A DNA stretch of 64,000 nucleotides from positions 21,193 to 85,192 of the forward strand of contig JAKCEX010000001.1 in NCBI GenBank assembly GCA_023539395.1, read 5' to 3'. Of the stretch, positions 1-64,000 are shown piece after piece. The notes under the pieces are model-generated. The model made no database searches. It saw nothing but the letters and a program-made list of their open reading frames with translations, and was not told the origin of the DNA. The DNA comes from Candidatus Geocrenenecus arthurdayi (GTDB lineage Archaea > Thermoproteota > Nitrososphaeria_A > Caldarchaeales > Wolframiiraptoraceae). A program made the translations under genes and the position numbers. Numbering within the stretch: position 1 is the first letter of the stretch; each line of letters starts with the position of its first letter.

Positions 1-496
1 TAAACATGTTATCGAGAATATGAGTATGGTTAAGTATGTTTGTGAGATGGATGCAGATGGAAGCCATCCAGCAGAAATTCTTCCAGAAATGGTTGCTCTA
101 GCTGAGAAGGAAGGATACGACATTATTATTGCATCAAGATATATTAGTCGTGGGAGATGGGAAGAGAAGAGTCTTATCAGGAGGATCATCAGTAGAGGGG
201 CCAACCTCTTAGCTAGAATATCAACAGGTATTAATGTTAGCGATCTAACATCTGGTTATAGAGTTATAAGACTCAGCGTATTGAAGGAAGTTGTAGACAG
301 ACTTTCAGAATTAAACTCAGGATACATCTTTCAAGTAGAGTTAATCCATCTATTACATAAAGCAGGAGCAAGGATAGGTGAATACCCATTAATCTTTAAG
401 CCTAGAATGTATGGCAGATCAAAACTTGGGAAAAGAGAGATTATCTCGTTTGCTTCATGGTGTATAAAGAATTTAGTGAGGAGGTGGATCCCTTGA
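1..496 (+). CDS. Family 2 glycosyltransferase, dolichol-phosphate mannosyltransferase-like. The 5' end is truncated by the window edge.
   Basis: The reading frame is open from position 2. The translation carries GT2 motifs (DADGSH, YISRG, TSGYR) that normally sit in the middle or C-terminal half of Dpm1-like enzymes. Confidence 0.5.
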   Translation, partial: KHVIENMSMVKYVCEMDADGSHPAEILPEMVALAEKEGYDIIIASRYISRGRWEEKSLIRRIISRGANLLARISTGINVSDLTSGYRVIRLSVLKEVVDRLSELNSGYIFQVELIHLLHKAGARIGEYPLIFKPRMYGRSKLGKREIISFASWCIKNLVRRWIP

Positions 497-1479
497 AGAG
501 ATTGAAAGATTTAGGTGAAAAATGGATAGTAGATTACATTAACTCTACTTTAAAGAAGCTTCAAGGAACACTTCTACCGATTGGAGATGACGCAGTAGAT
601 TTAGCTCCCACTACTAGGCTCTTAGTCTCAGTGGATATGATGGTTCAGCGTACAGATATACCTGAAGGTATGAGTTGGAGAGACGTAGGTTACAGAGCTA
701 TAACAAGTACTACAAGCGATATTGCCTCAAAAGGAGGGAAGCCAATAGCATACTTAACATCACTCGCACTCCCCCCAGACATGAGTATAGAGGACTTCAA
801 AGAATTATGGAGAGGCATATTGGAAGCAGCAGAATTATATGGTGGAGTAGTAGTTGGAGGTGATACAAATAGTGGAGACCAGGTAATCATTGATGTAGTT
901 TGTATAGCTGAAGCTCCTAAGAAAATTATTCCTAGAAGTGGAGCGAAACCTGGAGATATAGTTGCTGTAACAGGGTTATTCGGTGTGGAGGCAGCGGGAC
1001 TTCATGCATTAATTAATAAAGTTGAGAGACCTATCTCAAGAAAAGTTATTGAAGAGATGGTTCGACCAACTGCACGTATTAAGGAGGGGCTCATATTAAC
1101 TAAGTTTGCGTCTGCTTCGATTGATTCAAGTGATGGCTTAGCAGAATCGTTACATCTACTCTCAGAAGCTAGTAAAGTAGGATTTAGAATTATTAACCCG
1201 CCAGTAGATCCCCTCGCAGTAGAATACTCGAAGCAAGTTGGTGTAGACTTATTCAACCTCGTATTCTATGGTGGAGAAGAATATGAACTAGTTGTAACTA
1301 TACCTAGAGAAGATTGGAGTTTAGCTCGTGTAGAGATTGAGAAAGCTGGGGGAAATCTAATTGAGATAGGATATGTAATAGATGAGCTTGGAGTTATTGA
1401 AGTTCTATGGAATAATCAATTTAGAAGTTTATCTAGGAGAGGCTACCTACACTTCGCAGATTACTCATATCCTTGGTAA
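457..1479 (+). CDS. thiL: Thiamine-monophosphate kinase-like protein of the AIR-synthase-related (PurM) superfamily.
   Basis: 340 aa. It has the N-terminal LPIGDDAVDL motif and a PurM-like domain organisation. It overlaps the upstream gene by about 40 nt. Confidence 0.55.
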   Translation: MVYKEFSEEVDPLKRLKDLGEKWIVDYINSTLKKLQGTLLPIGDDAVDLAPTTRLLVSVDMMVQRTDIPEGMSWRDVGYRAITSTTSDIASKGGKPIAYLTSLALPPDMSIEDFKELWRGILEAAELYGGVVVGGDTNSGDQVIIDVVCIAEAPKKIIPRSGAKPGDIVAVTGLFGVEAAGLHALINKVERPISRKVIEEMVRPTARIKEGLILTKFASASIDSSDGLAESLHLLSEASKVGFRIINPPVDPLAVEYSKQVGVDLFNLVFYGGEEYELVVTIPREDWSLARVEIEKAGGNLIEIGYVIDELGVIEVLWNNQFRSLSRRGYLHFADYSYPW

Positions 1480-1988
1480 AGATACTTGTAGTAGAGTAAT
1501 GCTAGGAGAGTCTTCCCATCTACTTCATCTCTCTTCTTTAATTCTTCTATTGCTTCATCTATATCCATCTCAATTATTGTTAATTCTTCATCTTCTTCCA
1601 GCTTCTGAGTAGATTTCTCTAACTCAGATGCAACATATATGTAGATAGACTCTGTTGAGTATCCTGGACTAGGATAGATCGTTAACATCTTCTTTAATAT
1701 TCCAGCTTTATAGCCTGTTTCTTCTTCCAACTCTCTTAATGCACATTCATCTGTGGATTCTCCAGCCTTTATTGTCCCCGCAGGTACTTCTAGTATCCAT
1801 TTACCTACAGGATACCTATATTGATTAATTAAGAGAATTCTACCCCTTGATATTACTGGTAGTATTGCAACTGCTCCAGGATGTTCTACAACCTCTCTAA
1901 CCCTTATTTCTTTATCTTTTAGATAATCTATTCTCAATCTTACAACCCTGCCACTATAGATTACCTTACTCTCCTTAATCTCAGGCAT
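1461..1988 (-). CDS. NUDIX hydrolase, ADP-ribose pyrophosphatase-like.
   Basis: The Nudix box GESTDECALRELEEETGY is present. The ORF track extends to 2141, but the first 51 codons are low-complexity and hydrophobic, so the likely start is the ATG near 1988 (MPEIKESK). Confidence 0.6.
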   Translation of the reverse strand: MPEIKESKVIYSGRVVRLRIDYLKDKEIRVREVVEHPGAVAILPVISRGRILLINQYRYPVGKWILEVPAGTIKAGESTDECALRELEEETGYKAGILKKMLTIYPSPGYSTESIYIYVASELEKSTQKLEEDEELTIIEMDIDEAIEELKKRDEVDGKTLLALLYYKYLYQGYE

Positions 1989-2320
1989 ATTATAATATGA
2001 GCTACTAAGGAGGAAAAATAGATTAACGAAGAAAATTGTAGATAAAGATACAGCATAGGGATTTTTAAAGTGTAAGCAAGAATTGAAGGAGGACATTTTA
2101 TCTCCACGGGGATACTCTATAGGTTTAAAATTATAGTGCAAGGTCTGCGGACAGAGGAAGAATTGATATAATATGATGGATGACGCGTTAGACTGTTTAT
2201 TCTAGAGGTTGTACAGGTAGTTTGAAGCGGTGAACTATTATATGTAGAGGGTGGGTGAGTTATAAAGACTGGTTATATTAAGGGGGAATTTTTAACAATA
2301 AGCTTAACGTTACTCTAATT

Positions 2321-3415
2321 ATGCGTGTAAGAGAATTATTCAACTACTTTAAGCCGTATGGTTTCGAGATACCTAATTGGAGGATAGCAGAAGAATATGG
2401 TCTTGATCCAAGAGAGATTATTAGAATGGACTTGAATACTTCTCCATATCTACCTCAAAAATGGTTAAAGAATCTTGAATCCAAGATTCCTACGTTGAAG
2501 ATTAACCAGTATCCTGATGCTACTTATAGAGACTTAGTAGAGGAGATATCCAGCTATGCTAGAGTGAAGGCTGAGAAGATAATCCCCACGAATGGTGGAG
2601 ATGAAGCAATCGATATTATTGTTAAAGCATTTATAGATTCTGGTTGTGAAGCAATACTTTCATCTCCAACCTACGATTATTTCAGAGTATCCGTTGAACT
2701 TCAGGGAGGCAGAGTAATCAATATTCAAAGAAGAGAAAACTTTGCAGATAATGTAGAAGCTATTCTCTCAGCTATTAATGATAGGACAAGGGTAATCTTT
2801 CTATGTAGCCCGAACAATCCAACTGGGAACACTATACAATACAATGATGTTCTAAACATTCTAGATAAAGCCTTAGACATAGCAGTAGTAATTGATGAAG
2901 CATATTATGAATACTGTGGTAAAACATTCATAGAGCTTACTGAAACCTACGATAACCTAATAATTGTGAGGACTTTATCGAAAGCTTTCGGTTTAGCAGG
3001 AGCAAGAGTAGGATACATTGTAGCATCAAGAGAAGCAGCAAAACTATTGAATAAGGTTAGACCACCGAATAGCTTAAACCTAATAGCTATCGAGTTAGCT
3101 AAGATTGCGTTAAGAGACTATGAAACAGCCCTTAAGAATGTGAGGAAAACAATCAAAGAAAGAGAGAGGGTTAGAGAGCTTCTCTCTACTATACCTAAAA
3201 TCAAAGCTTATCCTTCTGAAGCTAACTTCATACTATTCCAGCTACTAGAAGGTGATACAAAACTACTTCATAGAAAACTTATGGAGAAAGGTATAGTTAT
3301 CAGGTACCTAGATCCCAGCTGGCTCCAATCATATTTAAGAGTAACAATATCGCTTCCTGAACATAATAATAGATTCTTGAAAACACTAGAAAGGATACTT
3401 AAAGAAGAAATGTAA
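2321..3415 (+). CDS. hisC: Class II aminotransferase of the HisC family (histidinol-phosphate or aromatic aminotransferase).
   Basis: 364 aa. The PLP-lysine context SKAFGLAGARVGY is present, with the overall HisC fold. Confidence 0.6.
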   Translation: MRVRELFNYFKPYGFEIPNWRIAEEYGLDPREIIRMDLNTSPYLPQKWLKNLESKIPTLKINQYPDATYRDLVEEISSYARVKAEKIIPTNGGDEAIDIIVKAFIDSGCEAILSSPTYDYFRVSVELQGGRVINIQRRENFADNVEAILSAINDRTRVIFLCSPNNPTGNTIQYNDVLNILDKALDIAVVIDEAYYEYCGKTFIELTETYDNLIIVRTLSKAFGLAGARVGYIVASREAAKLLNKVRPPNSLNLIAIELAKIALRDYETALKNVRKTIKERERVRELLSTIPKIKAYPSEANFILFQLLEGDTKLLHRKLMEKGIVIRYLDPSWLQSYLRVTISLPEHNNRFLKTLERILKEEM

Positions 3416-3656
3416 ACTAAGTCTATTCTCTATTCATTGATAAAGATGAAAGTAGAAGTAAATGTTGACCCCAGATCCATTCTAAAAACTAGAAACAAAA
3501 ACAAATACAATACACAAACATACACTACAAACTAGCTAAACAATATATCAAGGTAGAAAACTACTGAGAAGAAGGATTTGATTAACCTCTAAATACCACT
3601 TAAACTAGGATTCAGACTGTAGGATAAAAATTCACACCATGCAGAGCTACTACCCT

Positions 3657-3731
3657 GGGCCCGTAGCTCAGCATGGATAGAGCATCGGCCTTCTAAGCCG
3701 GGGGTCGGGGGTTCGAGTCCCCCCGGGCCCG
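3657..3731 (+). tRNA. tRNA-Arg(TCT)
   Basis: Cloverleaf parsed by eye. The acceptor is gggcccg/cgggccc, the D arm is gctc/gagc, the anticodon loop is cttctaa and the T loop is ttcgagt. There is no intron. Confidence 0.8.
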
Positions 3732-3840
3732 CTACTCAAATAATGAGTCGGATGGATATTTGTAAAATAAATTGTATAGCTGAAGGTTAAATTTTCACTA
3801 GATGCGTTAAATTGGATTGAGATTTTCCTAAAGGTATTGA

Positions 3841-3944
3841 TGCCCCGGGCAGGATTTGAACCTGCGACAACCCGGTTCCTCAAGGATATTTTGATGTTTC
3901 TTGATTCTTCAGCCGGGCGCTCTCCCGGGCTGAGCTACCGGGGC
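3841..3944 (-). tRNA. tRNA-Phe(GAA) with an intron of about 30 nt at the canonical 37/38 position.
   Basis: The reverse complement folds with acceptor gccccgg/ccggggc, anticodon loop ctGAAg|intron|a and T loop ttcaaat. The ORF-track 71-aa ORF over this region is spurious. Confidence 0.7.
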
Positions 3945-4058
3945 CATTTCTCTATTTATTCATAGTTTCTTAAAAACCTTCACTATTCTTCTAATTTACA
4001 TGCTTTTTGTGCTTTTTACGATTTTCTCGGTATGTCTTTCATGGCTTTCTGGTTATTC

Positions 4059-5363
4059 TTATTGTTTCTTTATGTTCTTTGCAAATTCTTCTGTTACTTG
4101 TATTAATCTTTCTATATCGTTTATTGTGTGAGCTGATGAGATGAAGAATTGTGGGTTTTCATAAGTTAATGCTATAATATTGCTTTCTAGTAGATGCTGG
4201 AAGTATTTTCTTGATTTTTCCTTATCCTTCATTGTTTGAGCTGTTTTTACATCCCTAGGTTTGATCGGTGTAAAGTGTACTCCCACTAATGATCCTATAC
4301 CAGTTGTATAGCCTAGATTATGTCTTTCAAGTATTTCACCGATGTCTTTTCTAAGTTTTTCTCCAAGTGTGTTTATATGATTGTATATCTCAGGTCTTCT
4401 TTCAAGTTCTGAGAGTAATGTGTATCCAGCCGAGGTCATAAGCATGTTTGCTGAGAATGTCCCGCCTTGGAAGGCTCTTTCATGGTAGTTCCTATATTTT
4501 AGTTGGTTAAGTAGCTCCATATACTCATCTCTTCCTCCAAATGCTCCTACTGCGAATTCTCCTCCACCAACTATTTTACCGAGCGTTGTAATATCAGGTG
4601 TCACACCGTATATCTTCTGAGCACCTCCAGTTGAGAGTCTAAAACCAGTTATTACTTCATCAAATATTAGTAATGCACCTATTTTATCACATATCTCTCT
4701 AAGCCCTTTCAAGAATTCTCTCTCAGCTGGTATCATTCCTCCTGCTCCAGCAACAGGTTCAACTATTATCCCTGCAATTTCAGTTTTCTCTACAGCTTTC
4801 TCTACTGCTTCTAAGTCATTGTATGGTAGGATTACCGTATCTTTTACTGCTCCATAGGTTAAACCAGCATAAACTTTCTCATATGGAGGTACTACAGCAA
4901 CGTGTAGCGTATCATATCCACCATGCCAGTTTCCTTCAAACTTAACGATAGCCGCCCTCTTTGTATATGCTCTAGCTAATCTTACAGCATACATATTTGC
5001 TTCTGTACCACTATTAGTGAATCTAACTTTTTCTATACTTGGAACCATTCTATGTATTTGTTCTGCAAGACGTATCTCCCATTCATGTGGTAAGCCTACA
5101 TGTATCCCTAACTCAATTTGTCTACGGATAGCCTCTATTACTGGTGGATAGTTATGCCCCATGATCTTAGCTCCATGCCCAATCCAGTAATCAGTATACT
5201 CGTTCCCATCAACATCTATCAATTTCTGACCGTAAGCTTTAGAAACATAGAAAGGATAAGGCTCAAAATATCTAATTGAGTAACTTACACCTCCTGGTAG
5301 ATACTTTTTAGCAATCTCAAATAATTGGCGGGATCTTAAAGTTGAAGATTCAAACTTACTCAT
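4059..5363 (-). CDS. Glutamate-1-semialdehyde 2,1-aminomutase-like class III aminotransferase. It is the second paralog in the window.
   Basis: 434 aa with GSA-AM family architecture, but clearly diverged from the hemL copy at 48049..49329. Confidence 0.6.
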   Translation of the reverse strand: MSKFESSTLRSRQLFEIAKKYLPGGVSYSIRYFEPYPFYVSKAYGQKLIDVDGNEYTDYWIGHGAKIMGHNYPPVIEAIRRQIELGIHVGLPHEWEIRLAEQIHRMVPSIEKVRFTNSGTEANMYAVRLARAYTKRAAIVKFEGNWHGGYDTLHVAVVPPYEKVYAGLTYGAVKDTVILPYNDLEAVEKAVEKTEIAGIIVEPVAGAGGMIPAEREFLKGLREICDKIGALLIFDEVITGFRLSTGGAQKIYGVTPDITTLGKIVGGGEFAVGAFGGRDEYMELLNQLKYRNYHERAFQGGTFSANMLMTSAGYTLLSELERRPEIYNHINTLGEKLRKDIGEILERHNLGYTTGIGSLVGVHFTPIKPRDVKTAQTMKDKEKSRKYFQHLLESNIIALTYENPQFFISSAHTINDIERLIQVTEEFAKNIKKQ

Positions 5364-5447
5364 ACCTTCCCTCCTTAGAAGGACCTTCTAGGTTTTAAGC
5401 ATATCTTAACTCGGAATGTGAAAAATAATGCGGAGGGATGGTCAACC

Positions 5448-5912
5448 TCAGGAAGGTGGTTTTATCTCGAATGTTTTTGGATCCATGTATGAGTAGTACC
5501 AGAGTATTGTCTCACCATTGCTTAGGACATACTTATCGCATGCTGACCCACCATGAGCCCATCCTAGGTTCGTCCACAACCACCAAGTCCAATACATTGA
5601 CTGCTCAATAGACTGCTCCACTCCATTAATGGCCTTCACGTATAATCCCATAGTGCCATAAGGCTCCGCGTCAACTCTCCATCCAGCTTTTAACATGGCA
5701 TCATACAACGTTAACCCCATAGTTCCATTAAACCAATGCCTAGTGCCATTTCCATAATCTATCCCTAGGTTTATGACAGCTTTAGATTTCTCAAGCCTCG
5801 ACATTAGGTCCGTGTACTGATAATAGTAATAGCTGGATAAGAGTGATGCAGCGATCGCCCAGCAGAGGATGCATACTAAGGCTAAAACCCACTTATTTCT
5901 TAGAAATGCCAT
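5448..5912 (-). CDS. Secreted or membrane-anchored protein, possibly DUF4430-like (transcobalamin-like fold).
   Basis: It has an N-terminal TM or signal segment. The Trp/Tyr-rich C-terminal domain ends in the motif NGETILWYY. It overlaps the upstream ECF-S-like gene by about 20 nt. Confidence 0.35.
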   Translation of the reverse strand: MAFLRNKWVLALVCILCWAIAASLLSSYYYYQYTDLMSRLEKSKAVINLGIDYGNGTRHWFNGTMGLTLYDAMLKAGWRVDAEPYGTMGLYVKAINGVEQSIEQSMYWTWWLWTNLGWAHGGSACDKYVLSNGETILWYYSYMDPKTFEIKPPS

Positions 5913-6465
5913 GACCCCACCTCCTAGAAGCTCTCTCCAAGACTGTGAGTAATGGAATTGAGCATATCCCGAAGAGGACTGCGTTACCTGCTTGGTGGAT
6001 TATCGCGAATGGTATTCCTGTGATCAATGCTACGATGAGCGGGATATTGAATGTAAGTGCGAAGGCGATGTTCGTAGCTAGGTCGTAGAGGAATGTAAGG
6101 AGGAATCCTACTGCGCCGAATAGTATGCTTAACTGGGTTTTATCACTAGAAAGGTTCATCATTGATAACGACTTACCGAGAATGCCTCCTGCGATGCCGT
6201 AGACCGACTCTGATAACATAGTCGCGACCCATATCTGAGGAACGAAGCCGTAGGGGTTCAGTACTCCATAGATAGCCCAGATGAGAATACCAACGGAAGC
6301 GCCGATTAGAGAACCATAGAGGAATCCAGTTATGAAAACTAGGAGATCCATTATCTTGAGGTTCGCAAATCCTATTAAGACATAGTTTGAGCCTAGGCTT
6401 GCGGCCACTGTAACAGCTATCAAACTAACTTTCCTGCTGTTCGGCATGTTGGATGGATAATCCAT
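5893..6465 (-). CDS. ECF-type transporter substrate-specific (S) component-like membrane protein.
   Basis: 190 aa with about 6 predicted TM helices, the usual size and Gly-rich helix pattern of ECF S-components. No A or T components lie nearby. Confidence 0.4.
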   Translation of the reverse strand: MDYPSNMPNSRKVSLIAVTVAASLGSNYVLIGFANLKIMDLLVFITGFLYGSLIGASVGILIWAIYGVLNPYGFVPQIWVATMLSESVYGIAGGILGKSLSMMNLSSDKTQLSILFGAVGFLLTFLYDLATNIAFALTFNIPLIVALITGIPFAIIHQAGNAVLFGICSIPLLTVLERASRRWGHGISKK

Positions 6466-6579
6466 CCAACATTTTAACTTTACTATCTACATATAGTCAA
6501 GTCAAATATATAAGTTTATACAACAATAGGCAGGGATCCTTAGTAAAATTAATAAATTAAAAACAAAAAGCAAGTAACT

Positions 6580-6900
6580 ATGAGTGAATATATTCAGGTT
6601 TTAACCACGGTGGATTCTAGAGAAAAAGCTGAAGAGATTGCTGGAAAGCTGCTTAATGCTAGGCTTGCAGCATGTATTCAGATTATTGGTCCAATTAAAT
6701 CTATGTATTGGTGGAAGGGGGTAATTGAATATTCTCAGGAGTGGATATGCTTAGTTAAGACTAAGGCTGAAATGTATAATAAGGTTGAAAGCATGATTAA
6801 GAATAGCCATAGTTATGAAGTACCTGAGATAATCGCAATACCAGTAATTCATGGATACGACAAGTATTTAGAATGGTTAACAAGCGAATTGAAGATGTAA
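6580..6900 (+). CDS. cutA: Divalent-cation tolerance protein CutA.
   Basis: 106 aa. CutA1-type motifs are present (VLTTVDS.E.AE.IA..LL..RLAACIQI ... SxYxWKG). Confidence 0.7.
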   Translation: MSEYIQVLTTVDSREKAEEIAGKLLNARLAACIQIIGPIKSMYWWKGVIEYSQEWICLVKTKAEMYNKVESMIKNSHSYEVPEIIAIPVIHGYDKYLEWLTSELKM

Positions 6901-6941
6901 CTTAATTATGTGCAGCTCAGCAATATTGTTTATCCATCTTC

Positions 6942-7433
6942 TTAGATTTTCTCAAGCTTTTCTACCAAATCTTTAAGAGAATTCTTTACTTCTTGGAGTA
7001 GTATTTCTAGCTTCTGACTTTTCTTTCTTTCTTCTTCAAGTCTTACCTTCAATTCTTCTAATTCTTTCGTAGATGGTAGGTCGATCTTAACCCCTTCTCT
7101 TAGAAACTTTTCTAGAGTTTGGCGAACTAGTTGGCCTGCTTTGGTTTTACCCATAAGGTGGTTACGTATTGTTGATTCAGTTCTACCTATATCTTCAGCT
7201 ATCTGGCTTATAGTCATCTTTGCTTTCTCCCTCGCAATAGCTGCAGCTGCTACAGCTAGAGAATCAACCCAGGTCAATCTCTCAGATGGGTTTCTCAATT
7301 CTTCTAATACTTCAGGTCTGAACAAGGTACCTACAAGGAGAGCATACTCAAGTTTATGTATCTCTTCTCTACCAATCGGTGATAATGGTATTTCTTCACT
7401 CATATCTTCCACCGATGATTTTAATTGTTTCAC
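6942..7433 (-). CDS. HTH DNA-binding protein with a C-terminal coiled coil.
   Basis: The helix-turn-helix is [20 protein letters not shown], followed by a heptad-rich tail rich in Glu, Lys and Leu. It overlaps the upstream KaiC-like gene by about 38 nt. The start may instead be the internal MSEEIP. Confidence 0.35.
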
Positions 7434-8139
7434 CTGCTTTTATCTCTATCCCTTTACTTGTGATTATGAATGGGTGGCGTCTCATAGAATGCGCTGTCCC
7501 ACGCATCTTCCATACGATTATGCTTCTCTTCAATTCTCCATCTACTTCATCAAGATCTAATCTAATTATACCGTCTGCAGCATGTTCTACACCTGGACCG
7601 CCGAAACCTCTCTCGGTAACACTTACTTGTGAAATCAGTATTGATGTGCATCCCATGCCTGATAAGACTTTCTTTAATTGAAGAACCATGCTTCTCGCTA
7701 GTGCTGGCTTAGTTATGTATAATGTTGTAACGGAGTCTATTACTGCTCTCTCTGCATTTACATCTTTTATTGCATCTCTAAGGGTATCTACTAGTAGCTG
7801 GAAGTCTCCTGGATCCTTTACTACGTATTTTTCTCTCTTCGCAGCTTCACCTATCCCAGCAGTAAATGCATCTACCATGGCGAATAACCCTTTCTCTTCA
7901 TATGATTTAACATCCCATCCAAATTGAGACATAGAGATTCTAACCTGTACTGGATGTTCTTCTAGAACTACTAGTATTCCTGGCTCCCCACGTAGTAAGC
8001 CGTTATAAAGATATTGTTGACCAAATATTGATTTTCCTGTTCCAGGTCCACCAGATAATAATACTACATTCCTTTTTGGTATACCTCCACCTAATATTTC
8101 ATCCAGCCCCGCTATACCTGTTATTATTCTTTCAACCAA
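7396..8139 (-). CDS. Single-domain KaiC/RadA-paralog (aRadC-like) RecA-superfamily ATPase.
   Basis: 247 aa. The Walker A is GGPGTGKS and the N-terminus is the KaiC-like [15 protein letters not shown] Walker B and the RecA-like core are present. Confidence 0.65.
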
Positions 8140-8160
8140 TTTGAACCCTGATGAAAACTA

Positions 8161-8748
8161 TTAATCCTTTTTCAAAAACATTTCTAGCCTTGGTAGGATA
8201 ACAATACATTCATCTGGGTCTCCAACCTCAATGTACATCTTCTTTATGTATGCTATCCCTGTTAAGCTGCATGTAACTGCATCTAGTTCATGTCCGCTTT
8301 CATCACATCTTAAACCTTTGACGCCTATACTGATTAATCCTTCCTTAAGTAGGATAGTTCCTCTACTTTTCCTAGGTATTCCAAGCAGGTCTTGTGTACC
8401 ACCAGGATAAACCTCGATTACGCAGTATCCAGATTCTTCTAGTTTTTCTTTTAGCTTGATAGCTCTCTCAGCTAGAATCTTCATCCCTATGAGGGTAGGT
8501 GGAAATACATGGATACCCATCTCGACCAGCTTCCTATCGCAGGACCTTAGGGCTTGACCTGGCTTAGGTAAGCTTAACGGTGCATCTATCGCAACTACTT
8601 CTGGGTCGGAGGAAAATATGAAATCTAATATTTCATGGTCCATTCTTGATAAACATGATTCACAGTAAAGGTCGAGGTTCATCCTACACAGCCCAGTATA
8701 TCTTTTAGGGGAGCCTGCGAGGTCAACTCCTACGGAAGCCCACTTCAT
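8161..8748 (-). CDS. Hypothetical protein with a YqgF/RuvC-like RNase H fold (DUF429-like).
   Basis: The N-terminal VGVDLAGSPKRYTG resembles the YqgF/RuvC-type D..G.KR.G motif. The gene sits 21 nt upstream of the KaiC-like gene on the same strand. Confidence 0.35.
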   Translation of the reverse strand: MKWASVGVDLAGSPKRYTGLCRMNLDLYCESCLSRMDHEILDFIFSSDPEVVAIDAPLSLPKPGQALRSCDRKLVEMGIHVFPPTLIGMKILAERAIKLKEKLEESGYCVIEVYPGGTQDLLGIPRKSRGTILLKEGLISIGVKGLRCDESGHELDAVTCSLTGIAYIKKMYIEVGDPDECIVILPRLEMFLKKD

Positions 8749-8786
8749 TCCATCTATATAGTAAATTGTAATGGTATCCTATTATC

Positions 8787-9890
8787 TTAAAGGTTTCTGA
8801 TGACTGGTGGAATGACACCGTATCTTATTCCATGGTCAGCTAGTACTATTGCCGTCATTGCTTCAACTACTGGAACAGCTCTAGGGACAATACATGGGTC
8901 ATGCCTTCCACCTACAATAATCTCTGTTTGTTTTCCTGTTTTAAGGTCTATCGTTTTCTGTTTTAATCCAATAGATGATGGAGGTTTAACTACTACTCTG
9001 AAGTGGAGTGGGGCTCCAGTTGAGATTCCTCCGACTACTCCTCCAGCATCATTTTTCTCTAACTTTATTTTTCCTCCTTCTACTATGAATGGATCATTAT
9101 GTTCTGAGCCAAACATTCTAGCTGCTTTGAATCCCGCTCCAAATTCTATTCCTTTTACAGCTGGAATGGAGAATATTGCTTTAGCTAAGTCTGAGTCTAA
9201 TGCATCGAATACAGGTTCACCTAAACCTATTGGAAGACCTGTTACAATACACTCAATTACTCCTCCAACGGTGTCCCCTCTAAAGATTGCTTGCTGAATT
9301 TTTTCTTTCATCTTTACAGCAGCTTCAGGGGTTGGAGCTCTAACATCATTCTCGTATCTATATCTTCTAGCATCATCTAACGTAAAATCTTCTGCTTTCT
9401 CTCCACCAATCTCTAAAGCATAAGCAATTACCTCAACATTTAAGATTTTCTTGAGAAGTTTCTTAGCAACTGCTCCAGCCATTACAAATCCTGCTGTAAT
9501 CCTCCCTGAGAATCTCCCCCCACCTCTATAGTCGTTGTACCCACCATACTTTACATATGCAAAGTAATCTGCATGGCTAGGTCTAGGCGTAAACCTGATA
9601 GACTCGTAATCTTCACTTCTAATATCTTTATTCCAAATAATCATACATATAGGCGCGCCTGTAGTATATCCATTAAAGACTCCTGATAAAATCTCAACCC
9701 TATCTTCCTCCATCCTACTAGTAGTTATCCTAGAAGTTCCAGGCCTCCTCAAGTCTAGTTCTTTCTGGATATCTTCTTCTGAGAGCTCTAACCCAGCTGG
9801 ACATCCATCTATAACGACTCCAATACATTTACCGTGGCTCTCGCCGAAGCTTAGTACCTTAAACATTCTACCAATTATATTGCCGGCCAA
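8787..9890 (-). CDS. aroC: Chorismate synthase.
   Basis: 367 aa. The family signatures GESHG and RPGTSR.T.SR are present, along with the conserved core. Confidence 0.85.
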   Translation of the reverse strand: MAGNIIGRMFKVLSFGESHGKCIGVVIDGCPAGLELSEEDIQKELDLRRPGTSRITTSRMEEDRVEILSGVFNGYTTGAPICMIIWNKDIRSEDYESIRFTPRPSHADYFAYVKYGGYNDYRGGGRFSGRITAGFVMAGAVAKKLLKKILNVEVIAYALEIGGEKAEDFTLDDARRYRYENDVRAPTPEAAVKMKEKIQQAIFRGDTVGGVIECIVTGLPIGLGEPVFDALDSDLAKAIFSIPAVKGIEFGAGFKAARMFGSEHNDPFIVEGGKIKLEKNDAGGVVGGISTGAPLHFRVVVKPPSSIGLKQKTIDLKTGKQTEIIVGGRHDPCIVPRAVPVVEAMTAIVLADHGIRYGVIPPVIRNL

Positions 9891-9924
9891 TTCTATCTTC
9901 TTAGAATTCTTCTTGGAGGCTTAT

Positions 9925-11217
9925 CTATATTTCTTTGAATGAAACATCGAGTTTTTCTAGGTCTTTTAAGAAGTTTGGGTAAGATACCTCCACCCATCTT
10001 AACCCGTTGATTATGCATCCCCTCTTAGTTGATGCTGCAAGAACTGTAAAAGCCATGAATAACCTATGATCATTATGGGCATCAAGCTCAATGTTTCCCT
10101 CAAGTTCTTCTCTCCCCTTAATCTTCATCCCATCCTCAAATACCTCTACGTCTACCCCAAGCTTCATTAACTCTATTGCTACAGAAGAGATCCTATCACT
10201 CTCCTTAAATCTAGCATGCTTAACATCTTTGATAATCGTTAGGCTAGGAGTCTTCGCAGCCATTACTGCTACAACTGGGACTAGGTCTGGCGAGTCTCTA
10301 AGACTGAATACTCTATCACAGATAGAAGGCTCTGAACCCTCTGCAACTATCCTATCATCTTGAATACTTACCTTAACATCAAATTCTCTAAGAATGTCTA
10401 GCATTGCAGAGTCTGCCTGTGGGAGGTTGAGGTTGAGGTTCCCAACCTCGACCCTGCTTCTAGTTAAGCATGCTCCAGCTAGGATAAATGATGCTGAACT
10501 AAAGTCTCCAGGGACTTTAAAAGATATTGGACGACCTTCTTGGTTAGGGCTAACCTCAAATAAAGAGTATCCTTCTCTCTTAACTCTATAATTATATCTT
10601 CCTAGCATTTCTATAGTTGCATCTATGTATCTTTTCGAGACAGGTTCACCTTCAATTCTTATCCTTGTATATTCTTCAGCTTTAGTTGATGCTATCAAGA
10701 GAGCTGAGATAAACTGAGAAGACATATCACCTCTAATAATTGCTTCACCACCTTTAAGTCCTCCCGACTTAACGATTATAGGTGCGTATCCATTTCCTCT
10801 ACTCGACCAGCATTCTACTCCGAGCATTCTAAGAGCATCTAGTAATGGCTGCATGGGTCTTCTCCTTAAACTATCATCACCACTAAGTATAACGTATCCA
10901 GGTGGAGCGAGAGAAGATATAGCTGTAAACAATCTTAAAGTAGTCCCAGAATTCTCAGCATTTACTACATCATCAGGTAAACACAGCTTACCACCACTAA
11001 TTAAGACATAGTTTTCTTTTTCTTTAGCAATCTCTGCTCCAAATTGCTTACATGCTCTTAGGGTTGCCAGAGTATCACTTGAAAATAGAGGGTTCATGAT
11101 AGTGCTGTCACCGCTAGTAATAAGAGAGATAGCGTAGACTCTATGAGTATAACTTTTGCTTGGTGGTGCATCAACCCGACCGCTTATAACTGAAGGAGCA
11201 ACATATAATCTATCCAA
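9925..11217 (-). CDS. aroA: 3-phosphoshikimate 1-carboxyvinyltransferase (EPSP synthase).
   Basis: 430 aa with EPSP synthase family architecture (LPGDKSISHR-type region, two-domain fold). Confidence 0.85.
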   Translation of the reverse strand: MDRLYVAPSVISGRVDAPPSKSYTHRVYAISLITSGDSTIMNPLFSSDTLATLRACKQFGAEIAKEKENYVLISGGKLCLPDDVVNAENSGTTLRLFTAISSLAPPGYVILSGDDSLRRRPMQPLLDALRMLGVECWSSRGNGYAPIIVKSGGLKGGEAIIRGDMSSQFISALLIASTKAEEYTRIRIEGEPVSKRYIDATIEMLGRYNYRVKREGYSLFEVSPNQEGRPISFKVPGDFSSASFILAGACLTRSRVEVGNLNLNLPQADSAMLDILREFDVKVSIQDDRIVAEGSEPSICDRVFSLRDSPDLVPVVAVMAAKTPSLTIIKDVKHARFKESDRISSVAIELMKLGVDVEVFEDGMKIKGREELEGNIELDAHNDHRLFMAFTVLAASTKRGCIINGLRWVEVSYPNFLKDLEKLDVSFKEI

Positions 11218-11420
11218 GCCTTCTTCTTGTTAATGACTACAATCTATCTTTAATATATATCCATCTTCTTTCACTTAATGATTTCCACCCATCGTATACA
11301 CTTGGATCTAGCAGTTTAGCACTATCCTATCTACTCTAGAAGGAGGTATTTTTATGATTATGCCCATGGAGAGGCTGTAAGATATGAAAGTTTATTTAAT
11401 GGGACTGCTCGGTTGAAGAT

Positions 11421-12245
11421 ATGTCTGCTGCTGAGCCTCGTATTGGTGGAGAGTTCTATCATGTTAGAGTGAAGCCTGGGGAGATTGCTGAATATGTTTT
11501 ACTTCCAGGAGACCCAGATAGAGTATTGAAGATTGCTAAGTATTGGGATGAGGGTAGAGAAGTTTCTTTCCATAGAGAGTTTAGAGTTTGGACAGGTATA
11601 GTTAATGGTAAACCTATCTCTGCATGCTCAACAGGTATAGGTGCACCGTCTACTGCTATTGCTATAGAGGAGCTTGCTAGGGCAGGCTGTAAAACGTTTA
11701 TTAGAGTTGGAAGCACAGGTGCTATCCAGAAGGGTATAGATCTAGGTGACCTGATAATTTCTACAGCTGCTGTGAGGCTTGAGGGAACATCTAGACAGTA
11801 TGTAATTGATGGTTATCCAGCTTCTGCAGATTATGAAGTTGTACTAGCATTAATCCAGGCAGCTGAAAATCTTGGGTTTAAATATCATCTAGGTATCTCA
11901 GCTTCTACTGATAGCTTCTATGTCGGGCAGGGTAGGAAGGGGTTCAGAGAATATAGTTGGAGTTATTCAGAGAAGATACTGAGTGATCTTCAATCAATGA
12001 ATGTGTTAAACTTTGAGATGGAGTCATCTATAATCTTTACGTTAGCTTCAATATACGGGCTACGTGCAGGATCTGTGTGTGCAGTATTCGCGAATAGGAT
12101 TGAAGATAAATTTGGGATAGTAGGTGAAGAAGATGCAATCAAGACAGCCATTGAAGCAGTAAAGATTCTATACGAATGGGATGAATTAAAAAATATCCAT
12201 GGCAAAAAATACTTCTATCCAACTCTCTTAAGGATTGGACGCTAA
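11421..12245 (+). CDS. Nucleoside phosphorylase of the PNP/UDP family 1 (uridine or purine nucleoside phosphorylase-like).
   Basis: 274 aa with the LPGDPDR motif and a DeoD/Udp-like core. Confidence 0.6.
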   Translation: MSAAEPRIGGEFYHVRVKPGEIAEYVLLPGDPDRVLKIAKYWDEGREVSFHREFRVWTGIVNGKPISACSTGIGAPSTAIAIEELARAGCKTFIRVGSTGAIQKGIDLGDLIISTAAVRLEGTSRQYVIDGYPASADYEVVLALIQAAENLGFKYHLGISASTDSFYVGQGRKGFREYSWSYSEKILSDLQSMNVLNFEMESSIIFTLASIYGLRAGSVCAVFANRIEDKFGIVGEEDAIKTAIEAVKILYEWDELKNIHGKKYFYPTLLRIGR

Positions 12246-12345
12246 GTTATGATTAAAAAGCTGCATCCTAGACAGCATCTATTTAGAAAAAATATATAAT
12301 AACAAGCCTGCAAATCTCCTTTAGGAATAGAGGGGTATTGAGAAC

Positions 12346-12603
12346 TTGAGCCGTGATACCCTAATTGGTATAGTAATTCTTGTTCTATCAATAGTAGGGA
12401 TAGTAACTTATAATTGGCTGCTATTCTTTACTGAGTGGGGTTTGATGATACTAAAGATAACCGCATTCATTGCTGTCACAGGGGTTCTCGCAATATTTGC
12501 TTGGATTGGATATACACTAGCTACTACTCCACCTCCGAAGCCGATAGAAGAGATCGAAAAGGAATTAGAGAAAGAGCTAAAAACCGAAGAAGAGAAAAAG
12601 TAA
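12346..12603 (+). CDS. Small membrane protein (two TM helices plus a charged C-terminal tail).
   Basis: It has a hydrophobic N-terminal part and an EEIEKELEKELK tail. No homolog is recognised. Confidence 0.3.
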   Translation: MSRDTLIGIVILVLSIVGIVTYNWLLFFTEWGLMILKITAFIAVTGVLAIFAWIGYTLATTPPPKPIEEIEKELEKELKTEEEKK

Positions 12604-12664
12604 GCTAAAGAGGTACCTGAAATACTCTAAAACTTAATTTCTGCCTTTATGTAATTGGTAAGGT

Positions 12665-13579
12665 ATGAAGATTACATTTAAGACATCAACTGGTAGATCA
12701 GCCCATCTAGAAGTAAGTAGATTAAATCCATATATCCTCACAGGTGGCTCACCAAGTAGAATCAAGAAGGTTGCTGAATTTTTAGAGAAGCCAGAAGTCT
12801 TCGTGGGAGAGAGAGGCCACGTAGTAGTTAATGGGTTTTATGATGGTCTAGGAATTTCAGCTATCTCAACTGGGATGGGACCCTCAAGTGTAATGATAAT
12901 CCTTCCTGAGATTATTGAAGCTGTGGAAGATGATTTCATGGTTATCCTTAGACTTGGAACATCTGGTTCTCTTCAACAGTATGTTAAGAGAGGCCACATC
13001 CATATCCCAATATCATGTGTAAGAGATGAAGGAGCAACTACAGCTGTAATAGGTTTAGAGTATCCGGCAACTACAAGTATAGAGTTAATACCTCTATTAT
13101 TGAAAGCCGCTGAAGCAAACGGCTATATTCTTGGAAGGAATCTCTGGATAGGACCAGTCCATACAAAAGATGATTTATACTTTAGGGAGAGGCCAGGCTT
13201 TTCTCCCAGGAGGCTGGAACTAAAAGAGAGGATTAAGTCTTTTGTTGAAATGGGTGTAATCTCAAGTGAGATGGAGTTTTCAGCATACTGTATATTGAGA
13301 GACTATTATGAAGGATACCTTGATAAGAGAATATTTACTGGATGCGCTCTAGCAGTAGTAAGCGATTATTCTGAAGAAGGATTGATTGATACAAGCGGGG
13401 TAGATTCTTCTAAGATTGACTATGAGTTGATAAAGATAGGTTTAGAAGCATTCAGCTTATTTAGAAAACTGAAACAGAAAGAAACAGTAAACATAGACCA
13501 TGTTTACAATCTACTTCTCTCATTAAATCCTCGAAGTAGCTACATCTCTGGAAAGAAAGATGAACCGGCTTCCAAATAG
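12665..13579 (+). CDS. PNP/UDP-family nucleoside phosphorylase-like protein (second paralog).
   Basis: 304 aa. The motifs ILTGGSP.R and STGMGPSS are typical of the phosphorylase-1 fold. Confidence 0.45.
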   Translation: MKITFKTSTGRSAHLEVSRLNPYILTGGSPSRIKKVAEFLEKPEVFVGERGHVVVNGFYDGLGISAISTGMGPSSVMIILPEIIEAVEDDFMVILRLGTSGSLQQYVKRGHIHIPISCVRDEGATTAVIGLEYPATTSIELIPLLLKAAEANGYILGRNLWIGPVHTKDDLYFRERPGFSPRRLELKERIKSFVEMGVISSEMEFSAYCILRDYYEGYLDKRIFTGCALAVVSDYSEEGLIDTSGVDSSKIDYELIKIGLEAFSLFRKLKQKETVNIDHVYNLLLSLNPRSSYISGKKDEPASK

Positions 13580-13587
13580 GACCTACA

Positions 13588-14463
13588 TTACTCTAAGACC
13601 TTGACTTCTGCTATCTTGTTATTGGGTTTAGCCTTTAATGTTTTCCCAAAGTTTTTGAATTCTCTTTCTACTTCATCTTCGTATTCTGGTGTTGTTACTG
13701 CAACTATAGCTGGACCTTTACCTGATACTCCACATGCAAGTATATTCTTCCTCAATGCTGCTAGCATCGGTCTATAATCTATGTCTAGTGCAGAGGCTAT
13801 TATAAACCCATTAATTATCATAGCATCCCATATAAGCCCATTTAATGCTAATGTAACAGCCCTACTTGATAGATTTCTAATATTCTTGAAAATCTCTACG
13901 TTTAATTCCCTAGTATATTTCTTCTCCTCGGGTATGCTTATCAAAATGCTTAAGTCTTCATCCATGCTCCAGTGTGTAAGTATTTCTCTCTGATAATTAT
14001 CTGTAATATTTACACCACCTATCATGCATGTTACAGCATCATCGAATGCTCCTGTAATAGATACGCCTGCTTCTATGCAGGCATCAACAGCTAAGTTAAC
14101 GGCATCTATTAAGTTTAATCTTACACCTAAGAGTTTTGAGACTGCGAGTACAACCGCATCAGAGACTGCACTTGAACTCTTCAAACCTCTAGCAATAGGT
14201 ATATTTGAATAAATATCTAAATGTATACCAGCTTTCCCCTCACCTACAATATTCAATAGCTTATCTACAACTTTTTCTAGGAGCACAGTATCTTCAACCT
14301 CTTCATCTTCTAATTTAATCTCTACATCCAGTTCTCTCTTATTACTCTCAAAAAGTTCTGCTTCAACGATCGTTGTTAGGTCTATTCCTAATGCTGCCCC
14401 TAACCCAGTTGGGATAGCATTAACGATTGAGACTGCTCCATGTACTATTGCTCTAGTCTTCAT
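13588..14463 (-). CDS. aroK: Archaeal GHMP-kinase-type shikimate kinase.
   Basis: 291 aa. It shows clear collinearity with archaeal shikimate kinases (AIVNAIPTGLG, TGAFDD, the KPNN C-terminus). Confidence 0.7.
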   Translation of the reverse strand: MKTRAIVHGAVSIVNAIPTGLGAALGIDLTTIVEAELFESNKRELDVEIKLEDEEVEDTVLLEKVVDKLLNIVGEGKAGIHLDIYSNIPIARGLKSSSAVSDAVVLAVSKLLGVRLNLIDAVNLAVDACIEAGVSITGAFDDAVTCMIGGVNITDNYQREILTHWSMDEDLSILISIPEEKKYTRELNVEIFKNIRNLSSRAVTLALNGLIWDAMIINGFIIASALDIDYRPMLAALRKNILACGVSGKGPAIVAVTTPEYEDEVEREFKNFGKTLKAKPNNKIAEVKVLE

Positions 14464-15316
14464 CTCTTCCCCACTTCTTTAATGCTTCCTCTGCAACCCT
14501 CCACAAGATATCCCTAGGAGGATGTAAGCCTGTCCAGAGCTCGAAAGATTTAACAGCTTGCTCGATAAGTGGTTTTAATCCATTTATTGTTTCTGCTCCT
14601 GCTTTCTCAGCTTCTTCTAAAAGCTTAGTCTTTAAGGGGTTATAGACGAGGTCTAGTACTGTGGAGTTTCCTGGGATGTCGTTGGAAGATAATGGGGTTT
14701 CATCTTGACGTGGCCACATACCTATAGGTGTTGCATTGATTATTATAGATGAAGTTCTAGAGTATCTTCCCACCTCTGCGAGGCTTACCGACTTCATCTC
14801 TAAATCATTCATCTTAAATATTCTAACTAATGCAGCAGCTCTCCAAATCCTTCTATTTGCGATAACTATTTCTTTTATCCCAAGATTTTTCAAGGCTACT
14901 ACTGCTGCTCTTGCAGCACCTCCAGCTCCTATAATCAATGCTCTCCCATCAAGGGTGTTCCTTGAATCAAGTAAGGATCTCTTGATACCTTCTACATCAG
15001 TATTATATCCTATCAATTCATTATTCTTCAATACAACTGTGTTTACTGCTCTAGTCTCCTTTGCTGTTGAATCAAGTACATCTAGAAGCTTGATTATCGC
15101 TACTTTATAAGGTATTGTAACATTAAAGCCTACAACATTTAATGATTTTAATCCTTCAACTACTCTACGTAGGTACCTTGACTCAATATCAAATGATAGA
15201 TAAACAATATTTAATCCAAGATGTTTAAATGCGGAATTGTGTAGCTGAGGAGAGATAGAATGCTTTACTGGATGACCTATTAAGCAGCAGAGTCTAGTCT
15301 CAGAGTTTATCTCCAT
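14453..15316 (-). CDS. aroE: Shikimate 5-dehydrogenase.
   Basis: 287 aa with the N-terminal substrate-binding motifs and a Rossmann GAGGAARA. Confidence 0.8.
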   Translation of the reverse strand: MEINSETRLCCLIGHPVKHSISPQLHNSAFKHLGLNIVYLSFDIESRYLRRVVEGLKSLNVVGFNVTIPYKVAIIKLLDVLDSTAKETRAVNTVVLKNNELIGYNTDVEGIKRSLLDSRNTLDGRALIIGAGGAARAAVVALKNLGIKEIVIANRRIWRAAALVRIFKMNDLEMKSVSLAEVGRYSRTSSIIINATPIGMWPRQDETPLSSNDIPGNSTVLDLVYNPLKTKLLEEAEKAGAETINGLKPLIEQAVKSFELWTGLHPPRDILWRVAEEALKKWGRDED

Positions 15317-15990
15317 ACCCCTCCACTCTCCAGCATAGTCATTATCTCAATTATTTCTCCAACGGTTGGTTGACCTGGAGCTACTTCTTCTCCTGGCAGG
15401 CATGTATAGATTATTGGTGAACCCATCAATATTGAAAGTATCCGTGATAGTAGACCCTTCTCTCCTAATCCAAATGCTATAAGCTTCTCAGGTGGGTAAA
15501 TCTTGTAGAGCCGGAGTATCCTTAGATTTTCTTCGAAACCATTAACCTTTGTAACTATTTTTGCAATATCACCCAGCTTAAGCATTTCCAAGGTTATCAG
15601 ACTTAGTTCATCAAGGCTTGGAGTATTATCAAACCTATGCCATGAGATAATCCTAGTACTTTCTTTATTAAATCTCAGCATAGAATCTTTTACTGTTTTG
15701 AGTTCTAAATCAATGTATGCAGGCTTAAGTCTAAGTAATTCCTTTAATAATTTGATTCTCGATTCTTCTTCTCCTCTAAACTCTCCGCCTTCCCATTGTG
15801 GTCTTACAGTTATGATTATTCTATTGCTTAGGTCTAATACTAGTCTCGTTAATTTCTCTATAGAGGGATTCTCTAGGTAATCTATTCGGAGCTCAACTAA
15901 GTCTCCTCCAATATCTAATGCTCTCTTAGCTTTCCATTCTAGTTCATCGATGTTTCTAGCTTTAACACTTACACAGATTTTAGGCTTCAT
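15307..15990 (-). CDS. aroD: 3-dehydroquinate dehydratase, type I.
   Basis: 227 aa with a type I DHQase TIM-barrel signature. It overlaps aroE. Confidence 0.75.
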   Translation of the reverse strand: MKPKICVSVKARNIDELEWKAKRALDIGGDLVELRIDYLENPSIEKLTRLVLDLSNRIIITVRPQWEGGEFRGEEESRIKLLKELLRLKPAYIDLELKTVKDSMLRFNKESTRIISWHRFDNTPSLDELSLITLEMLKLGDIAKIVTKVNGFEENLRILRLYKIYPPEKLIAFGLGEKGLLSRILSILMGSPIIYTCLPGEEVAPGQPTVGEIIEIMTMLESGGVWR

Positions 15991-15993
15991 TTC

Positions 15994-17064
15994 TTATCTT
16001 TCAATGATGAATTCATCGACAGTTTTTCCAAAATGCCTGGCTTTAAGTTCAGAAACATGGACGATGACTTCATCTCCAGCTTTAATCTCAGTAACAGGGA
16101 TTAGTGAACCATCACTTCTTATAAGCCTGATTGTTTCAGCGTCCTGTAAGATTACTGATCCTTCTATACCTTTAACCCTAGCTTTGATCAATTTTAGCGG
16201 TCTCCTCTCAATTTTAACTCTACCAATTGAGGCTACCCTTGTTTTTCCACTGCTTGAAACTATCAATACCCTCATGCCTGACGATAGTTCTGAGAGATAC
16301 CTAGTTGACCCATTAGGCATCATTACATAGCAGTGTACTGCTCCAGCGTTCACTCTAAATGGTCTAGGAGATGTGAATGCTGAGCCTATGTTTTCATTAT
16401 GTATTAAGAAGAAGAATTGAGCAGTATTGCCTACAAGTAGTCCCTCTCCTATATTAAGAATTGTAACTGTATCTACGCATACTCTCTCCCCTATTCCTGC
16501 ATTCTTGACCTCAGTAACTTCTGCATACTCCAGTCCTATAATGTTGGTCAACTTAATGATTTCATGAACTGCATCTAAATCTTCAACACTATCCACTTTA
16601 ACTACTACTCCATCAACCCCTCTCTCTAATACCCCTAGGAGTGTCTCAGTCTCATTAAGGTTTGAAGCATAAGCATATAGTTTAACGTCAGCATCTTGGA
16701 GTTGAGCTACTAGGTTTTCTAGAGGAATAATCTTCCATGAAGGTGTATCTACAAAGATGATTTTAGCACCTGTGGATGCAGCTTTCAAGACCTTCTCAAT
16801 ATCTCCAGCTTCTTCTACCTTAACTTTCACAGGCTTTAGTCTTCTCTCTCCAAGTACCTCGACTACTTCATCTTCTCTCTCAAGATAAACATTAAGGTAA
16901 TCTTGCAGATCTTCAGGGATACTACATGAAATCTTACAGTATACATCTTTAATGCCTAGAGATAATGCATGCTCTATTAGCCTTCTATCTGGATAACTTG
17001 GAGAGATTATAATCTGTTTATTCATGATTTCTTCCACCCGCCAGTACTTGTAATGCTTCTTCAA
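15994..17064 (-). CDS. aroB': 3-dehydroquinate synthase II, the archaeal AroB' of the ADH pathway.
   Basis: About 356 aa. It shows the family-typical length and N-terminal region. It overlaps the upstream ADH synthase ORF, so the true start may be the internal MNKQIIIS. Confidence 0.7.
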   Translation of the reverse strand: MKKHYKYWRVEEIMNKQIIISPSYPDRRLIEHALSLGIKDVYCKISCSIPEDLQDYLNVYLEREDEVVEVLGERRLKPVKVKVEEAGDIEKVLKAASTGAKIIFVDTPSWKIIPLENLVAQLQDADVKLYAYASNLNETETLLGVLERGVDGVVVKVDSVEDLDAVHEIIKLTNIIGLEYAEVTEVKNAGIGERVCVDTVTILNIGEGLLVGNTAQFFFLIHNENIGSAFTSPRPFRVNAGAVHCYVMMPNGSTRYLSELSSGMRVLIVSSSGKTRVASIGRVKIERRPLKLIKARVKGIEGSVILQDAETIRLIRSDGSLIPVTEIKAGDEVIVHVSELKARHFGKTVDEFIIER

Positions 17065-17821
17065 CAGTTCTACCTTCTATTACTACTGCTCTAAGAGCTC
17101 TCGTGATAAGCTCTGGGTCTTCATGTTGAAAGACGTTTCTACCAAATGTTATTCCGAACCCTCCTGCTCTTACAACTGCTTCAGCAAGCTCTAATACCTG
17201 TCTATCATTATCAAGTTTTGGTCCACCTGCTGCAACTACTGGTACTGGGCATCCTTTCACTATAGGCTTTATTTCGTCGGGGTTTGAGGAAGGCATGGGC
17301 ACCTTCACGATGTCTGCTCCTAGTTCAGCGGCTACTCTAGCTACGTGAGCAATTACATTCGGGTCATTCGGGTTTTTGATATTCTCTCCTCTAGGATACA
17401 TCATTGCTATAAGTGGGATTCCCCATTCATCGCATTCATCAGCCATCATGCCTAACTTAACTAGCATATCTTGTTCATCTTTGTTACCTATATTGATGTG
17501 GAGGGAGATAGCATCTGCTCCAAGTCTTATTGCTTCTCTTATTGTTCCTATTCTAACCTTCCAGTTGGGGCTAACTGATAAATTGGTTGAAGCCGAGAGA
17601 TGGATTATGAAGCCTATTGTTAATGGTGAAGGTAAGCTCTTGAATATTCCTTTATGTGCTAATACTGCTGTAGCTCCTCCCCTCTCAACTTTCTTGATTG
17701 TTTCATAAATATTGTCTATCCCCTTTATTGGACCAACAGTTACTCCATGATCCATTGGGATGCAGAGCATTCTATTATTGAAAGTTATTCTAGATATTCT
17801 AACTTGTTTACCAGAGACCAT
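17018..17821 (-). CDS. aroA': 2-amino-3,7-dideoxy-D-threo-hept-6-ulosonate (ADH) synthase, an AroA'-type class I aldolase of the DhnA family.
   Basis: 267 aa with a class I FBP-aldolase-like TIM barrel. The position between asd and DHQ synthase II fits the ASA+DKFP route. Confidence 0.7.
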   Translation of the reverse strand: MVSGKQVRISRITFNNRMLCIPMDHGVTVGPIKGIDNIYETIKKVERGGATAVLAHKGIFKSLPSPLTIGFIIHLSASTNLSVSPNWKVRIGTIREAIRLGADAISLHINIGNKDEQDMLVKLGMMADECDEWGIPLIAMMYPRGENIKNPNDPNVIAHVARVAAELGADIVKVPMPSSNPDEIKPIVKGCPVPVVAAGGPKLDNDRQVLELAEAVVRAGGFGITFGRNVFQHEDPELITRALRAVVIEGRTVEEALQVLAGGRNHE

Positions 17822-17827
17822 CTTCCA

Positions 17828-18874
17828 TCACTCCAAGTATCCTTTAACTGTAAGAAGCTCAGCTGTAAGGATAGCTGTACCAGCTGCACCTCTAATCCTA
17901 TTATGGCTTAGAACAAAGTATTTTAGAACATTCTTAGACTCACCTCTCCTTACTCTTCCAACAACTATACTCATCCCCGGGATCGTTCCAGCATATACGT
18001 CTAGCCTAGGTTGAGGTCTATCCTCTATATCAGTAACAAGTATGGGCTCTTTAGGAGCTGTTGGCAGGTTAAGCTTCTGAGGCTCACCCCTAAACTTCTT
18101 GAATACTTCAATAACTTCATCTAATTGAACTTCTTTCTCAGTCTCAACATATACTGCTTCTAAATGCCCATCGATCGTTGGAACTCTAGCACATGATGCT
18201 TCAACAGGGAATCTCGCATATTCTATACTGCTACCATTAAATCTTCCTAGAATCTTCTTTGTTTCCTCTGAGATTTTCTCTTCTTCCTTCTTTATGTATG
18301 GTATTATGTTTCCGAGGATAGAGTAGGATGGTACTCCTGGGAAGCCTGCACCTGTTATTGCTTGATATGTTGCTACAACTACCTTGATTACCCCATATTG
18401 GTCTAAGACTGGTTTAAGGGAGAGAACAAGCCCTACAGCTGTACAGTTAGGGGTAGTTACTATGAATCCTTCAGTTTTCTTCTTTTGGATGTTTATTAGT
18501 TCAAGGTGGTCCGGGTTTACTTCAGGTATCATTAGTGGTACGTGAGGCTCCATTCTATGTGCTGATGCTTCACTAACAACTGGGAAACCATACTCAATGA
18601 ATCTAGGTTCAATCTCTCTTGCAGCATCCGAAGGTAGCGATGAAAAAACTAGGTCAGCATCAAACTTTTTTGGGTCTGGCTCTACAACTTCGATATCTTC
18701 AACTTCTTCGGGAACATTTCTTAAGGTTCTCACTGCCTCACCGTACTTCTTTCCCACACTCTTCTTCCCAGATAAAGTTGATATCTTAAACCATGGATGG
18801 TTTACTAACAAATCAATGTATTCTACTCCAACCATTCCTGTTGCTCCCAGAATACCTATTTTTATAGTCTTCAT
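17828..18874 (-). CDS. asd: Aspartate-semialdehyde dehydrogenase.
   Basis: 348 aa. The N-terminal Rossmann is GILGATGMVG and the core carries the catalytic Cys. Confidence 0.85.
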   Translation of the reverse strand: MKTIKIGILGATGMVGVEYIDLLVNHPWFKISTLSGKKSVGKKYGEAVRTLRNVPEEVEDIEVVEPDPKKFDADLVFSSLPSDAAREIEPRFIEYGFPVVSEASAHRMEPHVPLMIPEVNPDHLELINIQKKKTEGFIVTTPNCTAVGLVLSLKPVLDQYGVIKVVVATYQAITGAGFPGVPSYSILGNIIPYIKKEEEKISEETKKILGRFNGSSIEYARFPVEASCARVPTIDGHLEAVYVETEKEVQLDEVIEVFKKFRGEPQKLNLPTAPKEPILVTDIEDRPQPRLDVYAGTIPGMSIVVGRVRRGESKNVLKYFVLSHNRIRGAAGTAILTAELLTVKGYLE

Positions 18875-20088
18875 GCTGTCACCTCTTTCTTTAACTCATC
18901 TATCAGCATCTTCTTTGCTCTATCAACGTCTCTACTAGAGAGTATTAATCTAATTGATGAGCTTATAGTTAGTAGACCATAGACGTTTATCCCAGATTCT
19001 GCTAGAGGTTTAGTAACTCTATAGATTACTCCAGGGCTCGTCTCAAGCATTCTCCCAGATATTACCAGCATTGATAGGTCTTGATAGAAGCTGATAGCTT
19101 TACCAATATTATTTGATACTAAAGCTGAGTGTATATCAGCTATGATCCCATCTTTCTCTTCAACATAGAGGACTATGGAATGCTCCTCACTAGTTACCGC
19201 TATAATCTTTAAGCCTCTCTCTTTTAGCTTGCTTACAAGTTTCTCGAAGGCTGCAACTCCATCAAGCTGTTCTCCAATAATAGTAGTCATAGTTATCTTG
19301 ATGGGCGGTGAATACACTTCTATCTCCGGTTCATAGCCTTTGATTATTGTTCCACCATTACTTAGTAGTTCTTTTAAACTGGCAATTCTAAGTCTTAGAT
19401 TTTTACCCAAGTATCTCAGTGCTTTCGTATGGATTATCTTTGAGCCTCCTCTTACTAGAGCTTGAACTTCCTTGAAGTTTAGCTCGCTCAATATCTTTGC
19501 ATCTTCAACTAGGTCTGGATCAGCTGAGAATATTCCAGCAACATCCTTGACTAATACTATCTCTTCAGCGTTTAGACAGCTTCCTATTAGAACTGCTGTT
19601 GTATCGCTACCCCCTCTACCTAATGTTGTTATCTTCCCTTCACTTGTTATCCCTATGAATCCGCAGATTACAGGTATAACTCCTTCAGATATTAATGGTA
19701 TGATCTTTTCTTCTATCCTCTTCTTCGTTTCTTCATAGATTGGCTCTGCATCAAGATGTTTACTGTTTGTTATTATTGGCCACTTATCATCGGATGGGTC
19801 GATGAATAATGCATTTACTCCATGTTCTCTTAAAGCTAGTGTGAAGAGCCTTACACTGGTTCTCTCACCCATCGCTAGTATCTCATCCATTAATGAGGGG
19901 TCAGGGCTCTTCGATAGATTTTTAACTGTCTCTACTAGTTCATCTGTTACTCCCTTTAATGCTGAGACAACCACTACAACTCCGTAGCCACTCTCCACTA
20001 GCTTCTTTACCCAGTTTGCAGCATCAGCAATAGCTGAGACATCCTTCAAGACAGATCCGCCCAATTTAACTACTATACTCTTAACCAA
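18871..20088 (-). CDS. lysC: Aspartate kinase with C-terminal ACT domains.
   Basis: 405 aa. The N-terminus is VVKLGGS and the amino-acid kinase fold is followed by ACT repeats. It overlaps asd by 4 nt. Confidence 0.85.
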   Translation of the reverse strand: MVKSIVVKLGGSVLKDVSAIADAANWVKKLVESGYGVVVVVSALKGVTDELVETVKNLSKSPDPSLMDEILAMGERTSVRLFTLALREHGVNALFIDPSDDKWPIITNSKHLDAEPIYEETKKRIEEKIIPLISEGVIPVICGFIGITSEGKITTLGRGGSDTTAVLIGSCLNAEEIVLVKDVAGIFSADPDLVEDAKILSELNFKEVQALVRGGSKIIHTKALRYLGKNLRLRIASLKELLSNGGTIIKGYEPEIEVYSPPIKITMTTIIGEQLDGVAAFEKLVSKLKERGLKIIAVTSEEHSIVLYVEEKDGIIADIHSALVSNNIGKAISFYQDLSMLVISGRMLETSPGVIYRVTKPLAESGINVYGLLTISSSIRLILSSRDVDRAKKMLIDELKKEVTA

Positions 20089-20159
20089 ATAGAAAACACC
20101 CCCAATATAGGAAAAACTTGTTTAGGTGCCCCAGCTTACGCCGGGGCAAAATAATAATA

Positions 20160-20226
20160 GCTCCAGAAGGCGAAGAAGACAATGGTAGTATTGTTTGAGA
20201 ATATCATCTTCTTCAGCTCCTGGAGC
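20160..20226. promoter_or_regulatory. Imperfect inverted repeat of 20 nt with a 27-nt spacer, upstream of lysC.
   Basis: The arms gctccagaaggcgaagaaga and tcttcttcagctcctggagc match at 17 of 20 positions. A separate GC-rich hairpin, gtgccccagcttacgccggggca, lies at 20126..20148. Confidence 0.35.
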
Positions 20227-20626
20227 TTTGCTTACATTTGGATCAGGGTTCTAATTAAACTTTTCGTAATTGAGGAATCAATAGTTCTTCAATGGGTATT
20301 TTAGATATGCTTAATCTCGTTCGGTATGTCTTGTTGAAGTTAATAAGATAGTTGTATTTTTGAATTATTGCTGGTCTGCCTTGAGTACGGGTGCTTTGAG
20401 GTTCTTCAAGATCTTGATTAAAGCATTATGTATGATAGTTCTCGGTTTTTCATCATATTTCCTATATCTTGCTTTGACTCTGCCGTTAACATACCCTATA
20501 CTAAACGTTATTGTAGTAGCACTACTTCTAATGTTAGTAATCTTCAGTATCATGGCCTTACTGACATAACCTGCTAAATCTTCCCAATCTAGTATGAATC
20601 TATCTAGATGGGATAATGGAAGATTG

Positions 20627-21592
20627 TTATTCCTTGAGGACTTCTCTCCAGTCTGATTTTATCTTTACACCTCCTCTCTTTTCTTGAATATAATTATATG
20701 CAGATAGAGCTGCGATAGCTCCTTGAGCTGCAGAGATTACAGCTTGCTTATATGCTATGTTTGTTACATCTCCTGAGGCAAATACTCCTCTCCTACTTGT
20801 TGCACAGTATGAATCTATAATTATTTCTCCATTCTCATTTAATTCAACGAATCCCTTAATCCAATCTGTCTTCATCTCATATCCTAATTCAACAAATATA
20901 CCATCTACTTTTAGTTCTTTAATTGTTCTATCAGCTAAGCTTTCTAAGACTACCGATTCAAGTTTGTCGCCCCCTCTAACTTCTTTAACGATTGTTTCAG
21001 GTAATTCTTCAAATCTCTCAATACATTTTGCTGGAAGACTCCCCAGGTCAATCCTACTCTTACCTCTATGGACTAAGTATACTTTATTATCGTATTCGCA
21101 TAACAGATTGACTGCTTCGAAAGCTTGCGGTCCCCAGCCATACACTAATACTGTTTTCCCCCTATATAGTGGAGCATCACATACAGCACAGTAACTTACC
21201 CCTCTACCTTTGAATTTTTCTTCTCCAGGGACATTCATTTCTCTCGGAGTCTTCCCGAAGGCCAAGATTACAGCTTCACAGCTTAACTCGTATCCACCTC
21301 TAGTCTTTATGATAAACACTTGGTCGTCTCTCTCATCTATTTTAACTACTTCGTCAAATAAGATCTCTACGCCATATTGTTGAACTTGGTCTAGAATCTT
21401 TGATGCAAGCTCGTAACCTGAAATAGATTTGTATCCTGGATAATTCTCGATACTTGATGATAAAGTCATCTGTCCACCTACATCTTTAGTTATTATGAGT
21501 GTACTCATCTTCTGTCTAGATGCGTATAATGCTGCTGTAAGACCAGCTACTCCCCCTCCAACTATTATTATATCGTAATCAACGTATCTCAT
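20627..21592 (-). CDS. trxB: Thioredoxin reductase-like FAD/NAD(P) disulfide oxidoreductase.
   Basis: 321 aa. The FAD site is IIVGGGVAG and the redox-active CAVC (CxxC) is present. Confidence 0.8.
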   Translation of the reverse strand: MRYVDYDIIIVGGGVAGLTAALYASRQKMSTLIITKDVGGQMTLSSSIENYPGYKSISGYELASKILDQVQQYGVEILFDEVVKIDERDDQVFIIKTRGGYELSCEAVILAFGKTPREMNVPGEEKFKGRGVSYCAVCDAPLYRGKTVLVYGWGPQAFEAVNLLCEYDNKVYLVHRGKSRIDLGSLPAKCIERFEELPETIVKEVRGGDKLESVVLESLADRTIKELKVDGIFVELGYEMKTDWIKGFVELNENGEIIIDSYCATSRRGVFASGDVTNIAYKQAVISAAQGAIAALSAYNYIQEKRGGVKIKSDWREVLKE

Positions 21593-21699
21593 GCTATATA
21601 GCTTATCTATTGCTTTTTATAAGAATATCGACATTAATTAATAAGCATACAAATACAAAGTTTATCAGTAGCTTCTCTGTAAATTTCTCCACGTCAGAG

Positions 21700-22644
21700 A
21701 TGAAGATTATCGAAGTGTCTGCCCCAGCTACTATTGCTAATCTCGGACCAGGATTTGATATTGTTGGATTAGCTATAGAGAATTATAGAGACATAGTTAG
21801 GATAGAATTAACAGATGATGAATCAGTAACTCTTGAGGTAGTAAACAATACTGGAGTAGCTGTGGCATCTAAGCCTGAAGAGAATTCCGCTGTAGTCTCA
21901 GCATTAAGAGTCATGGAGTTTGCAGGGGTTAAGAGCGGATTTAAGATGAAGCTTATTAAGAATGTACCCATCGGTATAGGTCTAGGTAGCTCAGGTGCAT
22001 CTGCAGCTGCAGCAGCATACGCTATGAATATTCTCCTCGGGGGCAAGCTTCCAATGGAGATTCTAGTGAAATCTGCAGGCGAGGGTGAGAAGGTTGCATG
22101 CGGTTCACCGCATCTAGATAATGTGGCCCCCTCACTCTATGGTGGATTCACTATGATACTTGATGTGGATAAACCTGAGATATTCAATATTAAGCCATCA
22201 ATAGATTTCTCGATAGTATTGATTACTCCTAAAGTCAATTTACCAAGTAATAAGACTGAGTATGCTAGGAGCTTGCTTCCTAAGATGATCGACTTAGAAA
22301 CGATGGTTAAGCAGACTTCTAGCTTAACCCGCTTAATAACAGGTATAATAAAGGGAGACTTAAAAATGATAGGTGAAGCAATTAGTAGCGACTATGTAAT
22401 TGAGCCTGCTAGAAGTGTAATGATCCCAAGATTCTATGAAGTAAAAGAAGCTGCATTGAAAGCTGGAGCACTTGGATTCAGTTTAAGCGGTGCTGGACCA
22501 TCCGTATTTGCTCTAACCTATCCCGAAGATGCTGAAAATATACGTAGAGAAATCATAGAGAAATTTCATGAATACGGTGTAGAATCAGTTGGAATAATAG
22601 CTAAACCAACACCTATAGGTGCAAGAATAGAACAAACCGACTAA
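21700..22644 (+). CDS. thrB: Homoserine kinase (GHMP family).
   Basis: The GHMP motif PIGIGLGSSGASAAAA is present. The ORF track starts at 21610, but the first 30 codons look non-coding, so the likely start is the ATG at 21700 (MKIIEVSAPAT). Confidence 0.75.
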   Translation: MKIIEVSAPATIANLGPGFDIVGLAIENYRDIVRIELTDDESVTLEVVNNTGVAVASKPEENSAVVSALRVMEFAGVKSGFKMKLIKNVPIGIGLGSSGASAAAAAYAMNILLGGKLPMEILVKSAGEGEKVACGSPHLDNVAPSLYGGFTMILDVDKPEIFNIKPSIDFSIVLITPKVNLPSNKTEYARSLLPKMIDLETMVKQTSSLTRLITGIIKGDLKMIGEAISSDYVIEPARSVMIPRFYEVKEAALKAGALGFSLSGAGPSVFALTYPEDAENIRREIIEKFHEYGVESVGIIAKPTPIGARIEQTD

Positions 22645-22809
22645 GAGGAATATGTAAAAGATGATACTTACAGTGAAGTCAACATAAGTCTTTCTTCTAT
22701 ATAACCCAGTGGGATAATATATATGCTATGGGAAGCCAATAGGTAACATGAAAGATAATTCTTACCATCAGAGGTAAGTTTTTTAGAAATCGGTTTAACT
22801 TGATATAAG

Positions 22810-22881
22810 GGGCCGGTAGATTAGTGGGAGATCGCCCGCCTCGCACGCGGGAGGTCGCGGGTTCAAATCCCGCCCGGTCCA
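22810..22881 (+). tRNA. tRNA-Ala(CGC)
   Basis: The acceptor is gggccgg/ccggtcc with a G3:U70 pair, the Ala identity element. The anticodon loop is ctCGCac and the T loop is ttcaaat. Confidence 0.75.
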
Positions 22882-23012
22882 CTAAATAATTCTCTTAAGC
22901 GTGCTCATATTCTATTTCTCTAGTTTTATTATTATTGAGTTCACATACAAATTATGAGGTAGATGAAACTGTGGTTTCTCTTACCCCTTCAATATAGTAG
23001 TTATGTATATTT

Positions 23013-24581
23013 GTGCTAAAGTTATTGATATTATACTTTATGGAAAAGCTTAAACCCTCTAACAACGAATTTATAATTATGAAAAAGAGACTTTTTAGTG
23101 AACCACTCAGGAAAGATGAAATTTTCAAGAAGTTAAGAGAGTATTCTATTGATGATGCAGACCCTCTTAGTGGAAGATTATTCACTATAGCTTTTGAAAC
23201 TGGATTGGACGAGCTTAAGAATATAGCGTATGAGGCTTTCAGAGTATTCATGGATAAGAATATGTTGGATTTCACAGAGTTTCCAAGCGCTATTAGGATG
23301 GAGAAAGATATTGTAGATACAGCAATCTCTTTAATGAATGGAGATGAGCATGTAGTTGGAACATATACTTTCGGGGGGACGGAAAGCGTCTTCTTAGCTG
23401 TAAAAGCTGCTAGAGATAAATTCATACTTGATAAAGGGTTCATAACGCTTCCAGAGATAGTTATGCCTGTTACAGCACATCCATGTTATGATAAAGCTGC
23501 TGAATACATGGGTCTAAGAGTTAAGAGGGTTAGAGTAGATACTGAAACATACAGAGCAGATATAGATTCAGTTAATGAAGCAGTAACTGAGAATACTGCA
23601 TTAATCGTAGGGTCAGCACCCAACTGGCCATTTGGAACAATAGACCCAATTAAAGAATTAGCTGAGATCGCTTTAGATAAGAATATATGGCTTCATGTAG
23701 ATGCATGTGTAGGAGGATTTATCCTACCATTCATGAAGAAACTGGGAGAAAATATACCCGACTTCGATTTTAAAATTGAAGGTGTTTCATCCATCTCCCT
23801 AGACCCACATAAGTATGCGTACTCTCCTATAGGATCCTCAGTAGTACTATTTAGGAAAGAATTCTATAAGATGTTTTCTCAGTATGCAAACTTAAAGTGG
23901 CCTGGATATCCTATCGTAAACCCTGCTGTCTTATCTTCTAGGTCAGAAGGACCATTAGCAGCAGCATGGGCTGTTCTCCACTTCCTCGGAGAGAAAGGAT
24001 ACTTAGAACTGGCTAATAAGGTAATAGTGGCTAGGAATAAAATATGTAGAGGACTGAAGGATGTAGGTTATAGGGTAATGGGCGACCCAACGGTTATAGT
24101 TGCATTTACATCTGATATGGTTAACTTATTCAAGTTGTCTGATGAAATGGTGAAGAAAGGATGGTACTTCTTAGCTCAGAGAGGGATATCAGAGATGGGT
24201 ATTCCTCCAAGTATACATCTTACAATTACACCTATACATGAAAGTGTTGTTGACAGTATGTTGAAAGACTTAGAAGAATGTACTTCAGAACTGCAGAAGA
24301 TTCCTCCAAGCGATATTGAAGGAGTAGTAGAGAGTCTAGGACTTATTATGAGCTTGATAACACCTGAAGAAATGGATATATCAACGCTTAGTAAACTTCT
24401 GAAAGAAGCAGAAAAGTATCTAGAGATATATGGTCCGAAGTTACTAGAAGCATTCGGTCTAGATAAAGGCTTACCGAAAGAAATGGCTTTAATAAACCAG
24501 GTATTCAACTCACTGCCTCCAAGTATTACAGAGCTATTAGTAAACTACATCGTAATCCAATTATTCAAAAGAGGAGTATAA
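23013..24581 (+). CDS. Group II PLP-dependent decarboxylase (glutamate decarboxylase or sphingosine-1-phosphate-lyase-like).
   Basis: The PLP-Lys motif SLDPHKY is present and the fold is decarboxylase type II. The start may be MEKLKP or MKKRLF downstream of 23013. Confidence 0.65.
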   Translation: MLKLLILYFMEKLKPSNNEFIIMKKRLFSEPLRKDEIFKKLREYSIDDADPLSGRLFTIAFETGLDELKNIAYEAFRVFMDKNMLDFTEFPSAIRMEKDIVDTAISLMNGDEHVVGTYTFGGTESVFLAVKAARDKFILDKGFITLPEIVMPVTAHPCYDKAAEYMGLRVKRVRVDTETYRADIDSVNEAVTENTALIVGSAPNWPFGTIDPIKELAEIALDKNIWLHVDACVGGFILPFMKKLGENIPDFDFKIEGVSSISLDPHKYAYSPIGSSVVLFRKEFYKMFSQYANLKWPGYPIVNPAVLSSRSEGPLAAAWAVLHFLGEKGYLELANKVIVARNKICRGLKDVGYRVMGDPTVIVAFTSDMVNLFKLSDEMVKKGWYFLAQRGISEMGIPPSIHLTITPIHESVVDSMLKDLEECTSELQKIPPSDIEGVVESLGLIMSLITPEEMDISTLSKLLKEAEKYLEIYGPKLLEAFGLDKGLPKEMALINQVFNSLPPSITELLVNYIVIQLFKRGV

Positions 24582-24643
24582 ACTATGTAATAGACTACAC
24601 ATATACATACCTCTCTTTTTTGTCTTGAAAAAGCCATCCGGGA

Positions 24644-26071
24644 TTATTTTCTCGGTTTCTTTCTCGGCTTCTTCTTAGTTTTCATAATTATGACTGCAGC
24701 TATGATTGGTATTAGTAGGAGAAGTGAGCTAGCTATCAAGTATAAATCAGTTAATTCAATTGGAGGTGGAGATGCAGTAGGGGGACTGGATATAGATGCT
24801 GTCTTTGCCTCTTCTTCTCTGTATTGTGTAGGGATCTTCTCACTTACACCAATGTTATTGACTTGGTCTATAGCTACAACATACACTTCTGCTTCTTCAC
24901 CTGGCTTCAGTTGAAATTCAGATACGTAGATATCTCTATCTACTATGTAGTTCATATCGTATGTTCTATTATCTGCTATGAGATGCGGGATTTTACTTTT
25001 CACAGTAACGATTAACGTTGCTCTAATAGGTTCATTATCTGGGTCATATATCTTTGCAGAAGCTTTGAATAATCCTCCTCCCTCAGGCTCAATCACTATA
25101 CTCTTTACTATTGGAGGCCTGGAGAGCCAAACCCATCCAATCTTTCTTGTATTTATCTCAGTAAACCATATTCTATCTTTATCCAATACATCGCCAAATA
25201 TTCTTCCTCCCACTCTTACTTCGCTTATACTATCTCCATCGATCTCTCCAATAGCCCATCTTGCTCTAGCAACATATATTATCCTCCCATCGGAGAGCAT
25301 GTACAGCCCTATATCAATCGTGCTACCTCTCTCTAAGCTCCATCTTCTCTCAATCTTTAAATTTCCTGAAACTCTATATAGCCTATCATCAGTAGATGCT
25401 AGAAGCAAATTATTATTAAAAGCTTTTAATGCAAGTATTCTTTCATCAATTCTTAGATAATGTTTCTCATTTTTACCTAGATCTATTTTTGCAAGCGTAT
25501 ATCCATCGGACTGCACAACATAAAGAAAACCATCATCAAGAGATATTTTCCCTAATCCATGATCAACATTAATCTCTATTCTTAATAACTCATTTAAGCT
25601 CACCGCGTCAAATACTATTACTAAGCTCTTATCAGGTAGGGAAACTGATATGTATTTAGATGAAGAATCAAGGTCGCCTGGAAGACCTGGTAATTCTATC
25701 TCCTCAATATCTCCTCCTGATATATTGTATACATAAAGTTTACTTCTTGTTGAAGTGGCCATGAAGATCTTCTGGTTCGATACCGCGATATCGAATACCT
25801 CTTTGGGAGCTTTTAAGACTTTCATTGACCCGTCTACTTTACTTATAAATATTAAACTACTCTCTACAGGATCATACACAACTAGTTTATCGTCAACTAT
25901 TGTAATAAGCGATGGAGTAAATTCTGGGTGAGTAAGATAGTTAGGCTGAGAGATAGCTGAAACCTCTAAGATAGAATAAGTGAGAGATAAGGTAAGAATG
26001 CATGCCATGAGGGGCAGGATCCTTTCCTTTCCACCCATCTTATGCCTTAGCAAAAGCTCAAGATGCATCAT
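24644..26071 (-). CDS. Extracellular beta-propeller-like repeat protein with a C-terminal membrane anchor.
   Basis: It has an N-terminal signal/TM segment, repeated beta-rich segments, a Thr/Pro-rich linker (SSPPTASPPP), a TM helix and a basic tail (KTKKKPRKKPRK). Confidence 0.4.
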   Translation of the reverse strand: MMHLELLLRHKMGGKERILPLMACILTLSLTYSILEVSAISQPNYLTHPEFTPSLITIVDDKLVVYDPVESSLIFISKVDGSMKVLKAPKEVFDIAVSNQKIFMATSTRSKLYVYNISGGDIEEIELPGLPGDLDSSSKYISVSLPDKSLVIVFDAVSLNELLRIEINVDHGLGKISLDDGFLYVVQSDGYTLAKIDLGKNEKHYLRIDERILALKAFNNNLLLASTDDRLYRVSGNLKIERRWSLERGSTIDIGLYMLSDGRIIYVARARWAIGEIDGDSISEVRVGGRIFGDVLDKDRIWFTEINTRKIGWVWLSRPPIVKSIVIEPEGGGLFKASAKIYDPDNEPIRATLIVTVKSKIPHLIADNRTYDMNYIVDRDIYVSEFQLKPGEEAEVYVVAIDQVNNIGVSEKIPTQYREEEAKTASISSPPTASPPPIELTDLYLIASSLLLLIPIIAAVIIMKTKKKPRKKPRK

Positions 26072-26304
26072 TAATTATCGTCACACCTATGAGTATGCTA
26101 ATATTCCTAATATAAATACTAAAAACTAGGAATCTCAAATTTTCCCATAGTAGCGATGATGGTAGAAGCCTAGACATTCGATTAAGAATGTAGTAATTAA
26201 GATAGCATGAAATCTTAACAATGCTTACCATCCACCTATACAAGAGGCTGCAAAGCATGAGATTTAGGTTATAAGATTCTTTTACATTGTTTTGTCTAGA
26301 GATA

Positions 26305-27843
26305 ATGGGGTTAAGAATAGTTGTTGTAGATTTTGGTGGGCAGTATACACATCTTATAGCGAGGAGAGTTAGAGAGCTTGGAGTCTACTCAGAAATAGTA
26401 GAGCCCGAAAGTCTCCGAGAAGCTTTAGAGAAAGGAGGTGTAGGTGGAATAATACTGTCAGGTGGACCTAAAGCAGTTCTAGAAGCTGGTGCTCCAACAA
26501 TCAACTTAAATTACCTCTCCAGGCTTGATATACCTATCCTCGGGATATGTTATGGACACCAACTGATGGCCAAAGAGTTTGGAGGAGAATTAGCAAGAAG
26601 TTCTTATAGAGAGTATGGTAGAATGAAGGTGAGAGTAATTCATGAAGATGAGCTCTTTCGAGGATTACCTAGTAGCTTCTGGGTCTGGATGAGCCATTGG
26701 GATACAGTTATTAAGCCTCCAGAAGGATGGATTGCTACAAGTATAAGTGAGAAAGGTATCATAACATCGATGAGCGATGGTAAGAGATTCTACTCTACCC
26801 AATTCCATCCAGAAGTCTCTCATACAGAATATGGGTCCAAGATCTTGGAGAATTTCCTTAGAAAGATATGTAAGATAAACCCTTGGTGGAGTCCTGGAGA
26901 CCAAGTATCAAGGATAATCGAAGAAATAAGAAATACTGTTGGAGAAGATGAGAGAGTGATTTGCGCAGTAAGTGGTGGGGTAGATTCAGTTACAACTGCT
27001 GTACTAGTCTCTAAAGCGGTAGGTGAGAGACTCTACAGCATATTTATTGATACTGGTCTATTAAGGAAGAATGAGAGGGAAAACGTAGAGAATACTTTGA
27101 GGAATCTCGGAATTAAGAACTTGATAGTAGTAGATGCTGCAGGTAGATTCTTAGAAAAACTTAAGGGTGTGAGAGACCCTGAAGAGAAGAGGAAGATTAT
27201 AGGAGAAGAATTCATAAGAGTCTTCGAAGAAGTCTCATCTAAAATAGAGAATGTTAGATGGTTAGCTCAAGGAACAATATATCCTGATAGAGTAGAGAGT
27301 GGGAAAGCTAGCAGGCACTCAGCATTAATAAAATCACATCACAATGTTGGTGGATTACCAGAGAAGATGTCTCTAAAGATTCTAGAGCCTCTGAGAGACT
27401 TCTATAAAGATGAAGTAAGAGCAATCGCTAAAAAATTAGGTATACCTAGAGAGATCTGGGCTAGACACCCATTTCCTGGACCTGGTCTTGCAGTAAGGAT
27501 TATAGGAGAAGTAAATGAAGAGAAGCTTAAGATATGTAGAGACGCCTCCGCTATAATTGAAGAAGAATTAATGAAGTCAGGGGTTTACGATATGGTATGG
27601 CAGGCATTCGCAGTAGTTGGAGATGATAGATGGATTGGTGTAATGGGTGATGATAGAATAGAAGGATACATAGTAACGATTAGGATAGTAGAGAGTATAG
27701 ATGGAATGACTGCAGACTGGCATAGAATAGACTATGAAATAATTGATAGAATTAGCCGAAGAATCACCAACGAAGTCTTCAAAGTCACCATGGTAACCTA
27801 CGCAGTATCTTCAAAACCCCCCTCAACCATTGAACCCTGCTAA
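26305..27843 (+). CDS. guaA: GMP synthase (glutamine-hydrolysing), with the GATase and ATP-pyrophosphatase domains fused.
   Basis: The GATase triad region is ICYGHQ, and the PP-loop is SGGVDS. The ORF-track start at 26287 is TTG, so the likely ATG is at 26305. Confidence 0.85.
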   Translation: MGLRIVVVDFGGQYTHLIARRVRELGVYSEIVEPESLREALEKGGVGGIILSGGPKAVLEAGAPTINLNYLSRLDIPILGICYGHQLMAKEFGGELARSSYREYGRMKVRVIHEDELFRGLPSSFWVWMSHWDTVIKPPEGWIATSISEKGIITSMSDGKRFYSTQFHPEVSHTEYGSKILENFLRKICKINPWWSPGDQVSRIIEEIRNTVGEDERVICAVSGGVDSVTTAVLVSKAVGERLYSIFIDTGLLRKNERENVENTLRNLGIKNLIVVDAAGRFLEKLKGVRDPEEKRKIIGEEFIRVFEEVSSKIENVRWLAQGTIYPDRVESGKASRHSALIKSHHNVGGLPEKMSLKILEPLRDFYKDEVRAIAKKLGIPREIWARHPFPGPGLAVRIIGEVNEEKLKICRDASAIIEEELMKSGVYDMVWQAFAVVGDDRWIGVMGDDRIEGYIVTIRIVESIDGMTADWHRIDYEIIDRISRRITNEVFKVTMVTYAVSSKPPSTIEPC

Positions 27844-28293
27844 AGCTCTCAACCCATCTCTCTCCAAGTTATAGGTATCCTCACTATAATGTTAGCCACA
27901 GATTTAGTAAATGTCTAGCATACTGTCGTGTTCTCCCAGCTGAGTTCATATCTCTCTTAAGGGTATTTTTCGATATCACAAGATCTATCAACTAGTCAAT
28001 ACCCTCGGTTTTTATTGTTATTTGTAGGTTTCATATTGTTCCTATTAATGATGCCTAGTCTTCTATCAATTGTGTTTCTAAGCATTAATATTGTTATAGC
28101 ATCTTTCTGTCTTCTGTTCTCAGGTGTCCAAAGAATTTCTTGATAACGTCACTCCTACTAAACCTTTCATGAATGTATTCTAGCCTAAGCCCATTTAATT
28201 CATAAAGATACATTAACCTATAATGTTTAGTGGATCGTTTAATAGGAAAAGATATAATAGTGAGGGTAAAGATTCCCTATAGGTGCTTCTCGA

Positions 28294-29367
28294 TTGAGCC
28301 TACCTGAAAATGTTGTAAAGAATATCTTAGGGATTAAGAAGAAATATTTTGAATATAGAAGTAGTAGGGAAGGTGAAGAATTTGAGAGAGAAAGGAGGAA
28401 ACATGAAGGAGAAGTTAAGAAGATACTTAGCAGGGAAGTATTGAGGAATCTTGATGAAACGAGTCTTCTAACATTAGCTAATAATCTTTATGCATTTATG
28501 TGGTGGACTAAGAAAGAATGGTTAGTGGATTATTGGATCAAAGGAGCTGGTGGAATTGAAAAGTTAAGAGAGAGCCTTGAAAAGTTACTCTATTCAGATC
28601 GTAGTCTAGTTGATAGATTTGACTCATTTCGCAAAAATGTTAAGGGAGTTGGTGTAGCAATGATTACTGAAATGCTGGCGTACTTTAACCCAAAAATATA
28701 CGGGATATGGAATAAGAAAGTCAAGAAGGCTTTACTAAAGCTGGGAATAACTCAAACCGGAGAATCATTCAATATCAACAAGATAAGCATTAATAAGCTT
28801 ACTGGAGAACAATATGAGGCAATAATAGAAACACTTAAAGAAATAGCCAAACTATTAAGAGATGATAAATATCTTCCAGATCCAGACTTACTTGATGTAC
28901 ACTACTTCCTATTCTATTTTACAGAAATTTTAACTCCTGAAGGTGATTCTGAGGATGAGGAATACGGCCATGAAGATGTTGTTAATATGATACTAGAGAT
29001 CGGGAAGGGGCTGGGCTTCGATGTTTTAAGAGAAGTTCCATTAGCAATCGGAACAAGAGTAGATGCTATATGGTCTGCGAGGATAGGTAATCTAGGAGAA
29101 TTAAAGTATGTATTTGAAGTTCATATTAAAGGTGATATCAACTCACTCTTAGTTAACTTGATGAAGGCCTCTCAAGATCCTACTGTTCAGAAAATTGTAG
29201 CAGTAGCAGTTGAGAATGAACTAGAAAGAATAAAGAGAGAAGCTTCTACTCTCAGGGCACTTTCAGATAAAATGTTATACTGGGATATTCGAGAAGTCAG
29301 TAAAGTCCATGAATTAATTGAAGAATTAATGAGTATTATGCAGAGACTTGGTCTAACTAAGATTTGA
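28294..29367 (+). CDS. Hypothetical protein with a C-terminal PD-(D/E)xK (Hjc/NucS/RecB-like) nuclease domain.
   Basis: The C-terminal 130 aa read E(DVVNMILE)...GFDV...VDAIW...FEVHIKGD, matching the E/D/ExK pattern of Hjc/NucS-type nucleases. The N-terminal domain of about 230 aa is unrecognised. It contains an HhH-like GVGVAMITEMLAYFNP segment. The start is a TTG in the ORF track. Confidence 0.4.
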   Translation: MSLPENVVKNILGIKKKYFEYRSSREGEEFERERRKHEGEVKKILSREVLRNLDETSLLTLANNLYAFMWWTKKEWLVDYWIKGAGGIEKLRESLEKLLYSDRSLVDRFDSFRKNVKGVGVAMITEMLAYFNPKIYGIWNKKVKKALLKLGITQTGESFNINKISINKLTGEQYEAIIETLKEIAKLLRDDKYLPDPDLLDVHYFLFYFTEILTPEGDSEDEEYGHEDVVNMILEIGKGLGFDVLREVPLAIGTRVDAIWSARIGNLGELKYVFEVHIKGDINSLLVNLMKASQDPTVQKIVAVAVENELERIKREASTLRALSDKMLYWDIREVSKVHELIEELMSIMQRLGLTKI

Positions 29368-29384
29368 ATAAAGCCTAGTCTTTT

Positions 29385-30521
29385 TCATCCGATTACTAGT
29401 TTTTCTTGGATTAGTTTATTTTCTCTGAATCTTGTTGGTAGGAATGGTTTCATCAGTTCAGGTATTTTCCCTGTTAGTATGTTTTCTGCTAGTAGTTCTC
29501 CTACTAGTGGAGCCATCATGAATCCATGTCCACTGTATCCGTAAGCTACGTATAGTCCTTCAGGCCATTCTGGTCCTCTACCCATAATATGGCTATTATC
29601 AGCAGACATCATGTAGTAGCCTGCCCAAGTCCTCATTACTCTAGCATTCTTGAGGATAGGAATCCTCTTGGTTATTGCTCTAGCCCATTTAATTACGAAT
29701 TCAAGCTTAGTCTCTAATTTTATTAATCCTGGTGGAGTTGGATAATCTATGGAGCCTAGGATCTCTCCTTTAAGAGTTTGACCTACATAAGCTCCTGAGC
29801 CCATATCTATGATTAGGGGGTCGATAAAGTAATGGTATGGCTCAGTCAGGCAGACTTCTTTCCTTAATGGTTCTGTAGGAAGATGTATACCTATTTTCTC
29901 TAGTAATTCATTAGTCCAAGCACCAGCTGCCAGAACTACAACGTCTACATCTACTAATCCGCTCATAGTCTTTAATTGTTTAACTTTGTTATCTGAAACA
30001 ATTATCTCATTTACAGGAGTGAATTCGTGGAATATTACTCCGAGCTTTTTTGCTAGGGAATAGTATCCGAAGCAGACATAATCATGGTGTAAACTACCAT
30101 CTTGCGGTCCATAGAAGCCTCCTAGAACATCATCAACATTTATGTATGGATATCTTTCTCTAATATCCTCAGGCTCCAAGAAGATTCCCTGAACACCAAG
30201 CTTACTCCACATCTTGTTAGTTTCTTTAAATCTCTCTATTTGATGCTCATTAAATAGAAGCCATAGGTATCCCCCACGATATATTATCGGGTTCCACTCC
30301 ATTTTACCTGCAAGCTTCTCAAGTCTCTTAATAGATTCTATGGCGAATCTACTATTCTCCTCTGTCCAGAAGTGTACTCGGAATCTAGCCCCAGACCTCG
30401 TACTCGACCCATACATTATCCAATTCTTTTCAAATAAATGTATCTCTCCAGCACTTCTTACAGCTAGGTTATAAGCTATTGATAATCCACTTACTCCTCC
30501 ACCTACAATTGCAATCTTCAT
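29385..30521 (-). CDS. FAD-dependent oxidoreductase of the DAO family (sarcosine oxidase beta, proline dehydrogenase beta or HcnC-like).
   Basis: 378 aa. The FAD site is IAIVGGGVSG. Confidence 0.65.
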   Translation of the reverse strand: MKIAIVGGGVSGLSIAYNLAVRSAGEIHLFEKNWIMYGSSTRSGARFRVHFWTEENSRFAIESIKRLEKLAGKMEWNPIIYRGGYLWLLFNEHQIERFKETNKMWSKLGVQGIFLEPEDIRERYPYINVDDVLGGFYGPQDGSLHHDYVCFGYYSLAKKLGVIFHEFTPVNEIIVSDNKVKQLKTMSGLVDVDVVVLAAGAWTNELLEKIGIHLPTEPLRKEVCLTEPYHYFIDPLIIDMGSGAYVGQTLKGEILGSIDYPTPPGLIKLETKLEFVIKWARAITKRIPILKNARVMRTWAGYYMMSADNSHIMGRGPEWPEGLYVAYGYSGHGFMMAPLVGELLAENILTGKIPELMKPFLPTRFRENKLIQEKLVIG

Positions 30522-32305
30522 CCTCCTTCTCCTCCAGCCAGGACGTGTAAAGGTATGGGGGTAGTTGGTGCTCTAGCCTTTGTTAATCCAACTTGGTTAG
30601 GGTCTAGGTTGGAGAGGTATGAAACGTATAGTGCAGAATTAACCATGCATAATCTTCCCTGGCATCTTCCAGTACAAACACCTAAGCTTCTCTTAACCAA
30701 TTCAAGTGTTCTGTATCCTTTTTCGTAAACTGTTCTTGAAATATCCTTAGTGGTTACGTCTTCGCAGAAGCATATGAATGCATCTCTCCTTGGTTTCTCA
30801 ATGAAGAGTGTGGGTGGATAAGAAAATGATGTATTCTCTATTAATCCGCTTATTGAAATCTCAAAGATTTTATTCTTCCATTCCAGATTCATCTCACTCA
30901 ACTTTAATCTATACTCTCTAATTTTCTCTTCCATAAGTGGTTCAGCATCTTTTACTCCCAGCTTATATGCTACTGATAAAGCAGCTATCTCTCCTTCAAT
31001 TAAGTGTAGTATACTGTAGGGTGAGCCTGAAACACCTCCAGCTATGAAGATGTTATCTTTTAGATGCATATATTCATCATGGATTGGGATGAACCCAACA
31101 TTATCTAAAAATACTATCTTGGAATCAAGCTGATTTAGAATCCTTACATCTGGAGTAGAGAAGGCGGAGCATGCTATGAAGTCTACTTTCACTTCATCTC
31201 TTCCATTATCATGTATTATATTCACTCTTTCAACACATGTTTTTCCAGAAGCTTGAATCTCCTTCACACTACCTACATATTCTCCAATCTTTGATAAGTC
31301 ATACCTCACTTCTTCGGGTTTTGAATGGCTTACTAATACAATGTCTATACCCAGCCGTTTCAATTGTTCTGCAATTCTTAAACTATTTTGAGAAAGACCT
31401 ATTATCAAGCCTCTTCTCCCTGGCTCTACTCCATAGTAGTTAACCATCTCTAAAACAGTTGAACCTGAGAAGACTCCTGGAAGGTCATTATTTCTAAATA
31501 TGCAGGGTACGTCAACTAACCCAGTAGCAATAATGTATGCTTTAGCTTTCAGAACGTAGAGAACCTTATCATACTCAGAGTATGCTGTAGGATGATCTTC
31601 AAAAAACCCCGTAAAAACAGTTCTAGTAAGAATACTAACATTCCCGCTTGCATTAACCTTATTTAGAAGATCTTGTAGGAGATTCTCTCTAGGCATGGAT
31701 ATTCCTGGAATATCCATATGGTCATACCTCATTCTGCCACCAAGAGCTGGAGAATCATCTATTAAGAGAACCCTCAACCCTAGCTTGCTAGTAGTATACG
31801 TTGCTACTAATCCTGATAATCCTCCTCCAACGACAACAACATCTGATTTAACTTCAAGTATCCTACCAGTCTTCTCTGCTTCTATATCTCCTATTCTCGG
31901 ATGATTTGCCAACTTCTTTATTTTATCCGCAGCTAAACTCCATAGAATCTTATTCTTCAATAATCTTCTATGCTGAAAGTATCCATCTAAGAGAGGCGTG
32001 AAAAGCTTTACCAAGAATGGTACTGAGAGGTCAACATGTGCTTCTTGACCTTCTTGACAGAAGACTTCGCATGGATTTACATATTCGCTTCCAACCCTAG
32101 TTAAGACCAACCTATCCTGAGGGCTTAGACTATAGAACCCCCTCACTCTGTACAGCTTCTTACTCCTACTAAGTACTTTAAACCCATTATGGTAAAGTGC
32201 TATAGAAACTGGCTCAAGAGTATAACCCTCAACACCTACACCACGAAAAAAGATACGAACCCTACTACCTCTCCTCTCCTGAATAGTGTCACCAAATAGA
32301 CTCAT
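30518..32305 (-). CDS. FAD/NAD(P)-binding oxidoreductase alpha subunit (sarcosine oxidase alpha, HcnB or proline dehydrogenase alpha-like) with a BFD-like [2Fe-2S] domain.
   Basis: 595 aa. The Rossmann is VVVVGGGLSG and the C-terminal Cys cluster is CFCEDV...CTGRCQGRLC. It overlaps the beta-subunit gene by 4 nt. Confidence 0.55.
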   Translation of the reverse strand: MSLFGDTIQERRGSRVRIFFRGVGVEGYTLEPVSIALYHNGFKVLSRSKKLYRVRGFYSLSPQDRLVLTRVGSEYVNPCEVFCQEGQEAHVDLSVPFLVKLFTPLLDGYFQHRRLLKNKILWSLAADKIKKLANHPRIGDIEAEKTGRILEVKSDVVVVGGGLSGLVATYTTSKLGLRVLLIDDSPALGGRMRYDHMDIPGISMPRENLLQDLLNKVNASGNVSILTRTVFTGFFEDHPTAYSEYDKVLYVLKAKAYIIATGLVDVPCIFRNNDLPGVFSGSTVLEMVNYYGVEPGRRGLIIGLSQNSLRIAEQLKRLGIDIVLVSHSKPEEVRYDLSKIGEYVGSVKEIQASGKTCVERVNIIHDNGRDEVKVDFIACSAFSTPDVRILNQLDSKIVFLDNVGFIPIHDEYMHLKDNIFIAGGVSGSPYSILHLIEGEIAALSVAYKLGVKDAEPLMEEKIREYRLKLSEMNLEWKNKIFEISISGLIENTSFSYPPTLFIEKPRRDAFICFCEDVTTKDISRTVYEKGYRTLELVKRSLGVCTGRCQGRLCMVNSALYVSYLSNLDPNQVGLTKARAPTTPIPLHVLAGGEGG

Positions 32306-32586
32306 GATAATTCAACATAAAAATAATCTGGAGCTCAATTTAAATATTAGAAATGATAATCTTATCATTTTTTGCTACACACTATTTCTCTTCTGCTTCA
32401 AACAGCCAGCAAGAGATTTAATAGAATTCTCCAAGATTATAATATTCACTAACGATAGAGAGATAGTAATAGGTATGGAGAGACAATATTGTGTTAGGAT
32501 ATGCAGGTCTCATTTAAGTTAATGACTTAGAAAAATCCATAATCCAGAGAGTACACTAGCTCCAATTATTCTAATTAGCACAATAA

Positions 32587-32661
32587 TGCCGGGGGTGGGA
32601 TTTGAACCCACGACAACGGGATTATGAGCCCCGCACTCTAACCAGGCTGAGTTACCCCGGC
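32587..32661 (-). tRNA. tRNA-Met(CAT), elongator type.
   Basis: The reverse complement folds with acceptor gccgggg/ccccggc, a G1:C72 pair, anticodon loop ctCATaa and T loop ttcaaat. Confidence 0.75.
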
Positions 32662-33253
32662 ACACGTAGCTCTGACTATCTTACTATCTATTGTTGTAAG
32701 ACGAATATATAAACTCTCTAAACATTATTTCATCAAAAATAGAGCAAAACATTAAATGAATCTCAATTTGGATTATGTTTAGCTGGTCTATTAATCTACA
32801 GGATTCAGGGGGTGCGAAACTATCATTATGCTTACGTAAGTATACTTAGAAGCGTACATAGTAATCGTATGGGTGTGGTAGATAGTAGATGTCTTGTAGG
32901 TTGTGGAAATCATATGAGAATAAAAGTTCTCAGGACAGACGAGTTAGTCATGGTTAGAGAAGTTAAAAGTAGTACCCTACTCATCTCTAAAGGCGATGGG
33001 AAAATATTTACGAAAACATTCTAGAGTTAGAGAAACGGGTTCTATGAAGGATATATTAGCGAAGCAGAAGGTTCCTTAAAGCATTAATCGGAGGCAAACA
33101 CTAGAAGTTACAGGTGAAGATTATCAAAGCGTTAGAAATAGTTCCTGTGCAATAGTATTAATCAAAACAGATAACCAGTAGACCTACTGTTAAAATAGAT
33201 GATAATGACATGATGCTCTTAGCATACACGTTGATAGGATCTAGAAAGAAGAA

Positions 33254-33343
33254 TGGGCCGGGTGGGATTCGAACCCACGTCCTCCGCCGTTTCCTTGACA
33301 ATCTCCTGTAAGGGCGGCGTCATAACCTCTAGACTACCGGCCC
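33254..33343 (-). tRNA. tRNA-Val(TAC) with an intron of about 17 nt at position 37/38.
   Basis: The acceptor is gggccgg/ccggccc. The anticodon loop reads cttaca|intron|c between the stem halves ccgcc/ggcgg. The T loop is ttcgaat. Confidence 0.65.
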
Positions 33344-33548
33344 AGTAACCTCTAGAAAATGTTTTCACTTAATTTATAGGTTTTTCTCTCTGTAAATCAT
33401 TAATGATGAAATAGTTTCTAAATAGTTACTTAAAATATTTTCTAACCAAGATTACATATTTAGAGCCTTTGATAAGGATATTTGTTTAATGTAGTGTTCT
33501 CTTAGAAGCTACTGAAGCGGGTGTCAAGAGAATGAAGAAAGCTTGTAA

Positions 33549-33674
33549 TGCGGGGGGTGGGATTCGAACCCACGAACCCCTTCGGGATTCCCCTCTAGAT
33601 GCGTTCAGGGGTTCTCATCCAGTGTGAGGTGGATCCTGAGCCCTGCGCCTTTGACCTGGCTTGGCTACCCCCGC
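33549..33674 (-). tRNA. tRNA-Leu(CAG) with two putative introns (one in the anticodon loop, one in the variable-arm region).
   Basis: 126 nt in total. The acceptor is gcggggg/cccccgc, the D arm is GCC...GGC (Ser/Leu-like) and the anticodon stem is caggg/ccctg with loop ctCAGg. About 22 nt are inserted 3' of the anticodon. A further insert of about 17 nt precedes a cccgaaggg variable-arm hairpin. The exact intron boundaries are not resolved by eye. Confidence 0.5.
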
Positions 33675-33751
33675 ATACAGCCTACTCTATACTTCTAGAG
33701 TGTTATTAGTTATAAATTTTGTAGAAGTTAGAGCTTCAGAGCTTTTTAATA

Positions 33752-34735
33752 TTATTCTTCGATTTCTTTCTTTACTCCTCCCTTCATTATAGAGAGGATT
33801 ATCGCTGCTCCTAGAACTGTGAATACTATTGATATTGATAGCCATACTGGTATAGTGATAAACTGTGTAACAAATATCTTAATCCCCAAGAATACTAGTA
33901 TTCCTGCTAGAGCTGGTCCAACATACTTAAATCTAAACATCGTGATTGCTATGAGGAAGTATAATGCTCTCAGCCCGAGGATTGCAGAAATGTTGGAAGT
34001 ATATGCTAGGAAGAAGTTCATCGTAATAGCTATTACGGCTGGGACAGAATCAAATGCAAATATTATATCGGAGGTTTCAATTGCTAGAAGTGCAAGTATA
34101 AGTGGGGTAAACAATAGTTTTCCATCTTGTTTTGAGCGAACGATAAACTTAGCACCATCATAATAGTCGGCCATAGGTAGGAATCTCTGAGCAAATTTTA
34201 CAACAGGGTTTCTCGTAGGATCTACTCTTACTTCTCCAGCTCTTAACAGTTTGTATCCAGAGTATATTAAGACTGCTCCGAAGATGTATATTGTCCAGTG
34301 GAATTGTTCTATTAGCCATAATCCACCAGCTATGAATGTAGCTCTGAGAATTATTGCTGTAAGTATTCCTACGTATAGTACGATTGGCTGTGCCCGCAGC
34401 GGGACTGAGAAGTAGCTGAAGATTACCGCGAAAACAAATAAGTTATCCATGCTTAAACATTTCTCAACGACAAATGCTGCATAATATAATCCTAAAGCTT
34501 CTAGCCCTTTTTCAGGACCTGTGAACCAGTATACAAATACCCCCCATGCAAGCCCAACAGCTATCCATAGAGCAGACCATGCTCCAGCCTCCTTATAAGT
34601 CATTGCATGCTTCCTTCTAACCCCTGCTAGCAGATCTATCGCTATGAAGACTATAATGACTGCATGGTATAGTTCCCAGAACCACATCGGTACTTGTATC
34701 TCGATATGGTGAGGAATAGTTGTAACTTCAACCAT
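33752..34735 (-). CDS. terC: TerC-family integral membrane protein.
   Basis: It has the EKCLSMDNLFVFA signature and about 8-9 TM helices. Confidence 0.7.
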   Translation of the reverse strand: MVEVTTIPHHIEIQVPMWFWELYHAVIIVFIAIDLLAGVRRKHAMTYKEAGAWSALWIAVGLAWGVFVYWFTGPEKGLEALGLYYAAFVVEKCLSMDNLFVFAVIFSYFSVPLRAQPIVLYVGILTAIILRATFIAGGLWLIEQFHWTIYIFGAVLIYSGYKLLRAGEVRVDPTRNPVVKFAQRFLPMADYYDGAKFIVRSKQDGKLLFTPLILALLAIETSDIIFAFDSVPAVIAITMNFFLAYTSNISAILGLRALYFLIAITMFRFKYVGPALAGILVFLGIKIFVTQFITIPVWLSISIVFTVLGAAIILSIMKGGVKKEIEE

Positions 34736-34774
34736 ACATACTTCAATGAAAAAAATATTCAGCGGATTAAAAAC

Positions 34775-34791
34775 GTTTTCATGGAAAAATT
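34775..34791 (-). promoter_or_regulatory. Conserved TTTyACATGGAAAA element abutting the TATA box of the terC promoter.
   Basis: The sequence gttttcatggaaaaatt sits directly 5' (on the coding strand) of a tttttaat TATA-like box about 27 nt before the terC ATG. This is a leaderless-type architecture. Confidence 0.45.
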
Positions 34792-34796
34792 GGTCT

Positions 34797-34874
34797 TGTC
34801 AACTTTTATTTAGGGTTTTTCTTTTTATTTCTATGGCTTGGTTTCTATTTTGATTTCTTATGCAATTATTTGAC
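34797..34874. repeat. Copy A of a duplicated intergenic element of about 77 nt.
   Basis: tgtcaacttttatttagggtttttctttttatttctatggcttggtttctattttgatttcttatgcaattatttgac. It lies in the divergent terC/CPBP intergenic region. Confidence 0.6.
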
Positions 34875-34951
34875 TAAATCTTCAATAGAAATATCTCGAC
34901 TTTCTATTTAGTTATTCACAGAGAGGATGTGTAGGAAAAATTATTATTTTC

Positions 34952-35722
34952 GTGATCCATCTTCTATTCGAATTGAGTCTAAGAGAAGAGAATAGATCAC
35001 TATTCTGGTTTTGGCTTACACCTATTCTAGTCATGCTAAGTATTAGGTTACCTTGGCTTCTAATCGCGGGACCGGAGAGATTCTTCATTCCACCTAGTGA
35101 GTTTGAGTTTTACGTTGGTCAATCGCTTAAATACTTCTCTATTTTATTTACGATGATATTGATCATCATTAGATTAGGAATAAGTTTGAAAGATATAGGT
35201 TTTGGCTCAGGTTTAAGGGTAATGTTAAGCGAGATCCTTACTGGCGGTGTTTTTGCATTATTCTATATCTTATTGACTTGGATTCTTTCGATATTCTTCA
35301 TCCAGTTTATGCCTGAGCAGGTTGAACAAGTAACATTCAGCATCCTGTATGGATACATTATACCCATGGATAAAGCTTTAGAGTTTGCGTACATGCTTAA
35401 CCCATGGGTTTACGCATTCTACATGACGATAATACCGAGCGTTATCGAAGAAACATATTTCAGAGGGTACTCTATAAACATCTTAAAGAGGATTTTTAAG
35501 AATCTATGGATTGTGAATCTCCTCCAAACAATTTTGTTTTCATTCCTCCACTGGTATAGAGGAATACTTGCAGGGATACTCCCAATGTTTCTCTTCGGAT
35601 TCCTCTTCGGCTTCGTAACGATAAGAAACGGCTACAGGCTCACATCAGCATTAACAGGACACCTAGCTACAAATGCTCTAAGCACATTCCTCTATCTGAG
35701 AGGCTTACAGACAGCCAGCTAG
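34952..35722 (+). CDS. CPBP-family intramembrane glutamic metalloprotease (CAAX protease-like).
   Basis: The EETYFRG and FSFLH motifs are present in a multi-TM protein. Confidence 0.7.
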   Translation: MIHLLFELSLREENRSLFWFWLTPILVMLSIRLPWLLIAGPERFFIPPSEFEFYVGQSLKYFSILFTMILIIIRLGISLKDIGFGSGLRVMLSEILTGGVFALFYILLTWILSIFFIQFMPEQVEQVTFSILYGYIIPMDKALEFAYMLNPWVYAFYMTIIPSVIEETYFRGYSINILKRIFKNLWIVNLLQTILFSFLHWYRGILAGILPMFLFGFLFGFVTIRNGYRLTSALTGHLATNALSTFLYLRGLQTAS

Positions 35723-35809
35723 CATCTCTCTACAAGATAAAATTTTTTCAATAATTCTTTGGTTGAAATACTCATACGTAAAAAAAAGAAGAGGAGGTGT
35801 TTTGTGGAT

Positions 35810-37174
35810 TTATTCAGCTAGTGGCGGTGTGAAGAATATTCCTCCCCAGAGTAGCCATACTAGGAATAGCGCGAAGACTATGTTTATACATTGAGCGATT
35901 ACATATGCGACGGCGGGTCTACCCCTGCCTATAGCCACTAAGTCTTTGAACCTGGTATCGAGCCCTATACCAACGAATGCCAATGGGAAGAAGACTATGG
36001 TTCTATATTTATCTACTGCTCCCTGCCAGAACTTTACGACGAAGTCGGATTTGGCTTTAGCTAAGGATAATCCTGTTGCTGCTGCAATCGATGAAATGAC
36101 GATTGTTACAAGTATGCTAGCGACTATGAATCCTAGAATGAACTTGGGGAATCTATACCATACCTCCATCGGACTGACACGTTCTTCTGGTTTCTTTTCC
36201 ACTCTGAATACCCAGTAGATAGCTATTATGAATGCTATGAAGCCTATCAAGATATTCTGAGCCATCTTAACGATTGCGGCTACGTCAAGTGCTCGTCCAC
36301 CGAGGAAACCTCCAGCTGCGACTACAGCTGGTGTCGTATCAATTGTTGCACCGATCCATGCTCCTCCAACGTGGAGCCAGTATTTCCCTAATGCTGGAGC
36401 TAGAGCTTTAACAAGGTAAGGTAATCCGATAAGCATTGGTATAGATGTTAATAAGACCATTGAGACCGTGTAGCTTATGTACTTTGGATTTCCTTTAACC
36501 GCTCCCCCGGCAGCTATCGCTGCTGACACTCCACAGATAGATACTCCTGAAGCCATTATGCTTGAGAATTCTCTGTCCAGTCCGAAGCCTCTACAGATAT
36601 AGTATGCAGCATACCATATTACTAGAACGTTGATCACTGCTTGGACTACTGCTAAGCCTCCAGCAACTACAAGGTCTGTAAAGAATATGCCGAGCCCTAA
36701 GATTACGAGACCGGTCTTTATAAAGAACTCTGTCCTTACTGCTGGCTTGAGCCATTTTGGAACACCGACCGTATTGCTGATTAATAGACCAACTATCAAA
36801 GCCCACAATGGGTATTCGAGCCCATAGGCTTTAGCAAAAGGCGTAGCACCGATCATTACCGCTATCCATGCTAGTATGAACACTACTATGTAGCCGGGAA
36901 TGTATTCCTTGACGAACCTTCCCTCGATAGCGCATACACCTATCATTGTTAGAATTAATGTAAAGATGAACACTGCTATCCATCCAAGCCCATGCTCCAC
37001 ATCTATGGCTAGCTTCTCGATTTTCGCATACCATCCCGTCCATGGCTGTAGGAATGGTTGCGCTGTCCACCCAGTTGCTGCTGCAGCTGCTAGACCGATT
37101 AGGATTATTATAAAGCCGACCCAGACCGCCCACCAATCTTCTTTCTTCCATAGACTAGACCAGTCTACAGGCAT
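35810..37174 (-). CDS. YeiH/UPF0324-family membrane protein (putative sulfate or anion exporter family).
   Basis: It matches YeiH across the ASGVSICGVSAAIAAGG region (E. coli AGSSICGAAA) and has about 10 TM helices. The ORF track begins with TTG at 37198, so the likely ATG is at 37174 (MPVDWSS). Confidence 0.6.
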   Translation of the reverse strand: MPVDWSSLWKKEDWWAVWVGFIIILIGLAAAAATGWTAQPFLQPWTGWYAKIEKLAIDVEHGLGWIAVFIFTLILTMIGVCAIEGRFVKEYIPGYIVVFILAWIAVMIGATPFAKAYGLEYPLWALIVGLLISNTVGVPKWLKPAVRTEFFIKTGLVILGLGIFFTDLVVAGGLAVVQAVINVLVIWYAAYYICRGFGLDREFSSIMASGVSICGVSAAIAAGGAVKGNPKYISYTVSMVLLTSIPMLIGLPYLVKALAPALGKYWLHVGGAWIGATIDTTPAVVAAGGFLGGRALDVAAIVKMAQNILIGFIAFIIAIYWVFRVEKKPEERVSPMEVWYRFPKFILGFIVASILVTIVISSIAAATGLSLAKAKSDFVVKFWQGAVDKYRTIVFFPLAFVGIGLDTRFKDLVAIGRGRPAVAYVIAQCINIVFALFLVWLLWGGIFFTPPLAE

Positions 37175-37213
37175 ATAGGTCAAAAGTAAGTAATTCAAGA
37201 AGGTTTATATCCT

Positions 37214-37229
37214 TTTACATGGAAAAAAT
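37214..37229 (-). promoter_or_regulatory. Conserved TTTyACATGGAAAA element abutting the TATA box of the yeiH-like promoter.
   Basis: The sequence ttttacatggaaaaaa is followed (on the coding strand) by atataaa and about 28 nt to the ATG at 37174. Confidence 0.45.
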
Positions 37230-37700
37230 GCTAACCTTAAAAACAAGTTTTAAAAGGTTTCCAAAAGCCCTAATGATTAACCAACCTAGACGGAAATCCA
37301 ACTCAAAAAATCAAATATCTGGTAGACCATGTAATACTGGCATGACTAGTGTAGAAAACACGAGCATAGTTCTTCCACATAGATCGCATTAAAGAACACG
37401 ATAGTAAGGGAGGGTGATGGTAATAGAAGAGTTGTCATAAGAAATATCCTTGGACACTACCTTGGAAAAGAGAGTAGCAAAGAGTATTTGAACAAATATC
37501 CAACGGCTCTAAGTGGATTGAGAGAATGCGGTCTGGTTAGGCTTAACTCTCCTAAGCACATTATTCATGATCTGATTAATGGCACACTACAAAAATTATC
37601 GTACCATTGGCTATAACTCCGACCTAATCATCCGATTACTCTTAATTCTATTTTTAGAAAGCTAATGTAATGTTTATATGATTAATAGCTTCATCTTGAA

Positions 37701-38777
37701 GTGAAGTCTATGAATATTTCTAAGGGTACCCTGCAGATAGAGGTTACATCTAGATGTAATGCTTGCTGTCTAATGTGTCCTAAATCATCTATGATTGATG
37801 ATTGGAGTAGTGGAGACTTAGCTCTAGAAGACTATCTTAAGCTTAGAGAATATTTCGAGAAGTTCAAGATCATCTGGCTTCAAGGTTGGGGTGAGCCTCT
37901 CCTATCTAGAGATATCTTCGAGATGGTTAGAGTAGCTTATAGAAATGATGGTATAGTTGGATTAACTACTAATGCTATGCTCCTGATAGAGTCAGTATCA
38001 AGGAAACTGATCGAAAACGGTATCAAGACTATAGCTGTATCTATCGCTGGGGCGAGAGAAGAAACCCATGAATCCATTAGAATAGGTACAAGCTTTAAAA
38101 AGATAATAGAGAACGTAGAATGTCTAGAGCGTTTAAGGAGGAGCATGAATGCTCGGGACTTGAGAATAATCTTTACATTCCTCAGAATGAAGCAGAATAT
38201 AAGAGAGCTTCCAGAAGTAGTTGAACTAGCATCAAGATTGAATGTAGATGAAGTGGTTGGAACAAATCTAGACTATATTCCGAGCAGAAAGCATTATGAG
38301 ATGAAGATCTTCTCTGAGGGGGAAGCTCCAAGAGAGTATACTGAGGTAGTTAGGGAGAGCGAAGAGAAAGCGAAGGAGCTTGGAATATCAATCTATAACT
38401 ACCCATTGGAGATGAGGGAGGTCGCAGTATGTTCTGAGAACCCTATAGAGAATATCTATGTATCACATGATGGTACAGTCTCACCGTGCGTCTACCTGAA
38501 CGTCCCTTTAAGAAAAAACATTATTCCAAGATACTTCAAGAACAAACAATACAATATTCCTAAAACAATATTCGGAAGCATAAGAGTAGAAAAGCTGGAA
38601 GAGATATACAATAAACAAGAATTCTCAAGATTCAGAAATATCTATAAGGAGAGGAGCGATTCTTGGAGAAGTTCAAGAGATCTTATTGGTAGAATACTTA
38701 GTTTTAGCGAGCTAAGCAGTGGCACTCTTCGGCTTCCCGAAGAATGCTATACTTGCTATAAAGCTTATGGTGTATAG
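37701..38777 (+). CDS. Radical SAM enzyme with a Cys-rich C-terminal extension (SPASM/twitch-like).
   Basis: The CxxxCxxC motif lies within TSRCNACCLMCP. The C-terminal cysteines (CSENP, SPCVYL, ECYTCYK) suggest an auxiliary Fe-S cluster. Confidence 0.7.
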   Translation: MKSMNISKGTLQIEVTSRCNACCLMCPKSSMIDDWSSGDLALEDYLKLREYFEKFKIIWLQGWGEPLLSRDIFEMVRVAYRNDGIVGLTTNAMLLIESVSRKLIENGIKTIAVSIAGAREETHESIRIGTSFKKIIENVECLERLRRSMNARDLRIIFTFLRMKQNIRELPEVVELASRLNVDEVVGTNLDYIPSRKHYEMKIFSEGEAPREYTEVVRESEEKAKELGISIYNYPLEMREVAVCSENPIENIYVSHDGTVSPCVYLNVPLRKNIIPRYFKNKQYNIPKTIFGSIRVEKLEEIYNKQEFSRFRNIYKERSDSWRSSRDLIGRILSFSELSSGTLRLPEECYTCYKAYGV

Positions 38778-38781
38778 CCAC

Positions 38782-38967
38782 CTACATCTCAGTTATTGTA
38801 ATCGCGCCTGAAGGGCAAACTGCCTCGCATGACCTACATCCAAGACACTGATCTCCATTTACTGGTACGGCTTTACCTTCTTGTAGCTCGAAGACGGATA
38901 CAGGGCAGATTGTAACACATTCACCGTCTCCAGTGCATTTCTCCCTGTCTACATTTACTATATACAT
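38782..38967 (-). CDS. fdx: 2x[4Fe-4S] ferredoxin.
   Basis: 61 aa with two CxxCxxCxxxCP motifs (CTGDGECVTICP and CLGCRSCEAVCP). Confidence 0.8.
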   Translation of the reverse strand: MYIVNVDREKCTGDGECVTICPVSVFELQEGKAVPVNGDQCLGCRSCEAVCPSGAITITEM

Positions 38968-39084
38968 TTACTTAACACCCAACTAATGATTGGTGCTCCA
39001 TAATTTAACTATAGTTTTTGAAAAAATATTTTTGTTGAATAAGAAAAAGTAAAAAATAGGAGGGAAATATTGTGTAGTGGACGC

Positions 39085-39297
39085 CTATTCTACCGATTCA
39101 GGTAGCTTGATTCTTGTTTCTCCTCCAAATGATACCCATTCTATTCTTCCTTCATTGACGAGCTCATTAACAGCTTTATCTACTACTTTCTTCTCAAGCT
39201 TTAATGCTTTAGCAATATCCCTGCTAGTGACAGACCTCTTTACCTTCTTTAAGTATTCAACTATCTGGTTTTTAATGTCTTCGGTTACCTCGGACAT
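39085..39297 (-). CDS. dsrD: DsrD-like small winged-helix protein.
   Basis: 70 aa. It sits immediately downstream of dsrB. The winged-helix-like region reads VEYLKKVKRSVTSRDIAKAL...VNELVNEGRIEWVSFGG, which is collinear with DsrD (about 75-80 aa). Confidence 0.55.
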   Translation of the reverse strand: MSEVTEDIKNQIVEYLKKVKRSVTSRDIAKALKLEKKVVDKAVNELVNEGRIEWVSFGGETRIKLPESVE

Positions 39298-39317
39298 TCC
39301 GCCTCATAAATTATATG

Positions 39318-40391
39318 CTATCTCCACTTGAAAAGCGTTGTGGTTCGGAAGGTTGGTACAGAGAATATGAAGTCGTCTATATGCTTATCCGTGAATGGTA
39401 TCCCTGTCAGTGTAAAGAATCTCTCCCATCCAATCCTCTTTATCCAATCTCCGATTCTTTCACCCTTCTTTGCATGCTTTATCCAAGTCTCAATTACTTT
39501 CTTAGCTGCTTGAACCGCCTCAGGCCATCTGGGCGGGTTATTTGGTAGATATGGTATGGCAAGCCTTGAGAATTCAGGGGGACCTCCAGCGACAGCGTTT
39601 CCTCCAACCCACATGGATAAGCAATCATACTTTGGATTATGTATGAACATTCCTGGGCATACAGTGTAGCAGTTCCCACAATACATACATCTATCTTCAT
39701 TAACTACGACGGACTTCTTCTCAGGCGCGGGTCTAATAGCTGCGGTTGGACAGCTTGCGACGAGTGTAGGTATCTCACATAGTCTACTGACTATATCGTC
39801 GTTAACTACGGGCGGCTTCCTATGCATTCCAACGAAGGCCAAGTCTGAGCAGTGTACAGCTCCACACATGTTTATGCAGCATGCAATAGCTATCTTAAGC
39901 TTGCCTGGTAAGTCATCTCTAACAAAGTATTCGTATAGCTCGTCATATAGTGCTTTAGCAAGACCAGGCGCATCTATTACAGCTGTATGGCAGTGCACCC
40001 ATCCCTGTGTATGGATTATAGCTTTTAGTGAACGGCCTGTACCTCCAACAGGCCAACCCCTATCCTTTAATTCCTTGAGAAGTGCGTCAAGCTTTTTCTT
40101 ATCTGTGACAATGAACTCTACATTATGTCTACTAGTAAACTTTACATAGCCGTCTGAATACTTGTCTGCAATATCGCATAGCTCTCTAACAAAGTATACG
40201 CTTACGATTTTAGGTATAGCAGCTCTAACCATGTATACTTCCTCACCATTCATTGAGACATGCTTTATCACGCCTGGAGCAACATATTCATGGTATCTCC
40301 ATTTACCATAATTCTTTAAGAGTACGGGATGTACCATCTCTTTGTAGTGTGGTGGACCAATATCTGTAATATACTTCTTCTCTGCCGCCAT
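39318..40391 (-). CDS. dsrB: Dissimilatory sulfite reductase beta subunit.
   Basis: 357 aa. The inserted ferredoxin domain is CMYCGNCYTVCP. The siroheme/Fe-S cysteine cluster is IACCINMCGAVHCSD. It lies 2 nt after dsrA. Confidence 0.8.
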   Translation of the reverse strand: MAAEKKYITDIGPPHYKEMVHPVLLKNYGKWRYHEYVAPGVIKHVSMNGEEVYMVRAAIPKIVSVYFVRELCDIADKYSDGYVKFTSRHNVEFIVTDKKKLDALLKELKDRGWPVGGTGRSLKAIIHTQGWVHCHTAVIDAPGLAKALYDELYEYFVRDDLPGKLKIAIACCINMCGAVHCSDLAFVGMHRKPPVVNDDIVSRLCEIPTLVASCPTAAIRPAPEKKSVVVNEDRCMYCGNCYTVCPGMFIHNPKYDCLSMWVGGNAVAGGPPEFSRLAIPYLPNNPPRWPEAVQAAKKVIETWIKHAKKGERIGDWIKRIGWERFFTLTGIPFTDKHIDDFIFSVPTFRTTTLFKWR

Positions 40392-40393
40392 GC

Positions 40394-41578
40394 TTACTTC
40401 ACCTCCTCCAATTCTTCAGGACTCCAGAAGTAGTATGGATTTGCTCTAGGAACGTAGACCATCTGTGGTACAGGCGGTAAGCCGACAGCCTTTAAGAAAT
40501 TCCTCATACCAAGTCTGTAGACTAATTCACCTATCCTCTCTCTAGTTCTTGCATTTTCATCCCACCAATCAAGTATCTTCCTTATCAGGTTCTTTAACTC
40601 AGTATATGGTTTCTCAGCTTTCATGAATGGTACTATAACCCATCCAAGGAATGCTCCCTGTAATATGGTAGCTTTTCCTCCTAGTAGAATTGTTACACCT
40701 CTGTCATCTCCAGGCAGGATCGCTTTCGGAAGGGCACCTAGACACTTCATGCATCTAGTGCAGTCTTCAGGGATGACTCTCAATTCTTTACCATCCCATT
40801 CAAGAGCCTGTGGTGGGCATCTAGCAGCTACAGCAGCAATATTTACACCCTGTTTTGCATATTCTCTAACAGCATCTTGGTCAATTTTTATTGAGTCTCT
40901 CCAAGTTCCTATTATTGCTAGGTCAGCTCTAGCCAATGCTGCTACACAATCGTTTGGGCAGCCTGAGATCTTAATCTTAAACTTGTATGGGAATCTAGGT
41001 CTATGAATCTCATCTTGAAACTCCATAGTTAATTCATGATAAATGTCTAGCGTATCTATACATGACCATTGGCAGAACGCTGGACCGCCGCAACAGCTTA
41101 AACTTCTGACATCGCTTCCTGAGCCTCCAAGATCGAAGCCTATGGATGTTAATTCTTCGAAACATGGTTGTAGAGCCGCTGTAGTTGCTCCAAGCAGTAT
41201 TATGTCTCCAGTGGAGCCGTGTAGGTTTATGAAGCCTGTTCCATACTTCTCCCAGACATCGCACAGTTTTCTCAGAGCTTTAGTTGAATAGAACCATCCA
41301 GCTGGTTGCGCTACTCTAAGTGTATGGACCTCAGGCGTAGGCATAACATCAGAAGGTAGATCACTATATCTCCCAATAACTCCCCCACCGTATCCTTTAA
41401 CTCCGACTATCCCTCCATGCTTCCAGTGGGTTACCTTCTCTTTATATGACCTCTCAAGCTGTAGTAGGACATTCTTTGCATATGGTTTTACCGCTGCCAT
41501 CCTCTTCATTTCCTTGATGAAGCTTGGCCAAGGACCCTTTTCCAGCTCATCTAGAAGAGGTGTCTCAGACATTTTCAA
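40394..41578 (-). CDS. dsrA: Dissimilatory sulfite reductase alpha subunit.
   Basis: 394 aa. The siroheme-[4Fe-4S] cysteine cluster is LSCCGGPAFCQWSC...CPNDC and the ferredoxin-like segment is CTRCMKC. Confidence 0.8.
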   Translation of the reverse strand: MKMSETPLLDELEKGPWPSFIKEMKRMAAVKPYAKNVLLQLERSYKEKVTHWKHGGIVGVKGYGGGVIGRYSDLPSDVMPTPEVHTLRVAQPAGWFYSTKALRKLCDVWEKYGTGFINLHGSTGDIILLGATTAALQPCFEELTSIGFDLGGSGSDVRSLSCCGGPAFCQWSCIDTLDIYHELTMEFQDEIHRPRFPYKFKIKISGCPNDCVAALARADLAIIGTWRDSIKIDQDAVREYAKQGVNIAAVAARCPPQALEWDGKELRVIPEDCTRCMKCLGALPKAILPGDDRGVTILLGGKATILQGAFLGWVIVPFMKAEKPYTELKNLIRKILDWWDENARTRERIGELVYRLGMRNFLKAVGLPPVPQMVYVPRANPYYFWSPEELEEVK

Positions 41579-41611
41579 CTCAGTATCTTATATTCCGCAG
41601 ACCTATATAAT

Positions 41612-41629
41612 ATTTCACATGGAAAATTT
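41612..41629 (-). promoter_or_regulatory. Conserved TTTyACATGGAAAA element abutting the TATA box of the dsrA promoter.
   Basis: The sequence atttcacatggaaaattt is followed (on the coding strand) by attatatagg and about 25 nt to the dsrA ATG. Confidence 0.45.
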
Positions 41630-41744
41630 CCTGCGATAATATAGTTGTTTATTATTGGGGGTTGAAAAGTTCAAATTAACGCTGTTATATTCATCGCTTA
41701 AGTTTAGACTACTTCATAATTCTTTCTAATATTGTCCCTGACAC

Positions 41745-43139
41745 TTAATAGACCAATGCGTTTGCTAGCACTTCACTTAAGCCTGAAACATTAATGTTTA
41801 GATTATAATAGCTAACCATGTCTAAGAATTGCCTCTTACAGTTTGCACATATTGTTATGAGGGTCGAGGCGGCTGTATCTTTTACTTGTTGCATCTTCAA
41901 CCTACCGTATGTCTTCATTCTAAAGTCTAGGAAATTATATTTACTCATTAATGCAAACCCTCCTCCACCACCACAGCAATAATTATACTCTCTATTGGGG
42001 TACATTTCTCTGAAATCTCTACATGAAGCAACTATAACTCTCCTCGGTTCATCATATATTCCCCCACATCTACCTATCTTGCATGAGTCATGGAAAGTTA
42101 CTGGCTCAGCATTCTTATGCTTATCAAGTTTTAGTTTACCTTCTCTCAAGAATTTGTCATATAGTTCAACTATGTGTATGACTTTAAATGGTCTCTCTTC
42201 AGCTGGTATAAGATCTTTCATAAGATGCCCCAGCACATCGTAAGCATGCCCACATTCCCCGATCACGACATATTCAGGTTTAAGTTTATTAATCGTCTCT
42301 AGATGGGCCCGTATAACTCGGAGCATATCTTTATCGCTGTAGAATAATCCATAGTTAACATTATCGAATACGCCTGTTCTAGGAGAATTGAAAGTCCAAT
42401 CTACATTGACGTAGTTCATTACTTCGACGATCCCTCTAATAGTATCTAGGAAGGATAAGTAGTCTCCAGCATTGTTTATGATGAGATACTTTGCTCCCAC
42501 TTTATCTACTGGGATCTCAATACTGACGTTTTTCCTATTCTCTTCGATTTCTCCTCTAACAAAGTCTAAGATATTCATCAAAGCCTCGTATGATATTTTC
42601 GGAGCACTGCCATACCTTAGCTGATTATCAACACCTTCTTCTTTCAATTCTTCTGGTATGATTCCAAGCTCAGCAAATATTTTCCTCATCTCTCTCATAA
42701 CTAACCCGTTGTCTAGACCGAATGGGCATGCCAAAACGCATCTCCTACATATTGTACAGCGGTACGCAGCTTCAGCCATCGCATTTATATCTTGCTCCGT
42801 GACCTCTTTCGCTCCTACAAGACTTCCAAAGACCTTCCCAGTTAATGTAAAGTACCTCTTATATATCTTCCTGAGCATATCAGCACGATAGACTGGGCTA
42901 TACAACTTATTTCTTCCACTACCAATGTACACTGGGCATGCTTCCGCACATGTACCACAGTGAGTACATGCTTCTAGAGCTAATCTTAGCGGTAGGAGGA
43001 ATGGCCAGTTATTCTTCTTATCTAACAATTCTCTAAATGCTTTTAGAAACTGTTCAGACTTAGGCTCAGTAGGATGTAGCTTACTATCTGAGAGACCTCT
43101 ATATTCATCAAAAACCTTGTATATTTGCTCAATCTTCAC
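41745..43139 (-). CDS. dsrK: DsrK/HdrD-like iron-sulfur protein with a CCG domain.
   Basis: 464 aa. The two ferredoxin motifs are CTHCGTCAEACP and CTICRRCVLACP. The C-terminal CCG domain reads YNYCCGGGGG. Confidence 0.7.
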   Translation of the reverse strand: MKIEQIYKVFDEYRGLSDSKLHPTEPKSEQFLKAFRELLDKKNNWPFLLPLRLALEACTHCGTCAEACPVYIGSGRNKLYSPVYRADMLRKIYKRYFTLTGKVFGSLVGAKEVTEQDINAMAEAAYRCTICRRCVLACPFGLDNGLVMREMRKIFAELGIIPEELKEEGVDNQLRYGSAPKISYEALMNILDFVRGEIEENRKNVSIEIPVDKVGAKYLIINNAGDYLSFLDTIRGIVEVMNYVNVDWTFNSPRTGVFDNVNYGLFYSDKDMLRVIRAHLETINKLKPEYVVIGECGHAYDVLGHLMKDLIPAEERPFKVIHIVELYDKFLREGKLKLDKHKNAEPVTFHDSCKIGRCGGIYDEPRRVIVASCRDFREMYPNREYNYCCGGGGGFALMSKYNFLDFRMKTYGRLKMQQVKDTAASTLITICANCKRQFLDMVSYYNLNINVSGLSEVLANALVY

Positions 43140-43145
43140 AGCATA

Positions 43146-43829
43146 TCACCCCTTGAAATGTCTCTGGTCGAGGATAATCTTTTGCCCATAGAATATTGCA
43201 ATTGGATGTATGAGTGTCTTGAACGGTAGATATATCATGTATATTTGGGCGAAGACGATATGTATTAAGAAGAGTGTGTTAACTGGAGGGGGGATAGGGT
43301 TTAGAGTTAGTATTCCCTGCACCCAAGTCCACAGATGCGTAGATTCAACGACCCTAAACATACGGATATATTGTCCTAGAGATAATGTTATTATTAGAAG
43401 AATTAGTGCGAAATAATCTGCAAAGTAGGAGTCAGCTCTTTTATCAACATATCTTCTGATTATGAAGCCTACTGAACCTATTGCAGCCAGCATGCCTGCA
43501 ATAGTGCCAACTTCATATTCATATGGAAGATGAGGAATGAAAATATATTTAGCGTGAAGCGTGAGACTTACAATTAGCCCTATATGGAACATCCATGCCA
43601 ACGTGAATATGAGTTTGTCGAATTTTCTAGGGCCAGGCAGAGAGAAGATTCTCGTTGCAATAGTAAATAAGATGTTTGCTAAGCTCTTCTTAGCTGGGAA
43701 TATAGCCCACATAATGGGTCTGGGCAGAAAGATCCACTTAAAGAAATTGTATATGACGGCTACGATGAAAACTACTAGTGTAATGTAGGGTAGATAAATA
43801 CCTATAAAAATCGTAAAGTATTCATCCAT
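43146..43829 (-). CDS. dsrM: DsrM/HdrE/NarI-like di-heme b membrane subunit.
   Basis: 227 aa with 5 predicted TM helices and conserved His residues in the helices. It lies 6 nt upstream of dsrK. Confidence 0.65.
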   Translation of the reverse strand: MDEYFTIFIGIYLPYITLVVFIVAVIYNFFKWIFLPRPIMWAIFPAKKSLANILFTIATRIFSLPGPRKFDKLIFTLAWMFHIGLIVSLTLHAKYIFIPHLPYEYEVGTIAGMLAAIGSVGFIIRRYVDKRADSYFADYFALILLIITLSLGQYIRMFRVVESTHLWTWVQGILTLNPIPPPVNTLFLIHIVFAQIYMIYLPFKTLIHPIAIFYGQKIILDQRHFKG

Positions 43830-44068
43830 CCCAAAAACACCTATCTTGCTATTTCTTCTGTAATTCTATTTTACTCTTTAATATTTTAATATTTAAGAAT
43901 CCCTTAAAACCGTGTATATGACATCGTTTTATAATTTAACTTTTACACCATTACTTATCTAGATATGATGTATTTGCAGAGATTGAGGCATCATAGAAGC
44001 TTGCGATGAGCTTCTCTATCAAGTGCTATCTCGATTTGCACCTATGGATGACTCCTAGAGCTTCAGGC

Positions 44069-44842
44069 CTAGCTAAAACCTGATACTAAGTCTGAGATGT
44101 ATTTCCTTAACTCAATATAGTATTCTCTAATATTATTAATTGAGGGACAATGGTCGACTTTCAATCCTAAATGTAACGCTTCACTTATCAATCTCTTGCT
44201 AATTACTGAGAGAAACACGTTCTTATGTTTTGTGAATAACTCATTCTCTCTAGAAATAATCTTAAGAATTTTCAGAGAAGTGACAACAATTATGTATCTC
44301 TTGTATTGATCTCTCCTTATAAATTCTACTATCTTCTTCACTGACGTATTTTTCTCGGAGAGAGAGTAGAGTTTCCAGAGATAGGACTGTTTGAAATAGT
44401 CTTTTATAAACTTCTCGAACTGGAAACTCACTTCGCTTGAACAATACACTACTAGGTTTGTCGAGTATGGAAGGTCTACTAAATACTTTATTAATCCCTC
44501 TGATGAGTGCTTTTCTGGATATTCTACCTTCAGTATACCTAGTTTTCTCAGTAGAGAGGCTGTTCCAGGTCCTATAGCTAGTGAATGCTTTTTAGCGTGC
44601 TTCCAAGCTTCTGGGAGAAGCTTCTTAACTATCTTAACTGCTGTCTTGCTTGTAAAAACGCTAACCTCAGGAGTGAAACCTAATGAAAAAATTCTACGAG
44701 CCGACTTAACCTCATCATAGTTAATCTTGACATTAATGACAGGGATTATCTTGAATTCAACATCTAGATCTCTCAAGTACTTGATTATATTCTTAGATGT
44801 ATCTCGTGTTCCAGGTAGTACAACTACTACTCTTCTATCCAT
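44069..44842 (-). CDS. hemD: Uroporphyrinogen-III synthase.
   Basis: 257 aa with the HEM4 two-lobe fold pattern. It overlaps the upstream SUMT gene by 16 nt. Confidence 0.6.
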   Translation of the reverse strand: MDRRVVVVLPGTRDTSKNIIKYLRDLDVEFKIIPVINVKINYDEVKSARRIFSLGFTPEVSVFTSKTAVKIVKKLLPEAWKHAKKHSLAIGPGTASLLRKLGILKVEYPEKHSSEGLIKYLVDLPYSTNLVVYCSSEVSFQFEKFIKDYFKQSYLWKLYSLSEKNTSVKKIVEFIRRDQYKRYIIVVTSLKILKIISRENELFTKHKNVFLSVISKRLISEALHLGLKVDHCPSINNIREYYIELRKYISDLVSGFS

Positions 44843-45567
44843 TTCAACTTCTCTCTCAATTCAACGACTTTCCCAAAAACTAGGACGGCTGGAGGCTTTA
44901 CATCATGTCTTCTAGCTATCTCGACAATATTCTCTAGACTGCCGGCGAAAACTCTTTGAGATGGAAGTGTAGCATTCTCAATTATAGCTACAGGAGTGGA
45001 GGCTGGCAGCCCGGAAGAAAGGGCTTCTCCAATTATCTTTTCCAGATTTGATACACCCATCAAGACTATGATGGTGTCTACAGAGGAGAAAATCTTCCTT
45101 AAGTATTCTACATCATCCCCATACCCTTCTCTCCTATGACCTGTAACTATCGCTACTGAAGATGAACGATCCCTATGTGTTACAGGTATGCCAGCATATG
45201 TTGGAGCAGCGAGAGCCGATGTGACCCCTGGAACTATCTCATACATTACTCCAGCAGACTTCAATGCTTCACATTCTTCCCCGCCTCTAGAGAAGAGCAT
45301 AGGGTCACCATTCTTCAATCTAACAACGACATCATACTGTCTTGCTTTCTCAATGAGCAGCTTATTTATCTCTTCCTGCTTCCAATTCTCACCTCTCTCT
45401 TTACCAACACATATCATCTCCTTCACCTTAACGGCATATCTAAGAATCTCAGGGTTAACAAGCCTATCGTAAACCACTATGTCTGCACTCTCTAATATTC
45501 TCAGAGCTTTCAAAGTAATAAGCTCAGGATCTCCAGGACCAGCACCAACAAGATACACTTTACCCAT
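44827..45567 (-). CDS. cobA: Uroporphyrinogen-III C-methyltransferase (SUMT).
   Basis: 246 aa. The N-terminus is GKVYLVGAGPGDPELITLKA, the class III tetrapyrrole methylase signature. Confidence 0.8.
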   Translation of the reverse strand: MGKVYLVGAGPGDPELITLKALRILESADIVVYDRLVNPEILRYAVKVKEMICVGKERGENWKQEEINKLLIEKARQYDVVVRLKNGDPMLFSRGGEECEALKSAGVMYEIVPGVTSALAAPTYAGIPVTHRDRSSSVAIVTGHRREGYGDDVEYLRKIFSSVDTIIVLMGVSNLEKIIGEALSSGLPASTPVAIIENATLPSQRVFAGSLENIVEIARRHDVKPPAVLVFGKVVELREKLKWIEE

Positions 45568-46341
45568 AAAGTCTCAATACATTCCTACACTCTGTAAATA
45601 TAAAATGTTAAGTGAGAAGCCATGTCAAAGCCTATTTTCAATAGGGAAACATTTATGTGCAAAGATTAGGACGAAATGTAAAGATGGAGTGAGATTCTAA
45701 TAAATACTTGGATTCTCAGTCCTACTGATTATAAGGTTAAAATATTTAGCAAATGCAGACTCTACATTTATTAAAGTTCCAAAGAGTATGACTAAGAAAA
45801 GCTGGAGCAATTTACCCCACGACTGAAAGTCGAGAGTCTTATGCGGTGATTTAATAAGTAAAAAGACATAAGCAGCCTAAACACTTGACATTAAAAGATA
45901 AGGCTTAGAGCTTGAGACAAGAGTATGGTTAATGGAAAAGATATTTGTCAGAATTGACAGAACACTGGAGCAGCTGGAGAAGAGGATATCGAGGGTAGAG
46001 GTATAGCAATAATTATTGGAGAGTTCATTGCTACTATAGTTACATCAATAATATTGATGTTGAAGCTTCTACTAGGGTGAGATAGATGACTACTACAGAT
46101 ATTAAACTAGATAGGAATATTCAGAGGGAGTTGGGCATTATTCTCCACAGCAAAAGTTAGAATTAGAATATATCAATAATTATTCACTTAAGATACGGAA
46201 TTTAGAGGCGAGCTTATTTTGAAGTATTTTTAGGAGATGCTCAGCTTCCAACTCTCCATACTAATGTCCTAGTTACCTACTATTTCTGGAAAATCTATTG
46301 AAAACTTGCATCTACTTTAGGAGGGATAGTTCATGCAGGCT

Positions 46342-46689
46342 CTATCTATAGCTAAAGATTCTAAGGTCATCTCTCACAATTATGCCGATAGTGTCTGCCT
46401 CAACAGCTATAGGATCTCCCTTCTCTCTTAGTCTCCTAAACTCGTCTATCCTTAAGGGTATGACCTCAACTCCAGGTGGTGGGTCTATGTGCTTAAGCCT
46501 TTCTATGGGATTGCCTAGAAAATAATCTGAGATTAACAATACGTCAACATCACTCCATACATTAAAATCGCCTCTTGCATAAGACCCGATGATAACCGCA
46601 GTGACGGTAAACTGCATACCCTTCACCCATCTTCTTACTGCTTCGATTACTTTCTCCTTCTGCTTCATTCTTTCCTTAATGACTTCCAT
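46342..46689 (-). CDS. Minimal nucleotidyltransferase (MNT), Pol-beta superfamily.
   Basis: 115 aa. The GS...D.D motif is GSYARGDFNVWSDVDVLLIS. Confidence 0.65.
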   Translation of the reverse strand: MEVIKERMKQKEKVIEAVRRWVKGMQFTVTAVIIGSYARGDFNVWSDVDVLLISDYFLGNPIERLKHIDPPPGVEVIPLRIDEFRRLREKGDPIAVEADTIGIIVRDDLRIFSYR

Positions 46690-47045
46690 TTCCCCTCAAC
46701 CCAGTCAATTATTATAGATGCATAGGAAACTGCTTGTTTAGAATCATTCAAGGTGTAGTAATCAGTTGGGATACCCTCACTCCAAGCATTCGGGTATCTT
46801 GTCGGTATATAGTATTTATCTAGAGTTTTAGCATGGTCTAAGATTTCGTCAGGGTTCAGCTCCCGTGGTATGTTATGGAGGAGCAAGGAAATGCTATGAC
46901 CCTTTGGGGTTAATCCTAGACCGTGTAGGAGAGCTTTTACAGCATATCCTGCTGCTTGATGAGCTTTAAAACACGCCCAATTATAATCACCTCTTCCTAA
47001 GTCGCCTTCAGCTGAAAGTAATGTCTTTTTGACATCTCTATCCAT
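46665..47045 (-). CDS. HEPN-domain protein.
   Basis: 126 aa with a classical archaeal HEPN pattern (ACFKAHQAAGYAVKALL ... YYIPTRYP). It overlaps the downstream MNT gene by 25 nt. Confidence 0.65.
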   Translation of the reverse strand: MDRDVKKTLLSAEGDLGRGDYNWACFKAHQAAGYAVKALLHGLGLTPKGHSISLLLHNIPRELNPDEILDHAKTLDKYYIPTRYPNAWSEGIPTDYYTLNDSKQAVSYASIIIDWVEGKWKSLRKE

Positions 47046-47123
47046 CTCTTATATTCCTCATCATCAATCAAAGATACCACAATTAGATAGCAGGAATAAT
47101 ATTTAAGCTGTTAATATATCAAG

Positions 47124-48059
47124 CTACCTAGATGAAATATCATAGATTCTTTTCCAAGCGTTTAAGATCTCTAGCCCACCTTTTTCTTTAAACAATCTTA
47201 CTGCATCTGTAGCTGCTTTCGATATGTCGGTATCCTTAGTGAATGTCTGTACGTGTACTTTCCTAGAATAGTCTGTTGATACAGTTGAGATGGTTATGTT
47301 TAATTCGCCTGAATCCATTTCTACGTATACACCGATAGGTGTCTTACATCCAACATTAAGTAGAGAGATAATACCACGCTCAATCATCGTTTCAATCCAA
47401 CTCTCATAATGATTTACATTCTCAAGGATTTTAATCAATTCATGGTTATCCTTCCTAGCTACAACGGCTAATGCTCCCTGCCCAGCGGGAGGGGTGAAAT
47501 CCTCGATGGGAAGCTTTTCATACCTTATGTTTCCACCGATCCTTTCTAGTCCTGCCTCTGCTAAAATCAAAGCGTCAACATCTCCTCTAAGCATCTTCTG
47601 GATTCTTGTCTCAACATTCCCCCGTATTGGAATTACTTCTAAGTCGCTTCTAACATATTTTATGAATGCTTCTCTTCTAAGACTGCTCGTACCAACCTTG
47701 CTAATCCTAGGTAAATCATCCAAGCTTAAACCATCTCTAGATATGAATACATCATAGGGGCTACGTCTCTCTGGTACAGCGGCTATAACGAGTTCACTAG
47801 GAAGCTTTGTTGGATAATCTTTCATACTATGAACAGCGAAGTCTATCTCTCCTCTAATCAATGCTTGGTCAATCTCCTTCTCGAATATGCCTTTCTCCGG
47901 GATCATGTAGAGTGGCGTCTCTAAATCTATGTCTCCTCTAGTCTTTATAATCTTAATTTCGTACTCTAACTCTGGGAATAGAGTTTTCAGCTTATCGATT
48001 ACTTCCATCGTTTGGATGAGCGAGAGCCTGCTACCTCTGGTCCCGACTCTAAGTCTCAT
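47124..48059 (-). CDS. hemC: Porphobilinogen deaminase (hydroxymethylbilane synthase).
   Basis: 311 aa. The N-terminus is RVGTRGSRLSL and the dipyrromethane cofactor Cys region is present. Confidence 0.85.
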   Translation of the reverse strand: MRLRVGTRGSRLSLIQTMEVIDKLKTLFPELEYEIKIIKTRGDIDLETPLYMIPEKGIFEKEIDQALIRGEIDFAVHSMKDYPTKLPSELVIAAVPERRSPYDVFISRDGLSLDDLPRISKVGTSSLRREAFIKYVRSDLEVIPIRGNVETRIQKMLRGDVDALILAEAGLERIGGNIRYEKLPIEDFTPPAGQGALAVVARKDNHELIKILENVNHYESWIETMIERGIISLLNVGCKTPIGVYVEMDSGELNITISTVSTDYSRKVHVQTFTKDTDISKAATDAVRLFKEKGGLEILNAWKRIYDISSR

Positions 48060-49329
48060 CTTCTATCTGAGAAAGAGAATTCTCGATAGCATTTATCGTT
48101 AATTCTACGTCCTCATCCGTATGGGCTGTGGAGAGAAAGCATGTTTCAAACTGGCTTGGAGGGATAAATACGTTATTCTTAAGCATGCCGTGGAAATACT
48201 TTTTAAATAATCTTATATCTGATTTCTTAACATCATCATAGCATGAAACCTCGCTATCGGTAAAGAATACTTGGAACATTGATTCAATATAATTCACAGT
48301 TATCTTTAGAGATCTATCAGATGCTACTTCCCTTATACTTTTACATATTTTTTCTACTTTCCACTTCATCTCAGAATATATTGCTGGGTTTTCTTTTATA
48401 TAACCTAATACGGCTAATGCTGCTTTAGTAGATATAGGGTTACCGCTATACGTTCCAGAGACATAAACTTTACCAGTAGGCGCAACATTCTTCATTATTT
48501 CCTCTCTTCCACCGAAAGCAGAGATGGGTAGACCACCACCTAACGCTTTACCGAGGGTTGTTAAATCGGCTTTTACACCATAGTATTGCTGTGCACCACC
48601 AGGAGAAAGCCTGAAACCTGTTACCACCTCGTCAAATATTAATACTGCTCCAGAATAGTCTGCCAACTCTCTAAGAGCTTTAAGAAAATCTATCTTTGGC
48701 TCAACCAACCCAAAATTTACTGCTACTGGCTCAACTATTATCGCTGCTAGATCATCCCTATTCTCTTTAACTATCTTCTCAGTCAACTCTACATCATTGA
48801 ATCTTGATATAAGCGTATGTTTAGCCACTTCTTCTAGTACACCGGAACTTGATGGTACGCCGAAAGTTAATGCTCCTGACCCAGCTTTAACTAGTAGAGA
48901 ATCGTGTGATCCATGGAAGCATCCTTCAAACTTGATTATCTTCCTCCTACCAGTGTATCCTCTAGCTAGTCTAACCGCATGCATTGTTGCTTCTAAACCG
49001 CTATTAGCAAGTCTAACCATCTCGATAGATGGGTAGAATTCTCTGATCTTCTCGGCTAACAATACTTCTTCTTCAGTCGGTGCACCATACAAGATGCCAT
49101 CTTCCACTATCTTCTTTAATCTCTCTACAAGCATACTAGGAGCATGCCCAAAGAATAATGCTCCATAACCCATAACATAGTCAATATACTCTCTACCATC
49201 TACGTCGTATATCCTCGAACCTTTACCCTTCCACACAAAAAATGGGTAAGGGTCATAAGCTCTTACAGGACTATTAACCCCTCCAGGAATAACTTTCCTA
49301 GCTCTTTCATACAATTCGAGAGAATTCAT
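48049..49329 (-). CDS. hemL: Glutamate-1-semialdehyde 2,1-aminomutase.
   Basis: 426 aa with the canonical GSA-AM motifs (GGVNSPVRA, the DEV.TGFR PLP region). It overlaps hemC by 11 nt. Confidence 0.85.
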   Translation of the reverse strand: MNSLELYERARKVIPGGVNSPVRAYDPYPFFVWKGKGSRIYDVDGREYIDYVMGYGALFFGHAPSMLVERLKKIVEDGILYGAPTEEEVLLAEKIREFYPSIEMVRLANSGLEATMHAVRLARGYTGRRKIIKFEGCFHGSHDSLLVKAGSGALTFGVPSSSGVLEEVAKHTLISRFNDVELTEKIVKENRDDLAAIIVEPVAVNFGLVEPKIDFLKALRELADYSGAVLIFDEVVTGFRLSPGGAQQYYGVKADLTTLGKALGGGLPISAFGGREEIMKNVAPTGKVYVSGTYSGNPISTKAALAVLGYIKENPAIYSEMKWKVEKICKSIREVASDRSLKITVNYIESMFQVFFTDSEVSCYDDVKKSDIRLFKKYFHGMLKNNVFIPPSQFETCFLSTAHTDEDVELTINAIENSLSQIEDET

Positions 49330-49818
49330 ACTTTCTTTTAAATACTAAACTCTAATTTAAAACTAACTCTAACATTTAAATTAGACTAGAGGGGCTGGGT
49401 AGCACTTGTAGATGAGATAGGAGAGAAGGGAGAAGCTTAGGAACATACAATAGTCTGGTCTAGAATGTATATTCTTGGCTACTGACGGTTAATAATTGAT
49501 GTTATGTGAGAAGATATTTACTGGGCTGAGGTTAGAGATGGGAGAGTTGAATGCCTCCGACGTCATCCATCATAAATGCTGGAGACTGAGAGCTACAAGC
49601 TTATAGATGGGTGATTCTAAAGCAAACCTATACTACATCAGATTGCTTCACTTATCTGTAACATCGTCTTCTAGAAAAATCTTTAAGAAATGTAGCTACC
49701 TAGAATATTTAGATAATGGAGGCTGTAAGCTCCAACTCAAACGGTTCTCTGAAATGTAGGAAGAGGCTTGGTAGAATGCGTAGAGGGATGAGGCTTGGCA
49801 TGATAATACCGATAGAAG

Positions 49819-50238
49819 GTGGACAGGGTGCCTGTAAGAGTAAGAGTGAAGATTGAAGAAGTTAGGGGGAGTGGAGTTATTTATTCTGAAGCTCTTCTCA
49901 AAACAGGTTTTACATCTGAAGAGTTAGATATACATATCCCTAGGGAGCTAGCTAGAGAACTGGGACTGTGGCCTCCACCTCGAGATGCTTCGCTAGAAAT
50001 TCTTGATACAGCTGGTGGAGAGACTCTAAGCTATTTCATACCAAGTGCCGTGAGACTTACTGTTATAGAAGAAGATGAAACTTCGAAAACGATTACATGC
50101 AATGTCATAGTTTCACTCCGGGAGAAAGAGGTACTGCTCTCAGATGAGGTTATTGAAGAGCTTGGGATTGAGATCTTATCTCCTAAGACTGGGATTTGGC
50201 GGTTCAAAGGTGAAGAAAAACTTAGGAGGAGTGTTTAA
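49819..50238 (+). CDS. Hypothetical protein (GTG start).
   Basis: 139 aa. It contains LEILDTAGGETL, which faintly resembles the retropepsin DTGA motif. No assignment is made. Confidence 0.3.
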   Translation: MDRVPVRVRVKIEEVRGSGVIYSEALLKTGFTSEELDIHIPRELARELGLWPPPRDASLEILDTAGGETLSYFIPSAVRLTVIEEDETSKTITCNVIVSLREKEVLLSDEVIEELGIEILSPKTGIWRFKGEEKLRRSV

Positions 50239-50311
50239 CCGCATAAGTATGTAGTAGATTTGCTTAGAAAAAATGATATGAACACTCTATCCATGGCTAG
50301 ACTATTCTTGA

Positions 50312-51340
50312 TCATGGAAGCTGACCATCTCTAAGCCATCTAGCATATTCTTTAGCATGATATGTAATCACCGTATCTGCGCCTGCTCTTCTTATAGAGT
50401 GCAGCTGCTCCCATACAGCTTGCTTCTCATCTATTAATCCTTTCTCAGCCATAAGTTTAATCATAGTATATTCACCGCTAACAGAATAAGCTGCAATAGG
50501 AATATCGAAGTAGTTCCTGATAAGAGATATTACATCTAGATACCATGATGCAGGCTTAACCATGACTATATCTGTACCCTCGGATATGTCTAGTTCAACC
50601 TCCCTGAGAGCTTCCCTAAGATTCCTCGGATCCATCTGGTAGCTTCTCCTATCACCAAAAGCTGGCTTTGAGTAGGCGGCAGACCTGAATGGACCATAAA
50701 GGCTTGATGCATACTTTACAGAGTATGACATTATCGCTGTATCGGTATATCCTGCACTATCTAGAGATCTTCTTATCGCCCAAACCCTCCCATCCATCAT
50801 ATCTGAAGGGGCCACGATATCTGCTCCAGCTTCTGCATGGCTTAGAGCGATCTTCGCTAAAACCTCGATTGTTGAATCATTATCAATAATCTTCTTCATG
50901 TCTTTCTCTATGACGATTCCACAGTGGCCGTGACTAGTATACTGGCATAAACAAACATCTGTAATTACAACTACTTCTTCTCCAAAATTCTTCTTAACCT
51001 CCCTAACAGCTCTCTGCACAATTCCATTTCTATCATATGCAGAAGATCCAAGTTCATCTTTCCTTAAGGGTATACCGAACAGGAGGATTGCTTTTATCCC
51101 TAGGTCTAGTAGCTCGCTTACCTCCTTCAATAACTCTCTAATGGATAGTCTCTCCTGCCCAGGCATACCATCTATTGGTTCACGTCCATCTAATCCATCC
51201 TTCACAAATATAGGCATGATGAGAGATGAGGGGGTAACCTTTGCTTCTGCAGTTAAGTCTCTAATAACCTTACTCTTCCTAAGCCTTCTCAACCTAATAA
51301 TTGGGAAATGACGTCTTTCAAGTTCGATTGACTCTGACAA
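50312..51340 (-). CDS. hemB: Porphobilinogen synthase (ALA dehydratase).
   Basis: 342 aa. The metal/active-site Cys region is [14 protein letters not shown] and the Schiff-base Lys region is present. Confidence 0.85.
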
Positions 51341-51477
51341 TCTAGATTGCCCCGCCTCTACTCACACTTACTCAGCCTCTTATAAACGTTAATCTTCAAC
51401 CTCTCAAAACCAATTCTGAATAGAATAATATGCTCTGCTAGTGAAACTCTACTCGGATACTCTTAGCTAACCCTCAC

Positions 51478-52236
51478 TTGCATCATCTTCCGGAGATGAG
51501 TGTGTACCTCAACGTTTTTAAGTGCTCAAATCAAAACTTTATTGAGTTCATGAGGATGCCTTTCTTCATTGATTTATCCGGCAAGACGATTCTGATCATA
51601 GGTGGTGGAAGAGAAGGAGCAAAGAGAGCAGAGAAGTATTCAAAAAGTGGAGCTAGAATCATAGTGTATAGTAGAAGCTTCGATGATAAGATATTAGAGC
51701 TTAGCCGCAGAGGTTTTATAGAGCTGGTTAAAGGAGATGTGGAGGATATAGGAAAGCTTGAAGAGTACATCAAACTCTCAGACATTATAATGGTTACACT
51801 AGAGACAGAAGAATACAATGATATAATATGGAATATTGCTAAGAAACATAAAGCATTAATAAACCTCGCTAATAATGCTGAGAAAACAGATCTAGTTGTA
51901 CCAATAGATTCCTCTATAGGTCCATTCAGAGTCGCTATAACAACTGAGGGTAAAAGCAGTATGGTTGCACGAGAAGCATTACAGAAAGTCATAGAATACC
52001 TTAGTAGAGAGAAAGAATTGATAAGCTTAGCGGAGATAATGTATAAAGTTAAGAGGATTGTAAGAAAGAGTATCGCTAACCCTGATACAAGATTGAAAAT
52101 ATACTATGAAGTCTTCAATAATAAAAATTTAAGAAAAGCATTGAGATCGGGTGATGAATACTTGGTTGACGAAATATTGAGGAATATATTGAAAGAGTAT
52201 GGTTTAGAGATAGGAAGCTGTGAGGAATATGAATAA
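51478..52236 (+). CDS. sirC: Precorrin-2 dehydrogenase / sirohydrochlorin ferrochelatase-like protein (SirC / CysG N-terminal type).
   Basis: The Rossmann is KTILIIGGGREGAKRA and the siroheme-synthase N-domain architecture is present. The probable start is MRMPFF at about 51550. Confidence 0.65.
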   Translation: MHHLPEMSVYLNVFKCSNQNFIEFMRMPFFIDLSGKTILIIGGGREGAKRAEKYSKSGARIIVYSRSFDDKILELSRRGFIELVKGDVEDIGKLEEYIKLSDIIMVTLETEEYNDIIWNIAKKHKALINLANNAEKTDLVVPIDSSIGPFRVAITTEGKSSMVAREALQKVIEYLSREKELISLAEIMYKVKRIVRKSIANPDTRLKIYYEVFNNKNLRKALRSGDEYLVDEILRNILKEYGLEIGSCEEYE

Positions 52237-53611
52237 GCCGAGAATAATCATCTCTGGTGTTAGCGGCAAGATAGGGAAAACACTCATTACTTCGGCTATC
52301 ATCAGCCTGCTTAGAGAACGTGGATACAGAGTGCAGCCATTCAAAGTCGGACCAGACTTCATAGACCCTTCTTATCATAACATATTCTCAGACGTTTCTT
52401 CACGTAACCTTGATTCTATAATGTTCAATCGAGAAACTATTATCAAATCTTTCTGTAAAATTATGAAAGACGCAGATATATGTGTAATAGAAGGGGTTTT
52501 CGGGCTCTATGATAGCGTAGATGGAGTATCAGAGAGGGGGAGTACAGCGGAAATATCAAAGATTCTCAAAGCGCCAGTCATTTTAATAGTTGATGCTGAG
52601 AGGATCAATAGAGGTCTCCTAGCTTTAGTTAAAGGATTTGTGGAGTTCGATAGAAAAGTAAAGCTTGCAGGAATAATAGTAAATAAGGTAGCACATGAAA
52701 AACAAAGAGAGAAAATAGTAAGTGCTTTTAGGGAAAACTTTAAAGAATTAGAAATTATCGGTCTCATCTATAGAGACAGTCTTATCGAGGAGAAGATGAA
52801 GTATAGACATTTAGGATTAATCCCAATCTCAGAGAGAACAGATGAGATAGAAGAGATAAAACAAGCCATAGGAAAAGTCGGTAGACAAATCGATATTGAT
52901 AAGCTCATCGAGCTGGCTTCTAATGTGGAGGAGATATGTCCTCCTGAATCTGAGGAAACAGGCTTTGTGGTTAGACGTAGTATTAAGGTAGGGGTTATCA
53001 GAGATAATATATTTTCATTTTACTATCCAGAGAATATAGAGTTTTTCGAGGCTACCTGCGATAAAGTCTACAATATCGATTCAACTAGAGATTCATCGCT
53101 TCCAGAAGTAGATTTGCTCTATATTGGAGGAGGGTTTCCAGAAGTCTATGCTGAAATGCTTGAGAAGAATAAACCTTTGAAAAATGATATTAAGAAGAAG
53201 TATGATAAAGGATTGAAGATCTATGCTGAATGCGGTGGGCTAATCTATCTATCGAGTAATGTCAGGACTTTTAATGGTGAAGAATATGAAATGGTTGGGT
53301 TGATTGATGGTTACATAGAAATGGGTAGAAGACCTGTAGGTCATGGATATGTATATCTCTCAGCCATTAGAGATAATCCTCTGACAAACTTCAACCAACG
53401 CTTAATAGGCCATGAATTCCATTATTCTCGGTTAACCTTGAGAGAGAAGGTAGATTTTGCTTTCAGGGTTGAGAGAGGATACGGGGTGGATGGGTTACAT
53501 GATGGAGTAATAAAAGAGAATCTCCTAGCAATGTATACGCATCTACACTTTCTCCATAATCCAGAAGTTTTTAGAAAGTTAACAATGTGGGCAAATAAAA
53601 GTCAGCGATAG
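52220..53611 (+). CDS. cbiA: CbiA/CobB/CfbB-family a,c-diamide synthase (glutamine amidotransferase).
   Basis: 463 aa. The N-terminal ATP-binding AAA/MinD-like domain reads ISGVSGKIGKT. The C-terminal GATase region is ECGG. It overlaps sirC by 17 nt. Confidence 0.7.
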   Translation: MRNMNKPRIIISGVSGKIGKTLITSAIISLLRERGYRVQPFKVGPDFIDPSYHNIFSDVSSRNLDSIMFNRETIIKSFCKIMKDADICVIEGVFGLYDSVDGVSERGSTAEISKILKAPVILIVDAERINRGLLALVKGFVEFDRKVKLAGIIVNKVAHEKQREKIVSAFRENFKELEIIGLIYRDSLIEEKMKYRHLGLIPISERTDEIEEIKQAIGKVGRQIDIDKLIELASNVEEICPPESEETGFVVRRSIKVGVIRDNIFSFYYPENIEFFEATCDKVYNIDSTRDSSLPEVDLLYIGGGFPEVYAEMLEKNKPLKNDIKKKYDKGLKIYAECGGLIYLSSNVRTFNGEEYEMVGLIDGYIEMGRRPVGHGYVYLSAIRDNPLTNFNQRLIGHEFHYSRLTLREKVDFAFRVERGYGVDGLHDGVIKENLLAMYTHLHFLHNPEVFRKLTMWANKSQR

Positions 53612-54465
53612 CCTATACTCTCTAGGAAAGAGAGTACCTCTCTATTAACTATATCTGGTCTCTCTAGCAAGACATAGTGACCATAACCCTCAATTATGAC
53701 GAGCTTAGAGTTTGGGATCTTTTCATGGACCTTCTTAGAAAATTCAGGCGGCGTCCTCTCATCTTTATCTCCAACTATTATGAGTGTGGGCACTTTTATT
53801 GTATGAAGCTTATCTGACGCATCGTATTTAGCTAATGTTTTAACAATGTTTAAGTAATCTCTCCTTCTATTTTTAGTCAAGTCCTCGACCGCCCAGTTGA
53901 TAATCTCGGGACTAGTAGATTTCGAGAACATCTTCTCAACTTCTTTCTTTACTTGATTTTCATACTTCAATGACTCGAATCCTTCAAAATCTGCGAAATC
54001 CATGAAGAGTGTAAACATTTCACGTATAGTTCTAAGATATGCTTCTATAAGCATTCCAGGTCTTTTATGTAGCCTGCTTGAAATAAGTATTAATCCTCTT
54101 ACTTTTTCAGGATGATCAAAATAATATTGTGTTGATATCATTCCACCCATTGACCAACCTATTAATACAAGTTCATCTATGTGTAGATGGTTTAGAACTC
54201 TATCTACATCTTCAGCAAGCTTCTCAACGGTTGTAGGCTTTTCTAATCTAGCAGACTTGCCATGACCTCTAACATCAATTGCAATTACCTTATACTTCTT
54301 TGAGAATTCAGGGATCTGCATCCTCCACCATTCATGAGAAGCCCACGCACCATGAATTAGTAAGACAGGTTTACCCTCACCATAAACCTCATAATAAATC
54401 TCATTATCTAAATAGGGCATCAAGAAAATCTCTTTGAAGCTTAGATTAAAACATATCTTCTTCAA
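53602..54465 (-). CDS. Alpha/beta-fold hydrolase.
   Basis: The nucleophile elbow is GWSMGG and the HG oxyanion region is LLIHGAW. The start is probably the internal MPYLDNEIYY at about 54420. Confidence 0.65.
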   Translation of the reverse strand: MKKICFNLSFKEIFLMPYLDNEIYYEVYGEGKPVLLIHGAWASHEWWRMQIPEFSKKYKVIAIDVRGHGKSARLEKPTTVEKLAEDVDRVLNHLHIDELVLIGWSMGGMISTQYYFDHPEKVRGLILISSRLHKRPGMLIEAYLRTIREMFTLFMDFADFEGFESLKYENQVKKEVEKMFSKSTSPEIINWAVEDLTKNRRRDYLNIVKTLAKYDASDKLHTIKVPTLIIVGDKDERTPPEFSKKVHEKIPNSKLVIIEGYGHYVLLERPDIVNREVLSFLESIGYR

Positions 54466-54483
54466 TCTTAATCAGCCTGACCC

Positions 54484-54560
54484 TGTCAACTTTTACTTAA
54501 GCTTTTCTCTTTATATCTATGGCCAGGTTTCTGTTATGTTTTCTTATGCATGTATTGGAT
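54484..54560. repeat. Copy B of the duplicated intergenic element of about 77 nt.
   Basis: tgtcaacttttacttaagcttttctctttatatctatggccaggtttctgttatgttttcttatgcatgtattggat. It is about 75-80% identical to copy A. It shares the blocks TGTCAACTTTTA, TCTATGGC, GGTTTCT and TTTCTTATGCA. It lies in the divergent hydrolase/hemA intergenic region. Confidence 0.6.
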
Positions 54561-54973
54561 TACAATGGATAGGTTGTCTAAGCTATTCAAGTTTAATAAT
54601 TATCCATTGGGTGAGAAGGCTTAATCTATTATGCTTCATATTGCTGGTTTAAGCCTTAGAGACCTCTCAGAGATGTACTATGTAACGATGGCTTCCAAAA
54701 AGAGTGTTAGGAGATGATGCCATAGATTCTCAAGGATATTCTCTGTAGAGAAGAAGTTTAGGGATACTGTTGGGAGATTCTTCAGATACCTAAAACAGAG
54801 GACTAGAAGATTCTACAACAATATAAATACTTGGAGTATCAAGTCTATAGAAGACTATGCATCAGCAATAGCAATAATAAGAAACATACTCACAATAATG
54901 AAAACACAAGAAGGCCTATTACCTGGCATGACAGGATCATCTCGATATTACTTGTAGAAGCTTTTTAAGAACC

Positions 54974-56287
54974 GTGAGACCTTTATCTATAGTTGATGAT
55001 GGTATGTCTTTGAATGCTATTCATGGTCTCCTCTTAAACCATAAGCTGCTACCTATATCTAGGCTTGAGAAGTTTTTCTTTAGAGACTTGGAATTAGCGC
55101 TTAGACTATTTAAGAATGTTGGTGGTGTTGAAGGTGTAGCTATACTCCAGACATGCAATAGGGTGGAAGTATATCTTGATCTAAGAAGTGAGGAAGCAGT
55201 AGAGGAGGTAGTAGGTATCTGGAGAGATTTAACCGAAGACATGGATGTTGAGAGGAATATCCTATTGGTTAGGGGGGCCGAGGTGGTTAAGCATCTATTC
55301 AGGCTGGCTTCCGGTCTTGAATCAATGGTTATAGGTGAGCAGGAGATTCTACGTCAAGTAAAAGAAGCATACTACAAAGCATTAGCTGTTAACAGTCTAT
55401 CTCTACTACTTAAGATGATATTCGAGGAAGCTATCAGGATCGGTAAGAAGGTTAGGTCTGAGACGGAGATAAGTAGGAAGAGGATGAGCCTAGCCCATGT
55501 CGCCGTCGAATTAGTTGAGAAAATACTCAAGAACATGGATGACAAGGTAATCCTCATAATAGGTGCTGGGGAGACAGGCGAGCTAGTAAACTCTGCATTA
55601 ATGGAGAAAAACTACAGGAAGCTCACCTTGCTATTCGCTAATAGAACCTATGAGAGGGCTATCCATCTAGCTAACATGAGCGGAGGGATAGCTCTAAGAC
55701 TAGACCAGGTTGAAAACTATCTAAGAATAGCAGATATAGTATTCGTGACGACTTCCGCACCTCACTACATTATAACTAAAGAGAGGGTAGCGGAAGCGAT
55801 CAAAGGGAGAGATAAGCCCCTCCTGGTAATCGACTTATCTGTTCCTAGAAACGTCGACCCTGAAGTCTCAAGACTGCAAAACCTAAAACTCATAACAATA
55901 GACGACCTTAAAGAACACATCGACCACTCAATCTATGATAAGATTAAGGAATTAGATAAGGTAGAAGCATTAATCGAAGAGTACGTGGAGAAGTTCCAGG
56001 AGAAGCTAGAAACAATATGGATTGAAGAACTAGTCTCCAAGATCTACAGTTATGCAGAGAAGGTTAGATTAGAAGAAGTTTTAGAAGCAATGTCTATGAT
56101 CAAGACTGTTAAGCTTGATGAGAGAAGCAGAGAAATAATAGAAGACATGTCCCGAGCAATAGTCAAGAGAATACTAAACCCATTAATAGAAAACCTTAGA
56201 AGAAACTACAAAAATGTAAATAAAGTAGACCTAAGCAGCCTGTTAAGAATATATATTGAAGAAAGAGATTTTGATAAAAACGGATAA
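54974..56287 (+). CDS. hemA: Glutamyl-tRNA reductase.
   Basis: 437 aa. The catalytic Cys region is ILQTCNRVEVY and the NADPH site is IIGAGETGE. Confidence 0.8.
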   Translation: MRPLSIVDDGMSLNAIHGLLLNHKLLPISRLEKFFFRDLELALRLFKNVGGVEGVAILQTCNRVEVYLDLRSEEAVEEVVGIWRDLTEDMDVERNILLVRGAEVVKHLFRLASGLESMVIGEQEILRQVKEAYYKALAVNSLSLLLKMIFEEAIRIGKKVRSETEISRKRMSLAHVAVELVEKILKNMDDKVILIIGAGETGELVNSALMEKNYRKLTLLFANRTYERAIHLANMSGGIALRLDQVENYLRIADIVFVTTSAPHYIITKERVAEAIKGRDKPLLVIDLSVPRNVDPEVSRLQNLKLITIDDLKEHIDHSIYDKIKELDKVEALIEEYVEKFQEKLETIWIEELVSKIYSYAEKVRLEEVLEAMSMIKTVKLDERSREIIEDMSRAIVKRILNPLIENLRRNYKNVNKVDLSSLLRIYIEERDFDKNG

Positions 56288-56355
56288 ACAAAGAGATTCT
56301 AAACAATAGGGAAAATAACATTCAATATCACTGTTTTTGAATATGGGAGATATAG

Positions 56356-56371
56356 ATTTTTACATAAAAAG
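56356..56371 (+). promoter_or_regulatory. Degenerate variant of the same element upstream of dsrC.
   Basis: The sequence atttttacataaaaag (the GG of CATGG is missing) is followed by aattaaatac and about 35 nt to the dsrC ATG. Confidence 0.25.
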
Positions 56372-56417
56372 AATTAAATACTTGCATTATACATCCTAAA
56401 ATGTAGGTGGATGGATC

Positions 56418-56738
56418 ATGCCGTACGTAGAGTTTAAGGGACAGAAGCTCGAAGTAGATGAGGATGGTTTTCTACAGGAACCTGAGAAATGGAGTCCAGA
56501 AGTTGCAGAATTCTTTGCTAAGCATTTTGAGGGAGTAGAGAAGCTTACTGATGAACATTGGAAAGTAATAAATTATCTTAGAGAATACTGGCAGAAATAT
56601 GGTGTAGCTCCACCTATAAGGATGCTTGTAAAGCAGACAGGGTTCTCCCTCCAGAAGATATATGAGCTCTTCCCTTCTGGACCTGCAAAGGGTGCTTGCA
56701 AGGTAGCCGGACTACCAAAGCCAACAGGCTGCGTCTAA
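56418..56738 (+). CDS. dsrC: DsrC (TusE/DsrC family) with both conserved C-terminal cysteines.
   Basis: 106 aa ending in ACKVAGLPKPTGCV. This is the DsrC C-terminal arm with CysB and the penultimate CysA 11 residues apart. Confidence 0.8.
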   Translation: MPYVEFKGQKLEVDEDGFLQEPEKWSPEVAEFFAKHFEGVEKLTDEHWKVINYLREYWQKYGVAPPIRMLVKQTGFSLQKIYELFPSGPAKGACKVAGLPKPTGCV

Positions 56739-56779
56739 CATAACAGCTAGATATATTATATCATGTATTTATTTGTCGG

Positions 56780-57484
56780 GTGGTTGGATTGAGTCACACT
56801 GAACGTGGTGAGAAGACAGTATCTCAAGAAAGGAGGACAGCGCTAAAAATAATTACATCTATCTCATTTATTGTAAGTCTTGGTAGTCTAGCTTCACTCT
56901 TAAAATCTATTAGCCCAGTTGTTTTAGAGATCCCTGAGTGGCCACGTGTAAGGTTAGCTAATATTAATGGGATCAAGCTTAGAACATGGTATCTATTTTC
57001 TTATCCAACAAAAGATATTCCATGCCTATTAGTGAAGACGGGTAAAAGTCTTCCTTCAGGGGTAGGCCCAGATAGAGATATAATCGCATATGTTATGATA
57101 TGCCAGCATGCCAGATACTATGGTACAATCTACATCCCACCCAAAGAAGTTAGAGACCCAGAAAAACTTACATATTTGAAGACTGTCCCACCAAACATCC
57201 TGGAACTATACCCGGACAAGAATTTGCTCTATTGCCCAGCTCATGCTGGAATCTACGACCTTGAGAAAGACGGCGAAGTACTTGCAGGACCACCTTTCTG
57301 TAGCCTATGTAAGGTCGTACTTGAATATGATGAGGCTTCAGGAGACATTTATGCTGTTGGTCTTTCCCCGCCAGCCCCGGCTGTACCGGGAGTTACGCAC
57401 TGTTCCAACAATCCTGAAGAACTAAAGAGGATTATGCTTGGAAAAAAGCTTGTGACGGAGGCGTCTCTAGAAGAGAAGATCTAG
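56780..57484 (+). CDS. Rieske-type [2Fe-2S] protein with a Tat signal and membrane anchor.
   Basis: GTG start. The twin-arginine motif is ERRTALKI, followed by a TM helix. Box I is CQH and box II is CPAHAGIYD...GPP. The box II context (CPxHGxYDxxGxxxxGP) is strongly Rieske-like, but both disulfide-forming Cys are replaced. The spacer between boxes is unusually long, about 40 aa. Confidence 0.55.
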   Translation: MVGLSHTERGEKTVSQERRTALKIITSISFIVSLGSLASLLKSISPVVLEIPEWPRVRLANINGIKLRTWYLFSYPTKDIPCLLVKTGKSLPSGVGPDRDIIAYVMICQHARYYGTIYIPPKEVRDPEKLTYLKTVPPNILELYPDKNLLYCPAHAGIYDLEKDGEVLAGPPFCSLCKVVLEYDEASGDIYAVGLSPPAPAVPGVTHCSNNPEELKRIMLGKKLVTEASLEEKI

Positions 57485-58978
57485 GTGATCAAGTTGAGTG
57501 AGAGAAAGAGCATCATCAGTAGGTTCACGGAATGGCTTGACGAGAATTTTGGTTTTACAAAGACTATTCTCCGCCCCGCCCCTGAGTATTCTCTTAGGAA
57601 CCCCTCCTACTGGTTGGGTGCTATAAATGTTATAGCTTTCTTCACGGCGGGTATTACAGGGATAATACTCCTCCAATACTATGAACCCCATCCTGATACT
57701 GCATGGGAGTCTGTAAGTAGGATAATTACAGAAGTTCCTTATGGAAACCTCATCAGAAACATACATATTTACGCAGCTTTTTCCATGATATTCGTTACAT
57801 TCCTACATTTTATGAGGAATTATTTTGTCGTTGCTTATAGGAGGCCTAGAGAGTTGATGTGGATTATAGGTATGCTTATGGGTTTAGCTACTTTAATGAT
57901 GGGGTTTACGGGTTACCTCCTCCCATGGTATGCTCTCTCATATGCAGCTGTAGGATTCGGGATAACAATAATAAAGCAACTGCCCCAGCCATTAAGCGGC
58001 TTCCTTGAATACGTTATCTCAGGATACGGAACAGATGTAGAACTTCTGAGAAGATTCTACACATTCCATACAGTCCTGCTACCTGCTGTAATCATTATCT
58101 TGCTAGCTGTAAAACTACACATATTCGAAGTCCATGGAATAACGGAGCCCCTATCCAAGGACATCCCAGAAGAAGAAAAGAAGCTTATCCCATGGTTTCC
58201 AAACATATTTCTATACTTTGTAATCTTGGTCTGCGTCTATATTGCATCAATACTTACAGCATCGATAATATACCCATTCGGGATACATGAGAAATATATT
58301 CCTGGCGTTGTCACTATACCTATGCCTGAATGGTATTTTATGTGGACGTATGCGATAGCTAAGACGGAGTTCATAGAGGTGCTCGGCGCGACAGGCTTCA
58401 AGATCTTTATAGCAACCCTCATAATCATAACATTGATCTTCGTATTCCTACCATTCATAGATAGATGGAAAGATAAGCATCCTTCTCAGAGACCCTTCTT
58501 CATAGCTATAGGGGTTTGGATAGTAGTCCAGATAAGCTTGATGACTTATCTAGCGTGGGCAACGGCAGGCTCATATATACCTTCAGATACAGCCATTCTC
58601 TCAATAGTTATCCCAACGATAATAGTATTCATAGCTGCCTACCTATATCGATTAAAGCTGGTAAAGCCGCCTGAACTAGTATGGGAGAAGTTTAGTAAAC
58701 TGAAACAAACAAAGCTAGAGAAAACCTCTGGTAATCCTAGAGAATCCATCTTGGTGGCCATAAAATTCTTATTAACTATAATGTGTGCAGGTTTATCATT
58801 TAGGATTATCTATGGGTCCTTAAGTGAAAACTTAAGCTTCGGATGGTTTATACTTGGCTTAGCTTTCTTCGCCTTCTCTACTATAGAATCATTTAAAGTA
58901 GTTTATGTTGCAGACTTGAAGGTTGGAAACGTGGGGAGAAGATTGAGGTCTTTTGAGAGGTGGTTTGGAGTTGGCTAG
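57485..58978 (+). CDS. Cytochrome b of a Rieske/cyt b complex (cyt b6 plus a subunit-IV-like fusion).
   Basis: 497 aa, GTG start directly after the Rieske stop. The His pair 13 residues apart (NIHIYAAFSMIFVTFLHF) is typical of cyt b helix B. Further His residues sit in helix D. There are about 10-12 TM helices. Confidence 0.7.
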   Translation: MIKLSERKSIISRFTEWLDENFGFTKTILRPAPEYSLRNPSYWLGAINVIAFFTAGITGIILLQYYEPHPDTAWESVSRIITEVPYGNLIRNIHIYAAFSMIFVTFLHFMRNYFVVAYRRPRELMWIIGMLMGLATLMMGFTGYLLPWYALSYAAVGFGITIIKQLPQPLSGFLEYVISGYGTDVELLRRFYTFHTVLLPAVIIILLAVKLHIFEVHGITEPLSKDIPEEEKKLIPWFPNIFLYFVILVCVYIASILTASIIYPFGIHEKYIPGVVTIPMPEWYFMWTYAIAKTEFIEVLGATGFKIFIATLIIITLIFVFLPFIDRWKDKHPSQRPFFIAIGVWIVVQISLMTYLAWATAGSYIPSDTAILSIVIPTIIVFIAAYLYRLKLVKPPELVWEKFSKLKQTKLEKTSGNPRESILVAIKFLLTIMCAGLSFRIIYGSLSENLSFGWFILGLAFFAFSTIESFKVVYVADLKVGNVGRRLRSFERWFGVG

Positions 58979-59234
58979 AAGTATCGAGATTGCTCTAGTC
59001 ATCCTACTTTTAGTTCAAGGTGTATTGACTGTTTTAACATGGATGCTAAACCCAATAATAGTAACTCATCAGACTCTCGCAGCTGGATATATTGCTTCAA
59101 GCTTAATCATCCTAAGCCTAATAACTTACGTCTACTATAGAGGTGAAGAGTATGACCAGGAGTGGATAGCAGCCGGTATTGGGATGATAGTCCTAATACT
59201 ATTACTTACATATCTTAAGGGAGGTGTCGTGTAG
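58953..59234 (+). CDS. Small membrane protein (about 3 TM helices), possibly an accessory subunit.
   Basis: 93 aa and hydrophobic. It overlaps the cyt b 3' end. The next gene starts 1 nt after it. Confidence 0.3.
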   Translation: MRGGLELARSIEIALVILLLVQGVLTVLTWMLNPIIVTHQTLAAGYIASSLIILSLITYVYYRGEEYDQEWIAAGIGMIVLILLLTYLKGGVV

Positions 59235-60044
59235 GTGGACCCATTGATCTTCATCATAGGCTATATAACTCCATACATAGCATTCTTCACATTGATTTTA
59301 GGCTTGATGTATAGAGTGGTGAGATGGCTTTCAATACCAGTTCCATTCAGGCTCCCGGTTGCTCCTGCACCTATAACGTATACAGGAGTATTGAAGGGGA
59401 TGTCGTTGGACTTCTTTGCATTTAGAAGCTTACTAAAAGGTAATAAGAAGCTCTGGATAGGTGGATACGTCTTCCACGTAGCTCTAGCTATAACCTTAAT
59501 CTCTCACATAATCAATGTATACTTCCATGAGCTCTGGGCAGTCATCGGGTATGGATGGTATGAGGCGGTGCTATATTCGGGGATATTCTTCCTAGCTGCA
59601 TTATCTTTCCTCCTAGTTAGAAGAATAGTTCTTCCAAATGTGAGATATATCTCAAAGTTAAGTGATTACATTATCTTAATACTTTTGATTACAATAGTAT
59701 TCCTGGGAGTTTACATGAGAAGTTTTGGATTAGTGGATGTAGCCTCCGTAAGTGAATATATGCATAGTCTCCTAATGTTCAACCCTATCCCGCCGCCGGG
59801 TAACATATGGTTCTTAACACATTATGTTTTAGCCCAGATACTGTTTATTTACATACCATTCAGTAAAGTATCTCACTTAATCGGGTGGATCCTAGCGACT
59901 ACTAGGAATATGAGGAATATAACTAGGTGGAGGAGACATGTAAACCCATGGGATTACCCAGTTGAAGTAATTACTTGGGATGAATATTACCAGAAGTTTA
60001 AAGATGAGCTAGAAGCAATCGGACCAGGAGGTGAGAGAAGATGA
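59235..60044 (+). CDS. DsrM/HdrE/NarI-like membrane subunit (second paralog).
   Basis: 269 aa, GTG start. It is collinear with the dsrM-like protein at 43146..43829 (the N-termini read IFIIGYITPYIAFFTLILGLMYRVVRWL versus IFIGIYLPYITLVVFIVAVIYNFFKWI). His residues sit in the TM helices. Confidence 0.6.
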   Translation: MDPLIFIIGYITPYIAFFTLILGLMYRVVRWLSIPVPFRLPVAPAPITYTGVLKGMSLDFFAFRSLLKGNKKLWIGGYVFHVALAITLISHIINVYFHELWAVIGYGWYEAVLYSGIFFLAALSFLLVRRIVLPNVRYISKLSDYIILILLITIVFLGVYMRSFGLVDVASVSEYMHSLLMFNPIPPPGNIWFLTHYVLAQILFIYIPFSKVSHLIGWILATTRNMRNITRWRRHVNPWDYPVEVITWDEYYQKFKDELEAIGPGGERR

Positions 60045-61507
60045 AGATAGATATGAGTTTCCCTGCAAGGAAGTATAAACTCTATGCTACGTGGAAACGC
60101 GATATGGAGATTATGAAGCTACCCTTCCCAAGAGAGTGGAGTCATACACAGTTTAATCTACCACCCAATTGGAGGGAAATAGCTTTAAAGAAGATGGATG
60201 AAGTGGTAAAGAAGTTTAGGTCTGTTAAGCTCTTCCTAGATATATGCGTAAAATGTGGAGCATGCACAGATAAATGTCCATTCTTCCTCGGCACATTAGA
60301 CCCCAACAATATGCCGGTTGCAAGACAAGACCTATTCAGATCAGTCTATAAGAGATACTTTACGTTAACTGGCAGGGTCTTCAGGGGGCTTGTTGGAGCA
60401 GAAGAACTTACAGAGGAAACAGTAGAGCTTTGGTATACCTATTTCTATCAATGTTCTCAATGTAGAAGATGCTCCGTCTTCTGCCCCTATGGTATAGATA
60501 CTGCGGAGATAATGATTGCCGCTAGAGAAGTGCTTACAGCAATAGGTCTCAGCCCAAGGTCGCTTACTGAAGCAATAGCTAAATGTGAAACCATAGGAAA
60601 CCACATGGGCATACCTCCAGCAGCTTTACTCAGTGCCATACAATTCGCAGAAGAAGAAATAAAAGAAGAGACAGGAATAGAAGTTAAGGTACCGATAAAC
60701 AAGAAGGGTGCAGAGATACTCTATGTTCCGCCTTCTGCGGACTTCTTTGGGGGACCCCACTGGGGGACGCTTAAAGGAGCTATAAAGATGTTCCATCAGA
60801 TCGGGTTAGACTATACAATAAGCACTTATGCAAGTGAAGGTGGTAATTTTGGTACATGGCTTGGATATGAGCATATGAAGAAGATAAATAAGAAGCTTGT
60901 TGAAGAAGCTAGGAGGCTTGGTGTTAAATGGATACTTGGTGGAGAATGCGGACATATGTGGAGGGTTATCCACGCTTTCATGGATACTATGAATGGACCA
61001 CTAGATTTCTTGGAAGAACCTGTCTCACCTATAACTGGTACAAAGTTTGAGCATGCAGCATCTACCAAGATGGTTCATATCTGCGAGTTTACAGCAGACT
61101 TGATAAAACATGGAAAACTTAAGTTAAACCCGGATGCAAATAATCAGTACATTGTTACATATCATGATTCATGTAATCCGGCCAGGGTTATGGGGCTTAT
61201 AGAGGAACCCAGATACATACTAAAGAATGTATGCAGGAATTACGTAGAGCTTGACCCGAATGTAAACAGAGAGAAAACTATATGCTGTTGTGCAGGTGGG
61301 GGGTTACTTGCAGATGAGACAATTGAATTAAGACTTAAAGCTATTAGACCAAAGATCGAAGCTATAAAGAGGACTGGTGCAAACTTCTTGGCATGCATAT
61401 GCGCGATAGATAAAGCAGCATTCACTGAATATTTTGAGCATTACAAACTACCCATAACAGTTGGAGGAGTTCATGAACTAGTTGGAAACGCATTAGTGTT
61501 TGATTAA
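60041..61507 (+). CDS. DsrK/HdrD-like CCG-domain iron-sulfur protein (second paralog).
   Basis: 488 aa. The ferredoxin motifs are CVKCGACTDKCP and CSQCRRCSVFCP, and the CCG domain reads ICCCAGGGL. Its start overlaps the upstream stop (ATGA). Confidence 0.7.
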   Translation: MKIDMSFPARKYKLYATWKRDMEIMKLPFPREWSHTQFNLPPNWREIALKKMDEVVKKFRSVKLFLDICVKCGACTDKCPFFLGTLDPNNMPVARQDLFRSVYKRYFTLTGRVFRGLVGAEELTEETVELWYTYFYQCSQCRRCSVFCPYGIDTAEIMIAAREVLTAIGLSPRSLTEAIAKCETIGNHMGIPPAALLSAIQFAEEEIKEETGIEVKVPINKKGAEILYVPPSADFFGGPHWGTLKGAIKMFHQIGLDYTISTYASEGGNFGTWLGYEHMKKINKKLVEEARRLGVKWILGGECGHMWRVIHAFMDTMNGPLDFLEEPVSPITGTKFEHAASTKMVHICEFTADLIKHGKLKLNPDANNQYIVTYHDSCNPARVMGLIEEPRYILKNVCRNYVELDPNVNREKTICCCAGGGLLADETIELRLKAIRPKIEAIKRTGANFLACICAIDKAAFTEYFEHYKLPITVGGVHELVGNALVFD

Positions 61508-61656
61508 TTCAGAGTTCAGGCTATCTATATCTAAAATCGTAACCTAGACGGTACCCGGCGAATGATAGGCTAGCACTTCATACAAATATTGATAATCCGA
61601 TAATGACTACACAATGCTTAAGAATGCTCTGAAAGGAAAGAACTATTGGAGGAGGA

Positions 61657-62475
61657 TTGATGAATTTAATCTTGGAACCATATATCCCTGAGCAGATAAT
61701 AGACTATTTTCAGTCTATTTCCAATTTAACAGCCAGATTATTGGGACGTTATCTTGTATATATAGGTAGGAGAACAATCGTAATCGTAGGATATCCAGTT
61801 AGTGGAGAATATAGAGAAGAAGACATTGTTAAGATAGTTCAAGAGAGTCTACAAGGGGGGATGGAAGACATAATAGTTATAGCCCCAAGACTACCTCCAT
61901 GTTTAAGATTTGAAGAAGTTAGAATAGATGACTATTATAGATTGACTCTTCCTGTAAAGGAAGTAGGTAAGAAATTGAGATACATGATTTCCAGAGCGTC
62001 TAGAGAGCTAACAGTAGAAGTTGATAAGAAATTAACGAAGTCTCATAAAAGAATTATGATGGATTTTCTAAAGAGACCGGATGTTGAAAAATACATGGAG
62101 TATGTCTGTAGCCGCTTAGACTACTATCTTTCCAGGTCTAATACTGTTAGGACTATCAATGCATTTAGAAAAGATGGTGGATTAGCAGGTTTCAATGTAA
62201 TCGACCTCCCTTCAGGCGATTATTCTTTCTATATGTTTAATTTCATAGATAGAACCGAAGGGTATGTCCCTGGGGTTTCCGATCTCCTATTATATAATTC
62301 TCTGAGAATCTCATATGATGAAGGGAAGAGATATGTTAACATGGGGCTTGGGATAAATGAGGGTACGAAGAGATTTAAGATAAAATGGGGGGCTACACCA
62401 TTCTTACCATATCAATATGGGGTGATAAAACAAGCTAGTATATATGAAGCGTTCGATATATTCTCAAAGCTTTAG
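61657..62475 (+). CDS. Hypothetical protein, possibly a GNAT-fold FemAB/BioF2-like acyltransferase.
   Basis: 272 aa with a weak resemblance to FemAB-type folds (KRFKIKWGA near the C-terminus). Confidence is low. Confidence 0.3.
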   Translation: MMNLILEPYIPEQIIDYFQSISNLTARLLGRYLVYIGRRTIVIVGYPVSGEYREEDIVKIVQESLQGGMEDIIVIAPRLPPCLRFEEVRIDDYYRLTLPVKEVGKKLRYMISRASRELTVEVDKKLTKSHKRIMMDFLKRPDVEKYMEYVCSRLDYYLSRSNTVRTINAFRKDGGLAGFNVIDLPSGDYSFYMFNFIDRTEGYVPGVSDLLLYNSLRISYDEGKRYVNMGLGINEGTKRFKIKWGATPFLPYQYGVIKQASIYEAFDIFSKL

Positions 62476-62483
62476 ACGGTGTC

Positions 62484-62669
62484 TTATGTTTTCTTTTCTG
62501 CAGTCTTGAACTTTGTGAAATGGCAGTTGCCACAATAGTATCTATCTTCATGTTCAGCCATGATGTATCCTTCACCGCATCTGGGGCAGAAGACTACAAG
62601 CTTACTCAGGATATTACTCTTCACAGAATATTTCTTCCATAATTTAGCTTGTTTTCCCAATCTTCTCAC
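62484..62669 (-). CDS. rps27ae: 30S ribosomal protein S27ae (eS31).
   Basis: 61 aa. The C4 zinc ribbon is CPRCGEGYIMAEHEDRYYCGNC. Confidence 0.8.
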   Translation of the reverse strand: MRRLGKQAKLWKKYSVKSNILSKLVVFCPRCGEGYIMAEHEDRYYCGNCHFTKFKTAEKKT

Positions 62670-62958
62670 TCTCCACGCTTATTAATGCATGTTTCCTTAG
62701 TACATGCTTTCTCTCAAATCTCATAGCATACTCTACATCATCATATATGTGAGCATGTATTCTCGCTTTCCGGGAACCAAAGACGCTTTTAATCTCTTCT
62801 ACTATAACTCTTTCAATAGGCGTATCAAATTGTTCAGAGATGAATTTCCTAACTTCTTCACGTTTAGGTGTAGAAGATTCATACGTGAGGATTAATTCAA
62901 GATCCCTTCTATTCAATAGCTTATTATACCAATCCTTCTCTACTTTCTCTATCTTCAT
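62644..62958 (-). CDS. rps24e: 30S ribosomal protein S24e.
   Basis: 104 aa. The S24e pattern is LLNRRDLELILTYESSTPKREEVR...FG. Confidence 0.8.
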   Translation of the reverse strand: MKIEKVEKDWYNKLLNRRDLELILTYESSTPKREEVRKFISEQFDTPIERVIVEEIKSVFGSRKARIHAHIYDDVEYAMRFERKHVLRKHALISVESEKIGKTS

Positions 62959-63398
62959 GCTGTCTTAGCCCCTTCTGCTTCTTTTGTAAGAGGCTTATAC
63001 GGTATGAGCACAGCATTTACCTGTGCTATAGCTTCACTGATAACATTCCCTCTAACCATCTTCCTCTTTCTAAGCCCCTTCTTCCTCCTTCTCAATCTTT
63101 TCTTCTTCTTTTTTGATGAAGGTTTATCCTTGGGGTGGAATCCTACTCCTCCTGAAAGTAGTATCCTTACTTTTCTCGGTCCACTAACATCTGGACGCAT
63201 AGGGAACCCATCTCTATCCGTGCCTCCAGTAATCTTTATCTTGTATCCTTTAAACCCTAGTATAGACCCATCTATTTCATCTCCAATCTTCTTACCGATA
63301 AGTAATTGGAAAACTCTAGAATCAAGCTGGATACTCTTTGCTGTACCATCGGCTGGGTTAGACAATACAAGCTTCGGAGCAGCACTTTTCTCAGACAT
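62955..63398 (-). CDS. rps6e: 30S ribosomal protein S6e.
   Basis: 147 aa. It has GGTDRDGFPMRPD and a basic KKKKKRLRRRKK tract. Confidence 0.8.
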   Translation of the reverse strand: MSEKSAAPKLVLSNPADGTAKSIQLDSRVFQLLIGKKIGDEIDGSILGFKGYKIKITGGTDRDGFPMRPDVSGPRKVRILLSGGVGFHPKDKPSSKKKKKRLRRRKKGLRKRKMVRGNVISEAIAQVNAVLIPYKPLTKEAEGAKTA

Positions 63399-63481
63399 TT
63401 TTCAATCATCTGAAAGTTTAATCCAGTATATAAACTAGAATAAAGATAGTATAATTTAAACTAGAATTCATTCATCCAATC

Positions 63482-64000
63482 TTATCTAGCCCACAGAGGA
63501 TTAATCGACCGTTTTATCTCAATTATCTCTTGTAAAGCTTTTCTGGATTCTTCATCTAGCATGTCATAGTATTCTTTCTGTAGTAATCTTGCATCTTGTT
63601 CTGGAAGAGCTGTATAGAGTATTTCTCCTTCTTTTATATGTCTTCCTATGATTGGTTCTCTCATTGATATTGCTACTCTAGCTCCCGTAGTTGCTTCGTG
63701 TATGCTTTGACCTCTATCTTGTATCTGAGAGATCGTGCCAACTACTTTCCCCTTAGAATTCATTAATGGATATTTCGGTCTAATAGTTCCAGCTAGTATT
63801 TCTACTCCAACGATTGCAGGCTCACTTCTCCTAAAAACGTATCCTTCCATTATCTTGATCTTTCCAGGCTTCATTAAGGATTCAAATGTTCTAAGCTTAC
63901 GTGTAGTAGTTTCTTTCTCAACCCATTCAAGGTATGTGTTAACTAGTCTGAACAGGACCGAGTCTTTAAAGATTCGTATACCTCTATTGTTTGCTTCAAT
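63482..64000 (-). CDS. infB: Translation initiation factor aIF5B (IF2 homolog), C-terminal part. The gene continues beyond the window end.
   Basis: The domain IV beta-barrel is EGYVFRRSEPAIVGVEILAGTIRPKYPL, followed by the C-terminal helices. The infB-rps6e neighbourhood is conserved in archaea. The frame stays open to position 64000. Confidence 0.55.
   Translation of the reverse strand: MEANNRGIRIFKDSVLFRLVNTYLEWVEKETTTRKLRTFESLMKPGKIKIMEGYVFRRSEPAIVGVEILAGTIRPKYPLMNSKGKVVGTISQIQDRGQSIHEATTGARVAISMREPIIGRHIKEGEILYTALPEQDARLLQKEYYDMLDEESRKALQEIIEIKRSINPLWAR

Follow-up and report, generated by a model that had tools for sequence, protein, structure and literature searches.

The locus described here raises the question of what a glutamine amidotransferase of the CbiA/CobB/CfbB family does when its gene is joined to a sirC-like gene and placed among genes for the early steps of tetrapyrrole synthesis. 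Database sources label the protein cobyrinate a,c-diamide synthase, and the initial annotation read it as a candidate amidase for siroheme-type tetrapyrroles and not as a B12 enzyme. The window, i.e. the whole stretch of DNA that was analysed, is 64 kb long and contains the following features.

39318 to 40391, minus strand: dsrB, dissimilatory sulfite reductase (scores given with dsrA)
40394 to 41578, minus strand: dsrA (dsrBA block 39318 to 41578; TIGR02066 with 488 bits and TIGR02064 with 537 bits, both above cutoff)
41745 to 43139, minus strand: dsrK-like gene
43146 to 43829, minus strand: dsrM-like gene (domains of this dsrK/M block are Fer4_8/CCG and Nitrate_red_gam)
44069 to 44842, minus strand: hemD, uroporphyrinogen-III synthase (Pfam HEM4)
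44827 to 45567, minus strand: SUMT, uroporphyrinogen-III C-methyltransferase (TP_methylase; TIGR01469 with 296 bits, cutoff 185)
47124 to 48059, minus strand: hemC (Pfam Porphobil_deam)
48049 to 49329, minus strand: hemL (Pfam Aminotran_3)
50312 to 51340, minus strand: hemB (ALAD), divergent from sirC (Pfam ALAD, E 9.5e-145)
51556 to 52236, plus strand: sirC-like gene; its product of 226 aa (start ATG 51556) is assigned to the precorrin-2 dehydrogenases of CysG-N/Met8p/SirC type
52229 to 52236, plus strand: overlap of sirC and dsrN
52229 to 53611, plus strand: dsrN, encoding a glutamine amidotransferase of the CbiA/CobB/CfbB family that is proposed to amidate siroheme (460 aa with ATG 52229 as start)
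53602 to 54465, minus strand: alpha/beta-hydrolase gene (Abhydrolase_1) that converges on dsrN and shares 10 nt with its 3' end
54974 to 56287, plus strand: hemA, glutamyl-tRNA reductase (Pfam GlutR_N, Shikimate_DH and GlutR_dimer)
56418 to 56738, plus strand: dsrC (TIGR03342 with 129.8 bits, cutoff 53.5)
56780 to 61507, plus strand: run of Rieske-like, cytochrome b, small ORF, dsrM-like and dsrK-like genes 3' of dsrC (Pfam/NCBIfam)
59235 to 61507, plus strand: second dsrM/K pair, at the end of the Rieske-like run (Pfam/NCBIfam)

The longest sirC frame extends from 51478 to 52236 on the plus strand, with TTG 51478 as its first codon. Gene callers and homologues agree on ATG 51556 as the start, which was called in six metagenome contigs. 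The longest dsrN frame, also on the plus strand, covers 52220 to 53611, and its GTG start at 52220 would give a protein of 463 aa. The most likely start is ATG 52229, from which the protein begins with MNKPRIIISG, matching its homologues. By direct reading, the two genes share the 8 nt ATGAATAA, from the start codon of dsrN to the stop codon of sirC. The initial annotation had described sirC as coupled by a 17-nt overlap to a full-length amidotransferase gene; the overlap itself stands, while its length has to be corrected to the 8 nt given by the likely starts at 51556 and 52229. Relatives also overlap at this junction, by 8 nt in locus L097 and by 1 nt (TGATG) in locus L088. The 8-nt overlap suggests that sirC and dsrN are co-transcribed and translationally coupled. 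About 35 nt 5' of sirC, there is an A/T-rich motif, TTTTTAAG, which is probably an archaeal TATA box.

In the sirC product, NAD_binding_7 (PF13241) was detected by Pfam with an E-value of 1.5e-17, and the NCBIfam model of the siroheme synthase N-terminal domain (TIGR01470) was passed with 73.5 bits at a cutoff of 62.3. Its top matches in the PDB are residues 4-206 of CysG (1pjq, 6p7d) and SirC of B. megaterium (3dfz), and similarity to the CysG and SirC types is low in both cases (E 1e-11 to 1e-9). The protein resembles the CysG N-terminal module, Met8p and SirC in its NAD_binding_7 fold, its TIGR01470 score and its alignment to CysG, but it differs in being a stand-alone protein of 226 aa coupled to dsrN. 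Neither a SirB-type nor a CbiX-type chelatase was found within the 64-kb window. The SirC-like protein, being of the CysG-N/Met8p type, may add iron as well.

The amidotransferase consists of a CbiA P-loop domain (PF01656) and a GATase_3 domain (PF07685, E 8.6e-40), which cover residues 9-447. Among 104 DsrN, CbiA and CfbB-type sequences, 54 columns are conserved at a level of at least 95%, and the window protein keeps the family residue in every one of them (54/54). These include G19-K20-T21 of the P-loop, GPDxID at positions 44-49, E91, C338 in the ECGG motif, and H441. A sequence search of the PDB matched only the glutaminase domain, to 5n9m (a chain named cobyric acid synthase) and to GatD, and disclosed no solved structure of a CbiA, CobB, CfbB or DsrN protein.

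Profile comparisons bring in the reading suggested by the database label, namely that the protein is a genuine CbiA for cobamide synthesis, or an enzyme with a dual role for B12 and the Dsr cofactor, and that its position by early tetrapyrrole genes is incidental. The window protein passes both TIGR00379, a model of the "subfamily" and not the "equivalog" type (481 bits, cutoff 261), and PRK01077, the NCBIfam equivalog model for CobB (401 bits, cutoff 254). Among HMMs built for the individual groups, the archaeal dsr-linked profiles score 525-531 bits and those of bacterial DsrN and cob-linked CbiA 499 bits each, and profile scores by themselves do not tell archaeal DsrN from CbiA. A search for signature columns yielded a handful of weak positions, with one column alone common to all dsr-linked groups as opposed to CbiA. 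In addition, the window protein keeps H53 and V93, which are present in CbiA and lost from bacterial DsrN. The label itself is shared, as the NCBI pipeline puts the name cobyrinate a,c-diamide synthase on DsrN proteins too.

The same comparisons touch on CfbB, the Ni-sirohydrochlorin a,c-diamide synthase of coenzyme F430 synthesis. CfbB (NF033195) is the second-best NCBIfam model for the window protein, with 444.8 bits, but this score is below the curated cutoff of 560, and the CfbB-like profile is the lowest of the five group profiles (447 bits). Besides belonging to a common family, CfbB acts on a macrocycle of the sirohydrochlorin type, as is expected of the window protein. Neither mcr nor nifH/nifD-like cfbC/D genes were found within the 64-kb window.

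Around sirC-dsrN, the genes hemA, B, C, D and L and that for SUMT were identified by Pfam/NCBIfam; precorrin-2, the product of SUMT, is the substrate of SirC. A dsr system is located in the same window, recognized above cutoffs or by domains as dsrAB, dsrC and two dsrMK pairs. The start of dsrC is 2.8 kb downstream of dsrN and the end of dsrAB 10.6 kb upstream, and both dsrMK pairs are near. Pfam detected no cbi/cob family among the sizeable ORFs of the window; of the 1.09-Mb source contig, the analysis covered this window and 10-kb flanks. The initial annotation had pointed out the hem and SUMT genes, the lack of cobalamin genes and the co-location with a dsr system, and all three observations were reproduced. 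Clusters that combine hem genes with cbiA do exist, in the Bacillota loci L060 and L078, and would fit a CbiA in such a position; there, however, cbiA is accompanied by cobQ, cbiB, cobD, cbiJ or cbiG.

Close relatives repeat the arrangement of the window. The order sirC-dsrN-hydrolase-(hemA)-dsrC-Rieske-cytochrome b-dsrMK recurs in L097 (75% identity) and L088 (64% identity), and the Rieske-cytochrome b-dsrMK module following dsrC is present in L088, L089 and L097. Linkage to dsr genes was seen in L088, L097, L089, L090, L092 and L009, and the homologues of Korarchaeota, Pyrobaculum, P0043 and L009 likewise adjoin dsrAB/C/K. No cbi/cob genes were found in the flanks of close relatives. Siroheme-synthesis genes also accompany dsrN elsewhere, as a sirC-like gene together with SUMT in L039, L041 and L057, and as SUMT in Pyrobaculum.

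In a survey of the family, genome contigs were scanned, giving 80 species loci among the matches listed, a broad sample at 35-45% identity. Among these listed matches, dsr genes lie no more than 10 kb from 47 homologues, 16 homologues reside in cob/cbi operons, and one (L065) is directly preceded by a nifH-like gene, which we read as a putative cfbC. In Pelotomaculum propionicicum, which has both paralogues, one of them (L018) is accompanied by dsr genes and the other (L069) by cbi genes. P0017 and P0054 were considered as two paralogues on a single 25,548-bp contig and rejected as such, as their contigs differ.

In a neighbor-joining tree (100 bootstraps), the window protein belongs to an archaeal clade supported by 99%, composed exclusively of dsr-linked sequences and sequences of neutral context. 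The dsr-linked clade of Archaeoglobi/Hydrothermarchaeia and the bacterial DsrN proteins are supported by 100% each, and cob-linked sequences lie outside all three groups. Support is weak at the deep nodes, with 59% for the union of both archaeal dsr-linked clades and 38% for that of all DsrN proteins. In examined neighbourhoods, the window included, six of the eight members of the window clade are located beside dsr genes and none beside cob genes; P0014 and P0017 form a subclade inside it with no dsr gene within 10 kb. Both archaeal dsr-linked clades taken together, again including the window, have dsr genes in 9/11 and cob genes in 0/11 of the examined neighbourhoods. Synteny of the window clade with dsr genes spans Nitrososphaerota/Aigarchaeota, Korarchaeota and Pyrobaculum. 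The 16 cob-linked loci, including L074 and L076 from archaeal Thaumarchaeota, group with CbiA and apart from the window clade. Together with the lack of cob/cbi genes in the 64 kb and in the examined neighbourhoods, this makes a genuine or dual-purpose CbiA an unlikely explanation of the window gene.

The tree also bears on CfbB. A relative with 53% identity comes from Ca. Methanodesulfokora, a Korarchaeote that is reported to encode Mcr, and such a source would be compatible with F430 synthesis. This Korarchaeote homologue nevertheless adjoins dsrC, dsrMK and dsrAB, and L065, the locus of the CfbB type, groups with sequences of Syntrophoarchaeum and Methanobrevibacter, away from the window clade. 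Taken with the score below the NCBI cutoff, this makes a CfbB function of the window protein exceedingly improbable.

The name dsrN has been in use for CbiA-like genes adjacent to dsr genes since the late 1990s, and its tie to siro(haem)amide dates from 2006. The function proposed for DsrN in general rests on published genetics of Allochromatium vinosum and on cofactor chemistry. Several papers describe DsrN as a dsr-linked CbiA/CobB homologue proposed to amidate siroheme in a glutamine-dependent manner (Lübbe et al. 2006, cited in PMC10504309, PMC7617358, PMC3368242). DsrN forms part of the "minimal DsrABCNMK set", and a clade of "archaeal reductive-type DsrN" is in print (PMC10504309, PMC12948486). 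The initial annotation assumed that no enzyme had been assigned to the amidation that gives siroamide, which is contradicted by DsrN, described in 2006, included in the core Dsr set and with a published archaeal clade. The kind of gene is therefore ordinary and already known. Our literature search found no in-vitro demonstration of DsrN activity, no biochemical proof for an archaeal DsrN and no evidence of siroamide in archaeal DsrAB.

Based on these comparisons, the window gene is likely an archaeal dsrN, and sirC-dsrN a small operon that would mature the cofactor of sulfite reductase. Its assignment to a siroheme-type tetrapyrrole and not to B12, as first suggested for this locus, is supported by comparative genomics, because the clade is syntenic with dsr genes and homologues from cob operons cluster elsewhere. 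The window protein has the same two-domain architecture and catalytic residues as DsrN of A. vinosum and sulfate reducers, and shares with it the linkage to dsrAB, dsrC and dsrMK. It differs from them in its sequence (35-41% identity to bacterial DsrN loci, among the matches listed), in its equal scores on the bacterial DsrN and CbiA profiles, and in the coupling of its gene to sirC among hem genes instead of a position within a dsr operon. With CbiA/CobB, it has in common the TIGR00379 family, conserved residues and the chemistry of amidation with ATP plus glutamine. Differences are the location outside a cob/cbi operon, the separate clustering, and the substrate, a corrin in CbiA/CobB and an expected iron isobacteriochlorin in the window enzyme.

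A pathway can be proposed for the gene products as identified. HemA, L, B, C and D would provide uroporphyrinogen III, which SUMT would methylate to precorrin-2. The SirC-like enzyme would then oxidise precorrin-2 with NAD+ to sirohydrochlorin, and possibly, as a protein of the CysG-N/Met8p type, insert iron to give siroheme. DsrN is expected to act in the manner of CbiA on siroheme or sirohydrochlorin: its P-loop domain, with ATP/Mg2+, would activate an acetate carboxylate of the tetrapyrrole, and its Cys-His glutaminase domain would release ammonia from glutamine. Matthews and colleagues (1995) are reported to have found one amide on siroamide, not two. The product, siro(haem)amide, would presumably be delivered to and loaded into DsrAB, the enzyme that would receive amidated siroheme.

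The substrate could also be another siroheme-derived or siroheme-related tetrapyrrole, such as an intermediate of siroheme-dependent haem synthesis in archaea, and not the DsrAB cofactor. Archaea convert siroheme into haem, the gene is surrounded by hem genes and has sirC, not directly dsrAB, as its coupled partner, and the haem proteins cytochrome b and DsrM are encoded near. No intermediate of the Ahb pathway is known to us to be amidated, however, and the cluster of the 64%-identical relative (L088) has no hem genes; there, sirC-dsrN is located directly between dsrBA-dsrKM-SUMT and dsrC. Across the clade, linkage to dsr persists and linkage to hem does not, which leaves this possibility very unlikely in comparison with amidation of the DsrAB cofactor by DsrN.

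Gene order also hints at a more specific role, to which we attach little confidence: in archaea that use siroheme both for DsrAB and for haem synthesis by Ahb, a DsrN coupled to sirC could be a branch-point enzyme. Prompt amidation of sirohydrochlorin or siroheme would then reserve some of the pool for DsrAB and protect it against the decarboxylases that form haem. The conserved alpha/beta-hydrolase encoded convergently might assist in this amidation.

With respect to annotation, dsrN is now used to mark the core Dsr pathway, also in archaeal lineages, and the automatic label "cobyrinate a,c-diamide synthase" overstates the capacity for B12 synthesis where a genome contains dsr genes. Being a compact operon, sirC-dsrN of these thermophilic archaea is possibly a handy expression pair for an assay of DsrN. 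As a minor observation, the convergent alpha/beta-hydrolase gene, which has no known role in the pathway, is conserved beside dsrN in both L088 and L097.

The initial annotation had described a sirC-like gene overlapping a CbiA/CobB/CfbB-family gene, set among hem, SUMT and dsr genes. Both ORFs are present on the forward strand, and matches to domain and family profiles recovered the surroundings as described:

39318-41578: dsrB and dsrA
41745-43829: dsrK and dsrM
around the sirC-dsrN pair: hemD, SUMT, hemC, hemL, hemB and hemA
51478-52236, +: sirC-like ORF, NAD_binding_7 domain, NCBIfam TIGR01470
52220-53611, +: dsrN ORF, CobQ/CobB/MinD/ParA nucleotide-binding domain followed by a CobB/CobQ-type glutaminase domain
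56418-56738, +: dsrC
56780-61507, +: Rieske-like, cytochrome b, dsrM-like and dsrK-like genes

The remainder of the window holds shikimate-pathway and housekeeping genes. The reported absence of cobalamin genes was borne out, as none of the sizeable ORFs across the 64 kb matched a cbi/cob family.

The sirC-like ORF scores 73.5 bits with TIGR01470 (siroheme synthase N-terminal domain; cutoff 62.3), and the closest solved structures for its product are Salmonella CysG (residues 4-206) and B. megaterium SirC. The gene is called from ATG 51556 on six independent metagenome contigs, giving 226 aa. The dsrN ORF scores 481 bits with TIGR00379. The 17-nt overlap originally proposed holds if dsrN is read from GTG 52220; since homologues begin with MNKPR or MKAKR, ATG 52229 is the most probable true start, and it reduces the overlap to 8 nt (ATGAATAA). 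The two genes are coupled whichever start applies.

The window sequence matches contig Ga0453288_0009 (1.09 Mb) of JGI metagenome 3300042910. Among named relatives, DsrN is nearest to that of a Nitrososphaerota archaeon (75% identity), followed by a Ca. Caldarchaeales relative (65%), an Aigarchaeota relative (64%), Ca. Methanodesulfokora (53%), Pyrobaculum (47%) and Archaeoglobus (44%). Judging by these names, the host probably belongs to the Nitrososphaeria as an uncultured, Caldarchaeales/Aigarchaeota-like archaeon. When group profiles were scored against the window protein, bacterial DsrN and cob-linked CbiA each gave 499 bits, the CfbB-like group 447 and the two archaeal groups linked to dsr 525-531. 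The protein does not pass the NCBI CfbB model (444.8 bits, cutoff 560) and passes the CobB equivalog model. Only one alignment column is common to all dsr-linked groups versus CbiA, and the archaeal clade retains the CbiA residue at two columns.

A neighbour-joining tree (100 bootstraps) was built from the proteins of surveyed loci and 24 database hits. It contains three strongly supported dsr-linked groups: bacterial DsrN (100/100), Archaeoglobi/Hydrothermarchaeia (100/100), and the window protein with Pyrobaculum, the database hit P0043 and the Nitrososphaeria locus L009 (99/100). Cob-linked sequences, including archaeal L074 and L076 (Thaumarchaeota), and CfbB-type sequences fall outside all three. 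Bathyarchaeota L044, whose flanks lack cob genes, groups with the cob-linked sequences. Deep nodes are weak, with the two archaeal dsr-linked clades joined at 59% and all DsrN at 38% bootstrap. Because of the equal profile scores, the few distinguishing columns and these weak nodes, it is clade-level synteny, rather than any diagnostic residue, that carries the DsrN assignment. In agreement with this, archaeal DsrN has been published as basal to the bacterial clades and derived from archaeal CbiA/CfbB-like proteins (PMC10504309).

For the synteny survey, one genome per GTDB species was scanned with an alignment of hits, yielding at least 80 loci with 10-kb flanks. Flanks were searched with the window's own Dsr proteins and by clustering flanking ORFs, the clusters being named via Pfam. 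Among the matches listed, 47 of 80 loci have dsrA, B, C, K or M within these flanks, and 16 carry at least three cob/cbi genes (cobQ, cbiB, cobS, cobT, cobU, cbiC, D, G, J and others). At one of the 80, in Methanomethylicota, a nifH-like gene lies directly upstream of the homologue, an order read as CfbC-CfbB. Two strains of Pelotomaculum propionicicum contribute a dsr-linked (L018) and a cbi-linked copy (L069), and DsrN and CbiA are thus distinct paralogues.

Within the clade, the 75% relative (L097) has the order sirC-dsrN (8-nt overlap)-hydrolase-hemA-dsrC-Rieske-cytochrome b-x-dsrM-dsrK. The 64% relative (L088) has dsrBA-dsrKM-SUMT, sirC-dsrN (1-nt overlap, TGATG), hydrolase, and dsrC-Rieske-cytochrome b-x-dsrMK, and lacks further hem genes within this stretch. 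Korarchaeote, Pyrobaculum and P0043 copies adjoin dsrC, dsrMK and dsrAB, and two Archaeoglobus-type copies abut dsrC. Cob genes adjoin none of the clade-member copies examined. Throughout the clade, the association that is kept is with dsr genes, often together with siroheme synthesis, and not with hem genes as such. Among these members, a neutral neighbourhood is found only in the subclade of hits P0014/P0017 (loci L091/L094), 58-60% identical to the window protein. Its neighbours are glycerol kinase, FAD oxidase and aldehyde:ferredoxin oxidoreductase genes, with no dsr or cob genes within 10 kb.

In the sulfur-oxidiser type dsr clusters of Gallionella and related Proteobacteria (L039, L041, L057), a sirC-like gene and SUMT come after dsrN and form a CysG-like pairing; the linkage of dsrN with siroheme synthesis therefore extends beyond archaea.

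Genomic context and phylogeny thus support well the proposed reading as a siroheme amidase rather than a B12 enzyme. The accompanying premise that no siroamide-forming enzyme had been assigned does not hold: as cited in PMC10504309, Lübbe et al. (2006) concluded that DsrN, "a homolog of CbiA/CobB", is necessary for amidation of DsrAB siroheme in A. vinosum. The assignment is repeated elsewhere (PMC7617358, PMC3368242), DsrN was found in 1610 genomes carrying DsrABCMK (PMC10504309), and a minimal DsrABCNMK set has been named (PMC12948486). Literature and structure searches returned no in-vitro or structural work on DsrN. Reports of dsrAB in non-ammonia-oxidising Nitrososphaeria and Aigarchaeota already exist. 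The window gene is probably an ordinary member of the known DsrN family.

All 54 positions conserved at ≥95% across 104 family members are kept in the window protein, including P-loop G19-K20-T21, the GPDxID motif (44-49), E91, C338 in the ECGG motif and H441 (numbering of the 463-aa ORF). In CbiA and CfbB, ATP activates a side-chain carboxylate and a Cys-His glutaminase domain frees ammonia from glutamine for transfer. By analogy, DsrN would apply this chemistry to an acetate side chain of siroheme and so yield siroamide. The sequence in which iron insertion and amidation occur, the position and count of the amide groups, and a chelatase role for the SirC-like protein are inferred.

The dsrC-Rieske-like-cytochrome b-small ORF-dsrM-like-dsrK-like module (56418-61507, +) is conserved in L088, L089 and L097, from Nitrososphaerota/Aigarchaeota relatives and one Korarchaeote. 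This gives the window a second DsrMK pair, joined to the Rieske/cytochrome b unit, besides that adjoining dsrAB. DsrA, DsrB and DsrC share 91-95% identity with their L088 counterparts, whereas for the adjacent DsrN, SirC, SUMT, hydrolase and Rieske proteins the figure is only 56-76%. The explanation is either that DsrABC is under very strong constraint or that the genes encoding it were recently exchanged.

A radical SAM/SPASM protein adjoins dsr genes in the window (37701-38777, +), in L088 (1765-2817; 63% identity to the window copy) and, beside dsrC, in Korarchaeote L089 (12760-13743; 37%). It falls under the cutoff of all NCBIfam models, weakly matching, among others, the AhbD, AhbC and NirJ families. 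As these modify siroheme derivatives, it could be a further cofactor maturase.

An alpha/beta-hydrolase gene (53602-54465, -) is convergent with dsrN, and the two overlap by 10 nt at the dsrN 3' end. This arrangement recurs in L097 and L088, an association that may be mere shared ancestry. Within the tetrapyrrole cluster, SUMT and hemC are separated by an inserted nucleotidyltransferase/HEPN pair (46342-47045, -) resembling a toxin-antitoxin module; populations differ at this site, since HEPN is called at only 77 aa in contig L001 versus 126 aa in the window.

Pfam gave no match for four sizeable ORFs (24644-26071, -; 28294-29367, +; 49819-50238, +; 61657-62475, +). One of 139 aa, between hemL and hemB, is called as a gene on other contigs; one of 272 aa follows the second dsrK, and L097 has a similarly sized and placed gene, also without a Pfam match.

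The 10.4-kb block from hemD to the hydrolase (44487-54926) is ~99% identical in contigs L002, L004 and L005, with differing flanks on both sides. Upstream, these contigs carry longer dsrM/K-like genes; downstream, an unknown 428-aa protein and glycosyltransferases replace hemA-dsrC. Such a pattern suggests rearrangement at strain level or chimeric assemblies.

Follow-up and report, generated by a model that had tools for sequence, protein, structure and literature searches.

The six-gene operon within the dsr island of Ca. Geocrenenecus (Aigarchaeota), a hot-spring archaeon, raises the question of whether a Rieske/cytochrome b unit works together with DsrMK and the substrate protein DsrC, the genes of which flank it. 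Within the window (the whole stretch of DNA that was analyzed, 64,000 nucleotides), the operon comprises six ORFs preceded by a BRE/TATA-like element:

56366–56381, + strand: BRE/TATA-like element (AAAAAGAATTAAATAC), read from the sequence, approximately 40 nt upstream of dsrC
56418–56738, + strand: dsrC, encoding the 106-aa cytoplasmic DsrC, whose C-terminal arm (GACKVAGLPKPTGCV) carries CysB (C94) and CysA (C105)
56780–57484, + strand: Rieske [2Fe-2S] protein (ORF of 234 aa; probable start TTG at 56789)
57485–58978, + strand: cytochrome b of SoxC/SoxN type (ORF of 497 aa; probable start TTG at 57494)
58953–59234, + strand: small three-helix membrane subunit (ORF of 93 aa; 87 aa from a probable TTG start at 58971)
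59235–60044, + strand: dsrM (DsrM2), NarI-type dihaem cytochrome b (269 aa, five transmembrane helices)
60041–61507, + strand: dsrK (DsrK2), cytoplasmic Fe-S protein (488 aa)

The first-pass annotation had described these genes as tightly coupled, and its junctions (57484/57485, 59234/59235, the ATGA overlap at 60041, and the overlap of the cytochrome b and small-subunit genes) are borne out. The three later starts listed above are suggested both by comparison with relatives and by where GGTG(A/G) Shine–Dalgarno motifs lie, and with them the spacers from dsrC to dsrK become 50, 9, −8, 0, and −4 nt; these are minor corrections, and the overall picture of the operon is unchanged. A Shine–Dalgarno motif precedes each downstream gene, and none of the intergenic spacers contains a run of five or more T. 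The BRE/TATA-like element, followed by a GGTGGA Shine–Dalgarno motif (56406–56411) ahead of dsrC, is kept at equal distance in all Aigarchaeal relatives (L087–L091 and L001), and TATA-rich elements occupy the corresponding place in the Korarchaeal and Thermoprotei loci, where dsrC and the Rieske gene are 12–26 nt apart; this element is the putative dsrC promoter. The stretch 56418–61507 is most likely one transcription unit. All six genes are under purifying selection, with dN/dS against relatives of about 0.01–0.12 (dsrC, 0.009–0.034; Rieske, about 0.09–0.12; cytochrome b, 0.06–0.10; small subunit, 0.09–0.10; dsrM2, 0.03–0.06; dsrK2, 0.02–0.05).

Profile searches agree with the six domain assignments made in the first pass. 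DsrC matches PF04358 (131 bits) and TIGR03342 (130 bits), both past the cut-off, and both redox cysteines are kept in seven of eight lineages. The Rieske protein has a twin-arginine motif (ERRTALK, 56828–56848), one predicted N-terminal transmembrane helix followed by an outward-facing domain, and the cluster ligands C108, H110, C152, and H155 in intact boxes (C108-Q-H110 and C152-P-A-H155). In alignments, the protein lacks both disulfide cysteines, carries an 18-aa insert, and has gained a C174-S-L-C177 motif. It has no Pfam match; the nearest PDB chains are AioB (E = 5e-17) and SoxF (E = 2e-12), and the NCBIfam models for AioB-type proteins (69 bits) and SoxL2 (43 bits) match below their cut-offs. 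The cytochrome b has at least nine transmembrane helices, matches PF00033, PF13631, and PF00032, and scores 175 bits, under the cut-off, against the SoxC model. Alignment to cytochrome b6 and bc1 chains indicates that H94, H108, and H195 are conserved and that the Qo motif (P281-E-W-Y284) is intact, with no cysteine for haem ci; the fourth haem-ligand position is lysine (K210), with a histidine (H212) two residues further. This lysine is common to all 121 cytochrome b homologs tabulated, including those without a dsr link, whereas the histidine is confined to the dsr-linked subgroup (tyrosine in the others). The small subunit, with three predicted transmembrane helices and the motifs LxP…, Y..Y, and D(Q/E)EW(I/L)A.G, has no family match in Pfam or NCBIfam profile searches; its homologs come after cytochrome b in the Korarchaeal, L099, Thermoprotei, L096, and non-dsr L086 loci, and in L098 it is fused to the cytochrome b C-terminus.

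DsrM2 retains haem ligands (H81/H91 and H196/H214) and a conserved cytoplasmic C-terminal tail, and matches PF02665 (57 bits); its best NCBIfam match is DsrM (167 bits), short of the cut-off of 300. DsrK2 carries two CxxCxxCxxxC motifs (C69–C79 and C138–C148) and a CCG domain (C378, C415, C416, and C454) in which the last cysteine of the CX2C is replaced by aspartate (D457). Neither DsrC nor DsrK2 has a predicted transmembrane segment. The predicted topology places the Rieske domain outside and DsrC and DsrK inside; cytochrome b, DsrM, and the small subunit would be embedded in the membrane. The operon had been described as encoding no c1 or copper partner, which we also find: the operon and those larger ORFs of the window that were scanned contain no CXXCH motif, blue-copper gene, or NrfD-family gene.

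A second dsr block (38782–43829, − strand) lies upstream, with haem-related genes in between:

38782–38967, − strand: 61-aa 2×[4Fe-4S] ferredoxin (from the ORF list)
39085–39297, − strand: dsrD (PF08679, 28 bits, above the 24.2 cut-off)
39318–40391, − strand: dsrB (TIGR02066, 488 bits)
40394–41578, − strand: dsrA (TIGR02064, 537 bits)
41745–43139, − strand: dsrK1 (DsrK model, 312 bits, under the cut-off of 400)
43146–43829, − strand: dsrM1 (DsrM model, 36 bits)
44069–56287: sirohaem/haem supply genes between the two dsr blocks, among them hemD, cobA, hemC, hemL, hemB, and a precorrin-2 dehydrogenase-like gene (NCBIfam and Pfam matches)
52220–53611: dsrN, 54% identical to a Korarchaeal CbiA-type protein beside dsrC
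54974–56287: hemA (NCBIfam/Pfam)

A hydrolase gene and a HEPN/nucleotidyltransferase pair break up the haem/sirohaem stretch. In the first-pass annotation, the dsrMK pair beside dsrABD was called canonical and the operon pair a second, DsrMK-like one, and here the comparison overturns both labels. DsrK2 passes the NCBIfam DsrK cut-off of 400 (604 bits) and is 56–63% identical to bacterial DsrK (56–59% to that of DsrMKJOP); DsrK1 does not reach that cut-off, and its nearest named relatives are from Archaeoglobus (68%) and Desulfofundulus (55%). By sequence, the operon pair is thus more closely related to the DsrMK of DsrMKJOP, and the pair next to dsrABD is of the Archaeoglobus/Firmicutes type that has MK only.

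The first pass had also suggested surveying gene neighborhoods for the six-gene synteny, and this recurs: six other Aigarchaeal contigs share the identical order, as do the korarchaeon Ca. Methanodesulfokores (L095) and an archaeal MAG (GCA_027491735.1; L099). In Thermoprotei and three other lineages, the genes are rearranged, with Rieske/cytochrome b still beside dsrC, dsrM, or dsrMK. The Thermoprotei order is DsrC–Rieske–cytochrome b–small subunit and then ferredoxin–dsrAB, with dsrMK 6 kb downstream; L096 has Rieske–cytochrome b–small subunit–CGGC–dsrM, convergent with a dsrC-like gene and dsrK; L098 has Rieske–Rieske–cytochrome b (fused with the small subunit)–dsrM–dsrK, with a cytochrome b only 28% identical to that of the window; and in L097 all genes share one strand within 9 kb. 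Direct joining to dsrMK is therefore one among several arrangements of a link that is conserved in at least six archaeal lineages, and its recurrence in independent contigs and lineages exceeds chance. When loci were reached via DsrK alone, without reference to cytochrome b, Rieske/cytochrome b lay within 10 kb at all five archaeal-type DsrK loci; in contrast, the next relative, the bacterial-type L100 (DsrK 63% identical), has DsrJOP and no Rieske/cytochrome b. We conclude that this DsrMK subfamily has Rieske/cytochrome b as a conserved partner; that the pairing persists in several archaeal lineages, even where the genes are rearranged, is strong support for a functional link to the Dsr proteins. 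Between lineages, Rieske and cytochrome b (28–45% identity) are far more divergent than DsrK (65–78%), DsrM (43–56%), or DsrC, and in a rough tree the non-dsr cytochrome b of L086 falls among the dsr-linked ones; thus, the partners are not visibly tightly co-evolved, and cytochrome b may have been exchanged.

These findings suggest a respiratory module in which the Rieske/cytochrome b unit (Rieske protein, cytochrome b, and the subunit of about 87 aa) works with DsrMK and DsrC, a proposal to which we give about an even chance. Gene order suggests that Rieske/cytochrome b and DsrMK may form a single membrane complex; with gene order as the basis, one complex and two co-regulated complexes are indistinguishable. 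The whole assembly would act as a quinol:DsrC-trisulfide oxidoreductase in sulfite respiration, the presence of DsrD indicating the reductive direction. The most economical route would begin with quinol oxidation at the Qo site, from which one electron would pass via the Rieske cluster to the outer haem of DsrM, then cross the membrane through DsrM to DsrK and reduce DsrC trisulfide, while the other would return to the quinone pool via the two b haems. DsrM would here replace the CbsA or c1-type acceptor encoded by non-dsr relatives: in non-dsr relatives within this cytochrome b family, a CbsA-like haem-b protein stands where dsrC stands here, so that the dsr-linked units encode no outer acceptor except DsrM. 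If so, a Q-cycle would let the assembly move more charge per electron than DsrMK can by itself, with an estimated four charges moved per two electrons including the return through DsrM; this counts against the path, as the DsrC-trisulfide potential would need to be an estimated 250–350 mV above the quinone couple. Besides the divergence noted above, further points weigh against the proposal: a succinate dehydrogenase operon separates Rieske/cytochrome b from dsrC–dsrMK in L097, and a DsrM search of 1.84 billion representatives gave no Rieske–DsrM or cytochrome b–DsrM fusion among the best 150 matches.

Alternatively, there may be two separate complexes that share only the quinone pool and a regulon, which we consider possible but doubtful. 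DsrMK would then exchange electrons between DsrC and quinone, and Rieske/cytochrome b would hand quinol electrons to an acceptor on the outside that is encoded elsewhere, such as an oxidase, a copper protein, or an external sulfur compound. Were the cell oxidizing or disproportionating sulfur, electrons would flow from DsrC via DsrK, DsrM, quinone, and Rieske/cytochrome b to that acceptor. Consistent with this are the much faster evolution of Rieske/cytochrome b, the intervening genes in L097, and the sulfur-oxidation markers (DsrEFH, DsrE2, and TusA) that adjoin the Rieske–cytochrome b–dsrMK operon of L098. Most Aigarchaeota are reported as sulfide oxidizers, and JZ bin_15 of the same lineage (AigG5) is reported to have haem-copper oxidases (Hua et al., 2018), so that Rieske/cytochrome b could serve aerobic respiration too; in cable bacteria, a c1-less Rieske/cytochrome b (PetAB) and DsrMK(J) act in series as separate complexes (PMC13047784). 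However, DsrD, a marker of reductive/disproportionating DsrAB, comes after dsrB in the window and L097, Ca. Methanodesulfokores is considered to reduce sulfite anaerobically (PMC11362583), and no outer acceptor gene was found within or near any dsr-linked cluster examined, whereas the non-dsr L086 operon encodes one. Co-regulation alone also leaves unexplained the start–stop abutment of the small subunit and dsrM, the L096 operon that includes dsrM without dsrK, and the rebuilding of the link in L098 with a different type of cytochrome b.

We consider it improbable that the unit is an electron-bifurcating machine at the Qo site, in which the exergonic branch from Rieske through DsrM and DsrK to DsrC trisulfide would push the second electron across the b haems onto a low-potential carrier in the cytoplasm, namely the small ferredoxin whose gene lies beside dsrAB, and so supply DsrAB. 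We know of no established physiological electron donor for DsrAB. In the Korarchaeal, L099, and Thermoprotei loci, a ferredoxin gene (71–80 aa) is the only one separating the module from dsrAB; in the window, L097, and L098, one of 61–64 aa adjoins dsrAB. The inner-haem environment of cytochrome b is also unusual. Yet the ferredoxin could equally well be a standard partner of DsrAB, and the lysine is shared with non-dsr relatives. Moreover, the cytoplasmic face of cytochrome b shows no evident docking domain or cofactor site for ferredoxin, and a 1:1 division of electrons is at odds with the 4:2 ratio in which DsrAB and DsrK require them. In favor of the idea, bifurcation has been proposed for DsrMK with DsrJOP (PMC10861901) and for anammox Rieske/cytochrome b complexes (PMC12954380). 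Least probable, and in our view very unlikely, is a neighborhood without functional meaning, in which Rieske/cytochrome b, haem-synthesis, and dsr genes pile up in a laterally moving respiratory/haem island. The dsr genes of the window are indeed embedded in a haem/sirohaem biosynthesis cluster, the 65–82% identity of DsrAB, DsrC, and DsrK between phyla suggests that the block has moved laterally, and dsrAB transfer has been inferred (Hua et al., 2018). Against this, purifying selection on all six genes is strong, the association outlasts five or more distinct rearrangements as well as one change of cytochrome b type, the partner is exclusive (JOP in L100, Rieske/cytochrome b in archaeal loci), and a similar pairing arose independently in Chloroflexota.

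The first-pass view that this is not a described arrangement holds, in that full-text literature searches returned no paper linking Rieske/cytochrome b with DsrMK/DsrC; the link points to a novel means by which sulfite respiration could be tied to energy conservation. A Rieske/cytochrome b unit tied by gene clustering to one anaerobic reductase is found in the haloarchaeal Rieske/cytb–Nar cluster (PMC3509893), a precedent for a unit dedicated to a reductase. The Chloroflexota operons, which encode cytochrome b6, subunit IV, and Rieske and end in a fused NarI+HdrD-type protein, are an independent bacterial parallel. Barbosa et al. (2024; PMC10861901), who call the role of DsrJOP an enigma, had proposed that quinone cycles in a bc1-like manner between DsrMK and a second quinone module. 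Most likely, Rieske/cytochrome b would stand in for DsrJOP, giving the same DsrMK subfamily its second quinone-reactive partner, one that faces outward.

The six genes that the first-pass annotation had read as one operon are six consecutive plus-strand ORFs in the ORF listing, and the observation is confirmed and extended here. The stated domains were recovered by profile searches: DsrC, cytochrome b, NarI-type and CCG domains were all matched by profile HMMs, and the Rieske protein was recognized by NCBIfam and PDB entries only, with no Pfam match. No cytochrome c1 or blue-copper partner gene is present in the operon, as the annotation had noted, and the CXXCH motif is absent from all six proteins. 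In the window the operon forms the right-hand edge of a dsr island, the DsrMK genes standing with dsrC in the operon and with dsrABD 15 kb upstream.

Features of the dsr island in the window
35810-38777: genes for a YeiH-like membrane protein (PF03601) and a radical-SAM/SPASM protein, flanking dsrABD
minus strand, after the YeiH-like and radical-SAM/SPASM genes: ferredoxin, dsrD, dsrB, dsrA and the pair DsrK1/DsrM1 (the pair at 41745-43829)
between the dsr blocks: haem/sirohaem genes hemD, cobA, hemC, hemL, hemB, a precorrin-2 dehydrogenase-like gene, dsrN and hemA
46342-47045, minus strand, between cobA and hemC: a HEPN/minimal nucleotidyltransferase pair (toxin-antitoxin type)
56366-56381, plus strand: BRE/TATA-like element 5' of dsrC, kept in all Aigarchaeal relatives
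56418-61507, plus strand: the operon (dsrC, Rieske, cytochrome b, small subunit, dsrM, dsrK)
61657-62475: ORF of 272 aa, 149 nt beyond the end of dsrK, preceded by a Shine-Dalgarno motif of its own; no Pfam or NCBIfam match

Co-transcription of the six genes is well supported by sequence signals. The GGTGGA Shine-Dalgarno motif ahead of dsrC is shared by every Aigarchaeal relative, and at the position matching the BRE/TATA-like element the Korarchaeal and Thermoprotei loci carry TATA-rich elements. A GGTG(A/G) motif stands before each downstream operon gene; based on these motifs and on homologue lengths, the probable starts of the Rieske, cytochrome b and small-protein genes were moved to TTG 56789, TTG 57494 and TTG 58971, respectively, which gives spacers from dsrC to dsrK of 50, 9, -8, 0, and -4 nt. 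The host being an archaeon, in which a run of five or more T is the usual termination signal, the spacers were inspected directly for T-runs and for TATA and Shine-Dalgarno motifs: none of the operon spacers contains a T-run of ≥5, and the sole internal T5 sits within the cytochrome b gene. The dsrC-Rieske spacer is variable in sequence among relatives, and at the Korarchaeal and Thermoprotei loci it is only 12-26 nt long; thus an obligatory internal promoter at this position is unlikely. The motifs, the spacers and the lack of T-runs support the single transcript predicted in the first-pass annotation; the single membrane complex proposed with it is retained here as a tentative reading. All six genes are under purifying selection.

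Selection (dN/dS against relatives) and identity to the window protein in other lineages
DsrC: dN/dS 0.01-0.03; identity 47-82%
DsrK: dN/dS 0.02-0.05; identity 65-78%
DsrM: dN/dS 0.03-0.06; identity 43-56%
Cytochrome b: dN/dS 0.06-0.10; identity 28-43%
Small subunit: dN/dS 0.09-0.10
Rieske: dN/dS 0.09-0.12; identity 28-45%

The first gene encodes a DsrC that exceeds the cut-offs of both PF04358 (131.2 bits; cut-off 24.9) and TIGR03342 (129.8 bits; cut-off 53.5), with C94 and C105 in the C-terminal arm (...GACKVAGLPKPTGCV) in a CysB-x10-CysA pattern in which CysA is the penultimate residue. DsrM is a NarI-type protein (PF02665, 57 bits) with five transmembrane helices and the haem-ligand histidine pairs H81/H91 (10 apart) and H196/H214 (18 apart); it scores 166.7 bits against the NCBIfam equivalog NF038037, below the cut-off of 300, and this is still its best model by far. 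DsrK scores 604.1 bits against the NCBIfam equivalog NF045796 (cut-off 400), the next models being TmcB (192) and HmcF (153); a sequence search of the PDB returned no solved relative at E ≤ 1e-5. DsrK contains both CxxCxxCxxxC ferredoxin motifs; of the five CCG cysteines, C378, C415, C416, and C454 are present, and the final one (CX2C) is replaced by Asp (C454-A-I-D457, window 61400-61411). This Asp is shared by the DsrK of Aigarchaeal, Korarchaeal, Thermoprotei, L099 (GCA_027491735.1), L096, and L097 proteins (the last two from further archaeal dsr lineages), and a Cys occupies the position in L098 (another such lineage), in the DsrMKJOP-type protein of the bacterial-type locus L100, and in DsrK1. 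Aigarchaeal DsrK has an additional Cys, C452, two residues before C454. Neither DsrC nor DsrK has a transmembrane helix by hydropathy. The CCG protein is not an unrelated Sdh- or GlpC-type subunit, the alternative raised in the annotation: GlpC, Sdh, and TfrB models reach at most 48 bits vs. 604 for DsrK. Identities as HdrD and HdrE were also rejected, with Hdr subunit models at ≤20 bits, DsrK and DsrM models the best, and a dsrABCD context.

The annotation had treated the operon pair as a second, DsrMK-like pair and the one beside dsrABD as canonical; the profile scores reverse this assignment (DsrK 604 vs. 312 bits for DsrK1, the latter below the cut-off). Operon DsrK shares 56-59% identity with bacterial DsrK proteins (several named 'DsrMKJOP subunit DsrK' by their sources) and 63% with DsrK of the canonical DsrEFH-DsrMKJOP operon in L100, so that by sequence the operon pair is the closer relative of the DsrMK found in DsrMKJOP. 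DsrK1 is 31-33% identical to operon DsrK and has its nearest named relatives in Archaeoglobus fulgidus (68%) and Desulfofundulus (55%); DsrM1/DsrK1 thus fits the basal clade that Neukirchen et al. 2023 (PMC10504309) describe as 'dsrMK-only'. Both pairs are also present together in the Thermoprotei, L096, L097, and L098 loci.

Although it lacks a Pfam match, the Rieske protein matches the NCBIfam models AioB and SoxL2 weakly, and its PDB matches are AioB (E = 5e-17) and Sulfolobus SoxF (E = 2e-12). The [2Fe-2S] ligand boxes (C108-Q-H110 and C152-P-A-H155) are intact. A twin-arginine motif (ERRTALK in the window) is invariant in 11 of 11 aligned Rieske sequences and is followed by one N-terminal transmembrane helix (residues 22-40, hydropathy), which is consistent with a Tat-type export signal combined with a membrane anchor; export is predicted. 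The disulfide Cys pair is missing from the window and other Aigarchaeal Rieske proteins only (CQHARYY, CPAH; window 57101-57310), and CxHxGC...CPCH is kept in the Rieske proteins of the Korarchaeal, L099, Thermoprotei, L096, L097, L098, and L086 loci (L086 being a relative outside the dsr context). Loss of this disulfide is typical of lower-potential or AioB-like Rieske centers. Two features were gained in the Aigarchaeal proteins alone: an insert of 18 residues between the two ligand boxes and, in the Pro loop, a CSLC motif (to residue 177). The AioB-like Rieske protein was judged not to act in arsenite oxidation, since the window has no AioA-type gene and cytochrome b is the next gene in every lineage.

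Cytochrome b (PF00033, PF13631, PF00032; best NCBIfam model SoxC) has at least nine transmembrane helices and an intact Qo motif, P281-E-W-Y284, with P, W, and Y unchanged and E/D retained across 121 archaeal sequences of the family (the window protein and P0001-P0120). H94, H108, and H195 are invariant, and Lys occupies the fourth haem-ligand position (b6 H202) in 121/121; two residues beyond that Lys stands a His in 33 sequences, including the dsr-linked ones, and a Tyr in the other 88 (K210/H212 in the window, 58112-58120). Either the inner haem ligation would be unusual or the helix register differs. The small subunit has three transmembrane helices and no family match; its homologues occur across all lineages, and because it is fused to the C-terminus of cytochrome b in L098, it is a subunit of the cytochrome b unit.

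By name, the 90% cluster of the operon DsrK includes Ca. Geocrenenecus arthurdayi, dongiae, Aigarchaeota, and Nitrososphaerota. Geocrenenecus corresponds to AigG5, or JGI-0000106-J15, within the Wolframiiraptoraceae (PMC9246946); it was in this lineage that dsrAB was first noted, by Hua et al. 2018. Homologues of the YeiH-like and radical-SAM/SPASM proteins (34 and 37% identical) are encoded immediately 5' of dsrC in the Thermoprotei locus L085, and in the korarchaeon Ca. Methanodesulfokores (L095) dsrC likewise follows a radical-SAM/SPASM gene; these two genes may be further conserved members of archaeal dsr islands. The 272-aa ORF downstream of dsrK is 80-99.6% identical in the Aigarchaeal loci L087 and L089-L091, with another gene in its place in L001 (GCA_026413845.1).

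The link between Rieske/cytochrome b and DsrMK was surveyed over about 20 loci, with eight loci in the metagenome scan that used a Rieske alignment. Exact-sequence searches with the window cytochrome b or DsrK gave no match, likely as a result of start-codon or single-residue differences, and relatives were reached through homologues. A cytochrome b profile scan of genome contigs with generic patterns (FTGYLLPW) listed ≥80 loci, mostly bacterial bc/b6, and yielded the outgroup archaeal and Chloroflexota loci. The gene-neighborhood survey suggested in the annotation found the same six-gene order in L001 and five metagenome contigs, with cytochrome b 76-99% identical, and in L095 and L099; the next cytochrome b relatives (~41-45% identical) are in Thermoprotei contigs. 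A search that started from DsrK and was blind to cytochrome b found Rieske/cytochrome b genes within 10 kb in five of five archaeal-type loci.

Gene orders at other archaeal dsr loci
Thermoprotei: DsrC-Rieske-cyt b-small-ferredoxin-dsrA-dsrB...CGGC protein-hemA-dsrM-dsrK-dsrM1-dsrK1
L095 and L099: the six-gene order, then CGGC-ferredoxin-dsrAB
L098: Rieske-Rieske-cyt b-dsrM-dsrK
L096: Rieske-cyt b-small-CGGC-dsrM, convergent with a dsrC-like gene, dsrK, dsrM1, dsrK1
L097: Rieske-cyt b-small, a succinate dehydrogenase operon, dsrN, dsrC, dsrMK, dsrM1K1, dsrABD, on a single strand

None of the five loci reached through DsrK has an NrfD-family gene, and DsrJ-, DsrO-, and DsrP-type genes are absent from L001, L003, L085, L095, and L097-L099; L096 has a Fer4_11 gene, situated beside a DMSO-reductase-family gene, and no NrfD gene. 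In the window, the operon and the larger ORFs scanned encode no CXXCH protein, NrfD, or Fer4_11 protein that could represent DsrJ, DsrO, or DsrP. Conversely, in L100, where a bacterial-type DsrK of 542 aa is first encountered, DsrJOP is present and Rieske/cytochrome b is absent. Archaeal cytochrome b relatives outside the dsr context (L005-L007, L021, L086) have no DsrC, DsrM, or DsrK nearby. In L086 (8276-11741), a CbsA-like haem-b protein is followed by Rieske, cytochrome b, and an 86-aa subunit; by its gene content this locus represents a Sulfolobus SoxLN-CbsAB-type bc1 analog, and it reveals what the dsr-linked units lack, as neither a CbsA-type nor any other dedicated outer acceptor was found in the operon or the dsr-linked loci.

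Several further features of these loci were recorded. A CGGC-domain protein (~125 aa, PF08821) adjoins dsrK or dsrM in four lineages (L095 11504-11881; L099 11522-11908; L085 15955-16338; L096 15763-16143), its gene lying inside the Rieske-cyt b-small-dsrM operon in L096; tblastn found no homologue in the window. The DsrC-like gene ahead of dsrK in L096 (9546-9881) encodes a protein that has Ile in place of CysB and ends AAAGC, and that is therefore not a bona fide DsrC. Also in L096, a DMSO-reductase-family molybdoenzyme and a 4-cluster Fe-S protein are encoded divergently from the Rieske gene (18739-21480). L098 (6472-13669) has two tandem Rieske genes and a cytochrome b fused with the small subunit, followed by dsrM-dsrK and adjoined by DsrEFH, a DsrE2-like gene, and TusA; the last three suggest that the system there is possibly oxidative or disproportionating. 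A phmmer search with DsrM against 1.84 billion representatives returned no Rieske-DsrM or cytochrome b-DsrM fusion among the best 150 matches listed. The top match, P0392 (3750 aa), and the 20th, P0411 (1791 aa; a fibronectin-III repeat protein), match through 16-32 weak repeats and were rejected as DsrM relatives, being read as an artifact of summed domain scores; P0441 is a LolA-like N-terminal fusion.

By the identities tabulated, the outer module either evolves much faster than DsrMK and DsrC or was replaced, and the rough trees are compatible with both; the cytochromes b of L098 and L097 are of other subtypes. Replacement would mean that the pairing was rebuilt, which argues for function, and fast divergence would weaken the case for an intimate interface. 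Rieske/cytochrome b has also been paired with an HdrED-type module in Chloroflexota, where four loci (L056, 9548-13498; L011, 9638-13493; L029; L034) have an operon of cytochrome b6, subunit IV, and Rieske genes, and the next gene, with an overlapping start, encodes a 632-655-aa fusion of a NarI-type domain, two ferredoxin motifs, and two CCG domains. The fusion is HdrD/TfrB-like, its four copies are 51-59% identical to each other, and no dsr genes are near the operon in any of the four loci. We found no description of this Rieske/b6 and NarI-HdrD combination in the searchable literature. The independent pairing supports a general functional affinity of Rieske/cytochrome b for HdrED-type modules.

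Taken on gene content and order, a functional module of Rieske/cytochrome b, DsrMK, and DsrC is well supported. With the Rieske domain outside and DsrC and DsrK inside, an electron that passes via the Rieske protein must re-cross the membrane to reach DsrC, and DsrM, as a transmembrane dihaem wire bound to DsrK, would be the obvious route. DsrM is favored as the Rieske acceptor because the dsr-linked units are without the CbsA-type acceptor of L086. Quinol would be oxidized at the Qo site of cytochrome b; one electron would pass from the Rieske protein through DsrM and DsrK to the DsrC trisulfide, and the other would return through the b haems to the quinone pool, such that Rieske/cytochrome b would fill the functional slot of DsrJOP, the second quinone-reactive module that accompanies DsrMK in bacteria. 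The cost would be four charges per two electrons, and a rather positive DsrC-trisulfide potential would be required. The DsrM haems of Allochromatium reportedly titrate at about +60 and +110 mV, and such potentials would suit the acceptor of a menaquinol-type Rieske center. The reductive direction is suggested by DsrD in the window, DsrD being a marker of that direction (PMC8794893).

On this scheme, the proteins would form one Rieske/cytochrome b-DsrMK supercomplex acting as a Q-cycling or Qo-bifurcating quinol:DsrC-trisulfide reductase, with DsrM replacing c1 or CbsA, and, together with the Chloroflexota operons, would represent an unrecognized class of complexes. We put this forward as a tentative proposal, which the missing outer acceptor and the order of the six genes favor and the low conservation of the outer module, if due to fast divergence, would weaken. 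It is likewise possible, at a similarly guarded level of confidence, that the operon encodes two separate complexes in one regulon, possibly acting as a linear chain in an oxidizing or disproportionating mode; L098 carries DsrEFH and TusA and oxidases have been reported in the Aigarchaeal lineage, and DsrD in the window points to reduction. A bifurcating device that feeds ferredoxin and DsrAB seems improbable; the ferredoxin genes next to dsrAB in the window, L095, and L099 would fit it. Least probable of all is a respiratory island without functional meaning; the Rieske/cytochrome b-DsrMK link recurs across the archaeal lineages surveyed, and all six genes are under purifying selection. If the supercomplex reading is true, it would provide an archaeal alternative to DsrJOP and, with the Chloroflexota operons, a class of 'Rieske/cyt b : HdrED-type thiol/disulfide reductase' complexes.

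The operon bears on energy conservation at the last step of sulfite/sulfate respiration. By itself, DsrMK is able to use menaquinol to reduce the DsrC trisulfide, and the role of DsrJOP has been called an enigma, a bc1-like quinone cycle with DsrMK having been proposed by analogy only (Barbosa, Venceslau and Pereira 2024, PMC10861901). In several deep-branching hot-spring archaeal lineages the same DsrMK subfamily is linked genetically to a genuine Rieske/cytochrome b, and this natural swap of partner modules makes the DsrJOP question testable, by asking whether the H+/e- ratio rises with a second quinone module and whether DsrM takes electrons from an outer Fe-S center. The arrangement is relevant, too, to reconstructions of early sulfite respiration in which DsrABCMK(N) stands as the full minimal set for archaea (PMC10504309), would widen the known partners of Rieske/cytochrome b beyond oxidases, Nar, and anammox enzymes, and clearly merits the attention of specialists in sulfur bioenergetics. 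The first-pass annotation took the arrangement to be undescribed, and the searchable full-text literature agrees: no statement of Rieske/cytochrome b linked to DsrMK or DsrC in archaea was found in it. The link is unmentioned in the Aigarchaeota and Wolframiiraptoraceae papers and in recent hot-spring surveys, and the synteny study of Neukirchen et al. (PMC10504309) presents non-Dsr neighbors only as unnamed gray boxes.

Among known systems, DsrMKJOP shares with the operon a DsrK (56-63% identical), a dihaem NarI-type DsrM, a DsrC with both cysteines, and the joining of DsrMK to a second quinone-reactive membrane module with an outer-face Fe-S protein. However, DsrJ (trihaem c), DsrO (4-cluster Fe-S), and DsrP (NrfD family) are missing here, their slot in the operon is occupied by the unrelated Rieske [2Fe-2S] protein, cytochrome b, and small subunit, and most of the archaeal DsrK proteins have Asp in place of the last CCG Cys. 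HdrDE likewise combines a NarI-type dihaem membrane protein with a cytoplasmic CCG protein that has a non-cubane cluster, but it uses methanophenazine and has no Rieske/cytochrome b partner, whereas the best NCBIfam match of the operon protein is DsrK by a wide margin and DsrC is encoded in the operon. The Sulfolobus SoxL/SoxF, SoxN/SoxC, and CbsA complexes resemble the outer module in their best models (SoxC, SoxL2/SoxF) and in the absence of cytochrome c1; they differ in that the dsr-linked units have no CbsA-like or copper acceptor, are linked to DsrC/DsrMK rather than to an oxidase, and have lost the Rieske disulfide in the Aigarchaeal lineage.

The closest precedents are the haloarchaeal Rieske/cytb-Nar cluster, the anammox Rieske/cytochrome b, and the unlinked PetAB and DsrMK(J) of cable bacteria. 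In haloarchaea, a c1-less Rieske/cytochrome b shares one cluster with a specific anaerobic terminal reductase and has been proposed to feed Nar (Martinez-Espinosa 2007; Baymann et al. 2012, PMC3509893); however, pNarGH faces outward and is reached via a soluble cytochrome b, whereas DsrK and DsrC are cytoplasmic here. The anammox complexes (PMC12954380) also have unusual partner subunits and proposed bifurcation energetics, but those partners are multihaem c proteins and an NAD(P)-linked flavoprotein rather than HdrED/DsrMK-type proteins, in a bacterial system unrelated to sulfur. Cable bacteria have a c1-less Rieske/cytochrome b (PetAB) in an organism that uses DsrABCD and DsrMK, although the genes are unlinked and the complexes are thought to be separate, with periplasmic cytochromes c as acceptors (PMC13047784). 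Set against these systems, what is new in the operon is that DsrMK has a different partner module or, seen from the other side, that a Rieske/cytochrome b is devoted to a new terminal reductase.
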